This document shows positions 1 to 64,000 of a DNA stretch of 64,000 nt, piece after piece. Both the position numbers and the translations under genes were made by a program. Location of the stretch: positions 89,157 to 153,156 of the forward strand of contig JAFGGP010000013.1 of assembly GCA_016930485.1 (NCBI GenBank). The letters are read 5' to 3'. This stretch comes from Candidatus Omnitrophota bacterium. Its GTDB lineage: Bacteria > Omnitrophota > Gorgyraeia > JAFGGP01. Within the stretch, counting starts at the first letter, position 1. Every line of letters starts with the position of its first letter. Below the pieces are notes generated by a model. That model was not told where the DNA came from. It saw only the letters and a program-made list of their open reading frames with translations, and did no database searches.

Positions 1-1228
1 CCTGAGGGGCGAGGATGCCTGTGATGCGGTGAATGGACCCGGCGAGGCCCTCATCCTGCTGGATAAGACCGTATTCTATCCGGAGGGGGGGGGTCAGACA
101 GGAGACAGGGGATATCTGTATGCAGGGGGGGAGACTGCGAAAATTATCGATACCAAAAAAGTGAATGCCCATATCCTGCATTATGTTCGCTTACCCCAAA
201 GGGCCGCTGTTGCGGTTGGACAGAAAGTGCGTGTTTCGGTAGACCGTGAAAGGCGGCATGCCATTGCCCGTAATCACACCGCGACACATCTATTGCAGGC
301 GGCCTTACGCGAGATTCTTGGACAGCATATTCAGCAGGCGGGTTCAAAGGTGACTGATAGCGGACTCAGTTTTGACTTCTATCACCCTGAAAAACTCTCT
401 CAGGAAACGATTCGTGAAGTAGAGCAGGTAGTACAACGGCATATCTTTTTAGATGAAGCGGTCGACGCCTCCATCATGGACATAGAAAAGGCAAGGGAGT
501 TGGGTGCCCTTGCGTTTTTTGGTGAAAAGTATGGAGAAAAAGTTCGCGTTCTCAGGGTTGGCGGTTACTCGGCCGAATTATGCGGGGGCACGCATCTTGT
601 GTCAACCGGTCAAATTGGTAGCTTTAAGATCGTCTCCGAATCATCCATTGCAAGCGGGGTAAGAAGGATTGAGGCGGTTACTGGCTGGGGCGCCTACTAT
701 AAAATGCTCGACGATGCCGAAACCTTGAGCGCCCTTTCAAGGTTGCTCAAGGTGCCTGTCGAAAAACTTCCCGAGGCGGTAGAGGCCCTGTTAGAAAAGC
801 TCACGCATTTTTCCAAGCAGCTAAAACAGAAGGCCGCGTCGGATTTTTCTGTGGAAATCGAAGAGGCGCTCAAACGGGCAGTTTCTTTGCATGGGGTCAC
901 GCTGGTCGTACATCAAAAAGATGGTCTAACTCAGACAGAGATGAGGAGTTTGGCGGATCTGGTAAAAGGGCGCTGTGATACCTCTGTTAGCGTAATAGTG
1001 AGCCGGAATACCCCGGACAAGAGCTCTGTTTTGGTCGCCCTCACAAAAAATCTGGTTGAGACAAAGGCGATGGACGCGGGGGCTCTTTTAAAGGAACTGG
1101 CCGCGTCCTTTCATGGAAAGGGCGGCGGGTCGCGATATCTGGCCCAGGGCACTATAGCCGGGTCGACCTCTGTCGAAAAACTCAGCGCCAAGATGCAGGA
1201 GCTTGTAACGAGAACGATACGGCAATAA
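1..1228 (+). CDS. alaS: alanine--tRNA ligase, C-terminal ~408 aa (5' end upstream of window)
   Basis: Frame 2 is open from base 2 (LRGEDACDAV precedes the track ORF start at 29). Motifs seen: VFYPEGGGQTGDRG, editing-domain HTATHLL and CGGTH, C-terminal GKGGGS. Confidence 0.93.
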   Translation, partial: LRGEDACDAVNGPGEALILLDKTVFYPEGGGQTGDRGYLYAGGETAKIIDTKKVNAHILHYVRLPQRAAVAVGQKVRVSVDRERRHAIARNHTATHLLQAALREILGQHIQQAGSKVTDSGLSFDFYHPEKLSQETIREVEQVVQRHIFLDEAVDASIMDIEKARELGALAFFGEKYGEKVRVLRVGGYSAELCGGTHLVSTGQIGSFKIVSESSIASGVRRIEAVTGWGAYYKMLDDAETLSALSRLLKVPVEKLPEAVEALLEKLTHFSKQLKQKAASDFSVEIEEALKRAVSLHGVTLVVHQKDGLTQTEMRSLADLVKGRCDTSVSVIVSRNTPDKSSVLVALTKNLVETKAMDAGALLKELAASFHGKGGGSRYLAQGTIAGSTSVEKLSAKMQELVTRTIRQ

Positions 1229-1240
1229 CCAAGGATAACA

Positions 1241-2464
1241 GTGATGCGTATTTTAAGGAACAATAAAAAAGAGATTGAGCGGTTATTTCATAGATTTACC
1301 CCACAAAAAAAGAGGGTTACCGAGGGCGTTCGAAACATTCTTGAGAAGGTCAGGGTAGAAGGCGACAAGGCCCTCGTTGCTTTTACCAAGAAATTTGATA
1401 AGGTCTGCATTACCCCTCCCCAGCTTAAGATAACCGAGCGGGAAATACTCGATGCCTATCACGCGATCCGACCCGACTTTGTCAAAAACCTCAAGGCGAT
1501 TCTTGAAAATGTTACCGCCTATTATGTGCGGCAGAAAAGAAAGAGTTGGAAGTTCAAAACAAAGGATGGTGTCTTGCTCGGTGAGAAAATAGAGCCTCTT
1601 GAGAGTGTAGGGGTATACATCCCTGCCGGAAGCGCCCCCCTGATATCAACGGTCTATATGACGGTCTTGCCGGCACAGATTGCCGGGGTAAAGCGGATAG
1701 CACTGGTAAGTCCGCCCCAGAAGGACGGAAACATCGACCCGCACATACTTGTCGTTGCCAATCTTTTGAAAATAAAGGAGATGTATAAAATCGGCGGGGC
1801 TCAGGCGATAGCCGCGCTTGCCTACGGGACAAAGACAATCCCAAAGGTCGACAAGATAGTCGGCCCTGGCAATGAGTATGTCAGTGAGGCAAAACGCCAG
1901 GTGTTTGGTAACGTGGATATCGATATGATAGCCGGACCGAGCGAGGTGGTGGTTATTGCCAATCGATATTCAAATCCTCAATTTGTCATTAAGGAGCTTC
2001 AGGCTCAGGCAGAACACCGTAAGGGACTGGCGATATTGATAACAACCTCAAAGATGCTGGCAAAAACAGTAAAGAATAAAGTAGGCACAGGCTATATTAT
2101 CTTGGCAAAAAACACGGAGGAGGCGATCTATCTGTCAAATAAGATTGCGCCGGAGCATCTGCATATTATGATTAATAAACCCGAGAGGTTCATCTCGAGC
2201 GTGAGGCATGCGGGAGCCATTTTTGTCGGTCAATACACGCCGGTTGCCCTTGGTGATTACGTTGCGGGTCCAAGTCACGTCCTGCCGACATCGGGCACTG
2301 CCCGCTTTTTCTCAGGCCTGGGCATTAACGACTTTGTTAAAAGTTCGCACATTATCTCATATTCGAAGAAGGCCCTCGAAAAAGTCGCCCCCATTGTAGA
2401 AAATATCGCCAAATTAGAGGGGCTTGTTGGCCACTGGGAATCGGTCGAAACGCGATTACACTAG
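1241..2464 (+). CDS. hisD: histidinol dehydrogenase
   Basis: 407-aa ORF with GDYVAGPSHVLPTSGTARF and APEHLHI motifs. GTG 1241 and ATG 1244 both follow AAGGA (1231-1235), so the exact start is ambiguous. Confidence 0.93.
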   Translation: MMRILRNNKKEIERLFHRFTPQKKRVTEGVRNILEKVRVEGDKALVAFTKKFDKVCITPPQLKITEREILDAYHAIRPDFVKNLKAILENVTAYYVRQKRKSWKFKTKDGVLLGEKIEPLESVGVYIPAGSAPLISTVYMTVLPAQIAGVKRIALVSPPQKDGNIDPHILVVANLLKIKEMYKIGGAQAIAALAYGTKTIPKVDKIVGPGNEYVSEAKRQVFGNVDIDMIAGPSEVVVIANRYSNPQFVIKELQAQAEHRKGLAILITTSKMLAKTVKNKVGTGYIILAKNTEEAIYLSNKIAPEHLHIMINKPERFISSVRHAGAIFVGQYTPVALGDYVAGPSHVLPTSGTARFFSGLGINDFVKSSHIISYSKKALEKVAPIVENIAKLEGLVGHWESVETRLH

Positions 2465-2535
2465 AACTAACTAAATTCGTAAGGTGTGCATAAGATAGGT
2501 GTTAACACCTCTGTTTGATACAAGGAGAAGAAATT

Positions 2536-3129
2536 ATGGGGAGAGAGGCGAAGATCTCACGAAAAACAAAGGAAACAAACATCGCAGTAACATTGCGTAT
2601 TGATGGGGCAGGAAACTATGCTATTGCTACGGGCATACCTTTTCTCAACCACATGCTTGACCTTTTCGCAAAGCACGGCCTTTTTGATTTGACAATCGAA
2701 GCGGAGGGGGATCTTGAGGTAGACATACATCACACCAATGAAGATGTGGGGATTGCCCTCGGTGAGGCGTTTGCAAAGGCGCTCGCCGGCAAAGAAGGAA
2801 TCCGCCGTTTTGGATCAGCAATCGTCCCGATGGATGAGGCCCTGGCCCGGGTGGCGCTTGATATCAGCAATAGACCTTCTGTTTACTGTGAACTGCCGGA
2901 GCGTTTAACGTCTCTTAAAGGCGAGGCATACGCCTATACAGACCTTATGAGTTTTCTCAAGGCCTTTGTTGCTCATGCCGGCATCAACCTTCATATTGAT
3001 ATAGTGAAAGGGGATGACTTGCACCATTCTTTTGAGGCGGCTTTCAAGGGATTGGCAAAGGCACTGGATATGGCTACGCAGATCGATCCCCGCAGTAAAG
3101 GGGTACCTTCGACAAAGGGGCTCCTGTAA
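2536..3129 (+). CDS. hisB: imidazoleglycerol-phosphate dehydratase
   Basis: RKTKETNIAVTLRIDG and DIHHTNED / HHSFEAAFKGLAKAL motifs. The internal ATG at 2536 is preferred over the track start 2515 (AAGGAG at 2522-2527). Confidence 0.92.
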   Translation: MGREAKISRKTKETNIAVTLRIDGAGNYAIATGIPFLNHMLDLFAKHGLFDLTIEAEGDLEVDIHHTNEDVGIALGEAFAKALAGKEGIRRFGSAIVPMDEALARVALDISNRPSVYCELPERLTSLKGEAYAYTDLMSFLKAFVAHAGINLHIDIVKGDDLHHSFEAAFKGLAKALDMATQIDPRSKGVPSTKGLL

Positions 3130-3185
3130 GGGTGTGCGGGGGCAAAAATCGTCCCTCACTCTACAAGAAAGGCCGGCAGAAAAAA

Positions 3186-3791
3186 ATGATCGGGATTGTT
3201 GATTATGGTTCAGGGAATCTACGGAGTGTTACCAAGGCCTGCGAGCGCTTGGGCTCAAAGGCGGCAGTCACAGCCGACCCTCAAAGACTCAGGCAGGCCG
3301 ATAAAATCATCCTGCCCGGTGTCGGGGCATTCGAGGATGCCATACAGGCCCTTACCGCCTGCGGCCTTGTCGATGTGCTGAAGGAATTGATCCTTGAGGC
3401 AAAAAAACCATATCTGGGAATTTGCCTGGGCATGCAGCTTCTCTTTGAAAGGAGCGAGGAATCTGAGGGGGCTGAGGGCTTTGGCATATGCAGGGGAACG
3501 GTAAAAAAGTTTGACTCACGAACGGTGAAGGTCCCTCATATGGGGTGGAATGTCCTGAGGATGCGCGGCGCCTCGCCCCTTTTTCAGGGAATCGATGACG
3601 GGTTCTTTTTTTATTTTTGCCATTCGTACTATTGCGCCCCCGAGGACGACACAATCATATCCACCGTTACTGACTACGGTACAGAGTTTGCCTCATCGAT
3701 CGGAAAAGATAATATTTTTGCCGTTCAATTTCATCCGGAAAAAAGCCAGAAACTTGGACTGCGTGTCCTTGAGAATTTTTTAACCCTATAA
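3186..3791 (+). CDS. hisH: imidazole glycerol phosphate synthase, glutamine amidotransferase subunit
   Basis: MIGIVDYGSGNLRSV N-terminus, catalytic GICLGMQLL, VQFHPEKS. The track start 3132 abuts the hisB stop and adds 18 non-conserved residues. Confidence 0.92.
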   Translation: MIGIVDYGSGNLRSVTKACERLGSKAAVTADPQRLRQADKIILPGVGAFEDAIQALTACGLVDVLKELILEAKKPYLGICLGMQLLFERSEESEGAEGFGICRGTVKKFDSRTVKVPHMGWNVLRMRGASPLFQGIDDGFFFYFCHSYYCAPEDDTIISTVTDYGTEFASSIGKDNIFAVQFHPEKSQKLGLRVLENFLTL

Positions 3792-3794
3792 ACA

Positions 3795-4562
3795 ATGAAA
3801 ATCATCCCTGCGGTTGACATTATGAATGGCAAAGTAGTAAGGCTCTTGAGGGGCAACTATAGAGAGGTTACTGTTTATTCGGAGGACCCGGCGGCAAGGG
3901 CCTTGGAATGGGAGAATGAGGGTGCCGAGCTTTTGCATGTTGTCGACCTGGATGGTGCCCGCGATGGTGTGCTTTTAAATCTGGATTCAATAGCAGCAAT
4001 TGCAAAAAAGATCGAGATTCCTGTAGAGGTAGGTGGGGGCGTTCGCGGTAGGGAGGATGTTGCGCGCCTTTTTGACGTAGGTGTTGCAAGGGTAATTTTA
4101 GGTACGGTGGCCATTGAGAATAAAAATATGCTTGAAGAAATAGTGCGTGAGTTTAAGGAAGAGATTTATGTCAGCTTGGATATACATAAGATCATCGATA
4201 GAGCAGATGGCGTTTATCTTGAGACTGGTACGTCCGGATGGATTAAACCTGTTGCCGTTAGCAAAACAGAATTTCTTAAGAATCTACAAAACATAGGCGT
4301 AACAGGCATAGTCTGCACAGACATATCAAAAGATGGGATGTTGCAAGGGCCAAATATCAATCTCTTGAGGGATGTACTTGAAAGCACCTCTCTGTCGGTA
4401 ATTGCGTCTGGAGGAATCTCGAACATAGCAGACATAGAAAAACTTGCCGAGCTTAAGAAAGAAAACCTCGAAGGCGCGATTGTCGGAAAGGCGCTTTATG
4501 AAGGGCGGTTTCACTTATCCGAGGCAATCAGCATGTTGGCGCAGAGGGGGAATGAATGTTAG
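3795..4562 (+). CDS. hisA: ProFAR isomerase (1-(5-phosphoribosyl)-5-[(5-phosphoribosylamino)methylideneamino]imidazole-4-carboxamide isomerase)
   Basis: [18 protein letters not shown]-terminus, VVDLDGA, ASGGIS motifs. Lies between hisH and hisF. Confidence 0.92.
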
Positions 4563-5320
4563 CAAAGCGCATTATTCCCTGCCTTGACGTAAAGGAGGGC
4601 CGTGTAGTTAAAGGCACCCGCTTTGTGAATCTCCGCGATGCCGGCGACCCTGTTGAGGCTGCCCGGATGTATGACGAGCAGGGGGCGGACGAACTCGTTT
4701 TTCTTGATATCACCGCGTCTTTCGAAAAACGGGAGACTATGCTTGAGGTGGTAAAAAAAACGGCGGAGACGGTTTTTCTTCCCCTGACCGTAGGGGGCGG
4801 CATCGGAGGGGTGGGTATGATCAGGCGCCTTCTTGAGGCCGGCGCCGATAAGGTCTCGCTCAATACAGCGGCGGTAAATACCCCTGATCTGATAAATGAT
4901 GCCAGCAGAAAATTCGGGACTCAGTGCATCGTAGTAGCTATTGACGCTAAACGCTCCGGTGCATCGTGGGAGGTTTTTATTCACGGGGGAAGAACCTCTG
5001 CCGGCAAAGACGTAATTGAATGGGCCAGAGAGGCCAGAGACCGGGGTGCGGGTGAGATTTTACTGACAAGTATGGACTGTGACGGCACCAAAGATGGGTA
5101 TGACCTTGAACTGACCCGGGCTGTTTCAGAGGCGGTTGATATACCGGTTATTGCCTCGGGAGGGGCCGGGACGCTTCAGCACCTTTTAGATGCCCTGACC
5201 ACCGGAAAGGCACAGGCGGTTTTAGCCGCCTCGATATTCCATTTTAGTGAGTACACTATCCGGGAGGCAAAAGAGTTTCTTCATAAGGGCGGGGTATGCA
5301 TGCGCCTTGATGTCTCATAA
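4556..5320 (+). CDS. hisF: imidazole glycerol phosphate synthase, cyclase subunit
   Basis: [30 protein letters not shown] and ASGGAG motifs. Overlaps hisA by 7 nt. Confidence 0.95.
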
Positions 5321-5342
5321 AACGAATAAAGGAGATGTGTGA

Positions 5343-5735
5343 ATGGCCGATATCATCCGAAAGATAAAATTTAACAGCGCCGGTTTGGTGCCTGCTATTG
5401 TCCAGGACAGCCAGACCCGTGAGGTCCTTATGATGGCCTATATGAATGCGGAGGCGATAGAAAAGACACTGGCGACGGGCAAGATGCACTTCTACAGCCG
5501 CTCCAGAAAGACACTGTGGCTCAAGGGCGAGACCTCGTCGCATATCCAGGAAGTACGGGCAGTCTTTCTTGATTGCGACTCTGATACGCTGCTCTTTCAG
5601 GTAAGCCAGAGGGGCGGGGCATGCCACGAGGGATACCGGACATGTTTTTTTAAGCAGTTAAACAGCGATAAAGGCGATTTTACTATCGTAGGGGAAAAGG
5701 TGTTTGACCCTGAAAAAATCTACCGAAAAAAATGA
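5343..5735 (+). CDS. hisI: phosphoribosyl-AMP cyclohydrolase (monofunctional, no HisE domain)
   Basis: GLVPAIVQDSQTREVLMMAYMNAEA ... FYSRSRKTLWLKGETS ... CHEGYRTCF. At 130 aa there is no room for a pyrophosphohydrolase domain. Confidence 0.9.
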   Translation: MADIIRKIKFNSAGLVPAIVQDSQTREVLMMAYMNAEAIEKTLATGKMHFYSRSRKTLWLKGETSSHIQEVRAVFLDCDSDTLLFQVSQRGGACHEGYRTCFFKQLNSDKGDFTIVGEKVFDPEKIYRKK

Positions 5736-7237
5736 ATGATTTTTATCCATCAGAACGTGAATTTATCAGGCTTGCCAAACGCGGCAATCTCATCCCTATC
5801 TATACCGAGTTACCCGCTGATTTGGAGACCCCGGTTTCTGCCTATATGAAATCGTCGCATGAAAAATATTCCTTTCTGCTGGAGTCGGTTGAGGGAGGCG
5901 AGCATCTTGCGCGGTACTCCTTCCTCGGTTCATCGCCGTCACTTATCTTTAAAAGTAGCGGTAATGAGATTGAGATTACCGAACATGGAAAAAAATGCAC
6001 ATTTCGCTTGACGAAAGGCGATCCTCTCAAGGAGATACAGAAGATTATGTCCTGTTTCCGGTTTGTGCCAGTGCCAGGACTGCCTCGCTTTTGCGGAGGG
6101 CTTGTAGGTTATGTCGGATATGACATGGTACGTTTCTTCGAACATATTCCCGACAACAATGAGAATCCCCTTTGTGTGCCGGATGCTGTATTTTTGCTGA
6201 CCGACTCGCTTATTATCTTTGATCATTCCATGCAAAAGATAAAGATCGTTGTAAACGCGGCAACCGGTGATAGCCGGTCGCGGGAAGCATTGGTGGGTAT
6301 TTACAGAACCAGCGTCCAGAGGATTAAAAAACTATCGAGGCGCTTCTCCGGCAATTGCAAGGGTTATAAGACAGCCGCCCATCGCAAAGGACACCTGACA
6401 AAACGCCCACGAATTACCTCTCATGTAACAAAAAAGGTATTTATGGAGAATGTAAGAAAGGCGAAACGCTATATTAGAAACGGCGATATTGTGCAGACGG
6501 TGCTTTCGCAGCGTTTCTCTATGCCCATTCATTCCGATCGGCTCACTATTTACCGGGCACTGCGGTCGATTAATCCGTCCCCGTATATGTTTTATTTGCA
6601 GCTTGATGATATGGCCCTTATCGGTTCCTCTCCGGAGATATTTGTCAGATGCGAGGAAGGGAAGATCGAACTGAGACCTATTGCCGGCACCAGACCGCGG
6701 GGCCTCAATGAGAAAGAGGATAGGGCGCTTGAAAAGGAACTGCTCGCAGACCCCAAGGAACGGGCAGAACATGTGATGCTGGTTGATTTAGGCCGGAATG
6801 ACATCGGTCGGGTCTCACGCTACGGCTCTGTCACTGTGCCTGAATGCATGGTTATCGAGAGATATTCTCATGTTATGCACATCGTCAGCGGCTGCGTAGG
6901 AACCCTGAAAAAAAACAAGGATATCTACGATCTCATCAGGGCAACATTCCCCGCAGGAACGGTCAGCGGGGCGCCAAAGATCAGGGCAATGGAGATTATC
7001 GATGAACTAGAGAATGTGCGCAGGGGTCCCTACGCGGGTTTTGTCGGATATTTGAGTTTTTCGGGAAATCTTGATAGTTGCATCACTATACGGACCATTC
7101 TTATCAAGGGCAGGAGGGCCTATATTCAGGCGGGCGCCGGAATCGTAGCCGATTCACGCCCGGAGAGGGAATATGTAGAAACGGTCAATAAGGCAGGGGC
7201 GTTGATTGAGGCGCTGAAACTTGCCCATACCCTGTAA
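5732..7237 (+). CDS. trpE: anthranilate synthase component I
   Basis: [29 protein letters not shown] and [21 protein letters not shown] motifs. The start overlaps the hisI stop (ATGA). Confidence 0.93.
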
Positions 7238-7256
7238 GGTGCACGAAGAGGGACAT

Positions 7257-7844
7257 ATGGTTCTGGTAATCGATAATTATGATTCATTTACCTACAATCT
7301 GGTGCAGTACCTCGGCGAACTCGGCGCGGATCTCGAAGTGTATAGAAATGATATGATTACAGCATCGGAGGCTAAGCGTCTTCATCCGGAATGCATTATC
7401 ATCTCGCCTGGCCCCGGGTCGCCAAAGGACGCGGGCGTCTCTAACGCCGTAATCCACGAATGCGGTCCTGTGATACCGCTGTTAGGGGTCTGTCTCGGTC
7501 ATCAGTGTATCGGTGAGGTTTTTGGAGGGAGGGTTGTGCAGGCGCCGCGGTTAATGCACGGAAAAACATCCCCTATTTATCACAATGAAAAAACTATCTT
7601 CACAGGTATCGCAAACCCCTTTGACGCAACCCGGTACCATTCATTAATGGTCGAAAAAAAAACACTCCCTGCATCTCTCGAGATCATCGCAAAAACCGAT
7701 ACGGATGAAATTATGGGATTGCAGCACAGACGTTACCCTGTATGGGGCGTGCAGTTCCATCCAGAGTCCATTCTGACCGTTGCCGGCAAAGAGCTGCTGG
7801 CTAACTTTCTTGCCATTGCCGTGGCATACCACAAAAAGAAATAG
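7257..7844 (+). CDS. trpG: anthranilate synthase component II (glutamine amidotransferase)
   Basis: [33 protein letters not shown]. The internal ATG 7257 is preferred over track start 7221, which overlaps trpE. Confidence 0.92.
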
Positions 7845-7848
7845 CGCC

Positions 7849-8628
7849 ATGTTTCTCGACACAATCGTTCACGAAAAATATAAAGAGATCGATAAAAAGA
7901 AAGGCGCATGCTCGCTTGCTGCCCTCAAGCAAAAGACCCGGGACAAAAGACGGGTCGCGGGAAAGTTTCTTACTGCGCTCAGGGGCTCCCCCGGCCCACG
8001 GATTATTGCAGAGATCAAGAGACGGTCGCCTTCGAAGGGTGTTCTCAGAGAAGGGATTGAGGTAGCATCTCTTGCGCGAACATACGAAGATAGTGGGGCC
8101 TGTGCGCTTTCGGTGCTGATCGACCATCGCTTTTTTGGCGGCTCTATCGAGGATCTGGAACAGGCGGTTCAGAGTGTTGATATACCCGTTCTCTACAAGG
8201 ACTTTATAGTAACAGAGTACCAGGTGTACGAGGCATGTGCCTACGGTGCCAGCGCCGTTTTATTGATAGCGCGTATCCTCGATGATGACACACTCCTTTT
8301 ATTGACGACCATTGCCAGAGAGCTTGGGCTGGATCCCCTTCTAGAGGTCCATGATACGACCGACCTTGAGCGGGCCCTGAAAACAAACCCGTCTCTCATA
8401 GGTGTGAATAACAGAAATCTGGATACATTTACCGTTGATATCACTATTTCAAAGGACCTGTTGCCGACTGTACCTGAGGGGATAATTACGGTGTGCGAAA
8501 GCGGGATCGAGACTGCCGAGGATATCCATGAATTAAGCCGGCAGGGGGCCGATGCCTTTTTAATCGGCGAGTCCCTTCTTCGACATGACAATATCAGCGC
8601 TCAATTACATGCGTTGCTGGGACGATAA
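7849..8628 (+). CDS. trpC: indole-3-glycerol phosphate synthase
   Basis: IIAEIKRRSPSKG, LIGVNNRNL and ESGI motifs. ATG 7849 lies 4 nt after the trpG stop. The track start 7780 overlaps trpG. Confidence 0.92.
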   Translation: MFLDTIVHEKYKEIDKKKGACSLAALKQKTRDKRRVAGKFLTALRGSPGPRIIAEIKRRSPSKGVLREGIEVASLARTYEDSGACALSVLIDHRFFGGSIEDLEQAVQSVDIPVLYKDFIVTEYQVYEACAYGASAVLLIARILDDDTLLLLTTIARELGLDPLLEVHDTTDLERALKTNPSLIGVNNRNLDTFTVDITISKDLLPTVPEGIITVCESGIETAEDIHELSRQGADAFLIGESLLRHDNISAQLHALLGR

Positions 8629-8630
8629 AC

Positions 8631-9254
8631 ATGGTTAAGATAAAGATCTGCGGTATCACTAATACCGATGATGCCTTGTATGCCGAAGGCCTTGGGGCGC
8701 ATGCCCTGGGTTTTATTTTTGCAGAAAGCCCTCGTTCGGTAACACCCCAAAAGGCAAGAGCCATTATCCGGTCGCTGCCCCCTTTTATCAGTAAGGTCGG
8801 CGTTTTCGTTGACCCGTCGTACGATACACTGAAGGATGTAATCGCCATAACAGGTATTACCGCCGTACAACTTCACGGTGAAGAGTCGGACAGTTTCTGT
8901 GCCCGCGTAAGAGACATATGTCCGGTCATCAAGGGATTCCGCATAAAAGTGCGCGCAGACATCGAGGGGATCGGGGGTTACAAGAATATCGACGCCGTTC
9001 TTCTCGATACCTACAGTGAGAGGGCTAGGGGAGGGACAGGGATGTCTTTTGACTGGGAACTAGCCAAAAAAGCAAAAACGTACGGCATTCCTCTTATTTT
9101 GGCAGGGGGCATATCTTGTGAAAATATTTCCGAGGCGATTACCTCTGTCCGTCCATATGCTATTGATGTGGCAAGCTCTATCGAAAAGGCCCCCGGGAAA
9201 AAGGACCCTGCCTTACTCGAAAAGTTATTCTTTCGATTGAGACAATCAGCCTGA
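8631..9254 (+). CDS. trpF: phosphoribosylanthranilate isomerase
   Basis: MVKIKICGIT N-terminus, LQLHGEES-type motif (VQLHGEES), LILAGGI. Lies directly after trpC. Confidence 0.9.
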   Translation: MVKIKICGITNTDDALYAEGLGAHALGFIFAESPRSVTPQKARAIIRSLPPFISKVGVFVDPSYDTLKDVIAITGITAVQLHGEESDSFCARVRDICPVIKGFRIKVRADIEGIGGYKNIDAVLLDTYSERARGGTGMSFDWELAKKAKTYGIPLILAGGISCENISEAITSVRPYAIDVASSIEKAPGKKDPALLEKLFFRLRQSA

Positions 9255-9976
9255 TGGACCCCCGAGATTTTTCCGATAACCGAAAGAATTACGACCTCCT
9301 CAAGGAGCGTGCATTATCGTGTGGTTTAGCGTTTTTTGGCGTCGCCGCCACCGCACAAATCCCCTCGGAGTATCTCCTTATAGAAACCGATCTCATCAAG
9401 CAGTTTCCCTATGCAATCTCGGCAGGGTACCGCCTGTCAAAAGCCGTGTTACAAACGATTGATACTGCCCCATCGCTTCTCTACTCGATGCATTACAGAA
9501 GAGTTAACACCCTGCTCGATCACACCGCTCTTATGCTTGCCACTGTTATCCAGCAGTCCGGTTTTGAGGCGCTGCCGATACCTGCATCGCAGGTGGTGGA
9601 TTGGACCGCGGAAAAAGGCACCGTTAGTCACCGACATGTCGCCTTCCAGGCCGGATTAGGCTGGATAGGCAGAAATAATCTCCTGGTTAATCCGAATTGC
9701 GGATCCCAGTTGCGGCTAGTGAGCATACTGACCGACTTTCCTCTGGAGGTTAACCAACCTTCTATTCAGGAGGATTGCGGGGATTGCCTTGATTGCGTCA
9801 GGGCCTGCCCGGTAGAGGCCATAAAGCGTGAACGAAAGGATTTTGATTTTGCTGCCTGTTCAGCCAAACTTAACGAATTTTCTAGGATTCGGGGCATCGG
9901 ACATAAAATCTGTGGCGTCTGCGTCAAGGCGTGTTGGGGGCAGGCCTCTTTACGAAGGCACCTTTCACAGGAGTAG
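9254..9976 (+). CDS. QueG/reductive-dehalogenase-like 4Fe-4S protein (short, 240 aa)
   Basis: SHRHVAFQAGLGWIGRNNLLVNPNCGSQLRLVSILTD followed by CGDCLDCVRACP and CGVCVKAC cluster motifs. The start ATG overlaps the trpF stop (TGATG). Confidence 0.55.
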   Translation: MDPRDFSDNRKNYDLLKERALSCGLAFFGVAATAQIPSEYLLIETDLIKQFPYAISAGYRLSKAVLQTIDTAPSLLYSMHYRRVNTLLDHTALMLATVIQQSGFEALPIPASQVVDWTAEKGTVSHRHVAFQAGLGWIGRNNLLVNPNCGSQLRLVSILTDFPLEVNQPSIQEDCGDCLDCVRACPVEAIKRERKDFDFAACSAKLNEFSRIRGIGHKICGVCVKACWGQASLRRHLSQE

Positions 9977-9979
9977 ATA

Positions 9980-10540
9980 ATGGGCAGTGTTACTACACCG
10001 CATCCTGTTAAGCTTATTAGCAGCGTATTCAGCAATGACAGGGCCCTTATCCAGGAAACAAAGAAACGCCTTGAGGGAATGTTCGGGGTTATCGACTATG
10101 AAAGTAAGGAATTTATATTTGACGATACCGTATATTACGAAAGAGAGATGGGGGAGGGGCTTGTCCGTTATTTCTACAGCTTTGGACCGTTAATGCCTCC
10201 CGATGTGCTCCCAGACGTTAAAATGAAGACCAACGCGCTCGAGATGGAATTCAGCGTCTCAGGAAAAAGACGCGTCAACATCGACCCTGGTTTTATCTCA
10301 CTTGGAAAACTGGTCCTTGCTACTACAAAAGACCATCAGCACAGGATTTACCTCTCCCGAGGGATCTTTGCAGAGGTAACACTGCGGTTCCAGAATAACA
10401 CCTTTACCCCCTGGGAATGGACATATCCGGATTACCGGTGCCCTGAATATATTACTGCATTCAATACCATAAGAGACGAGTATAAAAAGAGTTTTGAGCA
10501 TAAACGAACGCCCTTAGCACATCCCCACAATATCGCATAA
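9980..10540 (+). CDS. DUF4416-like protein of unknown function
   Basis: PHPVKLI N-terminus, NIDPGFISLGKLVLATTKDHQHRIYL and WEWTYPDY match my recollection of the DUF4416 family. Starts 4 nt after the upstream gene. Confidence 0.5.
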   Translation: MGSVTTPHPVKLISSVFSNDRALIQETKKRLEGMFGVIDYESKEFIFDDTVYYEREMGEGLVRYFYSFGPLMPPDVLPDVKMKTNALEMEFSVSGKRRVNIDPGFISLGKLVLATTKDHQHRIYLSRGIFAEVTLRFQNNTFTPWEWTYPDYRCPEYITAFNTIRDEYKKSFEHKRTPLAHPHNIA

Positions 10541-10549
10541 CAGTGAAAA

Positions 10550-10569
10550 TGCCCTGGGGTGGCAGGGCA
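10550..10569 (+). terminator. weak hairpin after the DUF4416 gene (TGCCCTG-6 nt-CAGGGCA), no clean T-run
   Basis: Inverted repeat read directly from the sequence. It sits 10 nt after the stop at 10540. Confidence 0.25.
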
Positions 10570-10683
10570 AGATAGTTAAAATGGTGTTTAAAGAAAACAA
10601 AAAAACATCTTTTTGACAAGATTTAATTTAATATATAACAATAACTTAAAAATATTGATAGGATAGCTATTTTTGATAAATTC

Positions 10684-10712
10684 TTGACAAAGATGAATAG
10701 ATATGATATACA
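10684..10712 (+). promoter_or_regulatory. sigma70-like promoter of the flp/tad locus (TTGACA-17 nt-TATACA)
   Basis: Consensus -35 at 10684-10689 and -10 at 10707-10712, within the AT-rich 290-bp gap. A second TTGACA at 10613-10618 has a poorer -10. Confidence 0.5.
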
Positions 10713-10830
10713 TTGATATAGTCTTTTGCGGTCGGATAAACATAAATTGTGATTCTGGAAGGCGCAGCATCATTTTATGAGGTATACTTTAAGGTAACGG
10801 GTTTATTAAAAAAGCAACAGGAGGTGACGT

Positions 10831-11007
10831 ATGATGATGGTTCAGTGGATGAAGTTCCGTTTAAACCGCAAGGGGCAGACAGTAGTTGAATATGCACTTA
10901 TCGTGGCATTAATCGCTATCGCCCTTATAGCCACGGTAACCGCGTTTAGGGCGGAGCTTCTGAGAATCTGGCAAAACATGGTTGATGCGCTAGCCGGCGG
11001 AGTGTAA
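10831..11007 (+). CDS. flp: Flp/Fap family type IVb pilin precursor (58 aa; not in ORF track)
   Basis: AGGAGG at 10819-10824, then ATG. Translation: MMMVQWMKFRLNRKGQTVVEYALIVALIAIALIATVTAFRAELLRIWQNMVDALAGGV. Has the G/XXXXEY processing motif and a hydrophobic helix, and lies first in the tad locus. Confidence 0.8.
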   Translation: MMMVQWMKFRLNRKGQTVVEYALIVALIAIALIATVTAFRAELLRIWQNMVDALAGGV

Positions 11008-11071
11008 ATGGTCGGCTTTGGTTACACAATGGTTTTGTCCGGCAGACACTTCTTAGGATGTTGTCCGTAGG

Positions 11072-11097
11072 AAATTATGCCTTACAAGGCATAATTT
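11072..11097 (+). other. perfect 12-bp-arm hairpin (AAATTATGCCTT-AC-AAGGCATAATTT) downstream of flp
   Basis: Inverted repeat read directly from the sequence. No T-run follows. Confidence 0.4.
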
Positions 11098-11114
11098 GTG
11101 ACATGTTGCGCTAA

Positions 11115-11179
11115 AGAAAAGAAGACCGCCACAGTACTCACGTACCTTGGAAGAATGTTGCTGGCGGTCGTTCTTTTCT
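11115..11179 (+). terminator. long imperfect hairpin with T-rich tail between flp and tadE-like gene (possible attenuator)
   Basis: AGAAAAGAAGACCGCCA ... CTGGCGGTCGTTCTTTTCT. The arms pair with one bulge and the right arm ends in TTCTTTTCT. Confidence 0.35.
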
Positions 11180-11218
11180 ATATTATTGATGGGAGAGTTA
11201 GTAAATAGAGGTAGTATT

Positions 11219-12565
11219 ATGCCAAACAAAAGCGGCGCCAAAAATCACGGGCAGTCAACTGTTGAGTTTGCCCTTATTATTATTTCTTTTTTGCTCCTGA
11301 TTATGGGCATTGCTGATTTTACCCGTGCGCTCATGATCCGAAACACGCTGAACCAGGCTGCCCGGGAAGGGGTGCGCGAGGCGGTGACATTCTTTGATTT
11401 GGTTGACAACGACCCGCGTGTCATGGAGGTTATGCAAGATATCCTGGATGCCGCCGGCATCAGTGATGACGAACTAAAAGAAATCACTCTGGAGACTCAG
11501 GATTATTTGACCGGAGAGCCGATTAAGGCAACGGTAACGGCCGGGTATCGCCCGTTTTTTTCCCGTCTTATCCCCGGTGTAGATCAGGTACAACTGGTGG
11601 GGATGGCCGTCATGCGTCATGAAATCGCAAATATTATAATTCCCGAGCCGCCGGCCGATGACGACGACGATGACGATGATGATGATGATGAAAACAATAT
11701 ACCGCCGATCGCCGTGCTTACGGCCGACCCGCTTTCTGGAAGCGTCTTGGTCGGTGTACCTAATAGAGATAAGCTCAACGTACATTTTGACGGGTCCAAA
11801 TCGGTGGATCCTGACGGGGGTTCGGTTGAGTATTCGTGGAATGTGGACGATGACTACTATAAAGAAGGGGGCGCGACTCTTGACTACAAATTTAGCGTAG
11901 GGACGTATTATGTCATACTTACCGTGACCGACGTTGATAGAGCCACTGACAGCGCCCGCGTCGATATCACGGTTAAAGCGGCACCCCCAGAAACTGATGA
12001 TGACGATGATGATGATGACGCGAATACTGTTAAGGCCTGTTTTACCGCAATCCCTGAGTCTGGAAATGCCCCGTTAACCGTTCAGTTCAGTGCAAGTTGC
12101 TCAACCGGTCCCATTACGAATTATGATTGGGTTTTTGGCGACGGCAACTCCAACTTTGGGACGGACGTAAACACCTCCAATATCTATAACGTTGGAACTT
12201 ACCAGGTCACGCTCACGGTAAGCAATGAGGATGCAACCTCCTCGACAAGCAAGACGATCTATGTGAGAGAACCTGGGGTAGACAATAAGCCACCAAAAGC
12301 GCGCATTAATGCATATCCACTGTCCGGAACCGCCGACTTAAAGGTGGAAGTCGATGCCTACGATTCCGAGGATGAGGATGGAAAGATTGTGGCCTATGCA
12401 TGGACTTTTGGAAACGGAAAAACAGGTTCAGGCGTTACGGCGAATACCGTCTATACGTCGGGAGGGTTGTACACTATTACCCTTACGGTATATGATAACG
12501 AGGCCGCATATGATACAGCTACAACAACTATCGATGTTGAGGATCTCAAGATTACTCCGGATTGA
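11219..12565 (+). CDS. TadE-like pseudopilin fused to three PKD domains via poly-Asp linkers (448 aa)
   Basis: The N-terminus GQSTVEFALIIISFLLLIMGIADFTRA has the TadE G/XXXXEF motif. D11 and D8 linkers are present. Three PKD-like repeats include WVFGDG...GTYQVTLTV and WTFGNG...GLYTITLTV. ATG 11219 is preferred because the track start 11147 lies inside a hairpin. Confidence 0.75.
   Translation: MPNKSGAKNHGQSTVEFALIIISFLLLIMGIADFTRALMIRNTLNQAAREGVREAVTFFDLVDNDPRVMEVMQDILDAAGISDDELKEITLETQDYLTGEPIKATVTAGYRPFFSRLIPGVDQVQLVGMAVMRHEIANIIIPEPPADDDDDDDDDDDENNIPPIAVLTADPLSGSVLVGVPNRDKLNVHFDGSKSVDPDGGSVEYSWNVDDDYYKEGGATLDYKFSVGTYYVILTVTDVDRATDSARVDITVKAAPPETDDDDDDDDANTVKACFTAIPESGNAPLTVQFSASCSTGPITNYDWVFGDGNSNFGTDVNTSNIYNVGTYQVTLTVSNEDATSSTSKTIYVREPGVDNKPPKARINAYPLSGTADLKVEVDAYDSEDEDGKIVAYAWTFGNGKTGSGVTANTVYTSGGLYTITLTVYDNEAAYDTATTTIDVEDLKITPD
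11657..11689 (+). repeat. in-frame GAY triplet tract encoding Asp x11
   Basis: gat gac gac gac gat gac gat gat gat gat gat, read directly in the frame of the CDS. Confidence 0.95.
11996..12019 (+). repeat. in-frame GAY triplet tract encoding Asp x8
   Basis: gat gat gac gat gat gat gat gac, read directly in the frame of the CDS. Confidence 0.95.
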
Positions 12566-12566
12566 T

Positions 12567-12977
12567 ATGCGAAAGGCTCAGGCCATTGTCGAGATGGCCC
12601 TTTTAATCCCGGTCCTGTTGTTGCTTGTGCTGGGTATCTTTGATGCTTCGCGGGCATGTCTCTTGAAGGCAAATTTAAATGAAGTTGCCCGTGAAGGTGT
12701 CCGGAAGGCGGCGCTGCTTGAAAACATCGAAACCGACGATAGCCGGGTTATTGATTACTGCACGCAGTTACTGGAAGAACAGGGCCTTATGCCTGAAGAA
12801 CTAACAGACCTGACTATACTGGTTGAGCTTGAGCAGTCAACCCCTATTATCGGAGACGCTATCACCGTGCGGGTAAGCAGGCGATTCAGGGGGATCTCGG
12901 GAAGGATTATTCCTTTTTTTGAGCCTGCTATACCCATCGTTGGAAAAAGCGTCATGAGGTACGAGGCAGGTTCATAA
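12567..12977 (+). CDS. TadE/TadF-like pseudopilin (136 aa)
   Basis: MRKAQAIVEMALLIPVLLLLVLGIFDASRA...NEVAREGVRKA parallels the N-terminus of the upstream TadE-like gene. ATG lies 1 nt after the upstream stop. The track start 12354 overlaps the PKD gene. Confidence 0.65.
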   Translation: MRKAQAIVEMALLIPVLLLLVLGIFDASRACLLKANLNEVAREGVRKAALLENIETDDSRVIDYCTQLLEEQGLMPEELTDLTILVELEQSTPIIGDAITVRVSRRFRGISGRIIPFFEPAIPIVGKSVMRYEAGS

Positions 12978-13001
12978 CTCTACGAACTGCGGGGTGACCG
13001 T

Positions 13002-14186
13002 ATGCAGAAACAAAAGACATTTCTCATTTTAGCGCTCGCAATATTTTTCGGCTTTCTTGCAAGCTACTCGATGTATCAGTTCTTGCGGTCTCAAAAACAG
13101 CCCGAAGAGGCGAAGGTTACAACAATCGAGCAACCGGTCATCCTGGCAAATAAAGACCTTGCCCGCGGCGCCGTTGTCGATAAAGACGACATCAAAGCGG
13201 TGCAATGGCCGATCTCAAAGATTCCCCGGAATAGCTTTGCAGAGGAAGGGGAAGTTATTAACCGGATAGTCCGACGGGAGATCACCAAGGGTTCGGCTGT
13301 ACTAACCGATGACCTTCTTCCGGTAAAGACGGTTATCGAAGAGATACCCGAGGGCATGCGGGCATTACCGTTAGAGGTAGAAGGCTTCATGGGCGATGAA
13401 ACCATGTTTGTAGCCGGTGGCTTTGTTGATATTTTGGCAACCTTTAAGACGAGTGACAAAAAACTGATAAGCAAACTTGTTCTGCAAAATGTAAAGCTCC
13501 TGGCGATCCCGCAGAGTGTAGAAAAGAAGGAGAGAAGGCGCGAAAAGAGGGATGTTGTGGTGGCCGTTTCACCCGAAGATGCCGAGGCCCTGGCCCTTGC
13601 GCAGAAGGCGGGCGATATCTTTCTTGTAACAAGGACCCTTACCGATAAGAGCTATGTTGTCACGCCCGGCGCAGATATCACCGATTTAAAAAAGATGGGT
13701 TCTGAGCGGTGGGCTTTCCTTAAAAAAATTCCTGAAGGAAAACGTGCAGTCAGTCTTTGGACACTCAGTGCCATTCTAACCGAGGACTTCTTGCAACCGG
13801 GTGCCCATGTTGATATTGCAGTAGCCTTCACTTCGCCAGAAAGCGGGAAGCAGGTAGTCAAAACGCTCCTGCAGAATATCGAGGTCCTGGCTATCCGCAC
13901 CGAAAGCGACATCACTGTTTCGGCGCCCGGAGTTAATATCCGCGGCACCGCCTCAGAGGTTGTCGTAGCGGTTGAACCTCAAAACGCCGAGGCACTTCTC
14001 ATAGCCTCATCCAAAGGGAGTGTGGTGCTATTGCCGCGAACCCTCGATGACAATTCGGTAGTCGACCTCCGAATGGGTACCTCCGAGGACGATATTCTAA
14101 AAACAGAAAATACGGTTGAGGTGATACGTGGGACGGCAAAGAAACAGGAGGTTTTAAGTCCGATTAAGCCGGTAGCAAACAACTAA
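13002..14186 (+). CDS. cpaB: Flp pilus assembly protein CpaB/RcpC with duplicated C-terminal domain
   Basis: N-terminal TM helix and a SAF-like segment (VILANKDLARGAVV). These are followed by two similar ~105-aa IPEGxRA...VDI...LQN..LAI...VVVAV.P..AEAL...RTL modules. Confidence 0.8.
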   Translation: MQKQKTFLILALAIFFGFLASYSMYQFLRSQKQPEEAKVTTIEQPVILANKDLARGAVVDKDDIKAVQWPISKIPRNSFAEEGEVINRIVRREITKGSAVLTDDLLPVKTVIEEIPEGMRALPLEVEGFMGDETMFVAGGFVDILATFKTSDKKLISKLVLQNVKLLAIPQSVEKKERRREKRDVVVAVSPEDAEALALAQKAGDIFLVTRTLTDKSYVVTPGADITDLKKMGSERWAFLKKIPEGKRAVSLWTLSAILTEDFLQPGAHVDIAVAFTSPESGKQVVKTLLQNIEVLAIRTESDITVSAPGVNIRGTASEVVVAVEPQNAEALLIASSKGSVVLLPRTLDDNSVVDLRMGTSEDDILKTENTVEVIRGTAKKQEVLSPIKPVANN

Positions 14187-14209
14187 TGATTTCATTTAAG
14201 GAGGCTTCT

Positions 14210-15685
14210 ATGACAAGCCGTGCCAAGCGGGCAATAAGGCAGACACTGGGTATGCTATTTATAATACTACCGCTGCTTTTTATATCCCCCGGATCCGGCG
14301 AGGCAAAAACTGTCCTACTTGGTCAGGAGGATACTACGACAGTGCTGTTAGTAGGCGGGAAATCGAAATTAATCACGTTTGAAGACAAGATTTCACGCGC
14401 CTCGATTACAGAAACCGACATCGCAGATGTTGTGGTAGTGTCCCCGTGTGAGATTGTGCTCAACGGGAAGAAGCCGGGGACGACCACCTTGATTGTCTGG
14501 GATATGAATGAAGAGAGTACCACGTTCGATCTTTCGGTCGAGTTGGATACGGCACAGTTGCAGCAGCTGATTAATCAGCTTATACCGTTCGAGGATATCT
14601 ATATTTATCCAGCGAGTGACTCTGTGGTCCTTGCTGGAGAAGTGGCAAGGGAAACGAGTATCCAAAAGGCCATGAACCTTGCCCGGGCCTTTGTGGTAAA
14701 CGAAAATAAACTGGTTAATCTGATGAAACTGCAGGAACCCAAGCAGATTATGCTGCAGGTTCGGTTTGCCGAGGTCGATCGTTCAATTGAAAAAAATCTC
14801 GGGATCGATTTTTTTATACAGGATGCCAACTATACACGGAGCAGTTTTATCGGTGGGTTGTTATCTCCTCAAGTTTCTGCTACATCGACAGACTTCGGCA
14901 TATCGTCATCAACTGATCTGCTCCTCGAGATGCGTCGCGGGACCAATTACACCATGGCCTTTAAGGCACTTGAAGAAAAAGGGCTTTTACGCATTATCGC
15001 AGAGCCAAATCTTTTGGCAAGAAGCGGTGAGGAGGCAAGTTTTTTAGCCGGCGGCGAATTTCCAATACCCGTGGTTCAGGGGGCAGGGGGTACTGCGTCA
15101 AATTCCGTTACGATCCAGTTTAAGGAGTTTGGTATAAAGCTGAACTTCACCCCGGAGGTAACCGATGCCGGCAGCATCAAACTGAAGGTCGCCCCCGAGG
15201 TAAGTGTGCTGGATTTCAGTTCTGCGGCTGTTCAGCTTTCCGGTTTCAGCGTTCCTGGCCTCGTAACAAGAAAGGCCGATACGACCGTCGAGATGGCAAG
15301 CGGGGAGAGTCTTATTATCGGGGGGCTCATCTCTCAGAAGGAAACAAAGGGATTGGATAAAGTACCTATATTGGGGGAGATCCCTGTCTTGGGGTGGCTC
15401 TTTAAAAGTGACAGCTATCAAAAGGAAGAAACAGAGTTGATTGTATTGGTAACCCCTATCTTTATCAAGCCTGTCGCACTCAATGATCTGGCCGAAGTCG
15501 CATCACTGCATGAGACACCGGAGTTAATAAAGCCGCAAAAGGCCCCATATCGGGATGCCCAGGCTGACCTGATGAGGGGTTTCATTGATCCTCAATCAAG
15601 TATTGTAAGAAAAACCCTGGATCAGGTAGAGGAGGAAACAGCGCCTTATGCACCTCAATCATCACAAGGATATGGATACTATTAA
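14210..15685 (+). CDS. cpaC: Tad secretin CpaC/RcpA
   Basis: Signal peptide, pilus-N domain (ISRASITETDIADVVVVSP...GTTTLIVWD), and secretin core (GGEFPIPV, ESLIIGGLIS, VPILGEIPVLGWLFKS). AAGGAGG at 14198-14204 favours ATG 14210. Confidence 0.85.
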   Translation: MTSRAKRAIRQTLGMLFIILPLLFISPGSGEAKTVLLGQEDTTTVLLVGGKSKLITFEDKISRASITETDIADVVVVSPCEIVLNGKKPGTTTLIVWDMNEESTTFDLSVELDTAQLQQLINQLIPFEDIYIYPASDSVVLAGEVARETSIQKAMNLARAFVVNENKLVNLMKLQEPKQIMLQVRFAEVDRSIEKNLGIDFFIQDANYTRSSFIGGLLSPQVSATSTDFGISSSTDLLLEMRRGTNYTMAFKALEEKGLLRIIAEPNLLARSGEEASFLAGGEFPIPVVQGAGGTASNSVTIQFKEFGIKLNFTPEVTDAGSIKLKVAPEVSVLDFSSAAVQLSGFSVPGLVTRKADTTVEMASGESLIIGGLISQKETKGLDKVPILGEIPVLGWLFKSDSYQKEETELIVLVTPIFIKPVALNDLAEVASLHETPELIKPQKAPYRDAQADLMRGFIDPQSSIVRKTLDQVEEETAPYAPQSSQGYGYY

Positions 15686-16868
15686 GTTCCATGCTGTCTG
15701 TTTCGGGTCGCACAAGGGTCAAAGAGGCGTCATCGCCCTTGCTGCTATCACCCTGATTGCTTTACTCGCGATAGGGGCCCTTGCCGTTGATTTGGCGTAT
15801 CTTTATACCAGTAAAGGAGAGCTTCAGAATGCCGCTGATGCAGCGGCACTTGCCGGTGTCGGGGCGATCTGGGCCGGGTCTGAAAGCGCCATCGATGAGG
15901 CAAAGGAATTTGCGGCCAAGCATTGGGCCGCCGATGATATTGTGGAACTGCAAGACTCTAATATTTTAACGGGGGAGTGGAGTTTTGCGGAGGAAAAGTT
16001 CACAGCTAACGTTGTGCCGCCCAACGCAATCCAGGTACGGGCAAGCCGTGATGCTGATGCAAAGCAGGGCAAAATCGGCTTATTTTTTGCCCGGATTCTC
16101 GGTATGCAGGACATCGCCCTTTCGGCCACGTCTACCGCGGCTATCGGTGGTAGAAACATCGTTATGTGTCTCGACCGCTCAAAGTCGATGGAGGAAGGCA
16201 GTGGAATAAAGGACGAGGACGGAAAGGAACTAAAACTCATAGAGCTACTTGAAAAGGCCGCCATCGATTTTGCGAACGACCTAGAGACCTCACTTGCCGA
16301 TGATCGGATAGGAGTGGTGTATTATCACAGCTTCGCCTGGGATTACATTCGCACTATGAAAGACCCGGGGACACAACACAGCCAGATTGTCGACGATATT
16401 CACGGAGGGGCCTGGGCAGACTGGCCGGATGGCATCGGCGGACCGCCTGATAAGGGCTGGACCTGTATCTCGTGCGGCATGAATGAGGCATGGAAAGAGC
16501 TGGCGTCAGACAGGGCGACCCACTGGGGCGTCCGCGTTATGATCATCATGACAGACGGGCACCCAAACCTGATTCTCGATCCGCCGGGCGATGTGGGCGA
16601 ATACGCGATGGAGCATTCGATATTCATAAACGGTGCCGAGGCCAATCGAGATGCAAGGGAGGAGATACTCGAATTGGCACAAAAAATCGCAGATGAAGGT
16701 ATCGTCATTTATACTATTGGGTTAGGTCTGGTGAATAGAACTCTTCTTGAGGATGTCGCAGAAATCGGGGGAGGGAAGGCTTACTTTGTTTCTTCTGCAC
16801 ACCCTGAGGAGTTGGATGACGCGTTTGAAAGCATAGCCGAAAAAATACCCATTATTCTTGCAAAGTAG
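15648..16868 (+). CDS. TadG-like pseudopilin with C-terminal VWA (MIDAS) domain
   Basis: Tad N-terminal motif GQRGVIALAAITLIALLAIGALAVDLAYLY...LQNAADAAALAG. VWA DxSxS (LDRSKSM, 16173-16187), MTDG, IYTIGLG. The start is uncertain (15648 or ATG 15672). Confidence 0.7.
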   Translation: MHLNHHKDMDTIKFHAVCFGSHKGQRGVIALAAITLIALLAIGALAVDLAYLYTSKGELQNAADAAALAGVGAIWAGSESAIDEAKEFAAKHWAADDIVELQDSNILTGEWSFAEEKFTANVVPPNAIQVRASRDADAKQGKIGLFFARILGMQDIALSATSTAAIGGRNIVMCLDRSKSMEEGSGIKDEDGKELKLIELLEKAAIDFANDLETSLADDRIGVVYYHSFAWDYIRTMKDPGTQHSQIVDDIHGGAWADWPDGIGGPPDKGWTCISCGMNEAWKELASDRATHWGVRVMIIMTDGHPNLILDPPGDVGEYAMEHSIFINGAEANRDAREEILELAQKIADEGIVIYTIGLGLVNRTLLEDVAEIGGGKAYFVSSAHPEELDDAFESIAEKIPIILAK

Positions 16869-16881
16869 AGGCGGGGACATC

Positions 16882-18090
16882 ATGGAAAAACTATCCACCT
16901 TAATTATCGCCGATAATCGCGAGCAGTCTGATTTATTAAAGCGAGAGCTTGTCGCAGTACCCGATACAATACTGGACATTGTCATCAGCTCGTCGCTTTC
17001 CGAGGCAAAGCCCGTCTTATTAAAACGCCCCGAAATTATCTTTATTGAAATCAGCGAGATTGCCGAGTCGGGTATCGACCTTGTTCGAAGAATTTCTTTA
17101 GAGTCCCCTACATCGCTTCTGGTTGCCATATCTAAAAACGACGATGCCGATCTAATCCTCAAGGCAGTGCGTGCCGGGGCCAAGGATTTCTTGAAAATAC
17201 CTACCACCTCCTCACAGCTAACCCCTCTGATAGAACGGGCAAAACGGATAGAATCGGGGGCCAAACCTCTCAAGGAACGCATGGGTAAGGTAGTGACCGT
17301 CTTCAGCAATAAAGGCGGCACCGGTACCACGACCCTTGCTATTAATCTTGCCGTTGCCCTGGCAACCCTGAATGAATTTTCGGTGGTCGTTGTCGACCTT
17401 GTCCTGCAACACGGGGACGTATCGGCATTTTTGGATATTGCACCTACCTATACCATTGTAGACATTATAGAAAACTTTGAACGCCTCGATGCGAGCTTTT
17501 TAAAGGCCGCTTTGGCAAAACACTCCTCCGGTATTTACGTACTGGCGGAACCCCTGCATCCCGAAGAGGCTGAATTAATTACCACATCACAGATCGGCGA
17601 AATACTAAAGCTGCTCCGTACCATGTTCGATTATGTTATCGTGGACGGGGGTAATGAGTTTGATGAACATGTTTTATCATCCCTCGATTTATCAGACACT
17701 ATTTTGCTACTGTCCCTTTTAAATCTCCCGGCTATCAGGAATACAAAACGGTGTCTCGATATCTTTAGGCGGCTCAGATACGACCCGGAAAAAGCCCGAT
17801 TGATTATTAATCGTTATGACTCACACGAGATCGATAAAGTTTCTATCGAGTCGGTTGAAAAGGCGTTAAACTATACCGTGAGCTGGAAGTTGCCGAATGA
17901 CTATTTTTCTGTTATCAGCGCTATTAATCAGGGGCTTCCGATATTTTCCATCGATAGAAGATCGAAACTGTCTCAGAGTATTTTACAGTTAGCAGGCATC
18001 TTAGCGGACCGGCAAATACCGACCCAGCTCATTAAACGGGAGGAAGGGCTGCTCGATAAAGTAAAACAGATCTGGAAAGGTGGTAAGTAG
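16882..18090 (+). CDS. cpaE: TadZ/CpaE: pseudo-receiver domain + ParA/MinD-type ATPase
   Basis: The receiver-like N-terminus has Glu where the phospho-Asp would be (IIFIEISE). Deviant Walker A VFSNKGGTGTTTLAINLA. ATG 16882 lies after the upstream stop. Confidence 0.8.
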   Translation: MEKLSTLIIADNREQSDLLKRELVAVPDTILDIVISSSLSEAKPVLLKRPEIIFIEISEIAESGIDLVRRISLESPTSLLVAISKNDDADLILKAVRAGAKDFLKIPTTSSQLTPLIERAKRIESGAKPLKERMGKVVTVFSNKGGTGTTTLAINLAVALATLNEFSVVVVDLVLQHGDVSAFLDIAPTYTIVDIIENFERLDASFLKAALAKHSSGIYVLAEPLHPEEAELITTSQIGEILKLLRTMFDYVIVDGGNEFDEHVLSSLDLSDTILLLSLLNLPAIRNTKRCLDIFRRLRYDPEKARLIINRYDSHEIDKVSIESVEKALNYTVSWKLPNDYFSVISAINQGLPIFSIDRRSKLSQSILQLAGILADRQIPTQLIKREEGLLDKVKQIWKGGK

Positions 18091-18092
18091 CT

Positions 18093-19451
18093 ATGGCCCT
18101 GAGAGATCGGCTGCACGGAAAAGACGACGAGAGCAAGAAAAAACTGGTGGACGAGTATGAGGCAACCGAGCCTTTCGGAGGAAGCGATCTCCTCAACGAA
18201 CTGAAGATGCGTATCCACCGTCAGCTGATCGACAAGATTGACTTGGCAAATGTCACTAAAATTGACGGGGTGCAGGCGCGCGATGAAATCAGAAAAATCA
18301 TCCAAGATTTAATCGAAGTTGAATCCGTCCCCCTCACTGTTCCCCAGAAACGCCAGCTTGCAAAAGAAATTGAAAATGAGGCATTTGGTCTGGGTCCGCT
18401 TGAACCGCTTCTCAGTGACCCGACTATCGATGATATCCTTGTAAATGGACCCAAACAGGTTTATATCGAGCGGTTCGGAAAGCTGGAACTCACCAAGGTC
18501 GTATTTAGAGACGGGGCGCATCTGAAACAGGTCGTTGACCGTATCGTCAGCCAGGTGGGACGGCGCGTTGACGAGGCCTCGCCCATGGTTGATGCACGAC
18601 TGTCGGACGGCTCACGGATTAATGTTATCATTGCGCCGCTTGCGCTTGACGGACCCGTTGTCTCGATCAGGCGATTCAAAAAAGACCCCCTGACCATTAA
18701 AGACCTGTTAACGTTTGGGTCGCTCAGTAATGAAATAGTCTTATTGCTGGAGGCGACCGTAAAGGCAAAGCTGAATATCCTGATCTCAGGCGGCACCGGT
18801 TCGGGAAAAACAACGCTTCTCAACGTTATCTCCAGTTTCGTACCAAATTCTGAACGTATTATTACCATTGAAGATGCGTCTGAACTCCGACTGAGAAAGG
18901 CCCATGTGATCAGACTGGAAACAAGACCTCCTAACATCGAAGGAAAAGGAGAGGTTGCTCAAAGAGATTTGGTAAGAAACAGCCTGAGGATGAGACCTGA
19001 TAGAATTATCGTCGGCGAGGTGCGCGGACCCGAGGCTATTGATATGCTCCAGGCAATGAATACCGGCCACAAAGGGTCACTTACCACAATTCATGCCAAC
19101 ACACCTCGCGACGCCCTGGCGCGCCTGGAGACCATGATTCTCATGGCAGGGCTCAATCTAACCTCAGAGGCAATGAGACGGCAGGTTGCCGCCGCAATCG
19201 ATATCGTTATCCAGCTTGAACGGTGCGTTGACGGCGTCAGGCGCTGCATGTCAATTTCCGAATTGGTCGGTATGGAAGGGGATGTTATACGCATGCAGGA
19301 TATTTTTCTATTCAAGGCCCGTCAGATTAATCAGAAAGGTGAAGTTGTGGGCGATTTTATACCAACGGGCATTCAGCCTGCATGCTATGAAAAAATAAAA
19401 GAAAAGGGGATTGTCCTGCCGCTTAATATCTTTATGCCAAAGGTGTCATAA
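18093..19451 (+). CDS. cpaF: Tad pilus ATPase CpaF/TadA
   Basis: Walker [21 protein letters not shown], Walker B IIVGEVRG, His box GSLTTIHAN. Confidence 0.92.
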
Positions 19452-20413
19452 TGGAACTATTTGTCGCCATTTGCATATTTCTCGCGGTTGTCCTTATGAT
19501 ATTTGCCTTTGCCATCCCGCGTTTTTCTTATAAGGAAATTTCTCTTGATCAGATTGAACGCCGCGTCGGCGGCTTTGCGCAAAGAAAAAAACGGGAAACA
19601 CCGAGTATTATCAGGCAGCTAAAGCTCAGTGACAACCCTTTTTTTGATGCCATGCTCAAAAAAATGCCACCAGCGGTTAAGGTGGCACACGCAATTAATC
19701 AGGCAGGCCTTAAGGTTCCGCTGGGAAAGCTTATTGCACTGATTTTTATCCTCTTTTTCTCGATCCTCGTAATCGGCGTTGTCTTTTCGATCACACCAAT
19801 CCCCATCCTCACCATGTCTCTTATTGTCTTCTGTGCACCCTTTCTCTATATCCATTTCAGAAAAAAAAGACGTCTGAGAGAGTTCACCGAAATTCTCCCC
19901 GATGCCTTAAGCATGATGGCCAACGCGCTCCGTGCGGGGCAGGGTTTTAGCTCTGCTCTTGAAATGGTAGCCAATGAAATGCCGGATCCGGTAGCCCTGG
20001 AATTTAAAAAGACCATTGCCGAGGTTAATCTCGGCGTTGCGCTCGAGGATGCATTCAGCCATCTCGGGGAACGCGTGCAGACGCCGGATGTAAAACTTTT
20101 TGTCTCTGCAATACTTCTTCAACGAGAGGTAGGGGGAAACCTTGCCGAGTTTCTTTACACGCTTGAAGATACCGTTCGGCAGCGATTTCGCTTGCAAAGG
20201 GAGCTGAAAACATTAACAGCCCAAAGCAGACTTTCCGGATTTGTAGTCGGGTTTTTACCATTTGCAGTCGCGATGGTCTTATTGATTGTCAATCCAGAAT
20301 ATATGAGGGTGCTCATCACCGAGCCAACAGGTAGAATTATTTTATTTATCGCCGTCTTTTTGCAGGTTGTCGGTATTTTGACGATTAAAAAGTTAGTGTC
20401 AGTTGAACTATAA
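19451..20413 (+). CDS. tadB: Tad platform protein TadB
   Basis: Polytopic membrane protein with a GspF-like segment LPDALSMMANALRAGQGFSSALEMVANEMPDPV. The start overlaps the cpaF stop by 1 nt. Confidence 0.8.
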   Translation: MELFVAICIFLAVVLMIFAFAIPRFSYKEISLDQIERRVGGFAQRKKRETPSIIRQLKLSDNPFFDAMLKKMPPAVKVAHAINQAGLKVPLGKLIALIFILFFSILVIGVVFSITPIPILTMSLIVFCAPFLYIHFRKKRRLREFTEILPDALSMMANALRAGQGFSSALEMVANEMPDPVALEFKKTIAEVNLGVALEDAFSHLGERVQTPDVKLFVSAILLQREVGGNLAEFLYTLEDTVRQRFRLQRELKTLTAQSRLSGFVVGFLPFAVAMVLLIVNPEYMRVLITEPTGRIILFIAVFLQVVGILTIKKLVSVEL

Positions 20414-20428
20414 GTAAAGCGAGCGACT

Positions 20429-21358
20429 ATGGGAAGCGTATTTTTATTTTTCGCATCACTGAGCACTTTTTTCGCGATCGCGTTTTTTGTCTTTGTCCTG
20501 AGCGTGCAATTTACTGAAAAGATAAACCGGTGGGGTTCTCGGTATGACCGTCTCGGTCTTTCCGAATCCAAAAAAGAAAACGATCAAACAACCTTTCGTG
20601 ACATCATCCAGTCTTATGTAAAGCAAAAAAAGCAAAAAAATGTGAAAAAAAGGCATTCTGGGCCTTCAAAACAGTTTTACCTTGCTGGTTATGACACGGC
20701 TGCCTCGGTAAGTGCCTTTGTTGTTATTAAATGGGTGATTACCTGGGCGTTAGTTCTTGCCTTTACTATCGGAATGGTGGCGGCAGGCCTTGATTTCGCA
20801 AAAATCCTTGTGCTTAATATTTTTATTATTATTGGGTGCATGTTTGTCATGCCGACTTTTTATCTGAGAAGCAAAGCAAACGCCAGACTTAACGAGATAC
20901 GCCGGCATCTCGCGGACACAATCGATCTTCTCATTATCTGCCTTGAGGCAGGTCTTGGATTTGACGCCGCGCTTCTCCGCGTTGCCCAGGAGCAGCGAAG
21001 GAGCAGTCAATTTATTTCAAAGGAGCTCTTCCACACTAATCAGGAAATACTTGCCGGCTTATCGAGAGAGGCAGCCTTACGAAATCTGGCTGAACGATGC
21101 GGCAACCAGCCTGATATGCAGTCGCTGGTGGCTGTCATAATCCAAGCGGAAAAAATCGGGGCCAGTGTCGCAAAAACATTGCGGACACAAAAGGACTCCA
21201 TCAGATTTAAGAGGCGTCAATCTGCGCAGGAGGCCGTCATGAAACTGCCTGTCAAACTGGCCTTCCCACTTATCTTTTTTATCTTTCCGCCGTTAATTCT
21301 GATTATTTTAGGTCCTGCCGTAATCCAGTTTGCCCAGTCGATGTTCGGCGCGCAATAA
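20429..21358 (+). CDS. tadC: Tad platform protein TadC
   Basis: Membrane protein with a GspF-like segment LADTIDLLIICLEAGLGFDAALLRVAQE and a C-terminal TM pair. Paralogous to tadB. Confidence 0.8.
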   Translation: MGSVFLFFASLSTFFAIAFFVFVLSVQFTEKINRWGSRYDRLGLSESKKENDQTTFRDIIQSYVKQKKQKNVKKRHSGPSKQFYLAGYDTAASVSAFVVIKWVITWALVLAFTIGMVAAGLDFAKILVLNIFIIIGCMFVMPTFYLRSKANARLNEIRRHLADTIDLLIICLEAGLGFDAALLRVAQEQRRSSQFISKELFHTNQEILAGLSREAALRNLAERCGNQPDMQSLVAVIIQAEKIGASVAKTLRTQKDSIRFKRRQSAQEAVMKLPVKLAFPLIFFIFPPLILIILGPAVIQFAQSMFGAQ

Positions 21359-21399
21359 CCCTTGCTTTCTTATCCTATTACAACCAATTAAAAGCGAAA

Positions 21400-21428
21400 T
21401 TGACTTCTTTGTCTCACTATGTTACACT
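21400..21428 (+). promoter_or_regulatory. candidate promoter for trpBA (TTGACT-17 nt-TACACT)
   Basis: Boxes at 21400-21405 and 21423-21428, in the 101-bp gap after tadC. Confidence 0.4.
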
Positions 21429-21459
21429 TTATAAGATTTATGACAGATAAGGAGATGAA

Positions 21460-22656
21460 ATGGGGACCTCACTACCAAACGCACGGGGTTATTTCGGCGA
21501 TTTTGGCGGTAAATTTGTGCCGGAGACGCTTTTTGATTGCCTTAAGGAACTGGAGGATACCTTTGGAAAATCGGTCAAAGACCCGTCTTTTAACCGCGAA
21601 TTTACCCAGTGTCTGAACACATATGCTGGCAGGCCAACCCCACTTTACTTTGCCCCGCGTCTCAGCAAGGAAATAAAACCCGGTGTCAGAATCTACTTGA
21701 AGCGAGAGGACTTATGTCATACCGGGGCGCATAAAATTAATAATACGATCGGCCAAATTCTCCTTGCTTTAAGAATGGGCAAAAAAAGAATCATTGCCGA
21801 AACAGGAGCAGGGCAGCATGGTGTTGCGACAGCAACGGTCTGCGCCAAGTTTGGCTTAAGGTGCGATATCTACATGGGCCAAGAAGATATCCACAGGCAG
21901 AGCCTCAATGTCTTCCGTATGGAGCTGTTGGGGGCCCGGGTTATTCCGGTAACATCGGGTTCGCAGACCCTAAAAGATGCCTGCAATGAGGCCATTAGGG
22001 ACTGGGTAACCAATGTAAAGACCACTCACTACCTTCTTGGTTCGGTCGTCGGTCCGCATCCATACCCTTTGCTTGTCCGGTACTTTCAATCCGTAATCGG
22101 AAAAGAGGCAAAGAAACAGCTGCGAAGTAGAGAAGAACGGCTCCCTCATTATCTTATTGCCTGCGTCGGAGGAGGAAGCAACTCTATCGGCCTCTTCCAT
22201 CCCTTTGTCCACGATAAAAAAGTCAACATGATAGGCGTTGAGGCCGCTGGATACGGACTTTCTACCGGAAGGCACGCGGCGAGTCTGGTGTGCGGTGAAG
22301 TCGGTGTGCTTCACGGGGCAAGATCCTACGTCCTGCAAGATGCAGACGGACAAATAAAAACTGCTCACTCTATATCGGCGGGACTTGATTATCCTGGTGT
22401 CGGTCCTGAGCATGCTTACTACAAAAAAACACGGCGGGCACACTATGTGGCCGTCACCGACACCGAGGCACTGCGTGGTTTCCGGATGCTCTCTGAATTG
22501 GAGGGGATTATTCCGGCCTTGGAGCCGGCTCATGCCATAGCGTATCTACCGAAACTGGCTAAAAAGTTAAGAAAGGGCAATATCTGCATTGTGTGCCTTT
22601 CAGGCCGTGGCGATAAAGATATTACAATAATACGGGGTATATCTCAGAAAAAATGA
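21460..22656 (+). CDS. trpB: tryptophan synthase beta chain
   Basis: [18 protein letters not shown]-lysine motif [20 protein letters not shown] at 21449-21454. Confidence 0.95.
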
Positions 22657-23459
22657 ACAGAATCGATGCTGTGTTTACTCAACTAAGGCAGGAAAAGAAA
22701 AAGGCGTTTATACCGTTTTTTGTAGCCGGTATTCCTGATTACCGCACCATACGGGAGCTAGTGTTACGGTTGGAGGAGTGCGGGGTGGCGCTTATCGAAC
22801 TCGGCGTTCCCTTTTCCGATCCCCTCGCCGATGGCCCCATTATCCAGATGGCCTCCACCGAGGCCCTAAAAATGGGGGTAACGTCCAGATCGGTGTTCAG
22901 TTTTGTGGAGGACCTACGGAAGATAACGCAGATACCAATAGCTCTTCTTACCTATTGCAACCCGATTTTTAAATACGGGGTAGAACGATTTGTCTCCAGG
23001 GCCATCACGAGCGGGGTAGATGGCATCATTGCACCAGATTTGCCGCCGGATGAATCTGCGCTGTTTACCGCCTGCGCAAAAAGACACAACCTTAAAACAA
23101 TATTTCTTGCTACGCCGACTACGACACATGAAAGACTTAAAAAAATAGCCTCTGCATCAACAGGATTTCTTTATTATGTTTCAGTGACCGGCATCACAGG
23201 CCCCAGAGATACGCTGCCGGGTGATATACGGGCACATCTGTGTCACATCAAACGCATAACCCGGAAGCCAGTCTGCGTCGGTTTCGGCATATCGCATGAG
23301 CATCAGGCAAGAATGCTCGCGCCGTATGCCGACGGCATCATAGTCGGGAGTGCCTTGGTGCGCATTTTATGCCAGGAGCGCAACAAAAAAACCGCGCAAC
23401 AAAGAATACTTCACATTGTCAAGAAAATGCAACGAGCGGTTAATGCGCCGCGATCATAA
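22653..23459 (+). CDS. trpA: tryptophan synthase alpha chain
   Basis: [38 protein letters not shown]. 4-nt overlap with trpB. Confidence 0.93.
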
Positions 23460-23488
23460 CTAATACCTCGCAAAAAGGAGCGGATACC

Positions 23489-24580
23489 ATGGTCTACAAA
23501 ATTGTCATGGCCGGAGGGAAGGGTGAACGACTGTGGCCGTTGAGCAGGAGAAAACGCCCTAAACAGATGCTCTCGATATTTTCTAAACAGCCCATGATTA
23601 AAGAAACCTACAACAGGGTAGAAGCCATTTTTCAACACGGACCTGTATGGGTCATTACAGGAAAAGAACACCTCACCCAGATTAAAAAATCCTTACCAAA
23701 GGCGAAAAATCTGAGGGTTATCGCCGAACCTGTGGGGAGAAATACAGCTGCGTGCATAGGGCTTGCCGCTATTTTGATAGAATATGACGACCCGAACGGT
23801 ATTATGGTAGCGCTGCCCTCAGACCATTACATAGAAGACGGTCCGAAATTTAAAAATGCCTTGATCGAGGCCGTTGCCCAGGCAGATCACTTTAATAGCA
23901 TCGTAACGATCGGCATATGGCCGACGTATCCGTCAACCGGCTACGGGTATCTCGAGCTTGGCTCGCGTGTGGGGTATGGCCATGTAGAACGCTCCTGCAG
24001 GGTATATGCCATTGAAAAATTTATAGAAAAGCCTACCTATGAAGCCGCGCAGGGATTCTTGAAAAGCGGTAAATTTCTCTGGAATTCAGGGATTTTCGTA
24101 TGGAGGGTTTCGCGTATCTTGGATGAAATAAAGCAACATATTCCAGCCTTATACGCTGGGCTGCAAAAAATAAAAAAACATATCGGAACGTCCACATTTT
24201 CAAATACATTGGAAAAAGCATATAAGACACTCCCAAACATCTCCATTGACTACGGTGTCATGGAACGGTGCCGTGAGTCCTTTACGGTAATAGGGAATTT
24301 CAGATGGAGTGATGTCGGGGCATGGGCCAGCCTGGAAGACATATTTTCGATCGACAGAGAAGGAAATGTTGTAGTCGGTCCGGCCATTCTTTCCAAAACG
24401 CGGAATTCAATCATATTCTCGGACAGCAAGAAAGGCGTTATCGGAATTCATGGTCTGGATAATGTTGTGGTGGTGAAAAGCGGCGAGGAAGTTCTTGTCT
24501 GCAGAAAAGATAAAAGTCAGGAAGTAAAAGAATTGATCGCAAAGTTATCACGTGACAAGAAATTCTCCCACCTCACGTAG
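23489..24580 (+). CDS. mannose-1-phosphate guanylyltransferase-like nucleotidyltransferase
   Basis: MAGGKGERLWPLSRRKRPKQ nucleotidyltransferase N-terminus and EKP..E.A motif (FIEKPTYEAAQGFL). No cupin/isomerase domain. Confidence 0.8.
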   Translation: MVYKIVMAGGKGERLWPLSRRKRPKQMLSIFSKQPMIKETYNRVEAIFQHGPVWVITGKEHLTQIKKSLPKAKNLRVIAEPVGRNTAACIGLAAILIEYDDPNGIMVALPSDHYIEDGPKFKNALIEAVAQADHFNSIVTIGIWPTYPSTGYGYLELGSRVGYGHVERSCRVYAIEKFIEKPTYEAAQGFLKSGKFLWNSGIFVWRVSRILDEIKQHIPALYAGLQKIKKHIGTSTFSNTLEKAYKTLPNISIDYGVMERCRESFTVIGNFRWSDVGAWASLEDIFSIDREGNVVVGPAILSKTRNSIIFSDSKKGVIGIHGLDNVVVVKSGEEVLVCRKDKSQEVKELIAKLSRDKKFSHLT

Positions 24581-24599
24581 GTTCACCCAGTAGAGACCT

Positions 24600-25016
24600 A
24601 TGAGGATACTCGGGATCGACTTTGGAGAAAGGCGCATTGGCCTGGCGATAAGCGACGTAACGGAAACGGTAGCGCAGGGCATAGGACATATTGCTTGCAC
24701 CAACAAAGATTCGATTCTTGAGCAGATCAATCAGATCCTTGTAGATTACGACGTCAAAAAGATTGTAGTAGGTTACCCCTACAATATGAATTTTACCAAA
24801 GGGCCTGCCGCAGAAAAAGTGGATGAGTTTATGCAGTGGTTGCGCGAAGCCCTGAAAGTACCGATTATTGACTGGGATGAACGTCTCACTACCCGGTTAT
24901 CAGAAAAAACTCTTATCGAAGCCGGCATGAGCAGAAAAAAAAGAAAAAAAGTTATTGATATGCTTTCGGCACAGCTTATCCTGCAGGCATACCTCGATAG
25001 CGAAAAGAATAGGTGA
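24600..25016 (+). CDS. ruvX: YqgF/RuvX putative pre-16S rRNA nuclease
   Basis: MRILGIDFGERRIGLAISD N-terminus, DERLTT motif, 138 aa. Confidence 0.88.
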   Translation: MRILGIDFGERRIGLAISDVTETVAQGIGHIACTNKDSILEQINQILVDYDVKKIVVGYPYNMNFTKGPAAEKVDEFMQWLREALKVPIIDWDERLTTRLSEKTLIEAGMSRKKRKKVIDMLSAQLILQAYLDSEKNR

Positions 25017-26293
25017 ATACAATGCATACGATGAACACACTTCCCAATGGCATCCGCGTGTCGTCCTCGGTTATGACAGAGAGAAGTTCGGCATCCATTG
25101 GGGTCTGGATAGGATGCGGTGGAAGATATGAAAAAAAACATGAAGCTGGCATATCGCATTTCCTCGAACACATGCTTTTTAAAGGAACAAAAAGGAGAGG
25201 CTGCGAAGAGCTTAAGCGAACTATAGAAGGAATGGGTGGTTCTTTTAACGGTTTTACTGCTGAAGAGTTCACATGCTACCTTGTCAAGGTGCCTGCAGAG
25301 GGTTTGAGGCTTTCGGTGGATGTTCTCACGGATATGGTCTTTAGTCCAAAGTTGTCGGTTGAGGAACTCGAAAAAGAACGCCATGTCATTATTGAAGAAA
25401 TAAAAATGTATCAAGATATGCCTATCTCTTTGGTAGAAGATAACTTACAGCAGCTCATGTGGCCCAAAAATCCTCTCGGCCAACTTTTGACAGGCACACC
25501 CGAAACAGTCTCCGCTATCAATAGAAAGGCGCTTACTGCAGCACACCGAACGTGTTATGTACCTAACAATATTTCTGTTGTCGGATGCGGTGCATTAGAC
25601 CAGATGCATCTCGAAGAGATAATCGGACAATTCACTGAATGCCACCAACCATCCGTCCTTCAGCCTTTTAAGAAAGCCGTGACCATTCAGAATAAACCGG
25701 CTATGTTTCTTCAAAGAAAAGAAACCGAACAAACACGGATAGCCCTCGGTTTTCATGCAATTCCGCGGACCAGCCCCCATGCTATTGCCTCGAATCTACT
25801 CAATATTATCCTGGGAGGCAATATGTCCTCCCGGTTATTTCATGAGGTCAGGGAAAAGAGAGGACTTGTATACGATATCCACTCATCATGTAAGAAATTC
25901 AGCGATACGGGAATGTTTGTTATATCAGCGGGAACGGAACAGAAGCTCGCGTCGAAAACCATCAGGGTAATTTTGCATGAGTTAGAGAAGATAAAAAAAG
26001 ACAACATAGCACAACGGGAATTGAAACGGGCGAAGGAATACTACATAGGCCAGATGAAACTTTCTCTCGAGAATACTATGGATAGAATGATTTGGCTTGG
26101 CGAGAAAATTATCACAAATACCCAGGTGGAAGAGCCCAACGACGTTTTCAAAAAAATAGCGCGCATTACAGCAGAAGAATTAACCGAGCTAGCGAGGGAT
26201 ATATTCGCTTTTAATAAACGCAATCTTTCGGTCGTCGGCAATGTTACCGATCAGGGTGAAACGAATATAAGGAAGACTTTGGAGTATGCATGA
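25013..26293 (+). CDS. M16 (pitrilysin) family zinc peptidase
   Basis: Inverted zinc motif HFLEHMLFKGT. 426 aa. 4-nt overlaps on both sides. Confidence 0.85.
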   Translation: MNTMHTMNTLPNGIRVSSSVMTERSSASIGVWIGCGGRYEKKHEAGISHFLEHMLFKGTKRRGCEELKRTIEGMGGSFNGFTAEEFTCYLVKVPAEGLRLSVDVLTDMVFSPKLSVEELEKERHVIIEEIKMYQDMPISLVEDNLQQLMWPKNPLGQLLTGTPETVSAINRKALTAAHRTCYVPNNISVVGCGALDQMHLEEIIGQFTECHQPSVLQPFKKAVTIQNKPAMFLQRKETEQTRIALGFHAIPRTSPHAIASNLLNIILGGNMSSRLFHEVREKRGLVYDIHSSCKKFSDTGMFVISAGTEQKLASKTIRVILHELEKIKKDNIAQRELKRAKEYYIGQMKLSLENTMDRMIWLGEKIITNTQVEEPNDVFKKIARITAEELTELARDIFAFNKRNLSVVGNVTDQGETNIRKTLEYA

Positions 26294-27351
26294 AGGGTTC
26301 GATAGATCTTGTAAAAATTGTTGGGATCGACATTAAAATCCATGTGACCTTCCTGCTTTTACCGGCATTATTCGCTATGACACACGGCCTGAAAGGCATT
26401 GTGTTCATCCTGTGTGTATTCTTCTGCGTTGCCCTCCACGAACTATCCCACAGTCTACAGGCACGTCGCTACGGCACTCAGGTAGAATCAATAATGCTTT
26501 TGCCGATCGGGGGCATCGCATCTATGCGTGACATGCCCCATACGCCAAAACAGGAGTTTCTGATTTCGATCTCAGGACCTCTTTTTAATTTTGCGGTCGG
26601 GGCGATACTTTTTTTTCCGATGCTCATTGTGCTGGGGAGAGACACCATGTATCACCCCTCGCTTGCAACATGGCCTCAGACCTTTGCCTACATCTTCTGG
26701 ATTAACCCGTGGTTAGGAGTTTTCAATATGCTCCCGGCCTTCCCCATGGACGGAGGCAGGGTGTTAAGGTCTGTTTTAGCAGAACGTATGGATTATCTCA
26801 AGGCAACGAAAATTGCCGTAAGTTTCGGGCACGGATTTGCGCTTTTCTTTGCGTTGACAGGAATCTTTGCCAATCCCCCCAATTTTATCCTGCTTATCAT
26901 TGCGCTTTTTATTTACATGGCCGCATCTCAGGAAGAGCTTAAGGTCGACCTCCAGATGACCCTGAAGAACTTTACCGTTTCGCAGGTGCTTCCAAAAGAA
27001 TTCTTGACAACCCAGCCAACGACCACCATCGGTGAAATACTGGAAATGGCCTTGTACGCGCACCAGGAGGATTTTCCCGTGGTGGAGAACGGTGTATTGG
27101 TGGGGTTTCTGGACAGGTCTCACTTTATTTCATCCATTCGCGAAGGTAATCTTGCGGTGTCGGTCGGAGGCATTATGCGAAAAGATTTTCCTGTCGCTCA
27201 GCCGTATGAAATGCTAACAGCAGCGTATCATAAAATGGAGGCGGCGGGATTAAAATCCCTTCCCGTCGTTCAAGAAGGTTCGTTGCGCGGGGTCATCTCT
27301 CTGGAAGATATCAGTCGCGTATACACTATCTTATCAGGAAAAAAGGCTTAA
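26290..27351 (+). CDS. M50 site-2 protease with C-terminal CBS pair
   Basis: HELSHSL (HExxH) in a TM helix, NMLPAFPMDGGR, and C-terminal CBS-like repeats (DFPVVENGVLVGFL, LPVVQEGSLRGVIS). Confidence 0.85.
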   Translation: MKGSIDLVKIVGIDIKIHVTFLLLPALFAMTHGLKGIVFILCVFFCVALHELSHSLQARRYGTQVESIMLLPIGGIASMRDMPHTPKQEFLISISGPLFNFAVGAILFFPMLIVLGRDTMYHPSLATWPQTFAYIFWINPWLGVFNMLPAFPMDGGRVLRSVLAERMDYLKATKIAVSFGHGFALFFALTGIFANPPNFILLIIALFIYMAASQEELKVDLQMTLKNFTVSQVLPKEFLTTQPTTTIGEILEMALYAHQEDFPVVENGVLVGFLDRSHFISSIREGNLAVSVGGIMRKDFPVAQPYEMLTAAYHKMEAAGLKSLPVVQEGSLRGVISLEDISRVYTILSGKKA

Positions 27352-27365
27352 CAAGCTGTTACGCC

Positions 27366-28013
27366 ATGACTAACAAAATCTCGTTAAAAGTTGCCCCTTC
27401 AATTCTGGCGTGCGATTTTGGTCGTTTAAAAGACGAGATACATGCCGTTGAACAGGCCGGTGCAGACATGTTGCATATCGATGTGATGGACGGGCACTTT
27501 GTCGACAACATCACTATCGGACCACAGGTGGTTGCTGCCGTCAGAAAATATACCTCAATGGCGTTTGATGTGCATCTCATGATAGAACATCCCAAGAAAT
27601 ATCTGCAACCATTTATTGATGCCGGCAGCAATATCATTACCGTACACCAGGAGGCCGAGAAAAATCTGGATTCCATTCTTGCTACACTTGACGCCTCGGG
27701 TGTTAAAAAGGGGGTTTCGTTGCGGCCTGCTACGCATCTCGATGAGCTGGGCGGCAGAGAAAACGACTTTGATATGATACTCCTTATGACAGTCAACCCG
27801 GGTTTTGGCGGCCAGTCATTTATGGCTGAGGTTTTGCCAAAAATACAGAAACTCAGATCGTACTACACCGGCGATATAGAAGTAGACGGCGGCATTAATG
27901 CCGAGACAGCGCATGCTGTTATCGGTGCCGGCGCAACCGTACTTGTTGCCGGTACCTACATATTTCGTTCGCCGGATTATAAAAAGGCAATTGCTAGCTT
28001 AAAGCGATCTTAA
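27366..28013 (+). CDS. rpe: ribulose-phosphate 3-epimerase
   Basis: PSILACDFGRL, HIDVMDGHFVDNITIG, MTVNPGFGGQ. Confidence 0.93.
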   Translation: MTNKISLKVAPSILACDFGRLKDEIHAVEQAGADMLHIDVMDGHFVDNITIGPQVVAAVRKYTSMAFDVHLMIEHPKKYLQPFIDAGSNIITVHQEAEKNLDSILATLDASGVKKGVSLRPATHLDELGGRENDFDMILLMTVNPGFGGQSFMAEVLPKIQKLRSYYTGDIEVDGGINAETAHAVIGAGATVLVAGTYIFRSPDYKKAIASLKRS

Positions 28014-28032
28014 ACCGTAAAGGAGTTTTGCG

Positions 28033-29451
28033 ATGATTACGTTTGGAACGGACGGTTGGCGTGCTGTCATCTCTGAAGAATTCACCTTTGGGAATGTCCA
28101 GACAGTCTCACAGGCAATCGCCGATTTTTTTAATGAGACGACAGGGGCGTCCATCCGAAAACGAAAAAGAATCATCGTGGGATACGACACGCGTTTTCTT
28201 TCGCCAACCTACGCACGCCTTATTGCGGAGGTACTCAGCGGCAACGAGTTAAATGTGCTGCTTGTTGACAGGCCCACCCCGACACCGTCGGTCTGCGTAG
28301 CTATAAAAAACCAAAAATTAATCGGGGGCGTCATTGTCACAGCAAGTCATAACCCCTATAATTTCAGTGGGATAAAAATAAAAGCGAACTACGGGGGGCC
28401 GGCGACTCCCGAGATGACAAAACAGGTAGAATCTCTGCTTAACAAAAGTCAAATCCGCTGGCGATCTCTGGAAGACAGCCTTAAAACAGGCCGGGTGGTA
28501 GTCGCCGAGGTCGAAAAAGAGTACATTACAACTGTCAGAGACTATCTTGATATGAAAGCGATAAAAAAGGGCCGCTATAACATTCTGGTAGATTCGATGG
28601 GGGGAGCTGGAACCCGCCTTATCGAAAAAATACTCAGGGGCTCATCAATAAAGATAGACACTATTCATGGTGAGCCTGACCCTATGTTTGGTAGGGTTAA
28701 TCCAGAGCCAATTCCCCATAATCTTAAGACCCTCTTACGCCTGATGCGGACCGGCAAATATGATCTTGCTATTGCCAACGATGGTGACGCAGACCGCATT
28801 GGTGCCTTTACCGCTCTGGGGAGATTCATTACGCCCGGCCAAATACTCGGCCTGCTTATTTTGCACTTCAAAGAACATAAAGGGTGGAGCGGGGCAGTTG
28901 TGAAAACTGTATCAAACTCAACGATGATCAACAAAATTTGTGAAGCGCTCGGAATTAAGCTGTATGAGACCCCTGTCGGGTTTAAACACATCTGTGCATT
29001 AATGCAGGAAAAGAAGATTCTGGCCGGAGGAGAGGAATCGGGCGGGATCGGTGTTGCGAACTACGCCCCCGAGAGAGATGGAATGCTGCTCGGTCTTCTT
29101 CTTCTTGAGATCATGGCCATTAGAAAAAAACCTATCCACGAATTGATAGGTGAAATGGAGAGAAGATTTGGAAAATTTCGTTACGATAGAGTAGATGTCC
29201 ATTATCCCAATGAAAAGAAACCGATATTGATGCAAAAACTAAAGAACGACCCCCCTAAAAAATTACTCGGTGTTACCATAAAAGAGGTGCGGACTTCCGA
29301 CGGTGTCAAATATATTGCGGACGATCTCAGCTGGTTGTTGTTGCGACTATCTGGCACAGAGCCTATCCTGCGTATTTACGCCGAGAGCGGTTCTGTTAAC
29401 CGCACAAAGAAACTTCTTCAATTCGGGCAGCAACTGGCCTATTCTGTGTAG
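28033..29451 (+). CDS. phosphoglucomutase/phosphomannomutase family protein
   Basis: Active-site TASHNP, metal loop ANDGDADR, GEESGG. Confidence 0.85.
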   Translation: MITFGTDGWRAVISEEFTFGNVQTVSQAIADFFNETTGASIRKRKRIIVGYDTRFLSPTYARLIAEVLSGNELNVLLVDRPTPTPSVCVAIKNQKLIGGVIVTASHNPYNFSGIKIKANYGGPATPEMTKQVESLLNKSQIRWRSLEDSLKTGRVVVAEVEKEYITTVRDYLDMKAIKKGRYNILVDSMGGAGTRLIEKILRGSSIKIDTIHGEPDPMFGRVNPEPIPHNLKTLLRLMRTGKYDLAIANDGDADRIGAFTALGRFITPGQILGLLILHFKEHKGWSGAVVKTVSNSTMINKICEALGIKLYETPVGFKHICALMQEKKILAGGEESGGIGVANYAPERDGMLLGLLLLEIMAIRKKPIHELIGEMERRFGKFRYDRVDVHYPNEKKPILMQKLKNDPPKKLLGVTIKEVRTSDGVKYIADDLSWLLLRLSGTEPILRIYAESGSVNRTKKLLQFGQQLAYSV

Positions 29452-29453
29452 CT

Positions 29454-31250
29454 ATGAAAAAAAATGAGCTCATCAGAAATTTTTGTATTATTGCACATAT
29501 TGATCACGGAAAGTCGACCCTCGCCGATCGCTTACTAGTGACAACCGGTGCAATCAGTCTGAGAGAATTCCGCGAGCAGTTGCTGGACGACATGGACTTG
29601 GAACGAGAACGGGGCATAACCATTAAGTCTTCGGCAGTCAGGCTGTCGTATCAGTCGAAAGACGGTCCTGAATACATCCTTAACCTCATCGATACCCCGG
29701 GGCATGTCGATTTTTCATACGAGGTTTCGAAGGCGTTGACCGCCTGTGAGGGTGCATTACTCCTCGTCGATGCGGCACAAGGGGTTGAGGCACAGACGGT
29801 GGCAAATCTTTACCAGGCACTCAACCATGAGTTAAAGATTATACCGATTATCAACAAGATCGATCTCACGAATGCACAGATAGAGCTGACAGCACAGCAA
29901 ATCAGCGATATTCTCGAGATCGACGAAAGAGACATCATCCGCGCAAGTGCCAAGGAAGGAGTGGGAATCCGAGATATACTGGAGCGCATCATCAGAGATG
30001 TTCCTCATCCACAGGGGTCCCCAGAAGACCCTCTTCAGGCCCTGATTTTCGACTCGGTATTTAATACCTACAAAGGGGTGATTGTGTATATCCGTGTTTT
30101 TTCAGGATGCATCGAGGCAGGAATGAATATCGAGATGATGGCAATCAAACAGACATATACCGTTCAAGAAGTCGGAATTTTTCGTCCGAAACCCCAAACA
30201 ATAAACAGACTGGAAGCGGGGGAGGTTGGGTATCTGACATGTAATCTCCGCGATGCCCGCCATATCTCCATCGGCGATACAATCACCAATATACATAAGC
30301 CATGCGCAGTCCCACTGACTGGTTACAGAGAAGTCAATCCTATGGTTTTTTGCGGTATCTACCCGTCTAACGCGAAGGATTTTGCCGCCTTAAAAGAAGC
30401 GATTACTAAATTGGCTTTGAATGACTCCTCATTTATATTTGAAATAGAGTCTTCTCCTTCCCTTGGTTACGGCTTCCGCTGCGGTTTTCAGGGATTGCTC
30501 CATATGGAAATCATCCAAGAACGTCTTGAGCGGGAGTACGACCTTAACCTTGTGCTGACAACTCCAAGCGTTAAATACGTCGTGACTAAAAAAAGAGGGG
30601 AAACTCTGGAGGTTGACAACCCCAGTCTTTTTCCGCCCCCACAGGAAATAGAATACATATCGGAACCCTTTGTAAAGGCAACGCTTATGGTCCCTCAAGA
30701 CTGTGTCGGACCTCTTATGGAACTTTCCATAGCGCGACGGGGGATATATAAGTCAACCGAATATCTTGGCGAAAATCGCGCCCGGATGTTTTTTGAATTT
30801 CCGCTTTCCGAGATCATCGTCGATTTTTACGATAAACTCAAATCGTCGACGCGTGGCTATGGTTCGATGGAGTATGCGTTTCTCGAATACAGAAAAACAG
30901 ATGTGGTTAAAATGGATATCCTCATAAACGGGCAACCATGCGATGCGCTTTCATCGCTTCTGCATAAAGAAAAGGCCGAGTATAAAGGTCGACAACTTCT
31001 GATAAAACTTAAAGAGTTGATCCCGCGGCAGCTCTTCGAAGTCGTAATACAGGCGGCTATCGGCAACCGGATCCTCGCCCGAGAAAGAGTCCCTCCTTTA
31101 AGCAAGCATGTGACGGGAAAATGTTATGGCGGAGACATCACAAGAAAAAGGAAGTTGTGGGAAAAACAGAGGATGGGAAAGAAACGCATGAAAAAATTTG
31201 GCAAGGTAGACATTCCGCAAGAGGCGTTTCTTGCGGTATTGAAACTGTAA
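29454..31250 (+). CDS. lepA: elongation factor 4
   Basis: IRNFCIIAHIDHGKSTLADR, DTPGHVDF, NKIDL. 598 aa with a LepA-type C-terminus. Confidence 0.96.
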   Translation: MKKNELIRNFCIIAHIDHGKSTLADRLLVTTGAISLREFREQLLDDMDLERERGITIKSSAVRLSYQSKDGPEYILNLIDTPGHVDFSYEVSKALTACEGALLLVDAAQGVEAQTVANLYQALNHELKIIPIINKIDLTNAQIELTAQQISDILEIDERDIIRASAKEGVGIRDILERIIRDVPHPQGSPEDPLQALIFDSVFNTYKGVIVYIRVFSGCIEAGMNIEMMAIKQTYTVQEVGIFRPKPQTINRLEAGEVGYLTCNLRDARHISIGDTITNIHKPCAVPLTGYREVNPMVFCGIYPSNAKDFAALKEAITKLALNDSSFIFEIESSPSLGYGFRCGFQGLLHMEIIQERLEREYDLNLVLTTPSVKYVVTKKRGETLEVDNPSLFPPPQEIEYISEPFVKATLMVPQDCVGPLMELSIARRGIYKSTEYLGENRARMFFEFPLSEIIVDFYDKLKSSTRGYGSMEYAFLEYRKTDVVKMDILINGQPCDALSSLLHKEKAEYKGRQLLIKLKELIPRQLFEVVIQAAIGNRILARERVPPLSKHVTGKCYGGDITRKRKLWEKQRMGKKRMKKFGKVDIPQEAFLAVLKL

Positions 31251-31255
31251 CGCTT

Positions 31256-31798
31256 ATGAAACCTTCTACAAAAGCAATCATTAGAGAATACATCGAATCA
31301 ATCGTTATAGCGCTCATTCTTGCCTTATTGATACGGACGTTTGTCGTACAGGCATTTAAGATTCCGACCGGCTCTATGCGCCCCACACTTTTGGAGGGCG
31401 ACAGGATATTAGTTAACAGATTTATTTATCGTTTCCAAAAGCCGCAGCGCGGGGATGTAATAGTCTTTAAATTTCCTGATAACCCGAAACGCGATTTTAT
31501 AAAACGCCTCATCGCCACAGAAGGAGAAAGCGTTGAAATACGTTCCGGAGATATTTATGTGAACGGGGAGCTTATGCTCGTTCCCCCTCAGATACGGGAT
31601 CGTTTCTACTACAATCGCGGTGTCTTCGGTCAAGAGGGGATGGTGGTGATTGTCCCAGAGGACTCCTTCTTTGTGCTTGGCGACAATAGCGGCTCCAGTA
31701 AGGACAGCAGATATTGGGGTTTCGTTCCAAAGAGATATCTTGTCGGTAAGGCCTTCTTTATTTATTGGCCTCTTACGAGGTGGCGTGTTATTCATTAG
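31256..31798 (+). CDS. lepB: signal peptidase I
   Basis: TM helix followed by IPTGSMRPTL (Ser box), GDVIVFKFP, KRLIA (Lys box), GDNSGSSKDSRYWGFV. ATG 31256 lies after the lepA stop. The track start 31121 overlaps lepA. Confidence 0.9.
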   Translation: MKPSTKAIIREYIESIVIALILALLIRTFVVQAFKIPTGSMRPTLLEGDRILVNRFIYRFQKPQRGDVIVFKFPDNPKRDFIKRLIATEGESVEIRSGDIYVNGELMLVPPQIRDRFYYNRGVFGQEGMVVIVPEDSFFVLGDNSGSSKDSRYWGFVPKRYLVGKAFFIYWPLTRWRVIH

Positions 31799-31824
31799 TA
31801 AACTCTGATTAAAGTTGATATAAA

Positions 31825-31853
31825 TTGCATTGGAATGATGAATATGATATAAT
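31825..31853 (+). promoter_or_regulatory. candidate promoter (TTGCAT-17 nt-TATAAT)
   Basis: Boxes at 31825-31830 and 31848-31853, in the 99-bp gap after lepB. Confidence 0.45.
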
Positions 31854-31897
31854 TTATCTAGTATCTCAATACTATGACTTCTAACAATGGAGGCGAT

Positions 31898-32197
31898 ATG
31901 AAGCACACGATGTTACTAACGATCTTGGTGATTGTCCTTTTATCGGTTGGCTGCACAACAACACAAAAGGGTTCAGGAATCGGTGCCGCGACAGGGGCTG
32001 GTCTTGGTGCCATTATCGGACATCAGTCTGGTCATACTGCGGAGGGGGCGGCAATTGGGGCCTTGGGAGGAGCGGCGGCGGGTGCTCTCATCGGAGAGCA
32101 GATGGATACAAAATTTTGCCCAACATGCGGACGCTCTTATCCCGGCAATGTAACTTACTGTCCAAACGATGGTACCGAACTGCGGTGGAAGGAATAA
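31898..32197 (+). CDS. lipoprotein with glycine-zipper region and C-terminal CxxC...CxxD zinc-ribbon-like motif
   Basis: Lipobox LLSVGC. GxxxG-rich GIGAATGAGLGAIIG...GALGGAAAGALIG. C-terminal CPTCGRSYPGNVTYCPNDG. GGAGG lies upstream of ATG 31898. Confidence 0.6.
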   Translation: MKHTMLLTILVIVLLSVGCTTTQKGSGIGAATGAGLGAIIGHQSGHTAEGAAIGALGGAAAGALIGEQMDTKFCPTCGRSYPGNVTYCPNDGTELRWKE

Positions 32198-32223
32198 CGC
32201 AGTAACTCACAATCTGCTGCAAA

Positions 32224-32769
32224 ATGACCGCTGCTAATTTAATTACTCTGTCACGGTTCATTTTGGCTTTATTTTTTGTGGTACTTATTTTATTGGCAGA
32301 CCCAGTAAATGAGTCTATTCGGCTCATTTGCCTGGGTCTTTTTTTGGCGGCCTCCCTCACCGATGCGCTAGATGGCTTTGTTGCCCGGAAGACAGGAGCA
32401 AAAACCATGCTGGGTACCATACTCGATCCTATCGCCGATAAAATTCTTCTGCTGAGTGCCTTCCTTGCATTCGCCTTTGTTGATACGCTGCCTCTTTACC
32501 TGAGGGCGCCGAAGATAGTCGCCATAGCAGTGCTCTGCAGGGACATGTTAATTATCGGGGGGTGCATATTCATATATCGTATCAATAAAAAAATTCATAT
32601 TACCCCTTCACCGATAGGGAAGATTACAACCTTTTTGCAGACAACCGTTATACTTTTAATGCTTTTAAAATTTTCTCAAATGAACACGCTGCTTTACTGC
32701 GTAGCCGTTGTTACTGTTATTTCCGGAATTGACTATGTCTATCGAGGAGTCAACTTATTAAAGACATAA
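32224..32769 (+). CDS. pgsA: CDP-alcohol phosphatidyltransferase (PgsA-like)
   Basis: DALDGFVARKTGAKTMLGTILDPIADK matches D(x2)DG(x2)AR...G(x3)D(x3)D. Multi-TM, 181 aa. Confidence 0.8.
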   Translation: MTAANLITLSRFILALFFVVLILLADPVNESIRLICLGLFLAASLTDALDGFVARKTGAKTMLGTILDPIADKILLLSAFLAFAFVDTLPLYLRAPKIVAIAVLCRDMLIIGGCIFIYRINKKIHITPSPIGKITTFLQTTVILLMLLKFSQMNTLLYCVAVVTVISGIDYVYRGVNLLKT

Positions 32770-34067
32770 CTCTCCCTGTTGTCTCGATTGTAGGACGCCC
32801 AAATGTTGGAAAGTCATCGCTTTTCAATGCCCTTGCCGGAAAACGTATCGCAATCGTCCACCACGAACCCGGGACATCGCGCGATACCATCAACGCCATT
32901 ATTGAAGCTGGCGGGTTCTGCTTTAAGCTCGTCGACACAGGCGGCATTCCTCCCACAACACCTTCTGAGGGCCTCACCAAAGAGATGCACAATCAAACAC
33001 TTAATGCCATTAGCTCTTCTTCGCTTATTATCTTCCTGTGCGACGCCCGCACCGGTTTCTCTCACCAGGATAACAGCATAGCCCAACTTATCAGGTCCTC
33101 CGCAAAACCTGTGATTTTAGCCGTGAACAAGGTGGATAATAGCGCTCTTTCTGGTTGTCTCTCAGAATTCTATGAGGCTGGATTGGGCGACCCGCTTCCT
33201 CTGTCGGCACTCCACAAAAAGGGGCTATCCAGACTGTTTGAATCGATCCGTGTTAAACTCCCTGATGCGCCGGCCACATTTTCCCCTGTATCCGAATCGG
33301 TGAAAATCGCAATTGTCGGCAGGCCAAACGTCGGGAAGTCCTCCTTTTTCAACCGTCTTCTGGGCTTCGAGCGGGTTATTGTTGATCGGCGTGCAGGAAC
33401 AACGCGGGATTCGGTCGATACCCTCATACACAAAAATGATGAATGTTTTCTCATCATCGATACCGCAGGCCTTAAAAAGAAATTCAGCGATCCAGTAGAG
33501 TATTTTTCTTCGCTCAGAACCCATCACTCTATTGATAAAAGCCAGGTGTGTCTTCTGTTATTGGATCCAACCGAAGGCATATTGACCGAAGACGTAAAAA
33601 TCTTTAATCTCGTTCGCAGCAAAGGCAGGGCCTGTCTTATTGTGGTAAATAAATGGGACCTTATGAAAGATATCTCGCAAAAAAAATACAAGAAATGGCT
33701 CCTAGAAACAACCCCCCTCCTGGGTGGGGTGCCGATTATCTTTGCCTCAGCAGCACGTGGTGAGGGTATGGAGGAGGCCCTTCGTGAAAGTGCTCGTGTA
33801 TCAAAAAAGCTGAACGCGGCATTCAAGACCTCCAAACTGAATAAAATTATAGAAAAACATAGAAATGCTTTGAAAATTAAAATATACTATATGGTACAGG
33901 TAAAGACGTTCCCAAAAACTTTTGTGATCTTTGTAAACAATCCAAAAGCAGTTAAGACGCTCCACAAAAGAACCCTTGAAAACATTCTGAGAAAAGAATT
34001 GTTGCTTTATGGAATTCCTGTCGTTCTTGAATTTCGAAACAGAAATGCTAAGAAGGGGTTGCAGTAA
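32757..34067 (+). CDS. der: ribosome-associated GTPase Der/EngA (two G domains); start codon non-canonical
   Basis: G1 P-loop IVGRPNVGKSSLFN at 32787-32828 lies upstream of the first in-frame ATG (32985). G2 KIAIVGRPNVGKSSFFN and a KH-like C-terminus follow. After the in-frame TGA at 32730 there is no ATG/GTG/TTG. ATT 32757 sits 7 nt after GAGGAG. Confidence 0.88.
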   Translation: MKDITLPVVSIVGRPNVGKSSLFNALAGKRIAIVHHEPGTSRDTINAIIEAGGFCFKLVDTGGIPPTTPSEGLTKEMHNQTLNAISSSSLIIFLCDARTGFSHQDNSIAQLIRSSAKPVILAVNKVDNSALSGCLSEFYEAGLGDPLPLSALHKKGLSRLFESIRVKLPDAPATFSPVSESVKIAIVGRPNVGKSSFFNRLLGFERVIVDRRAGTTRDSVDTLIHKNDECFLIIDTAGLKKKFSDPVEYFSSLRTHHSIDKSQVCLLLLDPTEGILTEDVKIFNLVRSKGRACLIVVNKWDLMKDISQKKYKKWLLETTPLLGGVPIIFASAARGEGMEEALRESARVSKKLNAAFKTSKLNKIIEKHRNALKIKIYYMVQVKTFPKTFVIFVNNPKAVKTLHKRTLENILRKELLLYGIPVVLEFRNRNAKKGLQ

Positions 34068-34679
34068 ATGAAACTTCTCCTCGGGCTTATATTTTCGTAT
34101 GTACTCGGTTCTTTTCCAACGGCATATATTATTGCCAAAAAAATGAAAAATGTCGATATACGCCACTTTGGCAGCGGAAATGTTGGGGCCACAAACGCTG
34201 CACGACTCATTGGATACCGAGCAGGCAGTCTCGTATTACTCATTGACGTTCTCAAAGGACTGCTCCCGGCCACATGCATCGCCCAGATATGCTCTTCGGG
34301 GCTTGAAACAATCAGCCCTTCACAGGTCAGCTGTCTATACGGACTAGCTGCCTTTATCGGTCACAACTGGTCATGTTTTCTCGGATTTAAAGGCGGTAAA
34401 GGCGTTGCAACTGCGGCTGGTGTATTTTTGGGGGTCATACCTGACGCTGTGCTGATTGCCGGAGGAGCCTGGATTATTGTTGTGTTTGCAACACGGTATG
34501 TCTCTCTTGGTTCGATACTGGCGGCGGTCGCTATCCCTGTACTTGCCATTATCCTCAACAAACCCCCTGAAATAGTACTGATTTCCGTTCTCATTTCGAG
34601 TGCGGTTGTCTATCGGCACAAAAGTAATATTAACCGGTTAATTCATGGGGCAGAAAATAAACTGCGCCGCAGGTCGTGA
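34068..34679 (+). CDS. plsY: glycerol-3-phosphate acyltransferase PlsY
   Basis: FGSGNVGATNAAR and FKGGKGVATAAG motifs. Multi-TM, 203 aa. Confidence 0.92.
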   Translation: MKLLLGLIFSYVLGSFPTAYIIAKKMKNVDIRHFGSGNVGATNAARLIGYRAGSLVLLIDVLKGLLPATCIAQICSSGLETISPSQVSCLYGLAAFIGHNWSCFLGFKGGKGVATAAGVFLGVIPDAVLIAGGAWIIVVFATRYVSLGSILAAVAIPVLAIILNKPPEIVLISVLISSAVVYRHKSNINRLIHGAENKLRRRS

Positions 34680-34738
34680 CAAAAACTGTAACTTATTTAA
34701 AATAAAAAAGATAAAAGATAAAAAAATCTCACGGATAC

Positions 34739-34767
34739 TTGAATTTGACAAAAGCCTATGATATACT
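34739..34767 (+). promoter_or_regulatory. candidate promoter (TTGAAT-17 nt-TATACT)
   Basis: Boxes at 34739-34744 and 34762-34767, in the AT-rich 212-bp gap after plsY. Confidence 0.4.
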
Positions 34768-34840
34768 TTTACTTAGAGTAAAGAAGACTCTTTTTTATTG
34801 CCCGGATAATAAAAACTTTTAAAAAGTTAGATAAAATGTG

Positions 34841-34866
34841 GGCGTCCGAGCGACGCCTTTTTTATT
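34841..34866 (+). terminator. intrinsic-terminator-like hairpin (GGCGTC-5 nt-GACGCC + T7)
   Basis: Perfect 6-bp GC stem at 34841-34846/34852-34857 followed by TTTTTTTATTT. Lies downstream of the promoter above and 26 nt upstream of the next ATG. Confidence 0.5.
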
Positions 34867-34891
34867 TAACTTTGTCCAGGGGTGTGCAACA

Positions 34892-35275
34892 ATGAGAGAA
34901 ATTATCTTCAAGGACGTGACTTCACGCAATAGGCGTAAAGAGATCTCGGTATATGAGGCCGTGGAGAATGATGGGGTAGTTGCCATTAGTGAGCGCTATT
35001 CCCGCTATACATTGCGGCGCAGAGTTCTTGTTGACAATCAGGATGATCTGCAAAGTTGGATTCAAACCAATATCATATCCCAAAAACCAAAACTCCGAAG
35101 ACTTGATATTATGAAGTCTCATAATACACGCTTGGCCGAAGACCTCTATTCATATATCGCGGTCGGCAATTTTTATGTCCTTACAAAAAATGAAGTTCTG
35201 TCCTTCATCTTCACTGAAAGTTTCAAAATTCGATTCATCGATTTATGTAAAGCCCGTGAGTGCAATCCGTATTAG
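34892..35275 (+). CDS. hypothetical protein (127 aa), no recognisable motif
   Basis: ORF MREIIFKDVTSRNRRKEISVYEAVENDG... has no TM helix or signal peptide. It ends 11 nt before pilT. The track start 34838 would place the terminator hairpin inside the CDS. Confidence 0.5.
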   Translation: MREIIFKDVTSRNRRKEISVYEAVENDGVVAISERYSRYTLRRRVLVDNQDDLQSWIQTNIISQKPKLRRLDIMKSHNTRLAEDLYSYIAVGNFYVLTKNEVLSFIFTESFKIRFIDLCKARECNPY

Positions 35276-35286
35276 AAAGGTACTCC

Positions 35287-36597
35287 ATGAATCAGCAAAG
35301 ACGACTTATCGGTGAAGAACTCATACGAGAAGGCCTCATTTCGGAGGAACAGCTCTTCACGGCACTGGATGTGCAACGACTATCAGAGGCATGGCAAAAA
35401 CTGGGTAAGGTCCTTTTGGATCTGGGATACGTCAGCGCAGATGTCCTGAATAAGTTCCTTAAGGAAAAAAAATACACCGAGGAAGATGTCTCATTTGTGG
35501 AGGCAATCCCGGTATCGCTTGCAGAAGAGATCTCGATAACCCAGTACGACAATGTTCGAGAACTGCTCAGAATGATGGTATGCCAGGGGGCTAGCGATTT
35601 ACACCTCAGGGTAGGGGTAGCCCCAACGTTGCGCATAAACGGTATTATTAAAAAAACGCCCCTCGCGCCCCTTAATCCTGAAACAGTGCAAGAGTTACTT
35701 CTTCAGCTGATTTCTCGAGAAACGTTCGAAGAGTTTCAAGGCAAGAAAGAGCTCGATTTCTCCCTCAGCATCCCTGATCTCAGCAGATTCAGGATAAATG
35801 TCTATTTGCAGCGCGGGACTTTAAGTATGGCGATTCGGGCTATTCCGTACCGCATACCGACAATCGAGGAACTAACCCTTCCACCCATTGTAAAGGACAT
35901 TATTAATGTGCGGGGCGGGCTTATTCTCATTACCGGGGCTAACGGCATGGGCAAATCGACAACGCTGGCCTCCCTCGTCGGGTATCTCAATCAAACAAAA
36001 GAGCTCAATATTATTACCATTGAAGACCCGATAGAGTACATCCATAAACATCAATTAAGCACTATTGACCAACGCGAACTGGGAAAAGACACCCTGTCAT
36101 TTGAAGAGGCTCTCAAGCATGTAGTCCGGCAAGATCCGGATGTAGTAATGATTGGAGAAATGCGTGATCTGGAAACGATAAGGACGGCATTAACGCTGGC
36201 GGAGACTGGCCACCTGATTTTGGCAACACTGCATACGCTGGATGCCGTTCATGCAATCAACCGCATCGTCGATGTCTTCCCGCAAAACGAAAAAGAGCAG
36301 ACTAGAGTACAGCTTTCTATGGCACTTGAGGCGGTTATTTGTCAGCAGCTTCTACCCGCAAAGGACAAAAATAAACGCATCTTGGCAACAGAAATTCTGC
36401 GGGCTACAGACTCGGTCAGAAATCTCATTCGGACAAACCAGCTCCCTCAAATTTACACCATTATGCAAACGAGCTCTCAATTAGGCATGCACACCATGCC
36501 CCAATCATTGGTTACCCTCTATAAAAAAGAGCTCATTGTCAAAGACGAGCTTTTCAAACGCTGTCAAAATCCTGACGAAATTAAGGCCCTTCTTTAA
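35287..36597 (+). CDS. pilT: PilT-family type IV pilus retraction ATPase with ~90-aa MshEN/GspE-N-like N-terminal extension
   Basis: GASDLHLRVGVAPTLRINGI, Walker A GANGMGKSTTLA, DPDVVMIGEMRD, His box TGHLILATLHT, PilT signature SVRNLIRTNQ. N-terminal tandem LIGEELIREGLISEEQL.. / KLGKVLLDLGYVSADVL.. repeats. Confidence 0.85.
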   Translation: MNQQRRLIGEELIREGLISEEQLFTALDVQRLSEAWQKLGKVLLDLGYVSADVLNKFLKEKKYTEEDVSFVEAIPVSLAEEISITQYDNVRELLRMMVCQGASDLHLRVGVAPTLRINGIIKKTPLAPLNPETVQELLLQLISRETFEEFQGKKELDFSLSIPDLSRFRINVYLQRGTLSMAIRAIPYRIPTIEELTLPPIVKDIINVRGGLILITGANGMGKSTTLASLVGYLNQTKELNIITIEDPIEYIHKHQLSTIDQRELGKDTLSFEEALKHVVRQDPDVVMIGEMRDLETIRTALTLAETGHLILATLHTLDAVHAINRIVDVFPQNEKEQTRVQLSMALEAVICQQLLPAKDKNKRILATEILRATDSVRNLIRTNQLPQIYTIMQTSSQLGMHTMPQSLVTLYKKELIVKDELFKRCQNPDEIKALL

Positions 36598-36651
36598 AAA
36601 CACCTTTTTTATTGACGCCATGAAAATGTCTATGCTATCTTAAGGTCTGTT

Positions 36652-37677
36652 ATGCATTCCCGCGCTCAGGACCCTTCAAGACTGCACACCGCTATTCTTG
36701 GTGACGGTGGCTGGGGAACAACCCTGGCAATTCACCTGCTGAAAAAAGGGGAGTTGCCCACCCTCTGGAGCCCGTTTCCCGAGTATTGTGCATTCTTGAA
36801 AAAAGAACGTCGAAATCCCAAATTTCTACCCGACATCCCCATTCCTTGCAATCTGGAGATAACCGACGACCTAGCGTGTACACTTGGAAATGCCGATATT
36901 ATTACATTGGCCATTCCCTCGCGTTACATGAGAGGAATTCTCGAGAGGATAAAGGGACTTCCCAGAAAAAAAGAGGCTGTCTTTGTGAGTGTCTCAAAAG
37001 GCATAGAACATAAAACCCTTTTAAGAATGAGTGAGCTTATCGTCTCGATTCTCGGAGAAGTCCCACTCGCAATCCTCTCAGGACCTACCATTGCCAAAGA
37101 GCTTGCATCTGGAGTGCCGACAACTGCGGTCATTGCATCGCGTGATAATGGTCTCAGCAAAAACCTTCAGAGTCTCTTCACCAACGGAAACTTCCGGATA
37201 TATACCAGCTGTGATGTAGTTGGGGTGGAGCTCGGAGGAGCCCTTAAAAATGTCATTGCCATAGCCTGCGGCATCTCTGATGGTATGGGGTATAAATCGA
37301 ATGCAAAGGCCGCACTTATTACCCGGGGGCTTGCAGAAATGTCCCGCCTGGGGACTCATTTCGGTGCCGAGGCCAGCACCTTCATGGGCTTAAGCGGTAT
37401 GGGTGATCTGATAACAACCTGCATAAGCCCTTTCAGTCGAAACCGCAGTCTCGGTGAGGCTATCGGACAGGGCAGGTCGCTACGGCACATCCTGGATGAA
37501 ACCGAGATGGTAATCGAGGGGGTTGATACAGTAGTCAGTGCATATGAATTGAGTGTGCGATGCAACATCGACATGCCCATCACCCAAACCGTCTATGCCG
37601 TACTCTACCAGGAGAAAAATCCCCGCACCGCTGTCAGCGAGCTATTCTCGCGTCCCCTGAAGGCGGAAAAATCCTGA
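36652..37677 (+). CDS. gpsA: NAD(P)H-dependent glycerol-3-phosphate dehydrogenase
   Basis: ILGDGGWGTTLA Rossmann motif, LKNVIAIACGISDGMGYKSNAKAALITRGLAEM. Confidence 0.92.
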   Translation: MHSRAQDPSRLHTAILGDGGWGTTLAIHLLKKGELPTLWSPFPEYCAFLKKERRNPKFLPDIPIPCNLEITDDLACTLGNADIITLAIPSRYMRGILERIKGLPRKKEAVFVSVSKGIEHKTLLRMSELIVSILGEVPLAILSGPTIAKELASGVPTTAVIASRDNGLSKNLQSLFTNGNFRIYTSCDVVGVELGGALKNVIAIACGISDGMGYKSNAKAALITRGLAEMSRLGTHFGAEASTFMGLSGMGDLITTCISPFSRNRSLGEAIGQGRSLRHILDETEMVIEGVDTVVSAYELSVRCNIDMPITQTVYAVLYQEKNPRTAVSELFSRPLKAEKS

Positions 37678-37713
37678 TTATCGCAATCCGTTGCCATATC
37701 TGTACGTAATCCC

Positions 37714-37742
37714 TTGAATGCACGACAGCAAGATGATACAAT
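37714..37742 (+). promoter_or_regulatory. candidate tRNA promoter (TTGAAT-17 nt-TACAAT)
   Basis: Boxes at 37714-37719 and 37737-37742. The -10 box ends 17 nt before tRNA position 1. Confidence 0.45.
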
Positions 37743-37759
37743 ACTGCCATTCTTTGTGT

Positions 37760-37837
37760 CGGGACGTAGCGCAGCATGGTTAGCGCACCAGACTGGGGGT
37801 CTGGGGGCCGGCGGTTCGAGTCCGCCCGTCCCGACCA
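37760..37837 (+). tRNA. tRNA-Pro (anticodon GGG), CCA encoded
   Basis: Hand-folded cloverleaf. Acceptor CGGGACG/CGTCCCG, D-arm GCGC..GCGC, anticodon stem CCAGA/TCTGG with loop CTGGGGG, T-arm GGCGG-TTCGAGT-CCGCC, then discriminator A + CCA. Confidence 0.88.
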
Positions 37838-37936
37838 TTTTTAAAAGCTGACACTGCCTGCCATCCTCAGACAGTAGCATGCCTCACAGCGTCTCCTCAA
37901 GCGAATGGCCGCACCCTTATCTTCTGTAATCTTTCT

Positions 37937-37965
37937 TTGGAAAAAACGTCAGAATCGGATATAAT
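37937..37965 (+). promoter_or_regulatory. candidate promoter for hom cluster (TTGGAA-17 nt-TATAAT)
   Basis: Boxes at 37937-37942 and 37960-37965. GGAGG precedes ATG 38011. Confidence 0.45.
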
Positions 37966-38010
37966 AGTACAATACTATTTTCACATATGGCAGAGTAATG
38001 GAGGAAAGAG

Positions 38011-39315
38011 ATGAAAAAAATATCGATAGCCCTCATCGGTCTCGGCACTGTGGGACGTGGCGTAGTAAAGGTCCTGAAAAAAAGGCGCCTTCAGCTTACC
38101 AAGCAGCTTGGCATAGATATATCGCTGGATGTGATATGCGAAAAAACCGCCCTCGGTCGTAAAGACTGCGAGCTTGTCAAAGGGTGCACTGTATCAAAAG
38201 ATGCCCTGGCTGTTGCGCGTCAGAAAAATGTCGATATTCTCATTGAACTGATCGGCGGCATTCATCCTGCAAAAAAAATCATAATTGAGGCCCTCAAAAA
38301 CGGAAAGCATGTCGTAACCGCCAACAAGGCCCTGCTTGCCGAGCAGGGCGATGAGATCTTCCTAGCAGCGCAGAAGGCGAGGCGTGAATTGCGGTTCGAG
38401 GCAAGCGTTGCGGGAGGCGTCCCGATTATCAAAGCCCTCAGAGAAGGGTTTGTAGCTAATCAAATAGATGAAATCTATGGCATACTGAATGGCACCTCTA
38501 ACTATATCCTCACCAGCATGGAAGATAGAGGTTATTCGTTTAGCAGCGCACTCAAAGAGGCTCAGGAAAAAGGTTATGCCGAACGCAATCCCGGCTTAGA
38601 CATCGATGGTGTCGATGCCGCCCATAAAATATCGCTTCTGGCCCTCCTGGCATTTAATAAACGTATGCCGTTCGATACCGTATACAGAGAGGGAATCAGG
38701 TCGATTACATTAGGCGATATTCTCTATGCGCGGGAACTGGGTGCGGTCATTAAACTGTTAGCGGTTGCAAAACGCCAAGGCAATAAAATCGATGTCCGCG
38801 TGCACCCGACCCTCATACCTATTGAGCATCCTTTGAGCTCTGTGCGCGGGGCATTTAACGCCGTATTTGTAAAGGGCGATTTAGTCGGCGAGACCCTTTT
38901 CTTCGGGCAGGGGGCAGGGGAAAAACCGACTGCCAGCGCCGTTGTAAGTGACGTGGTTGATCTAGCAAAAGAAATTGCGGGCGGACTCACCGAAGTCCCA
39001 AAGGTCGGACTCGGCAAAAAGGCCTCCTTGAGAGAACTTAAAAATATCAGCGATATTGAGACAAAATACTACATTCGATTCCAGGCTATTGATCAGCCCG
39101 GGGTCCTTGCGCAAATAGCAAAGATACTCGGCGCCCACGCCATAAGCATCTCGAGTGTTTTGCAACAGGAGAGAAATAAGGCAAAGAGTGTTCCGGTTAT
39201 CATGATCACACATGAAGCAACGGAAAAAAATATAAAAAGAGCGCTGAAACAAATCGAAAAATTGAACGTTATCAAAGGCCAGAGTGTTGCCATCAGAATG
39301 GAGCGCTTATCATGA
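38011..39315 (+). CDS. hom: homoserine dehydrogenase (with C-terminal ACT domain)
   Basis: [10 protein letters not shown] Rossmann motif, [20 protein letters not shown], and ACT-like [22 protein letters not shown]. Confidence 0.92.
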
Positions 39316-40385
39316 TGTACAAGGAATGGAAAGGCGTTATTGACCACTACAAAGACTATCTGCCGATTAGCGCAAACACGACCATTGTTACCCTCAGGGA
39401 AGGGGGGACGCCTCTGATCGAGGCCTCGAAACTTGAAAAACGAATCGGTCCTCGTTGCCGTCTTTTTCTGAAGTTCGAGGGGCTCAATCCGACCGGTTCG
39501 TTTAAGGACCGGGGAATGACACTTGCGGTTTCAAAGGCGCTTGAAGAAGGGGCAAAGGCGGTCATCTGCGCCTCGACCGGAAACACCTCTGCATCGGCTG
39601 CCGCCTATGCGGCGCGGGCGTCAATGAAGGCGGTAGTCCTTGTGCCCAACGCGGCGGTTGCCTTGGGAAAACTGGCACAGGCATTGATTCACGGTGCCAA
39701 GATGATAACAATCGATGGCAACTTTGATGATGCATTGCGTCTGGTAAGGGACATATCCAGGGATTATCCCGTCACGCTGGTTAATTCGGTCAATCCGTAC
39801 AGAATAGAAGGACAAAAGACAGGGGCGTTTGAAATATGCGATCAACTTGGGGGCGTCTCCCCTGATTTTCATGCAATACCTGTCGGCAATGCCGGTAATA
39901 TCACTGCCTACTGGAAAGGGTACAGGGAGTATTTTCAACACAAAAAAATAGATCGGCTGCCCAAGATGCTGGGTTTTCAGGCAGAAGGTGCCGCCCCCAT
40001 TGTCCGGGGAAAACCTATCGCCAATCCCCAGACGCTCGCGACCGCAATTAAAATCGGAAATCCGGCAAGCTGGCAGAGTGCCGTCGAGGCGCAGAAGGAA
40101 TCAGAAGGTCTTATCGATACGGTAACCGACGAAGAAATCGTGCGGGCATATCAACTGCTTGCCGCAGAAGAAGGGGTCTTCGTCGAACCGGCCTCTGCCG
40201 CCTCGGTCGCAGGCGTGCTGAAACTCGCTCAAAAAGGCTGGTTTCCCGAGAGGCCATTTACGTGCGTTTGCATACTTACCGGACATGGCCTGAAGGACCC
40301 GGAGAGAGCAATTAAGACTATCTCACACGACGCAACCCCCTGTGCCCCAACCGTCAAAGACGTCCTAAAAAGAATCGGCCTTTAA
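39312..40385 (+). CDS. thrC: threonine synthase
   Basis: PLP-lysine motif [31 protein letters not shown]. 4-nt overlap with hom. Confidence 0.93.
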
Positions 40386-40397
40386 GCCGTACATACC

Positions 40398-41204
40398 ATG
40401 AACGTTTCTTGCAGAAAGACATATCTGATAGGTGTAACCGGGGCGTTTCTTATTGCCGTCGGGGTATGGCTATCGGGTTGCGCAACCGAATACAATCTGG
40501 CGACAAACCAGGAAGAATCCTATCTCATCACCGATGCCCGCGAGGTGGCACTCGGCGCCAAACTGGCAAAACGGGTGGAAAATAAATTCCCGATGATCTG
40601 GGATGACCGGCTTCTTGATAAGGTGATTAGTACTGGCGAGGCGCTTGGCAGGGCCTCTGACAGGAACGAACTTATTTACCACTTCGGCATCATTGATGAA
40701 GAAGACCTTAATGCCTTTGCCATACCGGGCGGTTTCGTCTATGTCAACAGGGGGCTTCTGGAGGAGGCAACCGATGACGAACTTGCATGTGTCCTGGCTC
40801 ATGAAATTGGTCATATCGCTGCGAAGCACTCGATTAAAAGACTGCAATCAGCACTCGGTTTCACGTTTCTGAAGGTCTTTGCGGCCATGGAGGTTGAAGA
40901 CCACAGATATTATCAAAACGCTGATATGGCACTCAACGAACTTCTTCTGGCCTATTCGCGCAAAGACGAACTTGAGGCAGACCGTCTGGCGGTCAAGTAT
41001 GTCAAGGCAGCGGGGTATCATCCGGAGGCAATGATCTCATTCTTTGATAAACTGGATGAGATTCACAACAAAAAGCCCTCTCGAATATACCGCTATCAAA
41101 GAACCCACCCCTATATTGACGACCGAAGGAGAGTGGTGAGACAGGAGATCTTTGGGCAAAACAGCTTTCTTGATTACATGAATAAAACCTCGGATGCGTT
41201 CTAG
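40398..41204 (+). CDS. M48 family zinc metallopeptidase, lipoprotein
   Basis: Lipobox WLSGC. HEIGHIAAKH (HExxH) and a downstream ELEADR Glu-containing helix. Confidence 0.8.
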   Translation: MNVSCRKTYLIGVTGAFLIAVGVWLSGCATEYNLATNQEESYLITDAREVALGAKLAKRVENKFPMIWDDRLLDKVISTGEALGRASDRNELIYHFGIIDEEDLNAFAIPGGFVYVNRGLLEEATDDELACVLAHEIGHIAAKHSIKRLQSALGFTFLKVFAAMEVEDHRYYQNADMALNELLLAYSRKDELEADRLAVKYVKAAGYHPEAMISFFDKLDEIHNKKPSRIYRYQRTHPYIDDRRRVVRQEIFGQNSFLDYMNKTSDAF

Positions 41205-41321
41205 GTTTCTTTGGATAGCCTCTATCCCTGTGGTATTGTTAGGGATCCTATACCAAATAGTATTGACCGCATGTACTCTATATGTTAGTATAATGCAACA
41301 CACTAAGCGTACGAGGGGACT

Positions 41322-42542
41322 ATGAAATATGCGGTGCTGGTAGGGGACGGAATGGCAGACTTCCCGAACCCTGATTTAGACAACAAGACACCTCTTGAGG
41401 TTGCCAAGACACCTCATCTGGACGCCATAGCAAAAATGGGGATTTCTGGACTCACCAGAACAATTCCCCAAGGTCTTGCTCCTGGCAGCGATGTCGGCAT
41501 ACTCTCGGTCCTTGGGTATAATCCTGCCGAGCATTATACCGGCCGTGCACCGCTTGAGGCGGCAAGCATGGGGATTGTGCTGGCCGATAATGAGTACGCG
41601 CTGCGCTGCAACCTCATTACCGCCGAGGCCGATACCCTCATAGATTACAGCGCCGGCCACATTTCTTCCAAAGAGGCAAAAGTCCTCATTGAGGAACTGG
41701 ATCGTAAGTTGGCCGACAGCGGGATACGCTTTCACGCCGGGGTAAGCTATCGTCATCTCTTAGTCGTCAATAAAACAAAGGCCCCGGCCTACGAAGCCCT
41801 TGATATTAGTCAATTACGTGCAAGGCCTCCCCATGATATTACCGGAGGCTCTATTTCCTCTAATCTGCCGACCGGCCCGGGGGCTGAATTGATTGTGAGC
41901 CTTATGGAACGTTCCCGGGCGTTATTAAGCGCGCATGACATCAATACGGTACGAATAGACCTTGGAGAAAACCCTGCGAATATGATATGGCTGTGGGGTG
42001 GGGGAAAACGTCCTCACCTGCCGAAATTTTCGGAAATGCATCACATCCAGGGAGGGCTTATCTCCGCGGTAGATCTGGTAAAGGGTATCGGGAGACTTAT
42101 TAATCTTGATGTACTCGATGTTCCCGGCATCACCGGTTACTATGACACCGACTACGATGCAAAAGCGAGCTATGCGATTGAAAAACTCAGGAAGGCGGAT
42201 TTCATCTTCGTTCATCTTGAATCGATAGATGAGGCCGGGCACAATAAAGATCTACGACAAAAGATAGTAGCGATTGAGAAGTTCGACAGGTGCATCGTCG
42301 GTCCGATACATGAATATCTCAAAAAACAGGGAGAGTACCGTATAATGGTTATGTCGGATCACGCAACCCCGGTGTCTCTCGGGCGGCACACCGAAGATCC
42401 GGTGCCAGCGTGCATTTGCGGTTCCCGGATTCATGCCGATGCCGTTGAGGTCTACAGTGAAACAGCCGCCAAGGAAGGCAGTTTGGTCGTCGAGCAGGCT
42501 AACAAACTCATGGATTTTCTGCTAGTGGGAACGCAATCATGA
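41322..42542 (+). CDS. cofactor-independent phosphoglycerate-mutase-family (metalloenzyme) protein; probable non-canonical homoserine kinase
   Basis: MKYAVLVGDGMAD N-terminus, ESIDEAGHNKD and SDHATP metal-site motifs of the apgM-like family. Sits between thrC and lysC (4-nt overlap with lysC) in a window with no thrB. Confidence 0.65.
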   Translation: MKYAVLVGDGMADFPNPDLDNKTPLEVAKTPHLDAIAKMGISGLTRTIPQGLAPGSDVGILSVLGYNPAEHYTGRAPLEAASMGIVLADNEYALRCNLITAEADTLIDYSAGHISSKEAKVLIEELDRKLADSGIRFHAGVSYRHLLVVNKTKAPAYEALDISQLRARPPHDITGGSISSNLPTGPGAELIVSLMERSRALLSAHDINTVRIDLGENPANMIWLWGGGKRPHLPKFSEMHHIQGGLISAVDLVKGIGRLINLDVLDVPGITGYYDTDYDAKASYAIEKLRKADFIFVHLESIDEAGHNKDLRQKIVAIEKFDRCIVGPIHEYLKKQGEYRIMVMSDHATPVSLGRHTEDPVPACICGSRIHADAVEVYSETAAKEGSLVVEQANKLMDFLLVGTQS

Positions 42543-43780
42543 AAAATCTCATTGTCCAGAAATATGGCGGCAGTTCCGTAGCAACCCCGGAGCGTATCCT
42601 TGCCGTTGCCAAACGGATCGCCTCTTATAAAAAGAAAAAACACAGAATAGTCGTTGTGGTCTCCGCGCTGGGCGATACAACCGATAATCTTATTGAGCTC
42701 GCCCATCGCGTCACCTCTCAGCCATCAGAACGTGAAGTGGACATGCTCATCTCAACCGGCGAGCAGGTATCGATCGCGCTTTTGGCCATGGCACTCCATA
42801 AATTCGGCGTTGACGCTATCTCGTTTACCGGAGCACAGGTAGGCATTATGACGGATTCCCGGCACACGAAGGCAAAGGTCCTAGACATAAATGCCGAGAG
42901 AATACGACGCGAACTGCGCAAGGACAAAGTAGTTATCGTAGCAGGGTTTCAGGGGGTTGATACCCGTCAAAACATTACGACGCTTGGCCGCGGTGGATCC
43001 GATTTAACGGCCGTTGCCCTGGCAAAGGTTTTGAGCGCTGCTACATGTGAGATATATACCGATGTCAACGGTGTCTACACCGCTGATCCGCGCATCGTGG
43101 CTGAGGCACGCCTGATCCCCTACATCAGTTATGACGAGATGTTTGAACTTGCCTCGCTCGGCGCTCAGGTGATGCAGGCGCGATCCATCGAGGTTGCAAA
43201 AAAGTTTCACGTACCATTACATATACGATCCTCATTCAGCTCTCAGGAGGGAACTATGATCTCAAAAGAGACAAAGGCCTTGGAGGCCGTAGTCGTAAGC
43301 GGCATCGCCCTTAAGAAAGATGAGGCCAAGGTAACGCTCTGCGACATCCCCGATCGTCCGGGAATAGCCGCAAAAATTTTCGACGCCATATCAAAGGCGG
43401 GGATCAATGTCGATATGATCGTCCAAAATGTCGGGAGGACGGCCAAGGCCGATATGTCCTTTACCGTCGCGCGCACAGAGCTGGGAAAGACAATGCCTGC
43501 CATCAAAAAAATCGCAAAAGCGCTCAAGGCACCGAAGGTACTCTTTGACGATGATATTGCCAAAATCTCGGTTATCGGCATCGGCATGCGAAGTCACTCG
43601 GGCGTAGCCGCTACCATGTTCAAGGCGCTCGCCTCAAAAAAAATAAATATCGAAATGATATCAACCTCTGAGATAAAAATCTCATGTATCGTGGCAAGGA
43701 AACACGCGGAAGAGGCAGCGCGTGTCCTCCACAAGGCATTTGGCCTTGATGTGGGTGGCAAAAAAATAAAAAAGAAATAG
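42539..43780 (+). CDS. lysC: aspartate kinase (two ACT domains)
   Basis: IVQKYGGSSV, VVVVSA, GRGGSDLTAVALA, and C-terminal ACT repeats (IPDRPGIAAKIFDAIS; HSGVAATMFKALAS). Confidence 0.92.
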   Translation: MKNLIVQKYGGSSVATPERILAVAKRIASYKKKKHRIVVVVSALGDTTDNLIELAHRVTSQPSEREVDMLISTGEQVSIALLAMALHKFGVDAISFTGAQVGIMTDSRHTKAKVLDINAERIRRELRKDKVVIVAGFQGVDTRQNITTLGRGGSDLTAVALAKVLSAATCEIYTDVNGVYTADPRIVAEARLIPYISYDEMFELASLGAQVMQARSIEVAKKFHVPLHIRSSFSSQEGTMISKETKALEAVVVSGIALKKDEAKVTLCDIPDRPGIAAKIFDAISKAGINVDMIVQNVGRTAKADMSFTVARTELGKTMPAIKKIAKALKAPKVLFDDDIAKISVIGIGMRSHSGVAATMFKALASKKINIEMISTSEIKISCIVARKHAEEAARVLHKAFGLDVGGKKIKKK

Positions 43781-43794
43781 GCATAAGGTGACTT

Positions 43795-45375
43795 ATGAAA
43801 CGACAGATCTCCATATACGATACGACGTTACGAGACGGGGCACAGGCAGAGGGTGTCTCGTTGACTGTTCAGGATAAGCTGAATATCGCCAGGCGACTCG
43901 ATGCGCTGGGTGTACACTATATTGAAGGAGGCTGGCCCGGCTCTAACGCAAAAGATAAAGAATTTTTTGAGAAGGCAAGAAAGCTTACATTTAAAAAAGC
44001 CCGGCTTACTGCCTTTAGTAGCACACACCATCCTAAAAGCCCCGTCGATAAGGATGTTATTTTAAAAACGCTTCTTCATCCGAAATGTAAGGTTGACACG
44101 GCAACCATTTTCGGAAAAAGCTGGGATCTCCATGTGAGGGATGTTTTTCGGATCTCACTGGAGGAAAATCTGCGCATGATTTTTGAGACGGTCGACTATC
44201 TTAAGTCAAAAAAACTCGAGGTCATCTATGACGCCGAGCATTTTTTTGACGGGTTTAAGGCAAACCCCGAGTATGCGCTGAAAAGCCTCCTCAGGGCAGA
44301 AGAAGCGGGTGCCGATGCAATCGTCCTGTGCGATACAAACGGGGGAACGGTCACTGCCGAACTGGTACGAATTATCGAGGAGGTAAAAAAACACGTCTCT
44401 GCGCAGCTGGGTATCCACTGCCACAACGACAGCGAAATGGCCGTCGCCAATTCAATTGCCGCGGTGCAGGCAGGATGCACCCAGGTACAGGGAACGATAA
44501 ACGGTTATGGCGAGCGCTGCGGGAACGCTAATCTCTGTTCGATTATCCCGACCCTGCAGGGGAAGCTTGGAGTAGCCTGCCTTAACCCCGGCAAACTGAA
44601 GGAATTGACCGAGGTGTCTCATTACATTGCCGAAGTCTGCAATATGCGGCAAGCGGGCAATCAGCCGTATGTCGGCGCCAGTGCCTTCGCCCATAAAGGA
44701 GGAGTCCATATTAATGCGGTTATGAAAAACCCGGTGACGTATGAACATATCGATCCGGCTCTCATCGGTAATAAACGTCGCATTCTGGTCTCGGAGCTCT
44801 CAGGAAGAAGTGCCATTTTGTATAAAAAAGGCTTTCAGGAAATAGACCTCGAGAAAAATACACCGCAAACCAAAAAACTTCATAAACTCCTCCAAACCCT
44901 TGAGCATCAGGGGTACCAGTTTGAGGCCGCTGAAGCATCCTTTGAGCTGCTGATGAAACGGGCAATGAAAAAATATACCCCTTTTTTCAGTCTTAAGGGT
45001 TTTCGCGTCAGTGTGGAAAAGCGCCAGGACAATACCCTTATCTCCGAGGCAACCATCAAGGTAAAGGTAAATAGACAGGAAGTGCACACGGCTGCTGAGG
45101 GAGACGGCCCGGTGAACGCCCTGGATAGTGCGCTGCGAAAAGCGCTTGAGACATTTTATCCCAGTCTTAACGAAATGCATCTCTCCGATTTTAAGGTGCG
45201 GGTGCTCGACGAAAAAGCAGGGACAGCAGCCAAGGTACGGGTCCTCATTCAATCGCAGGATGCAAGAGAATCCTGGGGAACCGTAGGGGTCTCCGAAAAC
45301 ATCATTGAGGCCAGCTGGCAGGCGCTGGTCGACAGCGTCGAATACAAACTCCTGAAAGATAGATCACAAAAGTAA
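43795..45375 (+). CDS. cimA: (R)-citramalate synthase (IPMS/homocitrate synthase family, long form)
   Basis: [31 protein letters not shown], and a C-terminal LeuA-dimer-like regulatory domain. At 526 aa the length and N-terminus fit the CimA subgroup as I recall it. Confidence 0.75.
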
Positions 45376-45385
45376 CCATCGCCTG

Positions 45386-45427
45386 ACAAGAGAGAGGAAG
45401 GACGCACTGTCTTCTCTCTTGTTTTGT
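45386..45427 (+). terminator. bulged hairpin + TTTTGT after cimA
   Basis: The outer 10 bp ACAAGAGAGA / TCTCTCTTGT pair perfectly and the inner stem is bulged. The tail is TTTTGT. Confidence 0.35.
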
Positions 45428-45441
45428 ATAGGGACCGTTTT

Positions 45442-48126
45442 ATGGATGAACTGTCACCCCGATACAATCCGAAAGAGGTGGAAGAGAAATGGTACCGTTT
45501 CTGGGAAGAGCGCGGAACATTTGCGCCTGTCCATAAGAAAAAGCCGTATACCATTGTTATCCCCCCGCCCAATGTGACAGGGATACTGCACATGGGGCAT
45601 GGTCTCAATAATACCGTTCAAGATGTACTTATCCGGTGGAGGCGTATGCAAGGTTTTGCCACACTCTGGGTCCCTGGAACGGATCATGCCGGTATTGCAA
45701 CTCAGAATGTAGTAGAAAAAGCCCTCAGAAAAGAGGGGAAAACGCGCTATGATCTCGGTCGCGAGGCGTTTATACAGCGTGTATGGCAGTGGAGGGAAGA
45801 ATACGGATCGACTATCATAAAGCAATTAAAAAAACTCGGGTGTTCGTGCGATTGGTCGCGAACACGGTTTACCATGGATGAGGGATTATCGGATGCCGTC
45901 TTAGAGGTCTTTATCCGGCTCTACAAAAAGGGGTTAATTTACCGCTCAAATTACATTATTAACTGGTGCCCCCGTTGCAATACTGCTCTTTCTGACGAAG
46001 AGGTCGAGCACCGCGAACTCGAGGGTAATCTGTATTATATCAAGTACCCGGTAAAGGGATACGAGGAACAGGGTGATGAGTTTCTGACCATTGCCACAAC
46101 CAGACCCGAGACGATGTTGGCGGATGTCGCCATAGGCATTAACCCCGAAGATAAACGGTACAAGAGACTCGTCGGAAAAACCGCCATTCTGCCCCTGGTC
46201 GGCAGGGAACTTGTTATTATTCCGGACGACATTATCGATCCGCACTTTGGCACCGGGGCCCTTAAGGTTACCCCGGCACACGACCCGGTAGATTTTGAAA
46301 TCGGCCTCAGACACCACCTGACACCAATCAACGTCTTTGAGCCAAATGCAACCATCAATGAAAACGCCCCCGAACGGTTTCGCGGACTCGATCGGTTTGA
46401 CTGCCGAAAAAAAATAATAGAAGAGTTAAAAGAAAATGATTTTCTCTTAAAAACCGAGTCACATCTTCATGCGGTTGGACACTGTTATCGGTGTCACACA
46501 CCGGTAGAGCCGCGTATTTCCCTCCAGTGGTTCGTGAAGATGGGGCCCCTGGCCCGTCCTGCCATAAAATACGTTACCAGAAAAAAGATCGTCTTTATTC
46601 CGGAACGATGGACAAAGGTCTATTTAGAATGGATGGGCAACATCAAAGACTGGTGCATCAGCCGCCAGATATGGTGGGGGCATCGCATCCCTGTATACTA
46701 CTGCAAGGACTGTGAGGCATCCGGCAGGAAAGATGCCTTTATTGTATCCAAGACCCCTGTTACACAGTGTCCCTCGTGCCGAGGGACGAATATCGAACAG
46801 GATCCTGACGTACTCGATACGTGGTTCTCTTCGTGGCTGTGGCCGTTTTCCACATTAGGCTGGCCCAAAAAGACAAAAGACCTCGCCTCTTTTTATCCTA
46901 CATCGACGCTCGTAACGGCCCAGGAGATCATATTTTTCTGGGTCGCCCGTATGATTATGTCGGGTCTCGAATTTATGGGGTCCATTCCGTTTGCAAACGT
47001 ATATATTCACGGCACGGTACGTGACGATACAGGAAAAAAGATGAGCAAATCGCTCGGCAACATCATCGACCCACTCGATATTATTGAAGAGTTTGGGGCA
47101 GATGCCCTGCGCTTCAGTCTTATTTTCATTACAGCAAAAGGACAGGACGTTTTTCTCTCGAAGGAAAAGTTCCATGTGGGAAGAAACTTTGCTAATAAAA
47201 TCTGGAATGCAACCAGATTTATCCTTTTGAACCTCGACAAAGAAAAAGCCGTGCCGGATATCGGACGGCTCCAAAAAATACAGTTTTCCTCAGCAGACCG
47301 GTGGATTCTCTCGAGACTCAATCAGACCATCAAAACCACAACGACTGCCTTAGAGGAGTTTCGCTTTAATGACGCTGCGAACAATATCTACGAATTTTTC
47401 TGGCATCAGTTCTGTGACTGGTACCTTGAGATTTCCAAAAGAGATATCAAAGAAAATTCCGTAACCCAGGCGGTTCTGCTCGAAGTGCTTACCAAGTCCC
47501 TGCAACTGCTCCATCCTTTTATGCCATTTATTACCGAAGAGATATGGCAGATACTCGCCTCCTTTTCTGCGCAAAGTGCATCCAAAGATGCAAGCATCAT
47601 GTTGTCGCCGTGGCCGGCCGTTAAGAAGGAATACATCAATCTGGATGCCGAGAACGCGATGAGGTATCTCACCGATATAATTATAGTGGTGCGCAATATC
47701 CGCGCTGAGATGAATGTGGCGCCCGATGTCAAACCTGATTGCATGCTGGTAACCCATAACAAGAAATGCACCGAGCTCATCCGGCGACACATCAATCTGA
47801 TTGCATCTTTGGGCAATCTGCACACAATCGAGGTAGCAGAGTCCGGAGGCAAACCACCAATGAGTGCAACAGGCATAGTTGGCACAACGGAGATTTTTCT
47901 TAAGTTACAGGGCATTATTGACATAGAGGCCGAAAAAATGCGCCTCTTGAAAAAAATCCAAAAGAAAGAAAAGGACCTGGCGGGGATGCTCAATCGTCTG
48001 GAGGATGCCGAGTTTTCGAAGAAGGCCCCCCACCACATTATCGAAAAGTCAATCGCTTATCGTGACGCCCTCGCAGAAGAACTGAATAAGCTGAGGATTC
48101 ACATCCAGAACCTTGAACAGTTATGA
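45442..48126 (+). CDS. valS: valine--tRNA ligase
   Basis: PPPNVTGILHMGH (HIGH), KMSKS, and a C-terminal coiled-coil. ATG 45442 is preferred over 45424. Confidence 0.96.
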   Translation: MDELSPRYNPKEVEEKWYRFWEERGTFAPVHKKKPYTIVIPPPNVTGILHMGHGLNNTVQDVLIRWRRMQGFATLWVPGTDHAGIATQNVVEKALRKEGKTRYDLGREAFIQRVWQWREEYGSTIIKQLKKLGCSCDWSRTRFTMDEGLSDAVLEVFIRLYKKGLIYRSNYIINWCPRCNTALSDEEVEHRELEGNLYYIKYPVKGYEEQGDEFLTIATTRPETMLADVAIGINPEDKRYKRLVGKTAILPLVGRELVIIPDDIIDPHFGTGALKVTPAHDPVDFEIGLRHHLTPINVFEPNATINENAPERFRGLDRFDCRKKIIEELKENDFLLKTESHLHAVGHCYRCHTPVEPRISLQWFVKMGPLARPAIKYVTRKKIVFIPERWTKVYLEWMGNIKDWCISRQIWWGHRIPVYYCKDCEASGRKDAFIVSKTPVTQCPSCRGTNIEQDPDVLDTWFSSWLWPFSTLGWPKKTKDLASFYPTSTLVTAQEIIFFWVARMIMSGLEFMGSIPFANVYIHGTVRDDTGKKMSKSLGNIIDPLDIIEEFGADALRFSLIFITAKGQDVFLSKEKFHVGRNFANKIWNATRFILLNLDKEKAVPDIGRLQKIQFSSADRWILSRLNQTIKTTTTALEEFRFNDAANNIYEFFWHQFCDWYLEISKRDIKENSVTQAVLLEVLTKSLQLLHPFMPFITEEIWQILASFSAQSASKDASIMLSPWPAVKKEYINLDAENAMRYLTDIIIVVRNIRAEMNVAPDVKPDCMLVTHNKKCTELIRRHINLIASLGNLHTIEVAESGGKPPMSATGIVGTTEIFLKLQGIIDIEAEKMRLLKKIQKKEKDLAGMLNRLEDAEFSKKAPHHIIEKSIAYRDALAEELNKLRIHIQNLEQL

Positions 48127-49007
48127 ACATACAGAAGGAAACACACCTCGTCCGGTTCATAAAAAGCGCCCTCGCTGAGGATATAGGCAGGGGAGACGTT
48201 ACTACAAACGCAATCATTGCACCTCGCATGACCGCAAGAGCAATTATTATTGCAAAGGAACGGGGGGTTCTTTGCGGTATCGACGTCGCCCGGACCGTCT
48301 TTCGGCTCGTCGATCGTAAGATCCGTTTCCAGGCGCCCCACAAAGATGGTAGCCCTTTGCGACCCGGAACGATTATCGCAACCCTCCACGGCTCTGCCCG
48401 CAACATTTTAAAGGCCGAGCGAACTGCCCTCAACTTCCTTGCCCATCTCTCCGGTATCGCCACAGCAACCGGTGCATTTGTGCAGGCGGTCAAGCCATAT
48501 CCAACAAAAATAATGGATACGCGCAAAACTATCCCCGGATTGCGTATCTTCGAAAAATATGCGGTGCGTATCGGCGGGGGAGGAAACCACAGGATGCGTC
48601 TCGGACATGGAATCCTCATTAAAGAGAACCACCTCGTCATTGTAAGGAACCGGGACGGAAAGTCGTTCGGCTTTACCACTCTGCTGGATAAAATGAAGAA
48701 AAAGGTTACCGATCTTAAAGTAGAAATTGAGGTAGAAAATATCGGCGATTTTAAAGGGGCGCTTCATGCCGGTTATGACATTATCATGCTCGATAACATG
48801 AAGCTTTCCCAGATTAAAAAAGCCGTCCGGTTGAAAAAGCAGCTAGCGAAAAAAAAGAAACTGAGGCGCTCTATCATCCTTGAGGTTTCCGGCGGCGTTA
48901 CACTGCAGAATGTGCGCGACTATGCCAAAACAGGGGTTCACTGGATCTCGGTGGGGGCGCTTACGCATTCTTCTCGCAGTCTTGATATGTCGCTTGAGGT
49001 GCTGTAG
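48123..49007 (+). CDS. nadC: nicotinate-nucleotide pyrophosphorylase (carboxylating)
   Basis: DTRKTIPGLRIFEKYAVRIGGGGNHRMRL, LIKENH, MLDNM, VSGG. Confidence 0.92.
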   Translation: MNIQKETHLVRFIKSALAEDIGRGDVTTNAIIAPRMTARAIIIAKERGVLCGIDVARTVFRLVDRKIRFQAPHKDGSPLRPGTIIATLHGSARNILKAERTALNFLAHLSGIATATGAFVQAVKPYPTKIMDTRKTIPGLRIFEKYAVRIGGGGNHRMRLGHGILIKENHLVIVRNRDGKSFGFTTLLDKMKKKVTDLKVEIEVENIGDFKGALHAGYDIIMLDNMKLSQIKKAVRLKKQLAKKKKLRRSIILEVSGGVTLQNVRDYAKTGVHWISVGALTHSSRSLDMSLEVL

Positions 49008-49041
49008 TTCTTATTCCTCTTACGTTCTTACCACACCGCGA

Positions 49042-51054
49042 ATGGGCACATTTCAACTAATCACAGATTATCGACCAAAAGGTGATCAGCCGCAGGCCAT
49101 CGAGGGTCTCGTTAACGGCATTCGTAACGGAGAACGATTCCAGACGCTTCTCGGCGTTACCGGAAGCGGCAAGACGTTCACCATGGCGCATGTTATCGCC
49201 TCCAGCGAAAAACCAACCCTGATCATCTCCCACAATAAAACCCTGGCGGCGCAACTCTACAGCGAATGCAAAGAATTTTTTCCTCATAACGCAGTTGAAT
49301 ATTTCGTGAGCTATTATGATTACTACCAACCGGAGGCATATATACCACAGAGAGACATCTATATTGAAAAGGATGCCTCGATTAATGAGGAATTAGACCG
49401 TCTCCGTCTCGCTGCAACCAGTGCCCTTATGTCGCGACGGGACGTTATTATTATTGCCAGCGTTTCGTGTATCTACGGCCTGGGATCGCCTGAGGACTAC
49501 AGGGAGATGCTGCTTTTTCTCGAGAGGGGAAAAAAATATCCTCGAAAAGAGCTGTTGCGAGACCTTGTGGAAATCCAGTACGAAAGAAACGATATTGCTT
49601 TTATGCGTGGGCAGTTCCGCGTCAAAGGGGAAATTGTTGATATCTTTCCCGCCTATGCCAAAACAGCGCTGAGGATTGAACTGGCCGACGACGAAATCGC
49701 ATCAATAAACGAAATCGATCCGCTCACCTCGGACTCCGTACACAGCCTGGATAAAATCGCGATTTATCCGGCAAAACATTTTGTAGCCCCCGGCGATACT
49801 ATTGCACGGGCCTTGAAGACCATAGAAACAGAACTGACCGAGTGCCTCGGCAAACTTAACAGAGAGGGGAAAATTCTGGAGGCGCAGCGCCTGGAGAGCC
49901 GCACAAAATATGATATGGAGATGCTTCGGGAACTCGGATACTGCCATGGGATCGAAAACTACTCACGCCACCTTGGCGGACGTGAGCCCGGCTCACGTCC
50001 CTATTGCCTCTTAGACTACTTCGGTGGTGACTTCCTCCTCTTTATCGATGAATCCCACGTAACCATTCCGCAGATAGGGGGTATGTATAACGGGGACAGG
50101 TCGCGCAAACAAACCCTGGTCGATTATGGTTTCAGACTTCCTTCCGCCCTGGACAATCGCCCATTAAACTTTGACGAATTTGAGTCAATGATACATCAGG
50201 CAATTTTTGTCTCTGCCACGCCGGGTGAATACGAGATGAACAAATCGAGGGGGAGGGTGGTTGAGCAAATCATCAGGCCAACCGGGCTGGTTGATCCGCC
50301 CATCTCGGTACGGCCGCCGAAACACCAGATTGATGAAATCATCGAACTTGTAAAAAGCAGGGCACGGAAGAAGGAGCGAGTGCTTATCGCAACCCTGACT
50401 AAAAGGATGGCCGAAGAGCTAACATCTTATCTTTCGGAAATGAAACTGAGGGTGCGGTATCTTCATTCGGAACTCGATGCTATAGAACGAGTTAAGATTT
50501 TGCGCGATCTCAGGGAAAACCGTTTTGACTGTCTCATCGGAATTAACTTATTGCGCGAAGGGCTCGATCTGCCCGAGGTCTCCCTTGTCGTCGTATTAGA
50601 CGCCGACAAAGAAGGGTTTCTCCGTTCACAGACCTCCCTGATACAGGTTGCTGGGCGCGCAGCACGCAATGTGAACGGCGAGATTATTCTTTTTGCAGAG
50701 CACATGACCGGGGCCATGGAGCGCGCCATCAAGGAGGCCGAACGACGCAGACAAATACAGCTTGAATATAACCACAAACACGACATTAAGCCGCAGACAA
50801 TACAAAAGGCAATCCGCAAGGGAATCGATGCCCTCTACAAGGCAAAAGAAGAAGTGGCCCAGGCCATTGGAAAAGATATCGGGGAGGAGCTCGACCAGGA
50901 ACTGGCAATCGCCGATCTTGAGGAGGAGATGTTTCTCTGCGCCAGAAACCTGCAATTTGAGCGAGCCGCCTATTTACGGGACGCGATACAGGACCTCAAA
51001 AATAAGCGACGGCACCCGGGTAAGAAGGGCAAAAAGCTCTATGCAGAACCATAA
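49042..51054 (+). CDS. uvrB: excinuclease ABC subunit B
   Basis: FQLITDYRPKGDQPQAI, GVTGSGKTFT, DESHVT, and a C-terminal UVR domain LQFERAAYLRDAI. The track start 48880 overlaps nadC. Confidence 0.96.
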   Translation: MGTFQLITDYRPKGDQPQAIEGLVNGIRNGERFQTLLGVTGSGKTFTMAHVIASSEKPTLIISHNKTLAAQLYSECKEFFPHNAVEYFVSYYDYYQPEAYIPQRDIYIEKDASINEELDRLRLAATSALMSRRDVIIIASVSCIYGLGSPEDYREMLLFLERGKKYPRKELLRDLVEIQYERNDIAFMRGQFRVKGEIVDIFPAYAKTALRIELADDEIASINEIDPLTSDSVHSLDKIAIYPAKHFVAPGDTIARALKTIETELTECLGKLNREGKILEAQRLESRTKYDMEMLRELGYCHGIENYSRHLGGREPGSRPYCLLDYFGGDFLLFIDESHVTIPQIGGMYNGDRSRKQTLVDYGFRLPSALDNRPLNFDEFESMIHQAIFVSATPGEYEMNKSRGRVVEQIIRPTGLVDPPISVRPPKHQIDEIIELVKSRARKKERVLIATLTKRMAEELTSYLSEMKLRVRYLHSELDAIERVKILRDLRENRFDCLIGINLLREGLDLPEVSLVVVLDADKEGFLRSQTSLIQVAGRAARNVNGEIILFAEHMTGAMERAIKEAERRRQIQLEYNHKHDIKPQTIQKAIRKGIDALYKAKEEVAQAIGKDIGEELDQELAIADLEEEMFLCARNLQFERAAYLRDAIQDLKNKRRHPGKKGKKLYAEP

Positions 51055-52012
51055 CGAGAAAATTAATTCCCTCATACGCATCTTGCATCAGCATACAGAA
51101 TTCATCTCGGGCGAGACTATCAGCAAAACACTCCATATTACCCGTGCAAGCGTCTGGAAATATATTGAACAGCTAAGGACCATAGGTTACTATATCGAGG
51201 CGCAGCCACACCGGGGATATCGCCTTGTATCGATCCCTGATAATATTATTGCTGCCGAGATTCAGCTTGACCTGCATACCGCGGTCTTTGGGAAAGAGAT
51301 TCTTGTGTTTCCGGAATTAGATTCGACCAATGCACACGCAGCCGTCCTGGCCCAAGCACAGCATCCAGAAGGTACCGTTATTATTGCCGAAAGACAAACA
51401 AAGGGCAGGGGGCGTCTGGGAAGAACATGGGTATCGTATGATGGCGGGGTGTACTGTTCGATCATTTTGCGGCCGCCGGTTACACCCCAGGAGGCAACGG
51501 AAATTACCCTATTCGGGGCCGTCTCGCTGTGCCATCTCCTATCCCAGCAGTTTGGTCTTCCGGCCAAGATTCGTTGGCCGAATGATGTGTTAATCTGCCA
51601 AAAAAAAGTTGCGGGCATTCTGACGGAGCTTGAGGCAGAGCAGGATCGGGTACATTTCGTCATCCTCGGCATCGGCATCAACTGCAACACCTCTTTAAAG
51701 CTCCTACCTGAAGAGGCAAGCTCGCTCAAGGAAGAATTGGGGGCCCCGGTCTCGCGGATTGCGCTGATACGCGAACTACTCACGATGCTTGACTATTTTT
51801 ACGCCCTGTGGCTAAATAGGGGATTTCAGGAAATAGCTGCTCTCTGGAGGCAGTATTCTTCGATACTCGGAAGGATCGTCCGCGTAGATTTTCGGGACAC
51901 CCATGTAGAAGGTGTAGCTACTGATATTGACGAACAGGGCGCCCTTCTTATAAGATTAGATAACGGCATTATTAAAAAAATAACTGCCGGCGATGTTACC
52001 TTGTTGCGCTAA
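51041..52012 (+). CDS. birA: bifunctional biotin--[acetyl-CoA-carboxylase] ligase / biotin operon repressor
   Basis: N-terminal wHTH (ISGETISKTLHITRASVWKYIEQLR) and the GRGRLGRTW biotin-binding loop. The track start 50762 is an in-frame extension inside uvrB. Confidence 0.9.
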   Translation: MQNHNEKINSLIRILHQHTEFISGETISKTLHITRASVWKYIEQLRTIGYYIEAQPHRGYRLVSIPDNIIAAEIQLDLHTAVFGKEILVFPELDSTNAHAAVLAQAQHPEGTVIIAERQTKGRGRLGRTWVSYDGGVYCSIILRPPVTPQEATEITLFGAVSLCHLLSQQFGLPAKIRWPNDVLICQKKVAGILTELEAEQDRVHFVILGIGINCNTSLKLLPEEASSLKEELGAPVSRIALIRELLTMLDYFYALWLNRGFQEIAALWRQYSSILGRIVRVDFRDTHVEGVATDIDEQGALLIRLDNGIIKKITAGDVTLLR

Positions 52013-52022
52013 ACAGAGTGCC

Positions 52023-52802
52023 ATGAAAAAAAATATTGTCTTAACATGTGATATTGGAAATAGTTGCATAGACTTTGGGTGTTTTCGGGAAGGCCATCTG
52101 GTCGCGTCTTCAGAGACTCCCACCTCACGGATATCAAAAAACAAAATACAGGATATCTGTGATGCGGTTGAAAACCTCATAAATAAACAAGCCGGTTCTG
52201 TAAAGGCGATTGCCATCTGCAGTGTCGTCCCTCAAAAAACACCCCTTGTTGTACAGGCACTAAGCCGGTATGTCGACAAAAAGGTACTGGTGGCCGGAAA
52301 AAACCTGACAATACCCATCACAAATCTGTATCATAAACCACGGGAGGTAGGGCAGGACAGATTGGTTAATGCTATTGGATGTAAAAACCTCTATGGTGCC
52401 CCGGCAATTATTGCCGATATCGGCACCGCCCTTACCATTGACATTCTGACAAAACGGGGAGAGTATGCCGGGGGGGCCATTTTCCCGGGACCCTCGATCT
52501 CTGCACAGGCCCTTTTTCAAAAGACCGCGCTTCTTCCTATGGTAAAACCCGAAAAACCCCAACGGCTTATAGGAAAAGAAACCGTAACAAGCATACAAAG
52601 CGGCCTTTATTACGGGACTGCCGATATGATTGCCGGTATGATTGCGCGCATAAAAACCGCCTGCCCATCCCTTAAAACAGCACATCTTATAGCAACAGGC
52701 GGCTTCGCGGTTGTATTAAAAAAACATCTTCCCCAAGGCATGCATCTCGATCAACATCTCACTTTAAAATCCTTACATATTTTGGCCAACCAAGCTACCT
52801 GA
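52023..52802 (+). CDS. coaX: type III pantothenate kinase
   Basis: LTCDIGNS N-terminus, IIADIGTALTID, ATGG. Confidence 0.88.
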   Translation: MKKNIVLTCDIGNSCIDFGCFREGHLVASSETPTSRISKNKIQDICDAVENLINKQAGSVKAIAICSVVPQKTPLVVQALSRYVDKKVLVAGKNLTIPITNLYHKPREVGQDRLVNAIGCKNLYGAPAIIADIGTALTIDILTKRGEYAGGAIFPGPSISAQALFQKTALLPMVKPEKPQRLIGKETVTSIQSGLYYGTADMIAGMIARIKTACPSLKTAHLIATGGFAVVLKKHLPQGMHLDQHLTLKSLHILANQAT

Positions 52803-53059
52803 ACAACCCTTTTTATTGTCCTGGCACCGACAACACCTTTTCTGTCTTCACCGGATACATGATGGCAGAATACATGCGGCAGAGATAAAAAGCCTCAAAG
52901 GTTTAAAGATGGAATGTAATTATGAAAAGAATTTCATCAAAAGGTACCAAGAAATACATAGAATGAGATAAAGAGAAAGAATAAGAAAAAAGAAAAAAAA
53001 TATCCACTTTTTTTGTAGATTCTGATTTTTTTCAGGGGAAAAATACTATTTTTTAAACC

Positions 53060-53088
53060 TTGATTTCCTAAGCACCTTACCTTATACT
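53060..53088 (+). promoter_or_regulatory. groESL promoter (TTGATT-17 nt-TATACT)
   Basis: Boxes at 53060-53065 and 53083-53088. A-tract-rich DNA lies upstream and CIRCE begins 14 nt downstream. Confidence 0.55.
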
Positions 53089-53101
53089 TATATCCTGAAT
53101 T

Positions 53102-53152
53102 TTAGCACTCTCATAGTGAGAGTGCTTATCACTCTGATAAGAAGAGTGCTAA
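53102..53152 (+). promoter_or_regulatory. two overlapping CIRCE (HrcA operator) inverted repeats
   Basis: TTAGCACTC-N9-GAGTGCTTA (53102-53128) and TTATCACTC-N9-GAGTGCTAA (53126-53152), compared with the consensus TTAGCACTC-N9-GAGTGCTAA. Confidence 0.85.
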
Positions 53153-53175
53153 ACAACTAAAAAGGGGGTATTGAT

Positions 53176-53463
53176 ATGATGCTCAAACCGCTCGCAGACA
53201 GGGTGTTAGTAAAGCGCCTTGAGGCTGAAGAGACAACAAAAGGGGGTATTGTCCTACCTGATACAGCAAAGGAAAAGCCTCAAAAGGGTGAAGTAATGGA
53301 GGTTGGTCCGGGGGTAGTAACGGATGAGGGGAAGGTAAAGTCATTGCAGGTTAAAAAGGGCGACAAGGTGTTATTTGGTAAATATGCCGGCAATGAGGTC
53401 GAGATAGATGGTGAAAACTATCTCATCATGAGAGAGGACGACATACTAGCCATTATCAAATAA
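53176..53463 (+). CDS. groES: co-chaperonin GroES
   Basis: [12 protein letters not shown], mobile loop [19 protein letters not shown]. 95 aa. Confidence 0.96.
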
Positions 53464-55134
<1,671 letters not shown>

Positions 55135-55172
55135 TTGCTGGGCCGGCTACGAAAAAGGCGATCACACACCTA

Positions 55173-55207
55173 CCCCCGACTTCTTTTCGAAGTCGGGGGT
55201 TTTTTTT
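55173..55207 (+). terminator. intrinsic terminator after groEL
   Basis: 11-bp stem CCCCCGACTTC / GAAGTCGGGGG with a 5-nt loop, followed by T8. Confidence 0.85.
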
Positions 55208-55235
55208 GACAAGCCTGCAATCCGTATGCTATTAT
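55206..55235 (+). promoter_or_regulatory. candidate promoter for moxR operon (TTGACA-18 nt-TATTAT)
   Basis: The -35 box at 55206-55211 overlaps the terminator T-run. The -10 box is at 55230-55235. Confidence 0.4.
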
Positions 55236-55274
55236 ACTGCACATAGATGCTTAACCAAGTAATTAGCCCAACAT

Positions 55275-56216
55275 ATGACCCCCCACAAAAAACTTGAGGA
55301 CCTGGCACACAATATTGAGCAGGTCATCGTGGGTAAGCGGCATATCATAGACCTCTTACTCACCGCCCTGTTGGCAAAGGGGCACGTCTTAATTCAGGAT
55401 ATACCGGGGGTAGGAAAAACCACCCTGGCAAACGCCCTGGCCAAATCAATCAGCGCTGAGTTCAGACGTGTCCAGTTCACCCCAGATTTGTTGCCGACCG
55501 ACATTACCGGTGTCTCGATCTACAATCAGGCAACACAACAGTTCGAATTTAAAAAAGGTCCTGTTTTTACCAATATTCTACTGGCCGATGAAATTAACCG
55601 CACCACACCCCGCACTCAATCAAGTCTGCTTGAATGCATGCAGGAGTTTCATGTTTCTGTGGACGGAATTACATACCCGCTGCCAGATCTCTTCATGGTT
55701 ATTGCCACACAAAATCCGATCGAATTTCACGGCACCTATCCGCTGCCTGAGGCACAAATCGACCGATTCCTGCTACAGGTAAATATCGGATATCCCTCTC
55801 AGGAACAAGAAAAACAAATTCTGAAAAATCGAATCGGGAACGATCCTTTAGAGGACGTGAGACCTGTAATGAGCAGCAATGACGTACTTGAACTACGGAC
55901 GAAGGTGCAATCGGTCTATATCGATGAGGCTATTATATCGTATATAACCGAGGTTATCCGTCATACCCGGGAACTCACACTCGATGTCAAATTGGGTGCG
56001 AGCCCTAGATCGACTATCGCCCTGATGAATGCCGCACGTGCCTACGCCTTTCTCAGAGGAAAAGAGTATGTCATCCCCAGTGATGTTAAAGCCCTCGCCT
56101 TTCCCGTCCTCGGCCACCGCCTGGTTCTGCAGCCTCGATCGGTCGCAAAAGGCCTTACCCCAGAAAAGGTGATAGAATACGCCTTAAGCAAAACCACTGT
56201 TCCGACAAAGGAATGA
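55275..56216 (+). CDS. MoxR-family AAA+ ATPase
   Basis: Walker A PGVGKTTLA, Walker B ADEINR, ATQNPIEFHGTYPLPEAQIDRF. Confidence 0.9.
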   Translation: MTPHKKLEDLAHNIEQVIVGKRHIIDLLLTALLAKGHVLIQDIPGVGKTTLANALAKSISAEFRRVQFTPDLLPTDITGVSIYNQATQQFEFKKGPVFTNILLADEINRTTPRTQSSLLECMQEFHVSVDGITYPLPDLFMVIATQNPIEFHGTYPLPEAQIDRFLLQVNIGYPSQEQEKQILKNRIGNDPLEDVRPVMSSNDVLELRTKVQSVYIDEAIISYITEVIRHTRELTLDVKLGASPRSTIALMNAARAYAFLRGKEYVIPSDVKALAFPVLGHRLVLQPRSVAKGLTPEKVIEYALSKTTVPTKE

Positions 56217-56220
56217 AGGA

Positions 56221-57453
56221 ATGACGCAACGGACCTGGGCCATCATGAGTATCGCCGTCGGCTCACTTCTTGTCGCGTGGAACTCTGGTCAGGAGCCTTT
56301 TTACCTTATAAGCAGCGTCATTTTTGCCATGCTTATCAGCACGCTCTTTTTCGGTCTTTTTTCCATACCCCATGTTACGGTAAGGAGAGAATTGCCGGAA
56401 ACCGTTTTTGAGGGCGACTACCTCACGATGCGACTGAGAATTAACCATCAGGACCACATCGAAAAGGCGTATGTTCTCCTTGAGGATGAATGCCCTGTTA
56501 CCTGTAACGAAAATAAACGTAAGGTGTTTTTATTAGAAAAGCTGCGCCCCCGCGAAACAACAACCTGCGAATACCAGGAGCGTTGTCTCAAAAGAGGGGT
56601 CTATACCTTTCATCCGCCACGCATCTCAAGCAGCGATCCGTTCGGTATTTTTCAGTGGACCCAGCAGCTCGGAAAAAGCACGCCGTTTACTGTCTTCCCG
56701 CGGCTTTTCCATATAGAGTACATCCCGTATCGCCTTACCGGCTTTATCCCATGGATGGGGCTTGCGGCAGGAACAACGGCAGGGGAAAGCCACGATTTTT
56801 TCGGCATCAGGGAATACCGACGCGGTGACAGCATAAGAAGGATACACTGGCCGTCTTCTGCTCGACGTCGCCAGCTCATCGTCAAGCAGTACGAACGAAC
56901 CTATATTGATGAAATGAGCATCATCATCGATCTTGCAAAAGGACATAATATCGGATTTGAAAAGGAAAGCACCGGTGAATACGCAATCCGTATCGCAGGA
57001 AGTGTTGCGAGGTATTTCCTTAACCAAGGGTCCCTTGTGCAATTCGTGGGAAATGCCAAGGAACAGACGTATCTGCCGTTTGGTAAAGGCGAGACGCATT
57101 TATATCATCTGCTCGAGTTGCTCGCCTCCGTCCAAATAGACGGACACAAACCACTGAATACCCTTCTACGCGAAATGCTTGATGCTATACCGGGCCGCTC
57201 AACGGTGGTGCTCATCGGCGTGGACTATGTCTATCCGCAACTCTGGTCGCTGTATGATCTCATAAAAAAAGAAGTTACCGTTATCCCGATTATGCTTATA
57301 GCCCAGACATTCAGTCCTTATGCCGAGACGTCTCTGCGCGGCGCGATACCTCACTCAGATAAACGCTCTCCTGACACCCTGGCACGAAACATCATTACCA
57401 TCAAGCAGGGTGAGGATCTCGAGCAGAAATTTAGAGAACTACCCTGGAAGTGA
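56221..57453 (+). CDS. DUF58 domain protein with N-terminal TM pair
   Basis: EYRRGDSIRRIHWPSSARRRQLIVKQYE is the DUF58 signature. Lies directly after moxR. Confidence 0.85.
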   Translation: MTQRTWAIMSIAVGSLLVAWNSGQEPFYLISSVIFAMLISTLFFGLFSIPHVTVRRELPETVFEGDYLTMRLRINHQDHIEKAYVLLEDECPVTCNENKRKVFLLEKLRPRETTTCEYQERCLKRGVYTFHPPRISSSDPFGIFQWTQQLGKSTPFTVFPRLFHIEYIPYRLTGFIPWMGLAAGTTAGESHDFFGIREYRRGDSIRRIHWPSSARRRQLIVKQYERTYIDEMSIIIDLAKGHNIGFEKESTGEYAIRIAGSVARYFLNQGSLVQFVGNAKEQTYLPFGKGETHLYHLLELLASVQIDGHKPLNTLLREMLDAIPGRSTVVLIGVDYVYPQLWSLYDLIKKEVTVIPIMLIAQTFSPYAETSLRGAIPHSDKRSPDTLARNIITIKQGEDLEQKFRELPWK

Positions 57454-58868
57454 CGATGAAAATAACGACGCTGCTTGCCATTACAACCGCACTTTTTGTT
57501 TTTATAACTCTCTTGCTGTCTCACCACATTCTCAGTTCCACATGGCACCTCATCGCTGTCCTCGGATTAAGCGCAGCAGGTTTTTATATCAGTGTTTCCA
57601 TCCCAAAAAAGTACGCACATTATCTTGAAATGACGATGGAGGTACTACTTATTGCAGGAACCATTCTTATAGTTTCGTCTGTTTTGGGTATGACCGAGGC
57701 AACACTTGCCACAAGCATCGAGATTCTTACAAAGATCCTGGTATTATGTATAGTAACGTACAGTTTTATGCAGTTCAATTACAGACGTCACCTGTTGCTT
57801 CTTATTATTGCCGCGCTCCTCACTGCCAACGTGGTCTTTTTACAGTCAGAGTCAACACGAATGTTGCTTTTCTACATAACTGTCCAGTTTTTTATCTGGC
57901 TCTTTTTTTTGAGATTTGGTTATCTTGCAGCCATACATATAACGGTACTATCTTGCCCGAAAATCGCGCCCATAGAGATAGGGATCGATAAAAAAAGTAT
58001 ACTGAATACCTGCTCTTTTTTTCTGAGCTCTATTGTCGTTGGCTGTTTTCTTTTTCTGATTTTGCCGAGATTGGAAAAATCACCGCTCGAACTACTTGCT
58101 ATCGATACTCCTTTTTCAAGAGATGCCGATACCGGTCTTGCAACCAGCAGCACCGGAGAGAACCTCACCTACAATATACGTGAAGGGGGACTTGGGGATG
58201 CAGGCAGATCTCGCTACCGGGAACTACTTGACGCAGAGGAGCCCGATAACATACCAATGGAGCGGTTGACGGCTTCCGAAGAGATAGATCTCTCTGAGGA
58301 AGAATCGAAAGAGGAAAAATCGCTGCCCTCTCTCGACGAGGAATTAATTCCTCCTTCCGCTGAGGAGTCCTGGTCTGAGGCCGAAAAAGCAGAAGATATG
58401 GACGAGGCTGGAGTAACGGCGTTCCCTACCCAACTTCTGCGATGGGGAAAATGGGCGCTATGCGGGTTGTGTCTTATTGGGGTATATCTAGCAGCTCGAT
58501 ATATCAGGGGGCGCCGCACAATAGCGTTAAGTACATCAAACCCACGACGGTTTACGATTAGCGTGTTTCATAACATGCTGGAAATTTTACGGTTTTGCGG
58601 AGTAGCGCATGACCCTTCATGGACCCTCGAGGAGTATATCCCGTATGTCGAATCGCATTTTTCGAAAGGTGCGCCACATTTCAAAAATATGGTAGACATT
58701 TTTCAAAAAGCAAGATATAGTAATTTTTCACTCCTCGAAAAGGAAATAATGCTTTTTGCACAGTTATATCGACAGGTATTGGGCGTCATTACGGAACAGA
58801 CATCTCTTTTGCGACGCATCTTCATACAGATAAAAACAATGGACATCAAAATCATTGAAAAAAATTAA
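57450..58868 (+). CDS. polytopic membrane protein with acidic Ser/Glu-rich linker and C-terminal DUF4129-like domain
   Basis: About 6 TM helices, an EEPDN...SEEESKEEKS...AEESWSEAEKAEDMDE linker, one more TM helix, then WTLEEYIPYV...FQKARYSNFSL. GTG 57450 overlaps the DUF58 stop, or ATG 57456 is the start. No transglutaminase Cys motif seen. Confidence 0.6.
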   Translation: MTMKITTLLAITTALFVFITLLLSHHILSSTWHLIAVLGLSAAGFYISVSIPKKYAHYLEMTMEVLLIAGTILIVSSVLGMTEATLATSIEILTKILVLCIVTYSFMQFNYRRHLLLLIIAALLTANVVFLQSESTRMLLFYITVQFFIWLFFLRFGYLAAIHITVLSCPKIAPIEIGIDKKSILNTCSFFLSSIVVGCFLFLILPRLEKSPLELLAIDTPFSRDADTGLATSSTGENLTYNIREGGLGDAGRSRYRELLDAEEPDNIPMERLTASEEIDLSEEESKEEKSLPSLDEELIPPSAEESWSEAEKAEDMDEAGVTAFPTQLLRWGKWALCGLCLIGVYLAARYIRGRRTIALSTSNPRRFTISVFHNMLEILRFCGVAHDPSWTLEEYIPYVESHFSKGAPHFKNMVDIFQKARYSNFSLLEKEIMLFAQLYRQVLGVITEQTSLLRRIFIQIKTMDIKIIEKN

Positions 58869-58875
58869 ATAGATA

Positions 58876-58904
58876 TTGACAAAAAATCAAAATCTTGATA
58901 GGGT
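58876..58904 (+). promoter_or_regulatory. candidate promoter (TTGACA-17 nt-TAGGGT)
   Basis: Boxes at 58876-58881 and 58899-58904. AAGGAGG at 58912-58918 precedes ATG 58928. Confidence 0.4.
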
Positions 58905-58927
58905 GTGGTACAAGGAGGTAATGCGCT

Positions 58928-60088
58928 ATGGGCATGTGGATAGGTATTGGTAGAAAGGCGCGCAGGTGCTATGGGTTCGACGAAATAGCCCTTGTTCCGG
59001 GAGAACTTACTATCAATCCCAATGAGGTGGACACCTCATGGGAGATAGGCGGGCTGCGATTCAAGGTGCCGATATTAGCGGCTGCTATGGATGGCGTGGT
59101 TGATGTCAAGTTTGCCATTGAGATGGGCAAACTTGGTGGACTGGCGGTCCTCAATCTTGAAGGCATTCAGACGCGATACGAAAATCCCCGTGAGGTCCTC
59201 GAGGCAATTGCTAAGGCCTCGCCTGAAGAAGCAACAAAACTCGTCCAAGGTATCTATCTCGAGCCTATAAAGGAAAAACTTGTCTCAAAAAGGGTGTCCG
59301 AAATTAAGGCGGCGGGTGTGCCTTGTGCCGTCAGCTCAATTCCGCAGCGCGCCGAAACCTTTGGTCCGGCAGCGCAGGAAGCTGGTTGCGACATCTTTCT
59401 TGTCCAATCTACCGTTACAACCGTCAAACATCTCTCATCGGAATACAAGGCTCTTGATTTTAACGCATTCTGCAAGGAAATGAGAATACCGATTATCGTT
59501 GGTAATTGCGTCACGTATGAGGTCACCCTGGCACTCATGGAGACGGGGGCAAGCGGCATATTGATCGGCATTGGACCGGGGGCTGCCTGCACAACGCGCG
59601 GCGTCCTCGGCATCGGGGTGCCTCAGGTGACCGCAACATGTGACGCAGCAGCAGCGAGGGATTTCTGCTATAAAAAAACCGGTAGATATATCCCGATTAT
59701 CACCGACGGCGGCATGTCAAGCGGTGGCGACATCTGCAAGGCGTTCGCCTGTGGTGCCGACGCGGTTATGGTGGGCTCGGCCTTCGCCCGGAGCAAAGAA
59801 GCGCCTGGCAGGGGATTCCACTGGGGGATGGCGACACCACATGCCAATCTGCCTCGGGGAACGCGGATCCGTGTCGGCATAACCGGCTCTCTTGAACAGA
59901 TCTTATTCGGACCCGCCGACCTGGACGACGGCTCCCAGAACCTGATCGGGGCGTTACAAACTTCTATGGGAAATCTTGGTGCGCAGAATATCAGGGAAAT
60001 GCAGCTTACCCGCATCATTATAGCCCCGGAGATAAAAACAGAGGGTAAAATATTTCAACGTGCACAGAGAGTGGGGATGGGTAAATAG
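58928..60088 (+). CDS. IMP dehydrogenase family protein without CBS insert (GuaB3-like)
   Basis: GRKARRCYGFDEIALVPG N-terminus, PILAAAMDGV, GIGPGAACTTR (catalytic-loop Cys retained), ITDGGM, GSAFA. Confidence 0.72.
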   Translation: MGMWIGIGRKARRCYGFDEIALVPGELTINPNEVDTSWEIGGLRFKVPILAAAMDGVVDVKFAIEMGKLGGLAVLNLEGIQTRYENPREVLEAIAKASPEEATKLVQGIYLEPIKEKLVSKRVSEIKAAGVPCAVSSIPQRAETFGPAAQEAGCDIFLVQSTVTTVKHLSSEYKALDFNAFCKEMRIPIIVGNCVTYEVTLALMETGASGILIGIGPGAACTTRGVLGIGVPQVTATCDAAAARDFCYKKTGRYIPIITDGGMSSGGDICKAFACGADAVMVGSAFARSKEAPGRGFHWGMATPHANLPRGTRIRVGITGSLEQILFGPADLDDGSQNLIGALQTSMGNLGAQNIREMQLTRIIIAPEIKTEGKIFQRAQRVGMGK

Positions 60089-60506
60089 GGCGGCGTACGT
60101 CCTTATCATAAGCCTCCTAGCCATCCACATAACCGCTTTACCTTCTCTTCCGGATGACTCCTCTAATAAGCCGCTGTATCAACGGTATAGCCCTCTTACG
60201 CAACCGCGTGGGTACTATATACAACCGCTCAATCCCTCATCTGTTGAGGTTTCACCGAACACCTGCATTCCGTCAGAACCCCTTAACTGCATGCCCCATC
60301 CAGCACGGCCAGATCCGCCGATTGACCTAAAAGCTGTTTTCTTTATAGACACAATCCCGGGCTGTATCGTCGTGCTCTATCCCTATCAGCATGCCTATAC
60401 ACTGTCCGAGGGTGAAACAATAGGGGAATTTCTTGTGGAGCATATTGCTGAAAATTACATCAGGGTCCGTGACCACTCAGGAAAAACATATACCGTCCCC
60501 TTATGA
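60060..60506 (+). CDS. small membrane-anchored protein with Pro-rich linker and PilP/GspC-like C-terminal beta domain
   Basis: TM AYVLIISLLAIHITAL, a P-rich region, and C-terminal YTLSEGETIGEFLVEHIAENYIRVRDHSGKTYTVPL. GTG 60060 is the only start and overlaps the upstream gene by 29 nt. 4-nt overlap with the secretin. Confidence 0.4.
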   Translation: MHREWGWVNRAAYVLIISLLAIHITALPSLPDDSSNKPLYQRYSPLTQPRGYYIQPLNPSSVEVSPNTCIPSEPLNCMPHPARPDPPIDLKAVFFIDTIPGCIVVLYPYQHAYTLSEGETIGEFLVEHIAENYIRVRDHSGKTYTVPL

Positions 60507-61999
60507 CCGGTCAAAGGCTGTACGTAACCGCTACGGTGTTTCTTATTATGGCAGGAATGCCTATGGTCTTCTGCGGGGATGACTGTTTCTCGGCGCAGGC
60601 AGAAAAAGAAAGCCCGCGCCTACAGCATAAGGGCAATAAACTTTTAACGATTCGGGCAAAAGACCTTGATCTTTTCTACGCCCTCCGATTCATCGCTGAT
60701 GCAGGCAATATGAACGTCGTTGTTGGAAAAAACGTGCAGGGTACTGTCTCTTTTTTTCTGAAGGATGCGGAGCCGGAAAAAGTCCTGCACGCCATACTCG
60801 ACTCCCACAACCTGATACATGAAATCAGCGATTCCCAGGTCATTACTATTAAGACCGCCGATGCTGACTTGGTGCACTCAAAGGCAGCCGCACAACGAGC
60901 AATGCAGTCATATCTCATCACGACAGAAAATATCAAACCATCACTTATGGCAAAAACAATTTCTTATATGCGCAATGAAGGCATCCGCGCTACCGCAAAC
61001 GACGGTCTTAAGATTCTGTTTATAGAAGGGGCTGAGGAGCAGGCAAAAAAAATTATTCAAACACTTCTGGACATCGATAACGATATCAGCACGCAATCGT
61101 ATCCCCTCCAATACACGACGGTCGAGACGGCATGCGGCATATTCGCCGATTACCTCTCCGAGGGAATTGGCGAACTAAAAAAGGACGAGTTTGGGAATAT
61201 CCTCATCGTCACAGACCGATCCGCAGTCCACCGCACGCTTCGGGAGATCGTCGAGGCAATCGACATCCCGCCTCCCCAGGTATGCATTGAGGCAAAGATC
61301 GTGCAGGTGGTCTTATCCGACGAAAACCGATGGGGAATCGACTGGGAGGTTCTTTTCGATGGCCTGGAACAGGCTGAATTGCAACTGCCGTTCGAGGCCG
61401 GGAATGAGGGCGGCAGAAAAGCCTCTCTCAAAATCGCCTCCATAGACGAGACACAAAAAGTGGCAGCGGTCTTTGACTTTCTCAAAACAGCCGGAAGCGC
61501 GAATCTGCTTTCGCAACCCAGACTTACGGTGCTCAACAACAAAAAGGCAAAGATCCTGGTTGGCGAAAACAGGTCTTACATCACTACAACAACCACCGTA
61601 CCTTCCGGTGGAACATCCACCATATCTGAGCATGTCAATTTCCTAGAAGTAGGCGTCAAACTCTATGTCACCCCGACTATCAATCGTGATAACATAGTCA
61701 AAATGACTATAAAACCCGAGGTAAGTTCGGTTGCGGAAATCATTACTACCTCAAGCGGCAACAGCGTCCCTATTGTTCAAACCTCTGAGGCAGAGACTGA
61801 AATTATCGCCAAAGACAATACAACCGTCGTTATTGGGGGGCTCATAAAAGATGAGATGATTGAAACCACCAGAACCATTCCCATTCTCGGCAAAATCCCC
61901 ATTATTGGACTGTTGTGCAAAAACAAGACAAACAGCGTCAGAAAGACCGAGTTAGTCATATTTTTAACACCGAAAATCGAACGCGTAAAAAAATTGTAA
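60503..61999 (+). CDS. type II/type IV-pilus family secretin (PilQ/GspD-like)
   Basis: Signal peptide, secretin-N-like repeats, and core ANLLSQPRLTVLNNKKAKILVGE...VVIGGLIKDE...IPILGKIPIIGLL...ELVIFLTPKI. Confidence 0.85.
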   Translation: MTGQRLYVTATVFLIMAGMPMVFCGDDCFSAQAEKESPRLQHKGNKLLTIRAKDLDLFYALRFIADAGNMNVVVGKNVQGTVSFFLKDAEPEKVLHAILDSHNLIHEISDSQVITIKTADADLVHSKAAAQRAMQSYLITTENIKPSLMAKTISYMRNEGIRATANDGLKILFIEGAEEQAKKIIQTLLDIDNDISTQSYPLQYTTVETACGIFADYLSEGIGELKKDEFGNILIVTDRSAVHRTLREIVEAIDIPPPQVCIEAKIVQVVLSDENRWGIDWEVLFDGLEQAELQLPFEAGNEGGRKASLKIASIDETQKVAAVFDFLKTAGSANLLSQPRLTVLNNKKAKILVGENRSYITTTTTVPSGGTSTISEHVNFLEVGVKLYVTPTINRDNIVKMTIKPEVSSVAEIITTSSGNSVPIVQTSEAETEIIAKDNTTVVIGGLIKDEMIETTRTIPILGKIPIIGLLCKNKTNSVRKTELVIFLTPKIERVKKL

Positions 62000-62036
62000 C
62001 CCTTTCATTTAAAATAGGTTTCAGAAGCACCCACAT

Positions 62037-62065
62037 TTGCAAATAGAATGCTTTTGTGCTATACT
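62037..62065 (+). promoter_or_regulatory. candidate promoter (TTGCAA-17 nt-TATACT)
   Basis: Boxes at 62037-62042 and 62060-62065. Confidence 0.4.
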
Positions 62066-62099
62066 TTAATTAAAAGATAACACTTGCATGCACATATGG

Positions 62100-62127
62100 C
62101 CGGGTCGTCAGACCCGGTCTTTTTATT
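62100..62127 (+). terminator. intrinsic-terminator-like hairpin (CCGGGTC-GTCA-GACCCGG + TCTTTTTATTT)
   Basis: 7-bp GC-rich stem with a tetraloop and T-rich tail. Lies 100 nt after the secretin stop but downstream of the promoter above. Confidence 0.55.
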
Positions 62128-62143
62128 TACAGGCGAGGACGCC

Positions 62144-62404
62144 ATGGGAAACTACGCAGGAAAACACAGGGCATACTATCTGCGACACATGCATACTGTC
62201 GATTTCTGGCAGTTTTTAAAGGATCTAGCGGCCTTTGAGAAGGAATATCAAATCAGAAAGAAGCAGGATGAATTTCTCGACCTCTATTCGCAGTATCTGA
62301 AAGGACGGCATGAGGGTGATGTTGCGACGAAAATCAAGAAACTCGCCACCGAGTTGCACAGGCTTGACCCAGCCTTTACCTTCAAACTGCGCCAATCTCC
62401 CTAG
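62144..62404 (+). CDS. hypothetical protein (86 aa)
   Basis: MGNYAGKHRAYYLRHMH...KKLATELHRLDPAFTFKLRQSP has no recognisable motif. GAGGA lies 4 nt upstream of ATG 62144. The track start (TTG 62084) would include the hairpin. Confidence 0.4.
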   Translation: MGNYAGKHRAYYLRHMHTVDFWQFLKDLAAFEKEYQIRKKQDEFLDLYSQYLKGRHEGDVATKIKKLATELHRLDPAFTFKLRQSP

Positions 62405-62441
62405 TCTGTTTAGTCTCTCTTAACCACTCTATTTGTATCTC

Positions 62442-62469
62442 TTGACATATTTTTTGTTATGACTATAAT
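62442..62469 (+). promoter_or_regulatory. candidate rpsU promoter (TTGACA-16 nt-TATAAT)
   Basis: Consensus boxes at 62442-62447 and 62464-62469. Confidence 0.5.
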
Positions 62470-62504
62470 AGGGAATACATTTTACAGGAAAGGGGTTGAA
62501 ATCT

Positions 62505-62696
62505 ATGACTACGGTTCATGTGAATCAAAATGAACCACTCGAAAAGGCGTTGCGGCGATTTAAGAAAAAGATTGAGCGAGAAGGATTGCTTCGTCAGTTA
62601 AAAGAGAGAAAGCATTACGAAAAACCCAGCGAAAAGAAAAGACGCAAGCAACGGGCATCGCAATCAAAACGTCGGGTTAAATACGGAAAAAGCTAG
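62505..62696 (+). CDS. rpsU: 30S ribosomal protein S21
   Basis: VHVNQNEPLEKALRRFKKKIEREGLLRQLKERKHYEKPSEKKRRK. 63 aa. Confidence 0.93.
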   Translation: MTTVHVNQNEPLEKALRRFKKKIEREGLLRQLKERKHYEKPSEKKRRKQRASQSKRRVKYGKS

Positions 62697-62699
62697 TTG

Positions 62700-64000
62700 A
62701 TGATAAAGCGGCTTACACTTTCTGCACTGTTCTGCGCAGCCTTTCTTGCGGTCCTGCCACTCCACATAGTTTTTTCGGCCGAGCAACAACAGAATATCCT
62801 GAAAGACGGACTGACAAGAAAAACTGTCCTGGATAACGGTCTTACCGTAATCCTGAGGTACCGGCCTAACTCTGAGCTAGTTGCCTGTCAGTACTGGGTA
62901 AAAACAGGGAGCGCCTACGAAGGGTCTTATCTGGGAAGTGGAATTTCCCACTTTATCGAGCACATGATCTTCAAGGGCTCCGAGGATCACAGTACCTACA
63001 AGGTTGCCGAGGCAATTGAGCAACTCGGCGGACACATCAATGCCTTTACCAGTCAAGAAGCAACTAATTTTTATGTCAAAATCCCCCACGAACATCTTGA
63101 AAAAGGTCTCTCTTTTTTAGCCGATGCCCTCCAATCAGCCGGTTTTCCCGAAGGGGAAATAATAAAAGAACGGGAGGTCATCTTGCGGGAGATGAATATG
63201 ACCAGAGACGACCCATCCCGGGAGCTCTCCCGCCTTCTCTGGCAGACAGCCTTCTTACACCATTCGTACCGCTATCCGATCATCGGTGACCCTGCATTGT
63301 TAAAAAAAATTACAAGGCAGGATTTACTGACATACTATCATTCCCGCTATGCACCCAATAACAGCGTCCTCGTCATAGTAGGGGAGATTAACTTCGACTC
63401 CGTGCTTCCTGCCGTCCAAAAAACATTCGGGCAGTTTGCCATGAACTATGCAAACGACATACCCCTTTCGCCCGAGCCAACCCAGCTTATGCCGCGTTCT
63501 TATGAGAAGACTTTTGACGGCACCACCACTCATGCGGCCTTCGCATTTCATTCGGTTGCCCTGAATCATCAGGATCTGTTCGCCTTGGATGTGCTTGCCA
63601 CAGTTCTCGGCAGCGGGAATGAATCCCGTCTCTACAAGCGGCTAGTCAAAAAAGAACAGCTGGCCTATGACGTTGATTGCTGGAACCACACACCGAGGGA
63701 TAAGGGACTTTTTGGTATTACGTTTGTGTGTGAACCGGAAAACTATAAGCGCGTCTCCGAAATCATCTGGGATGAAATCGCTGCAATTCAAAAAGAAGAA
63801 CTAAGCAGCAAAGAAATCGAAAAGGCACAGAATCAGATTCTGGCACGTTTTCTGTACGGAAAGGAATCCCCGGAAGGGCAGGCAGAAGACTGTGCCTACG
63901 GAGAGATTTTGAGCGGAACGCCGCTTTTTTCGACGTATTACATAGACGGTATATCCCGGATTTCGGCGCGAGAGGTTAAGGCTATCGCCTCAACATATCT
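62700..64000 (+). CDS. secreted M16 family zinc peptidase (3' end beyond window; absent from ORF track because no stop is reached)
   Basis: My translation from ATG 62700 is MIKRLTLSALFCAAFLAVLPLHIVFSAEQQ (signal peptide) ... SHFIEHMIFKGS (HxxEH) ... REVILREMNM. As far as I translated it by eye, the frame stays open to the window edge. Confidence 0.85.
   Translation, partial: MIKRLTLSALFCAAFLAVLPLHIVFSAEQQQNILKDGLTRKTVLDNGLTVILRYRPNSELVACQYWVKTGSAYEGSYLGSGISHFIEHMIFKGSEDHSTYKVAEAIEQLGGHINAFTSQEATNFYVKIPHEHLEKGLSFLADALQSAGFPEGEIIKEREVILREMNMTRDDPSRELSRLLWQTAFLHHSYRYPIIGDPALLKKITRQDLLTYYHSRYAPNNSVLVIVGEINFDSVLPAVQKTFGQFAMNYANDIPLSPEPTQLMPRSYEKTFDGTTTHAAFAFHSVALNHQDLFALDVLATVLGSGNESRLYKRLVKKEQLAYDVDCWNHTPRDKGLFGITFVCEPENYKRVSEIIWDEIAAIQKEELSSKEIEKAQNQILARFLYGKESPEGQAEDCAYGEILSGTPLFSTYYIDGISRISAREVKAIASTY

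Follow-up and report, generated by a model that had tools for sequence, protein, structure and literature searches.

PilT-family motors work with type IVa (T4a) pilus platforms and can be told from PilU by a PilT-specific motif, AIRNLIRE; Tad systems retract without a PilT-type motor. To our knowledge, the known control of type IV pili by the second messenger c-di-GMP lies on the extension side, through the N-domains of MshE/PilB and through PilZ/FimX adaptors. Omnitrophota are uncultured bacteria of ultra-small size that are inferred to attach to hosts or to prey on them, and because of this inferred lifestyle the control of pilus dynamics would be central to them. Structurally, the MshE/PilB/GspE-type ATPases (V. 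cholerae MshE, 5HTL; PMC5013675) carry the tandem 24-residue motifs of MshEN_N ahead of a PilT/VirB11-superfamily ATPase, and are extension or secretion ATPases of 560–640 aa with MshEN_C and N2. Small cytoplasmic adaptors also couple c-di-GMP to the T4P motor, as in PilB-PilZ-FimX of Xanthomonas (PMC8389850) and PlzR-PilZ of P. aeruginosa (PMC11461919). Here we describe an Omnitrophota locus, within a 64-kb stretch of DNA (the window, meaning the whole stretch analysed), in which a PilT-family ATPase with a predicted c-di-GMP-receptor-type head follows a small protein of an undescribed family.

Genomically, the gap between plsY and gpsA is one operon holding two genes of different histories. 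Pfam matches place both flanking genes 1972 bp apart, and the first-pass annotation was right that they are separated by extra genes, that one of these encodes a PilT-family ATPase and that an AT-rich part of the gap holds promoter-like and terminator-like signals (Table 1). This AT-rich part is the start of the gap, with a GC content of 0.35–0.37 at 34500–34950 versus ~0.46 around it. The pilT gene begins at a conserved ATG (35287, giving 436 aa) and not at a GTG (35260); since it lies 11 nt downstream of the small gene and has its own ribosome-binding site, the two genes are predicted to be co-transcribed. The ORF list contains no integrase or transposase between plsY and gpsA, the gap shows no compositional shift (its GC matches that of the neighbours except in the leader), and PADLOC models for defence systems gave only weak P-loop matches. 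Judged by its composition and the lack of a defence-system match, the content of the gap is not recent foreign DNA.

Table 1 Features of the plsY–gpsA region, in window coordinates.
Feature	Position	Strand	Basis or remark
plsY	34068-34679	+	PF02660 at 2.5e-55; upstream flank
Sigma-70-type promoter of the small-gene/pilT operon, TTGAAT-17-TGnTATACT	34739-34767	+	Equivalent in ~45 orthologous loci
Leader element 1, short hairpin (AGAGT/ACTCT) into a T6 run	34775-34796	+	23 nt after the -10
Conserved imperfect-palindrome box	34810-34832	+	Core ACTTTTAAAAAGTT at 34815-34828
GC-rich hairpin and T run, bidirectional intrinsic-terminator form	34840-34863	+	Between box and ribosome-binding site
Gene of the 127-aa cytoplasmic protein, Omnitrophota-wide undescribed family	34892-35275	+	Family search, AF2 model, pN/pS, synteny
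MshEN_N-like module of PilT, residues 1-88	35287-35550	+	NF053729, 5HTL; two 24-residue motifs at residues 7-30 and 38-61
PilT-family ATPase core	35551-36597	+	TIGR01420; whole pilT gene 35287-36597
gpsA	36652-37677	+	PF01210 and PF07479; downstream flank

The small ORF is established as a genuine gene by purifying selection against its 72%-identical orthologue (pN 0.20, pS 0.94), by 42 family representatives recovered in an exhaustive HMMER search, and by a confident AF2 model (pLDDT 91.9) with a pseudo-duplicated b-b-b-a / b-b-b-a fold. A word-indexed search returned only two proteins; the 42 HMMER representatives rule out the reading of the ORF as an orphan, which was how it had first been described, and the family occupies the same position in >70 Omnitrophota loci. 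Three long HMMER matches were left out of the family: P0124 and P0154, two repeat proteins rejected as members because numerous weak matches to repeats had inflated their scores, and P0123, a protein of 1682 aa in which one short stretch matched. The initial remark that the protein has no recognisable motif did hold, as it matches no described family: Pfam gave no match on 40 family members, NCBIfam, PADLOC and a PDB sequence-profile search gave none with the protein, and Foldseek of its model against PDB and BFVD gave none either (best TM 0.36). Nor is any ligand-binding motif recognisable in it. A PilZ domain was considered and rejected, with PF07238 matching 0 of the 40 members even at E<=1, hhalign of the family against the PilZ of one relative (L027) giving a probability of 0.2%, and the PilZ motifs RxxxR ... 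(D/N)xSxxG absent.

Evolutionarily, the small gene is a conserved resident between housekeeping genes across Omnitrophota, in >70 loci. Related loci holding family members were given L-numbers. Eight of them (L002-L009) share the order lepA-lepB-pgsA-der-plsY-small-(tiny ORF)-gpsA-hom-thrC without a PilT; the tiny ORF, which is Met-rich, is absent from the window. A related-locus search with a 12-sequence family sub-alignment added 62 further species-level loci in which the small gene follows plsY or ileS-dksA-like-lspA and/or precedes gpsA. In most relatives the small gene comes directly after plsY, and in many it is directly followed by gpsA. Other genes found downstream at small-gene loci are adenosine kinase, a YggS-like gene, a TPR protein, MGDG synthase and groES/EL. 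The synteny comparison that the first-pass annotation had called for thus shows pilT as additional to the order der-plsY-small-gpsA-hom-thrC, so that of its proposed two-gene insertion only half stands: pilT has been added, whereas the 127-aa gene is a resident and not an insert. By the same comparison, only pilT is lineage-specific in the gap, an addition to this ancestral order.

Its test of whether the small ORF is conserved beside PilT-like genes elsewhere gave a mixed answer. In one relative (L001) an MshEN-PilT adjoins the small gene; in L010 a plain 355-aa PilT overlaps the stop of a very divergent family member, while its relatives L074 and L076 are without this PilT; and in L027, ordered small-gpsA-PilZ::PilT-PilZ, a PilZ::PilT fusion lies two genes from the small gene. 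Overall, a PilT is found near the small gene in 4 of ~75 loci. As the great majority (>70) have no PilT beside it, and many have housekeeping neighbours only, the link is a minority pattern, and small protein plus PilT is not a fixed module. In L034 and L053, transposases adjoin the small gene, as would suit a spot that tolerates insertions.

The small gene has a strong promoter of its own, and the AT-rich sequence ahead of it is a regulatory leader conserved throughout the phylum; in some lineages a c-di-GMP-I riboswitch takes its place. In a 3-kb scan, promoter-like and terminator-like sites were as frequent as in shuffled sequence (5 found versus 5.3 expected), and the signals gain their credibility from the recurrence of this arrangement of promoter and leader ahead of the orthologous gene in ~45 other loci, where a TTGACA/TATACT-type promoter occupies the equivalent position. 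Leaders of this first type keep a T7-8 run 21–24 or ~48–50 nt after the -10 and 17–19 nt before the palindromic box, with a stable hairpin ahead of the run in some loci only. The box was aligned by eye; its core is unique in the window, and in each of 24 loci an 18-nt degenerate form has a single occurrence, which is on the + strand and lies shortly before the small gene. The extra terminator hairpin before the ribosome-binding site was seen in the window and L001 lineage alone; in L001 a hairpin of other sequence sits in the same place, a case of compensatory conservation. Single-sequence folds of these two leaders gave terminator hairpins only.

The leader of the window itself holds no Rfam riboswitch, and neither clan CL00126 nor RF01051 matched 34500-35400 at E<=10. 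The orthologous leader in L025, in turn, carries a c-di-GMP-I riboswitch (36 bits versus a gathering score of 35), and those in L013 and L017 have matches below threshold (E 8e-4 and 0.011); in all three, the 3' strand of the aptamer can alternatively pair with downstream sequence as a hairpin. A further leader type, shared by L056-L073, shows covariation in its second hairpin only; its assignment as a plain GEMM-I was tried and not established, with L056 reaching 22 bits, below threshold, and L064 giving no match.

Functionally, the ATPase is a bona fide PilT-family member and, by its motifs, catalytically intact. TIGR01420 matches it with 434.8 bits (cutoff 319.1) over model positions 2-343 of 343, and in a PDB search the best matches are PilTs, with PilT structures at E 1e-100 versus 1e-34 for PilB. 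Its translation, aligned to 5ZFQ and 6OJX, shows a Walker A (GANGMGKST), an Asp box (IITIEDPIEY), a Walker B (DVVMIGEMRD) and a His box (GHLILATLHT); its SVRNLIRT aligns with AIRNLIRE, keeping the core RNLIR with different flanking residues. A homologue search with the PilT was dominated by tandem double-PilT proteins.

Ahead of this core lies a module predicted to be of the c-di-GMP-receptor (MshEN) type. NF053729, the model of the MshE-type c-di-GMP motif, matches residues 8-60 with 47.4 bits (cutoff 38), and the MshE N-domain structure 5HTL matches the N-terminus at E 1.2e-4; Pfam T2SSE_N gave no match there at E<=0.01. There is no MshEN_C subdomain, residue 90 already being the start of the PilT core. 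Against the published pattern (PMC5013675), with comparison also by regex, motif 1 keeps all hydrophobic, Gly and Gln positions, with its first Arg displaced by one residue and a Leu where Arg, Lys, Pro or Asn is expected. The relaxed form of this pattern is matched by motif 2 (K38-K61), in which Lys replaces the final Gln, and the spacer between the motifs is 7 residues versus the published 5. The orthologue in L001 retains an allowed residue in motif 1 (P-I-G). This MshEN::PilT fusion was seen only in the window and in L001: among 80 metagenome loci whose MshEN domains are the closest ones, searched through the MshEN part, there were no further such fusions, and all 80 domains were on ATPases of PilB/MshE size (560–640 aa).

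Several relatives place the small gene beside c-di-GMP or pilus functions. In L048 and L043, the end of the small gene is overlapped by a PilZ gene that has the motifs RxxxR and NxSxxG; in L046 a PAS-GGDEF-HD-GYP gene is directly downstream of it, and in L044 a GAF-HD-GYP gene directly upstream. Three loci (L024, L026 and L033) share the order small-MerR-AAA_22-T2SSB-like-secretin. Among 112 co-directional neighbour ORFs, PilZ is the top Pfam family (9 matches in 6 species), these neighbour links being phylogenetically non-independent and amounting to ~7 separate configurations. The 64-kb window itself has no GGDEF, EAL, HD-GYP or PilZ motifs.

Taken as a whole, the best explanation, which we regard as somewhat probable, is a resident c-di-GMP-linked small protein that is co-expressed here with a sensor-tagged PilT retraction motor. 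The small protein would belong to a c-di-GMP signalling network throughout the phylum, with its expression and/or activity under c-di-GMP control, and would work with c-di-GMP receptors; in the lineage of the window its partner would be the sensor-tagged PilT, and pilus retraction would thereby come under second-messenger control. As transcription has to pass the leader terminator(s), expression of the operon is probably low and conditional. The weakest step is a possible role of the small protein as adaptor for, or regulator of, the motor. The adjacency could instead be incidental, the small protein serving envelope, lipid or lipoprotein biogenesis, with a permissive spot just downstream of its gene that takes up genes of various kinds (pilT, PilZ, GGDEF, transposases, giant genes), and the PilT being an ordinary displaced paralogue for a pilus elsewhere. 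The tight synteny with plsY/gpsA or ileS-dksA-like-lspA at nearly all loci fits this, as do the varied downstream genes (adenosine kinase through groES/EL), the adjoining transposases and the rarity of PilT noted above. Yet neighbour turnover does not account for a c-di-GMP-I riboswitch that acts on the small gene itself; moreover, the PilZ genes of L043 and L048 and the PilT of L010 overlap the small gene and thus look like translationally coupled operon partners, PilZ leads the neighbour families, and among the three PilT paralogues nearby, two bear a c-di-GMP receptor domain, each of another kind (MshEN, PilZ). We consider incidental adjacency rather unlikely. Equally doubtful is that the MshEN module is degenerate and binds no c-di-GMP, serving instead in docking or oligomerisation, for instance with the small protein, so that the motor would be regulated only by protein partners and transcription attenuation. 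Its deviations at two polar contact positions, its longer spacer, the missing T2SSE_N match and the missing MshEN_C, with the PilT core following from residue 90, all suit such a loss, whereas it passes a curated NCBIfam model of the c-di-GMP motif, keeps the hydrophobic positions and both Gly, fits the relaxed pattern in motif 2 and has an orthologue with the allowed residue in motif 1; the PilZ::PilT fusion of L027, in turn, shows selection for c-di-GMP sensors on PilT in the phylum.

As first noted, the other pilus-like genes of the window are a Tad locus, complete at 11147-21358, and an isolated secretin with a preceding 148-aa ORF (60060-61999); apart from this one PilQ-like secretin (60503-61999) the window has no T4aP core genes, and the earlier view that the partner machine of the PilT is unclear stands to the extent that the window links no pilus platform genes to it and allows no assignment. 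The PilT might retract the Tad pilus encoded 14–24 kb upstream, giving it the dedicated retraction motor that is normally missing, and Tad alone forms a complete pilus machine within the window; we nevertheless hold this to be very unlikely, since pilT is not linked to the Tad genes, PilT motors are known with T4a platforms and not from Tad retraction, and the lone secretin is PilQ-like. Tad complexes are prominent in Omnitrophota, which speaks for a Tad partner, and type-4a pilus genes are reported to be common in most classes of the phylum, which speaks against it (PMC10066038). In the preferred reading of a c-di-GMP-linked operon, the pilus served would most likely be of type IVa, with its genes elsewhere in the genome; the Tad pilus is less likely. 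At the bolder end, the ~120-aa family might be a new class of protein in the c-di-GMP network, with a fold not seen before, a receptor or adaptor docking on PilT motors and PilZ, with retraction gated directly by the second messenger through MshEN::PilT, PilZ::PilT (L027) and this partner, and with the T-run/palindrome leader and the CCCCACCAGCCA two-hairpin leader (L056-L073) as new cis-regulatory RNA or operator classes in place of GEMM-I; we think this full version improbable.

Compared with the PilTs of type IVa pili (Geobacter metallireducens 6OJX, Aquifex aeolicus 2EWV, P. aeruginosa 3JVU), the window PilT has the same core (TIGR01420, E ~1e-100) and shares Walker A, Walker B and His box, with SVRNLIRT in the place of AIRNLIRE. 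Unlike them, it has an extra 88-residue MshEN-like module at its N-terminus, lies in a lipid/ribosome housekeeping neighbourhood and not in a pil cluster, and is predicted to be co-transcribed with a small protein of an undescribed family behind an attenuator-like leader. The tandem motifs ahead of an ATPase recall MshE, PilB and GspE, but the window protein is a retraction-type PilT with the four-helix part only, and its motifs differ by the displaced Arg, the spacer of 7 and the terminal Lys; its c-di-GMP binding is putative. If functional, a receptor-type domain on a retraction ATPase would be a direct second-messenger route to retraction, and two receptor types (MshEN and PilZ) occur on PilT within one phylum. 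For the small protein, the proposed role would be analogous to that of the PilZ-type adaptors of pilus ATPases, from which it differs in resembling PilZ neither in sequence nor by profile, in its predicted topology and in having no Foldseek match. Its gene resembles GEMM-I-controlled genes in L025, L013 and L017, where the leader holds a GEMM-I-clan aptamer, whereas the leader of the window has a T run, a palindromic box and a terminator instead. This phylum-wide and, by prediction, well-folded family has no known relative, and since a riboswitch in relatives and several independent fusions or neighbourhoods tie it to c-di-GMP, it is a candidate new signalling component.

The plsY–gpsA interval holds what the first-pass annotation described, namely an AT-rich gap (GC ~0.35 in the 212-bp stretch 3′ of plsY), a 127-aa ORF (the small gene) and a PilT-family gene, but its reading of the two genes as one inserted module holds for pilT alone, the small gene being a conserved, second-messenger-linked resident. 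The database names of both proteins assign the source MAG to Candidatus Omnitrophica. Relatives L002–L009 (L-numbers denote loci from other genomes with small-gene homologues) have the order lepA-lepB-pgsA-der-plsY-small gene-[37–39-aa Met-rich ORF]-gpsA-hom-thrC, with no PilT in the lepA–thrC stretch. A wider scan of GTDB species representatives added 62 loci, all from Omnitrophota-type MAGs (some labelled Planctomycetia or Patescibacteria), where the small gene lies 3′ of plsY or of ileS-dksA-like-lspA, and/or 5′ of gpsA. Since relatives share the small gene at this position without PilT, the small gene is resident and pilT the addition; the composition of pilT is like that of neighboring genes. 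The conserved, amphipathic Met-rich ORF (..H.VMI.AA.WKL..LK.QM..), found in L002, L004, L006, L008, and L009, overlaps the small-gene stop or starts within ~30 nt of it, in the same slot as the window pilT, and is absent from the window. Directly 5′ of the small gene stand a Mutator-family transposase in L034 and an rve-family integrase-core gene in L053, which suggests that this spot tolerates insertions.

Features of the locus and of comparison loci (positions without a locus label are those of the window)
Feature	Coordinates	Remarks
Tad/Flp locus	11147–21358	complete
lepA	29454–31250	start of local gene order
lepB		next after lepA
Gly-zipper/zinc-ribbon lipoprotein	31874–32197	107 aa; between lepB and pgsA; zinc ribbon C-terminal
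CDP-alcohol phosphatidyltransferase		after lipoprotein, before der
der		before plsY
plsY	34068–34679	
Small gene	34892–35275	127-aa ORF
PilT-like ORF	35287–36597	
gpsA	36652–37677	
tRNA-Pro (GGG)	37760–37837	between gpsA and hom
hom, then thrC		3′ of tRNA-Pro
PilQ/GspD-like secretin	60060–61999	with preceding unannotatable 148-aa ORF; STN, Secretin_N, Secretin domains
Met-rich ORF	L002 6373–6486; L004 6366–6479; L006 6372–6491; L008 5381–5473; L009 5368–5478	
Secretin cluster	L024 1361–6151	secretin 662 aa with TonB_C tail, then PDZ protein; also L026, L033
PilZ::PilT	L027 7423–8781	452 aa; N-terminal PilZ domain; between gpsA and hom
Stand-alone PilZ protein	L027 8838–9299	between gpsA and hom
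Mutator-family transposase	L034 1062–2339	
rve-family integrase-core gene	L053 4736–5761	minus strand

Around this core, pgsA directly follows lepB in the relatives examined, without the window's lipoprotein, and an antisense 91-aa ORF listed at tRNA-Pro is an artefact of the tRNA. In the der frame, the first ATG, GTG or TTG comes only at 32985, yet the frame is open, with the G1 motif GRPNVGKS encoded from ~32790 and a GAGGAG ribosome-binding site 7 nt 5′ of an ATT codon at 32757 (region 32743–32760), which suggests that der probably starts at this non-canonical ATT and encodes ~436 aa, versus the 360 aa listed.

The 127-aa protein had been taken for an orphan, a status that did not survive deeper searching: an indexed search gave 2 hits, an exhaustive search 42 representatives (110–130 aa, aligned end to end), and a profile search 28 further members, every named one from Omnitrophota. 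Because every family member opens with MREI or MKEL at that point, translation starts at ATG 34892, not at the upstream GTG. A comparison with an orthologue of 72% identity gives pN 0.20 and pS 0.94. An AF2 model built from a 40-sequence alignment (pLDDT 91.9) predicts a b-b-b-a / b-b-b-a topology, a putative pseudo-duplication. The family has no Pfam match (40 members scanned), and the protein none in NCBIfam, PADLOC or a PDB sequence profile; Foldseek of the model against PDB and BFVD gave no match (TM at most 0.36), and hhalign against PilZ gave 0.2%.

The promoter- and terminator-like signals proposed for the gap are present and credible. About 45 loci, the window among them, share a layout of a near-consensus TTGACA-17-(TG)TATACT promoter, a T7–8 run 21–24 nt (or ~48–50 nt) past the −10, an imperfect palindrome TAAAWAGWTTTAWAAAGTATTTA 17–19 nt past the T run, and a ribosome-binding site and ATG 27–35 nt further on. 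Only some of these loci have a stable hairpin ahead of the T run. The palindrome, present once per locus and always on the small gene's strand, may act as an operator in the DNA or as a site bound by protein in the RNA. Only the window and its close relative L001 carry an additional GC hairpin and T-run between palindrome and ribosome-binding site, different in sequence and common in structure. In the window, the ~24 nt between this T-run and the ATG leave no room for another promoter, which points to read-through of the terminator as the route by which both the small gene and pilT are expressed.

In some lineages, a c-di-GMP-I-clan riboswitch replaces this leader: the L025 match reaches 36 bits against a gathering score of 35, and those of L013 (E 8e-4), L017 (E 0.011) and, more weakly, L056 (22 bits) lie below threshold. 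The aptamer 3′ strand GCCGGGUUGCC can pair alternatively with downstream GGCAACCCGGC, and a U-run follows the alternative hairpin in several L056-type leaders (L056, L058, L065, L072, L073), which suggests a ligand-controlled switch. Across L056–L073 (e.g., L064 5915–5975; L068, L067, L070, L072), a compact two-hairpin leader precedes the small gene, with an invariant AUCCCCACCAGCCA segment, then GGGGAU(A/G)AGCCGGGUUGCC ... GGCAACCCGGC. Its 3′ half is common to GEMM-I, covariation is seen in its second hairpin, and the L064 version has no Rfam match; this leader may represent a cyclic-dinucleotide riboswitch in variant or degenerate form. Among 112 co-directional neighbor ORFs (known housekeeping genes excluded), PilZ is the commonest Pfam family (9 proteins; L012, L027, L038, L043, L048, L073), and in L048 and L043 the PilZ gene is canonical (RRxxxR ... 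NxSxxG) and overlaps the small-gene end. A PAS-GGDEF-HD-GYP gene lies 3′ of the small gene in L046 and a GAF-HD-GYP gene 5′ of it in L044. On the 3′ side of the small gene, L024, L026, and L033 have in turn genes for MerR, an AAA_22 ATPase resembling GspA/ExeA, a T2SSB-like protein, and a secretin. By count these associations amount to ~7 configurations, not all independent; they are coherent, with cis-regulation and translational coupling among them.

PilT itself is rare at or near the small gene (4 of ~75 loci); the pairing recurs in L001 and L010, and two genes away in L027, but not in most loci. L001, the close relative, has an MshEN::PilT like that of the window. The small protein of L010 is only ~21% identical, and its stop codon is overlapped by the gene for a plain 355-aa PilT; in the relatives L074 and L076 the small gene is directly followed by the lipoprotein gene that in L010 comes after PilT. 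L027 has the order small gene-gpsA-PilZ::PilT-PilZ-hom, its PilZ::PilT being, for Omnitrophota, a second type of PilT fused to a c-di-GMP receptor; the gpsA–hom slot of L012 and L038 holds PilZ alone. We read the adjacencies in L001, L010, and L027 as separate acquisitions.

As to the pilus served, the window's Tad locus encodes two TadE-like proteins (the first of 472 aa, with three PKD domains), RcpC/CpaB, a secretin, a VWA-containing TadG-like protein, TadZ with a receiver domain, CpaF/TadA ATPase, TadB, and TadC. The secretin pair is isolated, as first noted: its neighbors are an IMPDH-like gene and rpsU, the vicinity has no further pilus genes, and the 64-kb window contains no c-di-GMP enzyme or PilZ motif. 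Published surveys describe type-4a pilus genes as common across most classes of Omnitrophota and Tad as enriched in one (PMC10066038); a type-4a pilus would be the default expectation. We posit that the locus would be an attenuator-controlled operon co-expressing a c-di-GMP-network small protein and a sensor-tagged retraction ATPase, which may be functionally or physically coupled.

The PilT-family call was sound: the ATPase covers the whole TIGR01420 model (434.8 bits versus a cutoff of 319), matches solved PilTs at E ~1e-100 and PilB only at 1e-34, and has intact Walker A, Walker B, and His box motifs, which mark a true PilT by sequence; SVRNLIRT takes the place of AIRNLIRE. Among matches listed in the protein search, no full-length relative exceeds 50% identity, and the top-scoring are tandem double-PilT proteins (~715–760 aa) from Lentisphaerota, Myxococcota, and others. 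Overlooked at first were 88 extra N-terminal residues, which pass the NCBI curated MshE-related c-di-GMP-motif model (47.4 bits versus 38) and also match the V. cholerae MshE N-domain (5HTL). When this MshEN domain was used as query in a metagenome scan, all 80 loci returned bore it on PilB/MshE-size ATPases (560–640 aa) and 0/80 on a PilT; the MshEN::PilT fusion was found in the window and L001 only. Binding of c-di-GMP is plausible, the module lying near the published MshEN motif yet deviating from it. The module comes near that motif (PMC5013675) without being canonical: it keeps all hydrophobic, Gly, and first-Gln positions, whereas its first Arg sits one residue away from the expected position, its spacer has 7 residues rather than 5, and its last Gln is replaced by Lys.
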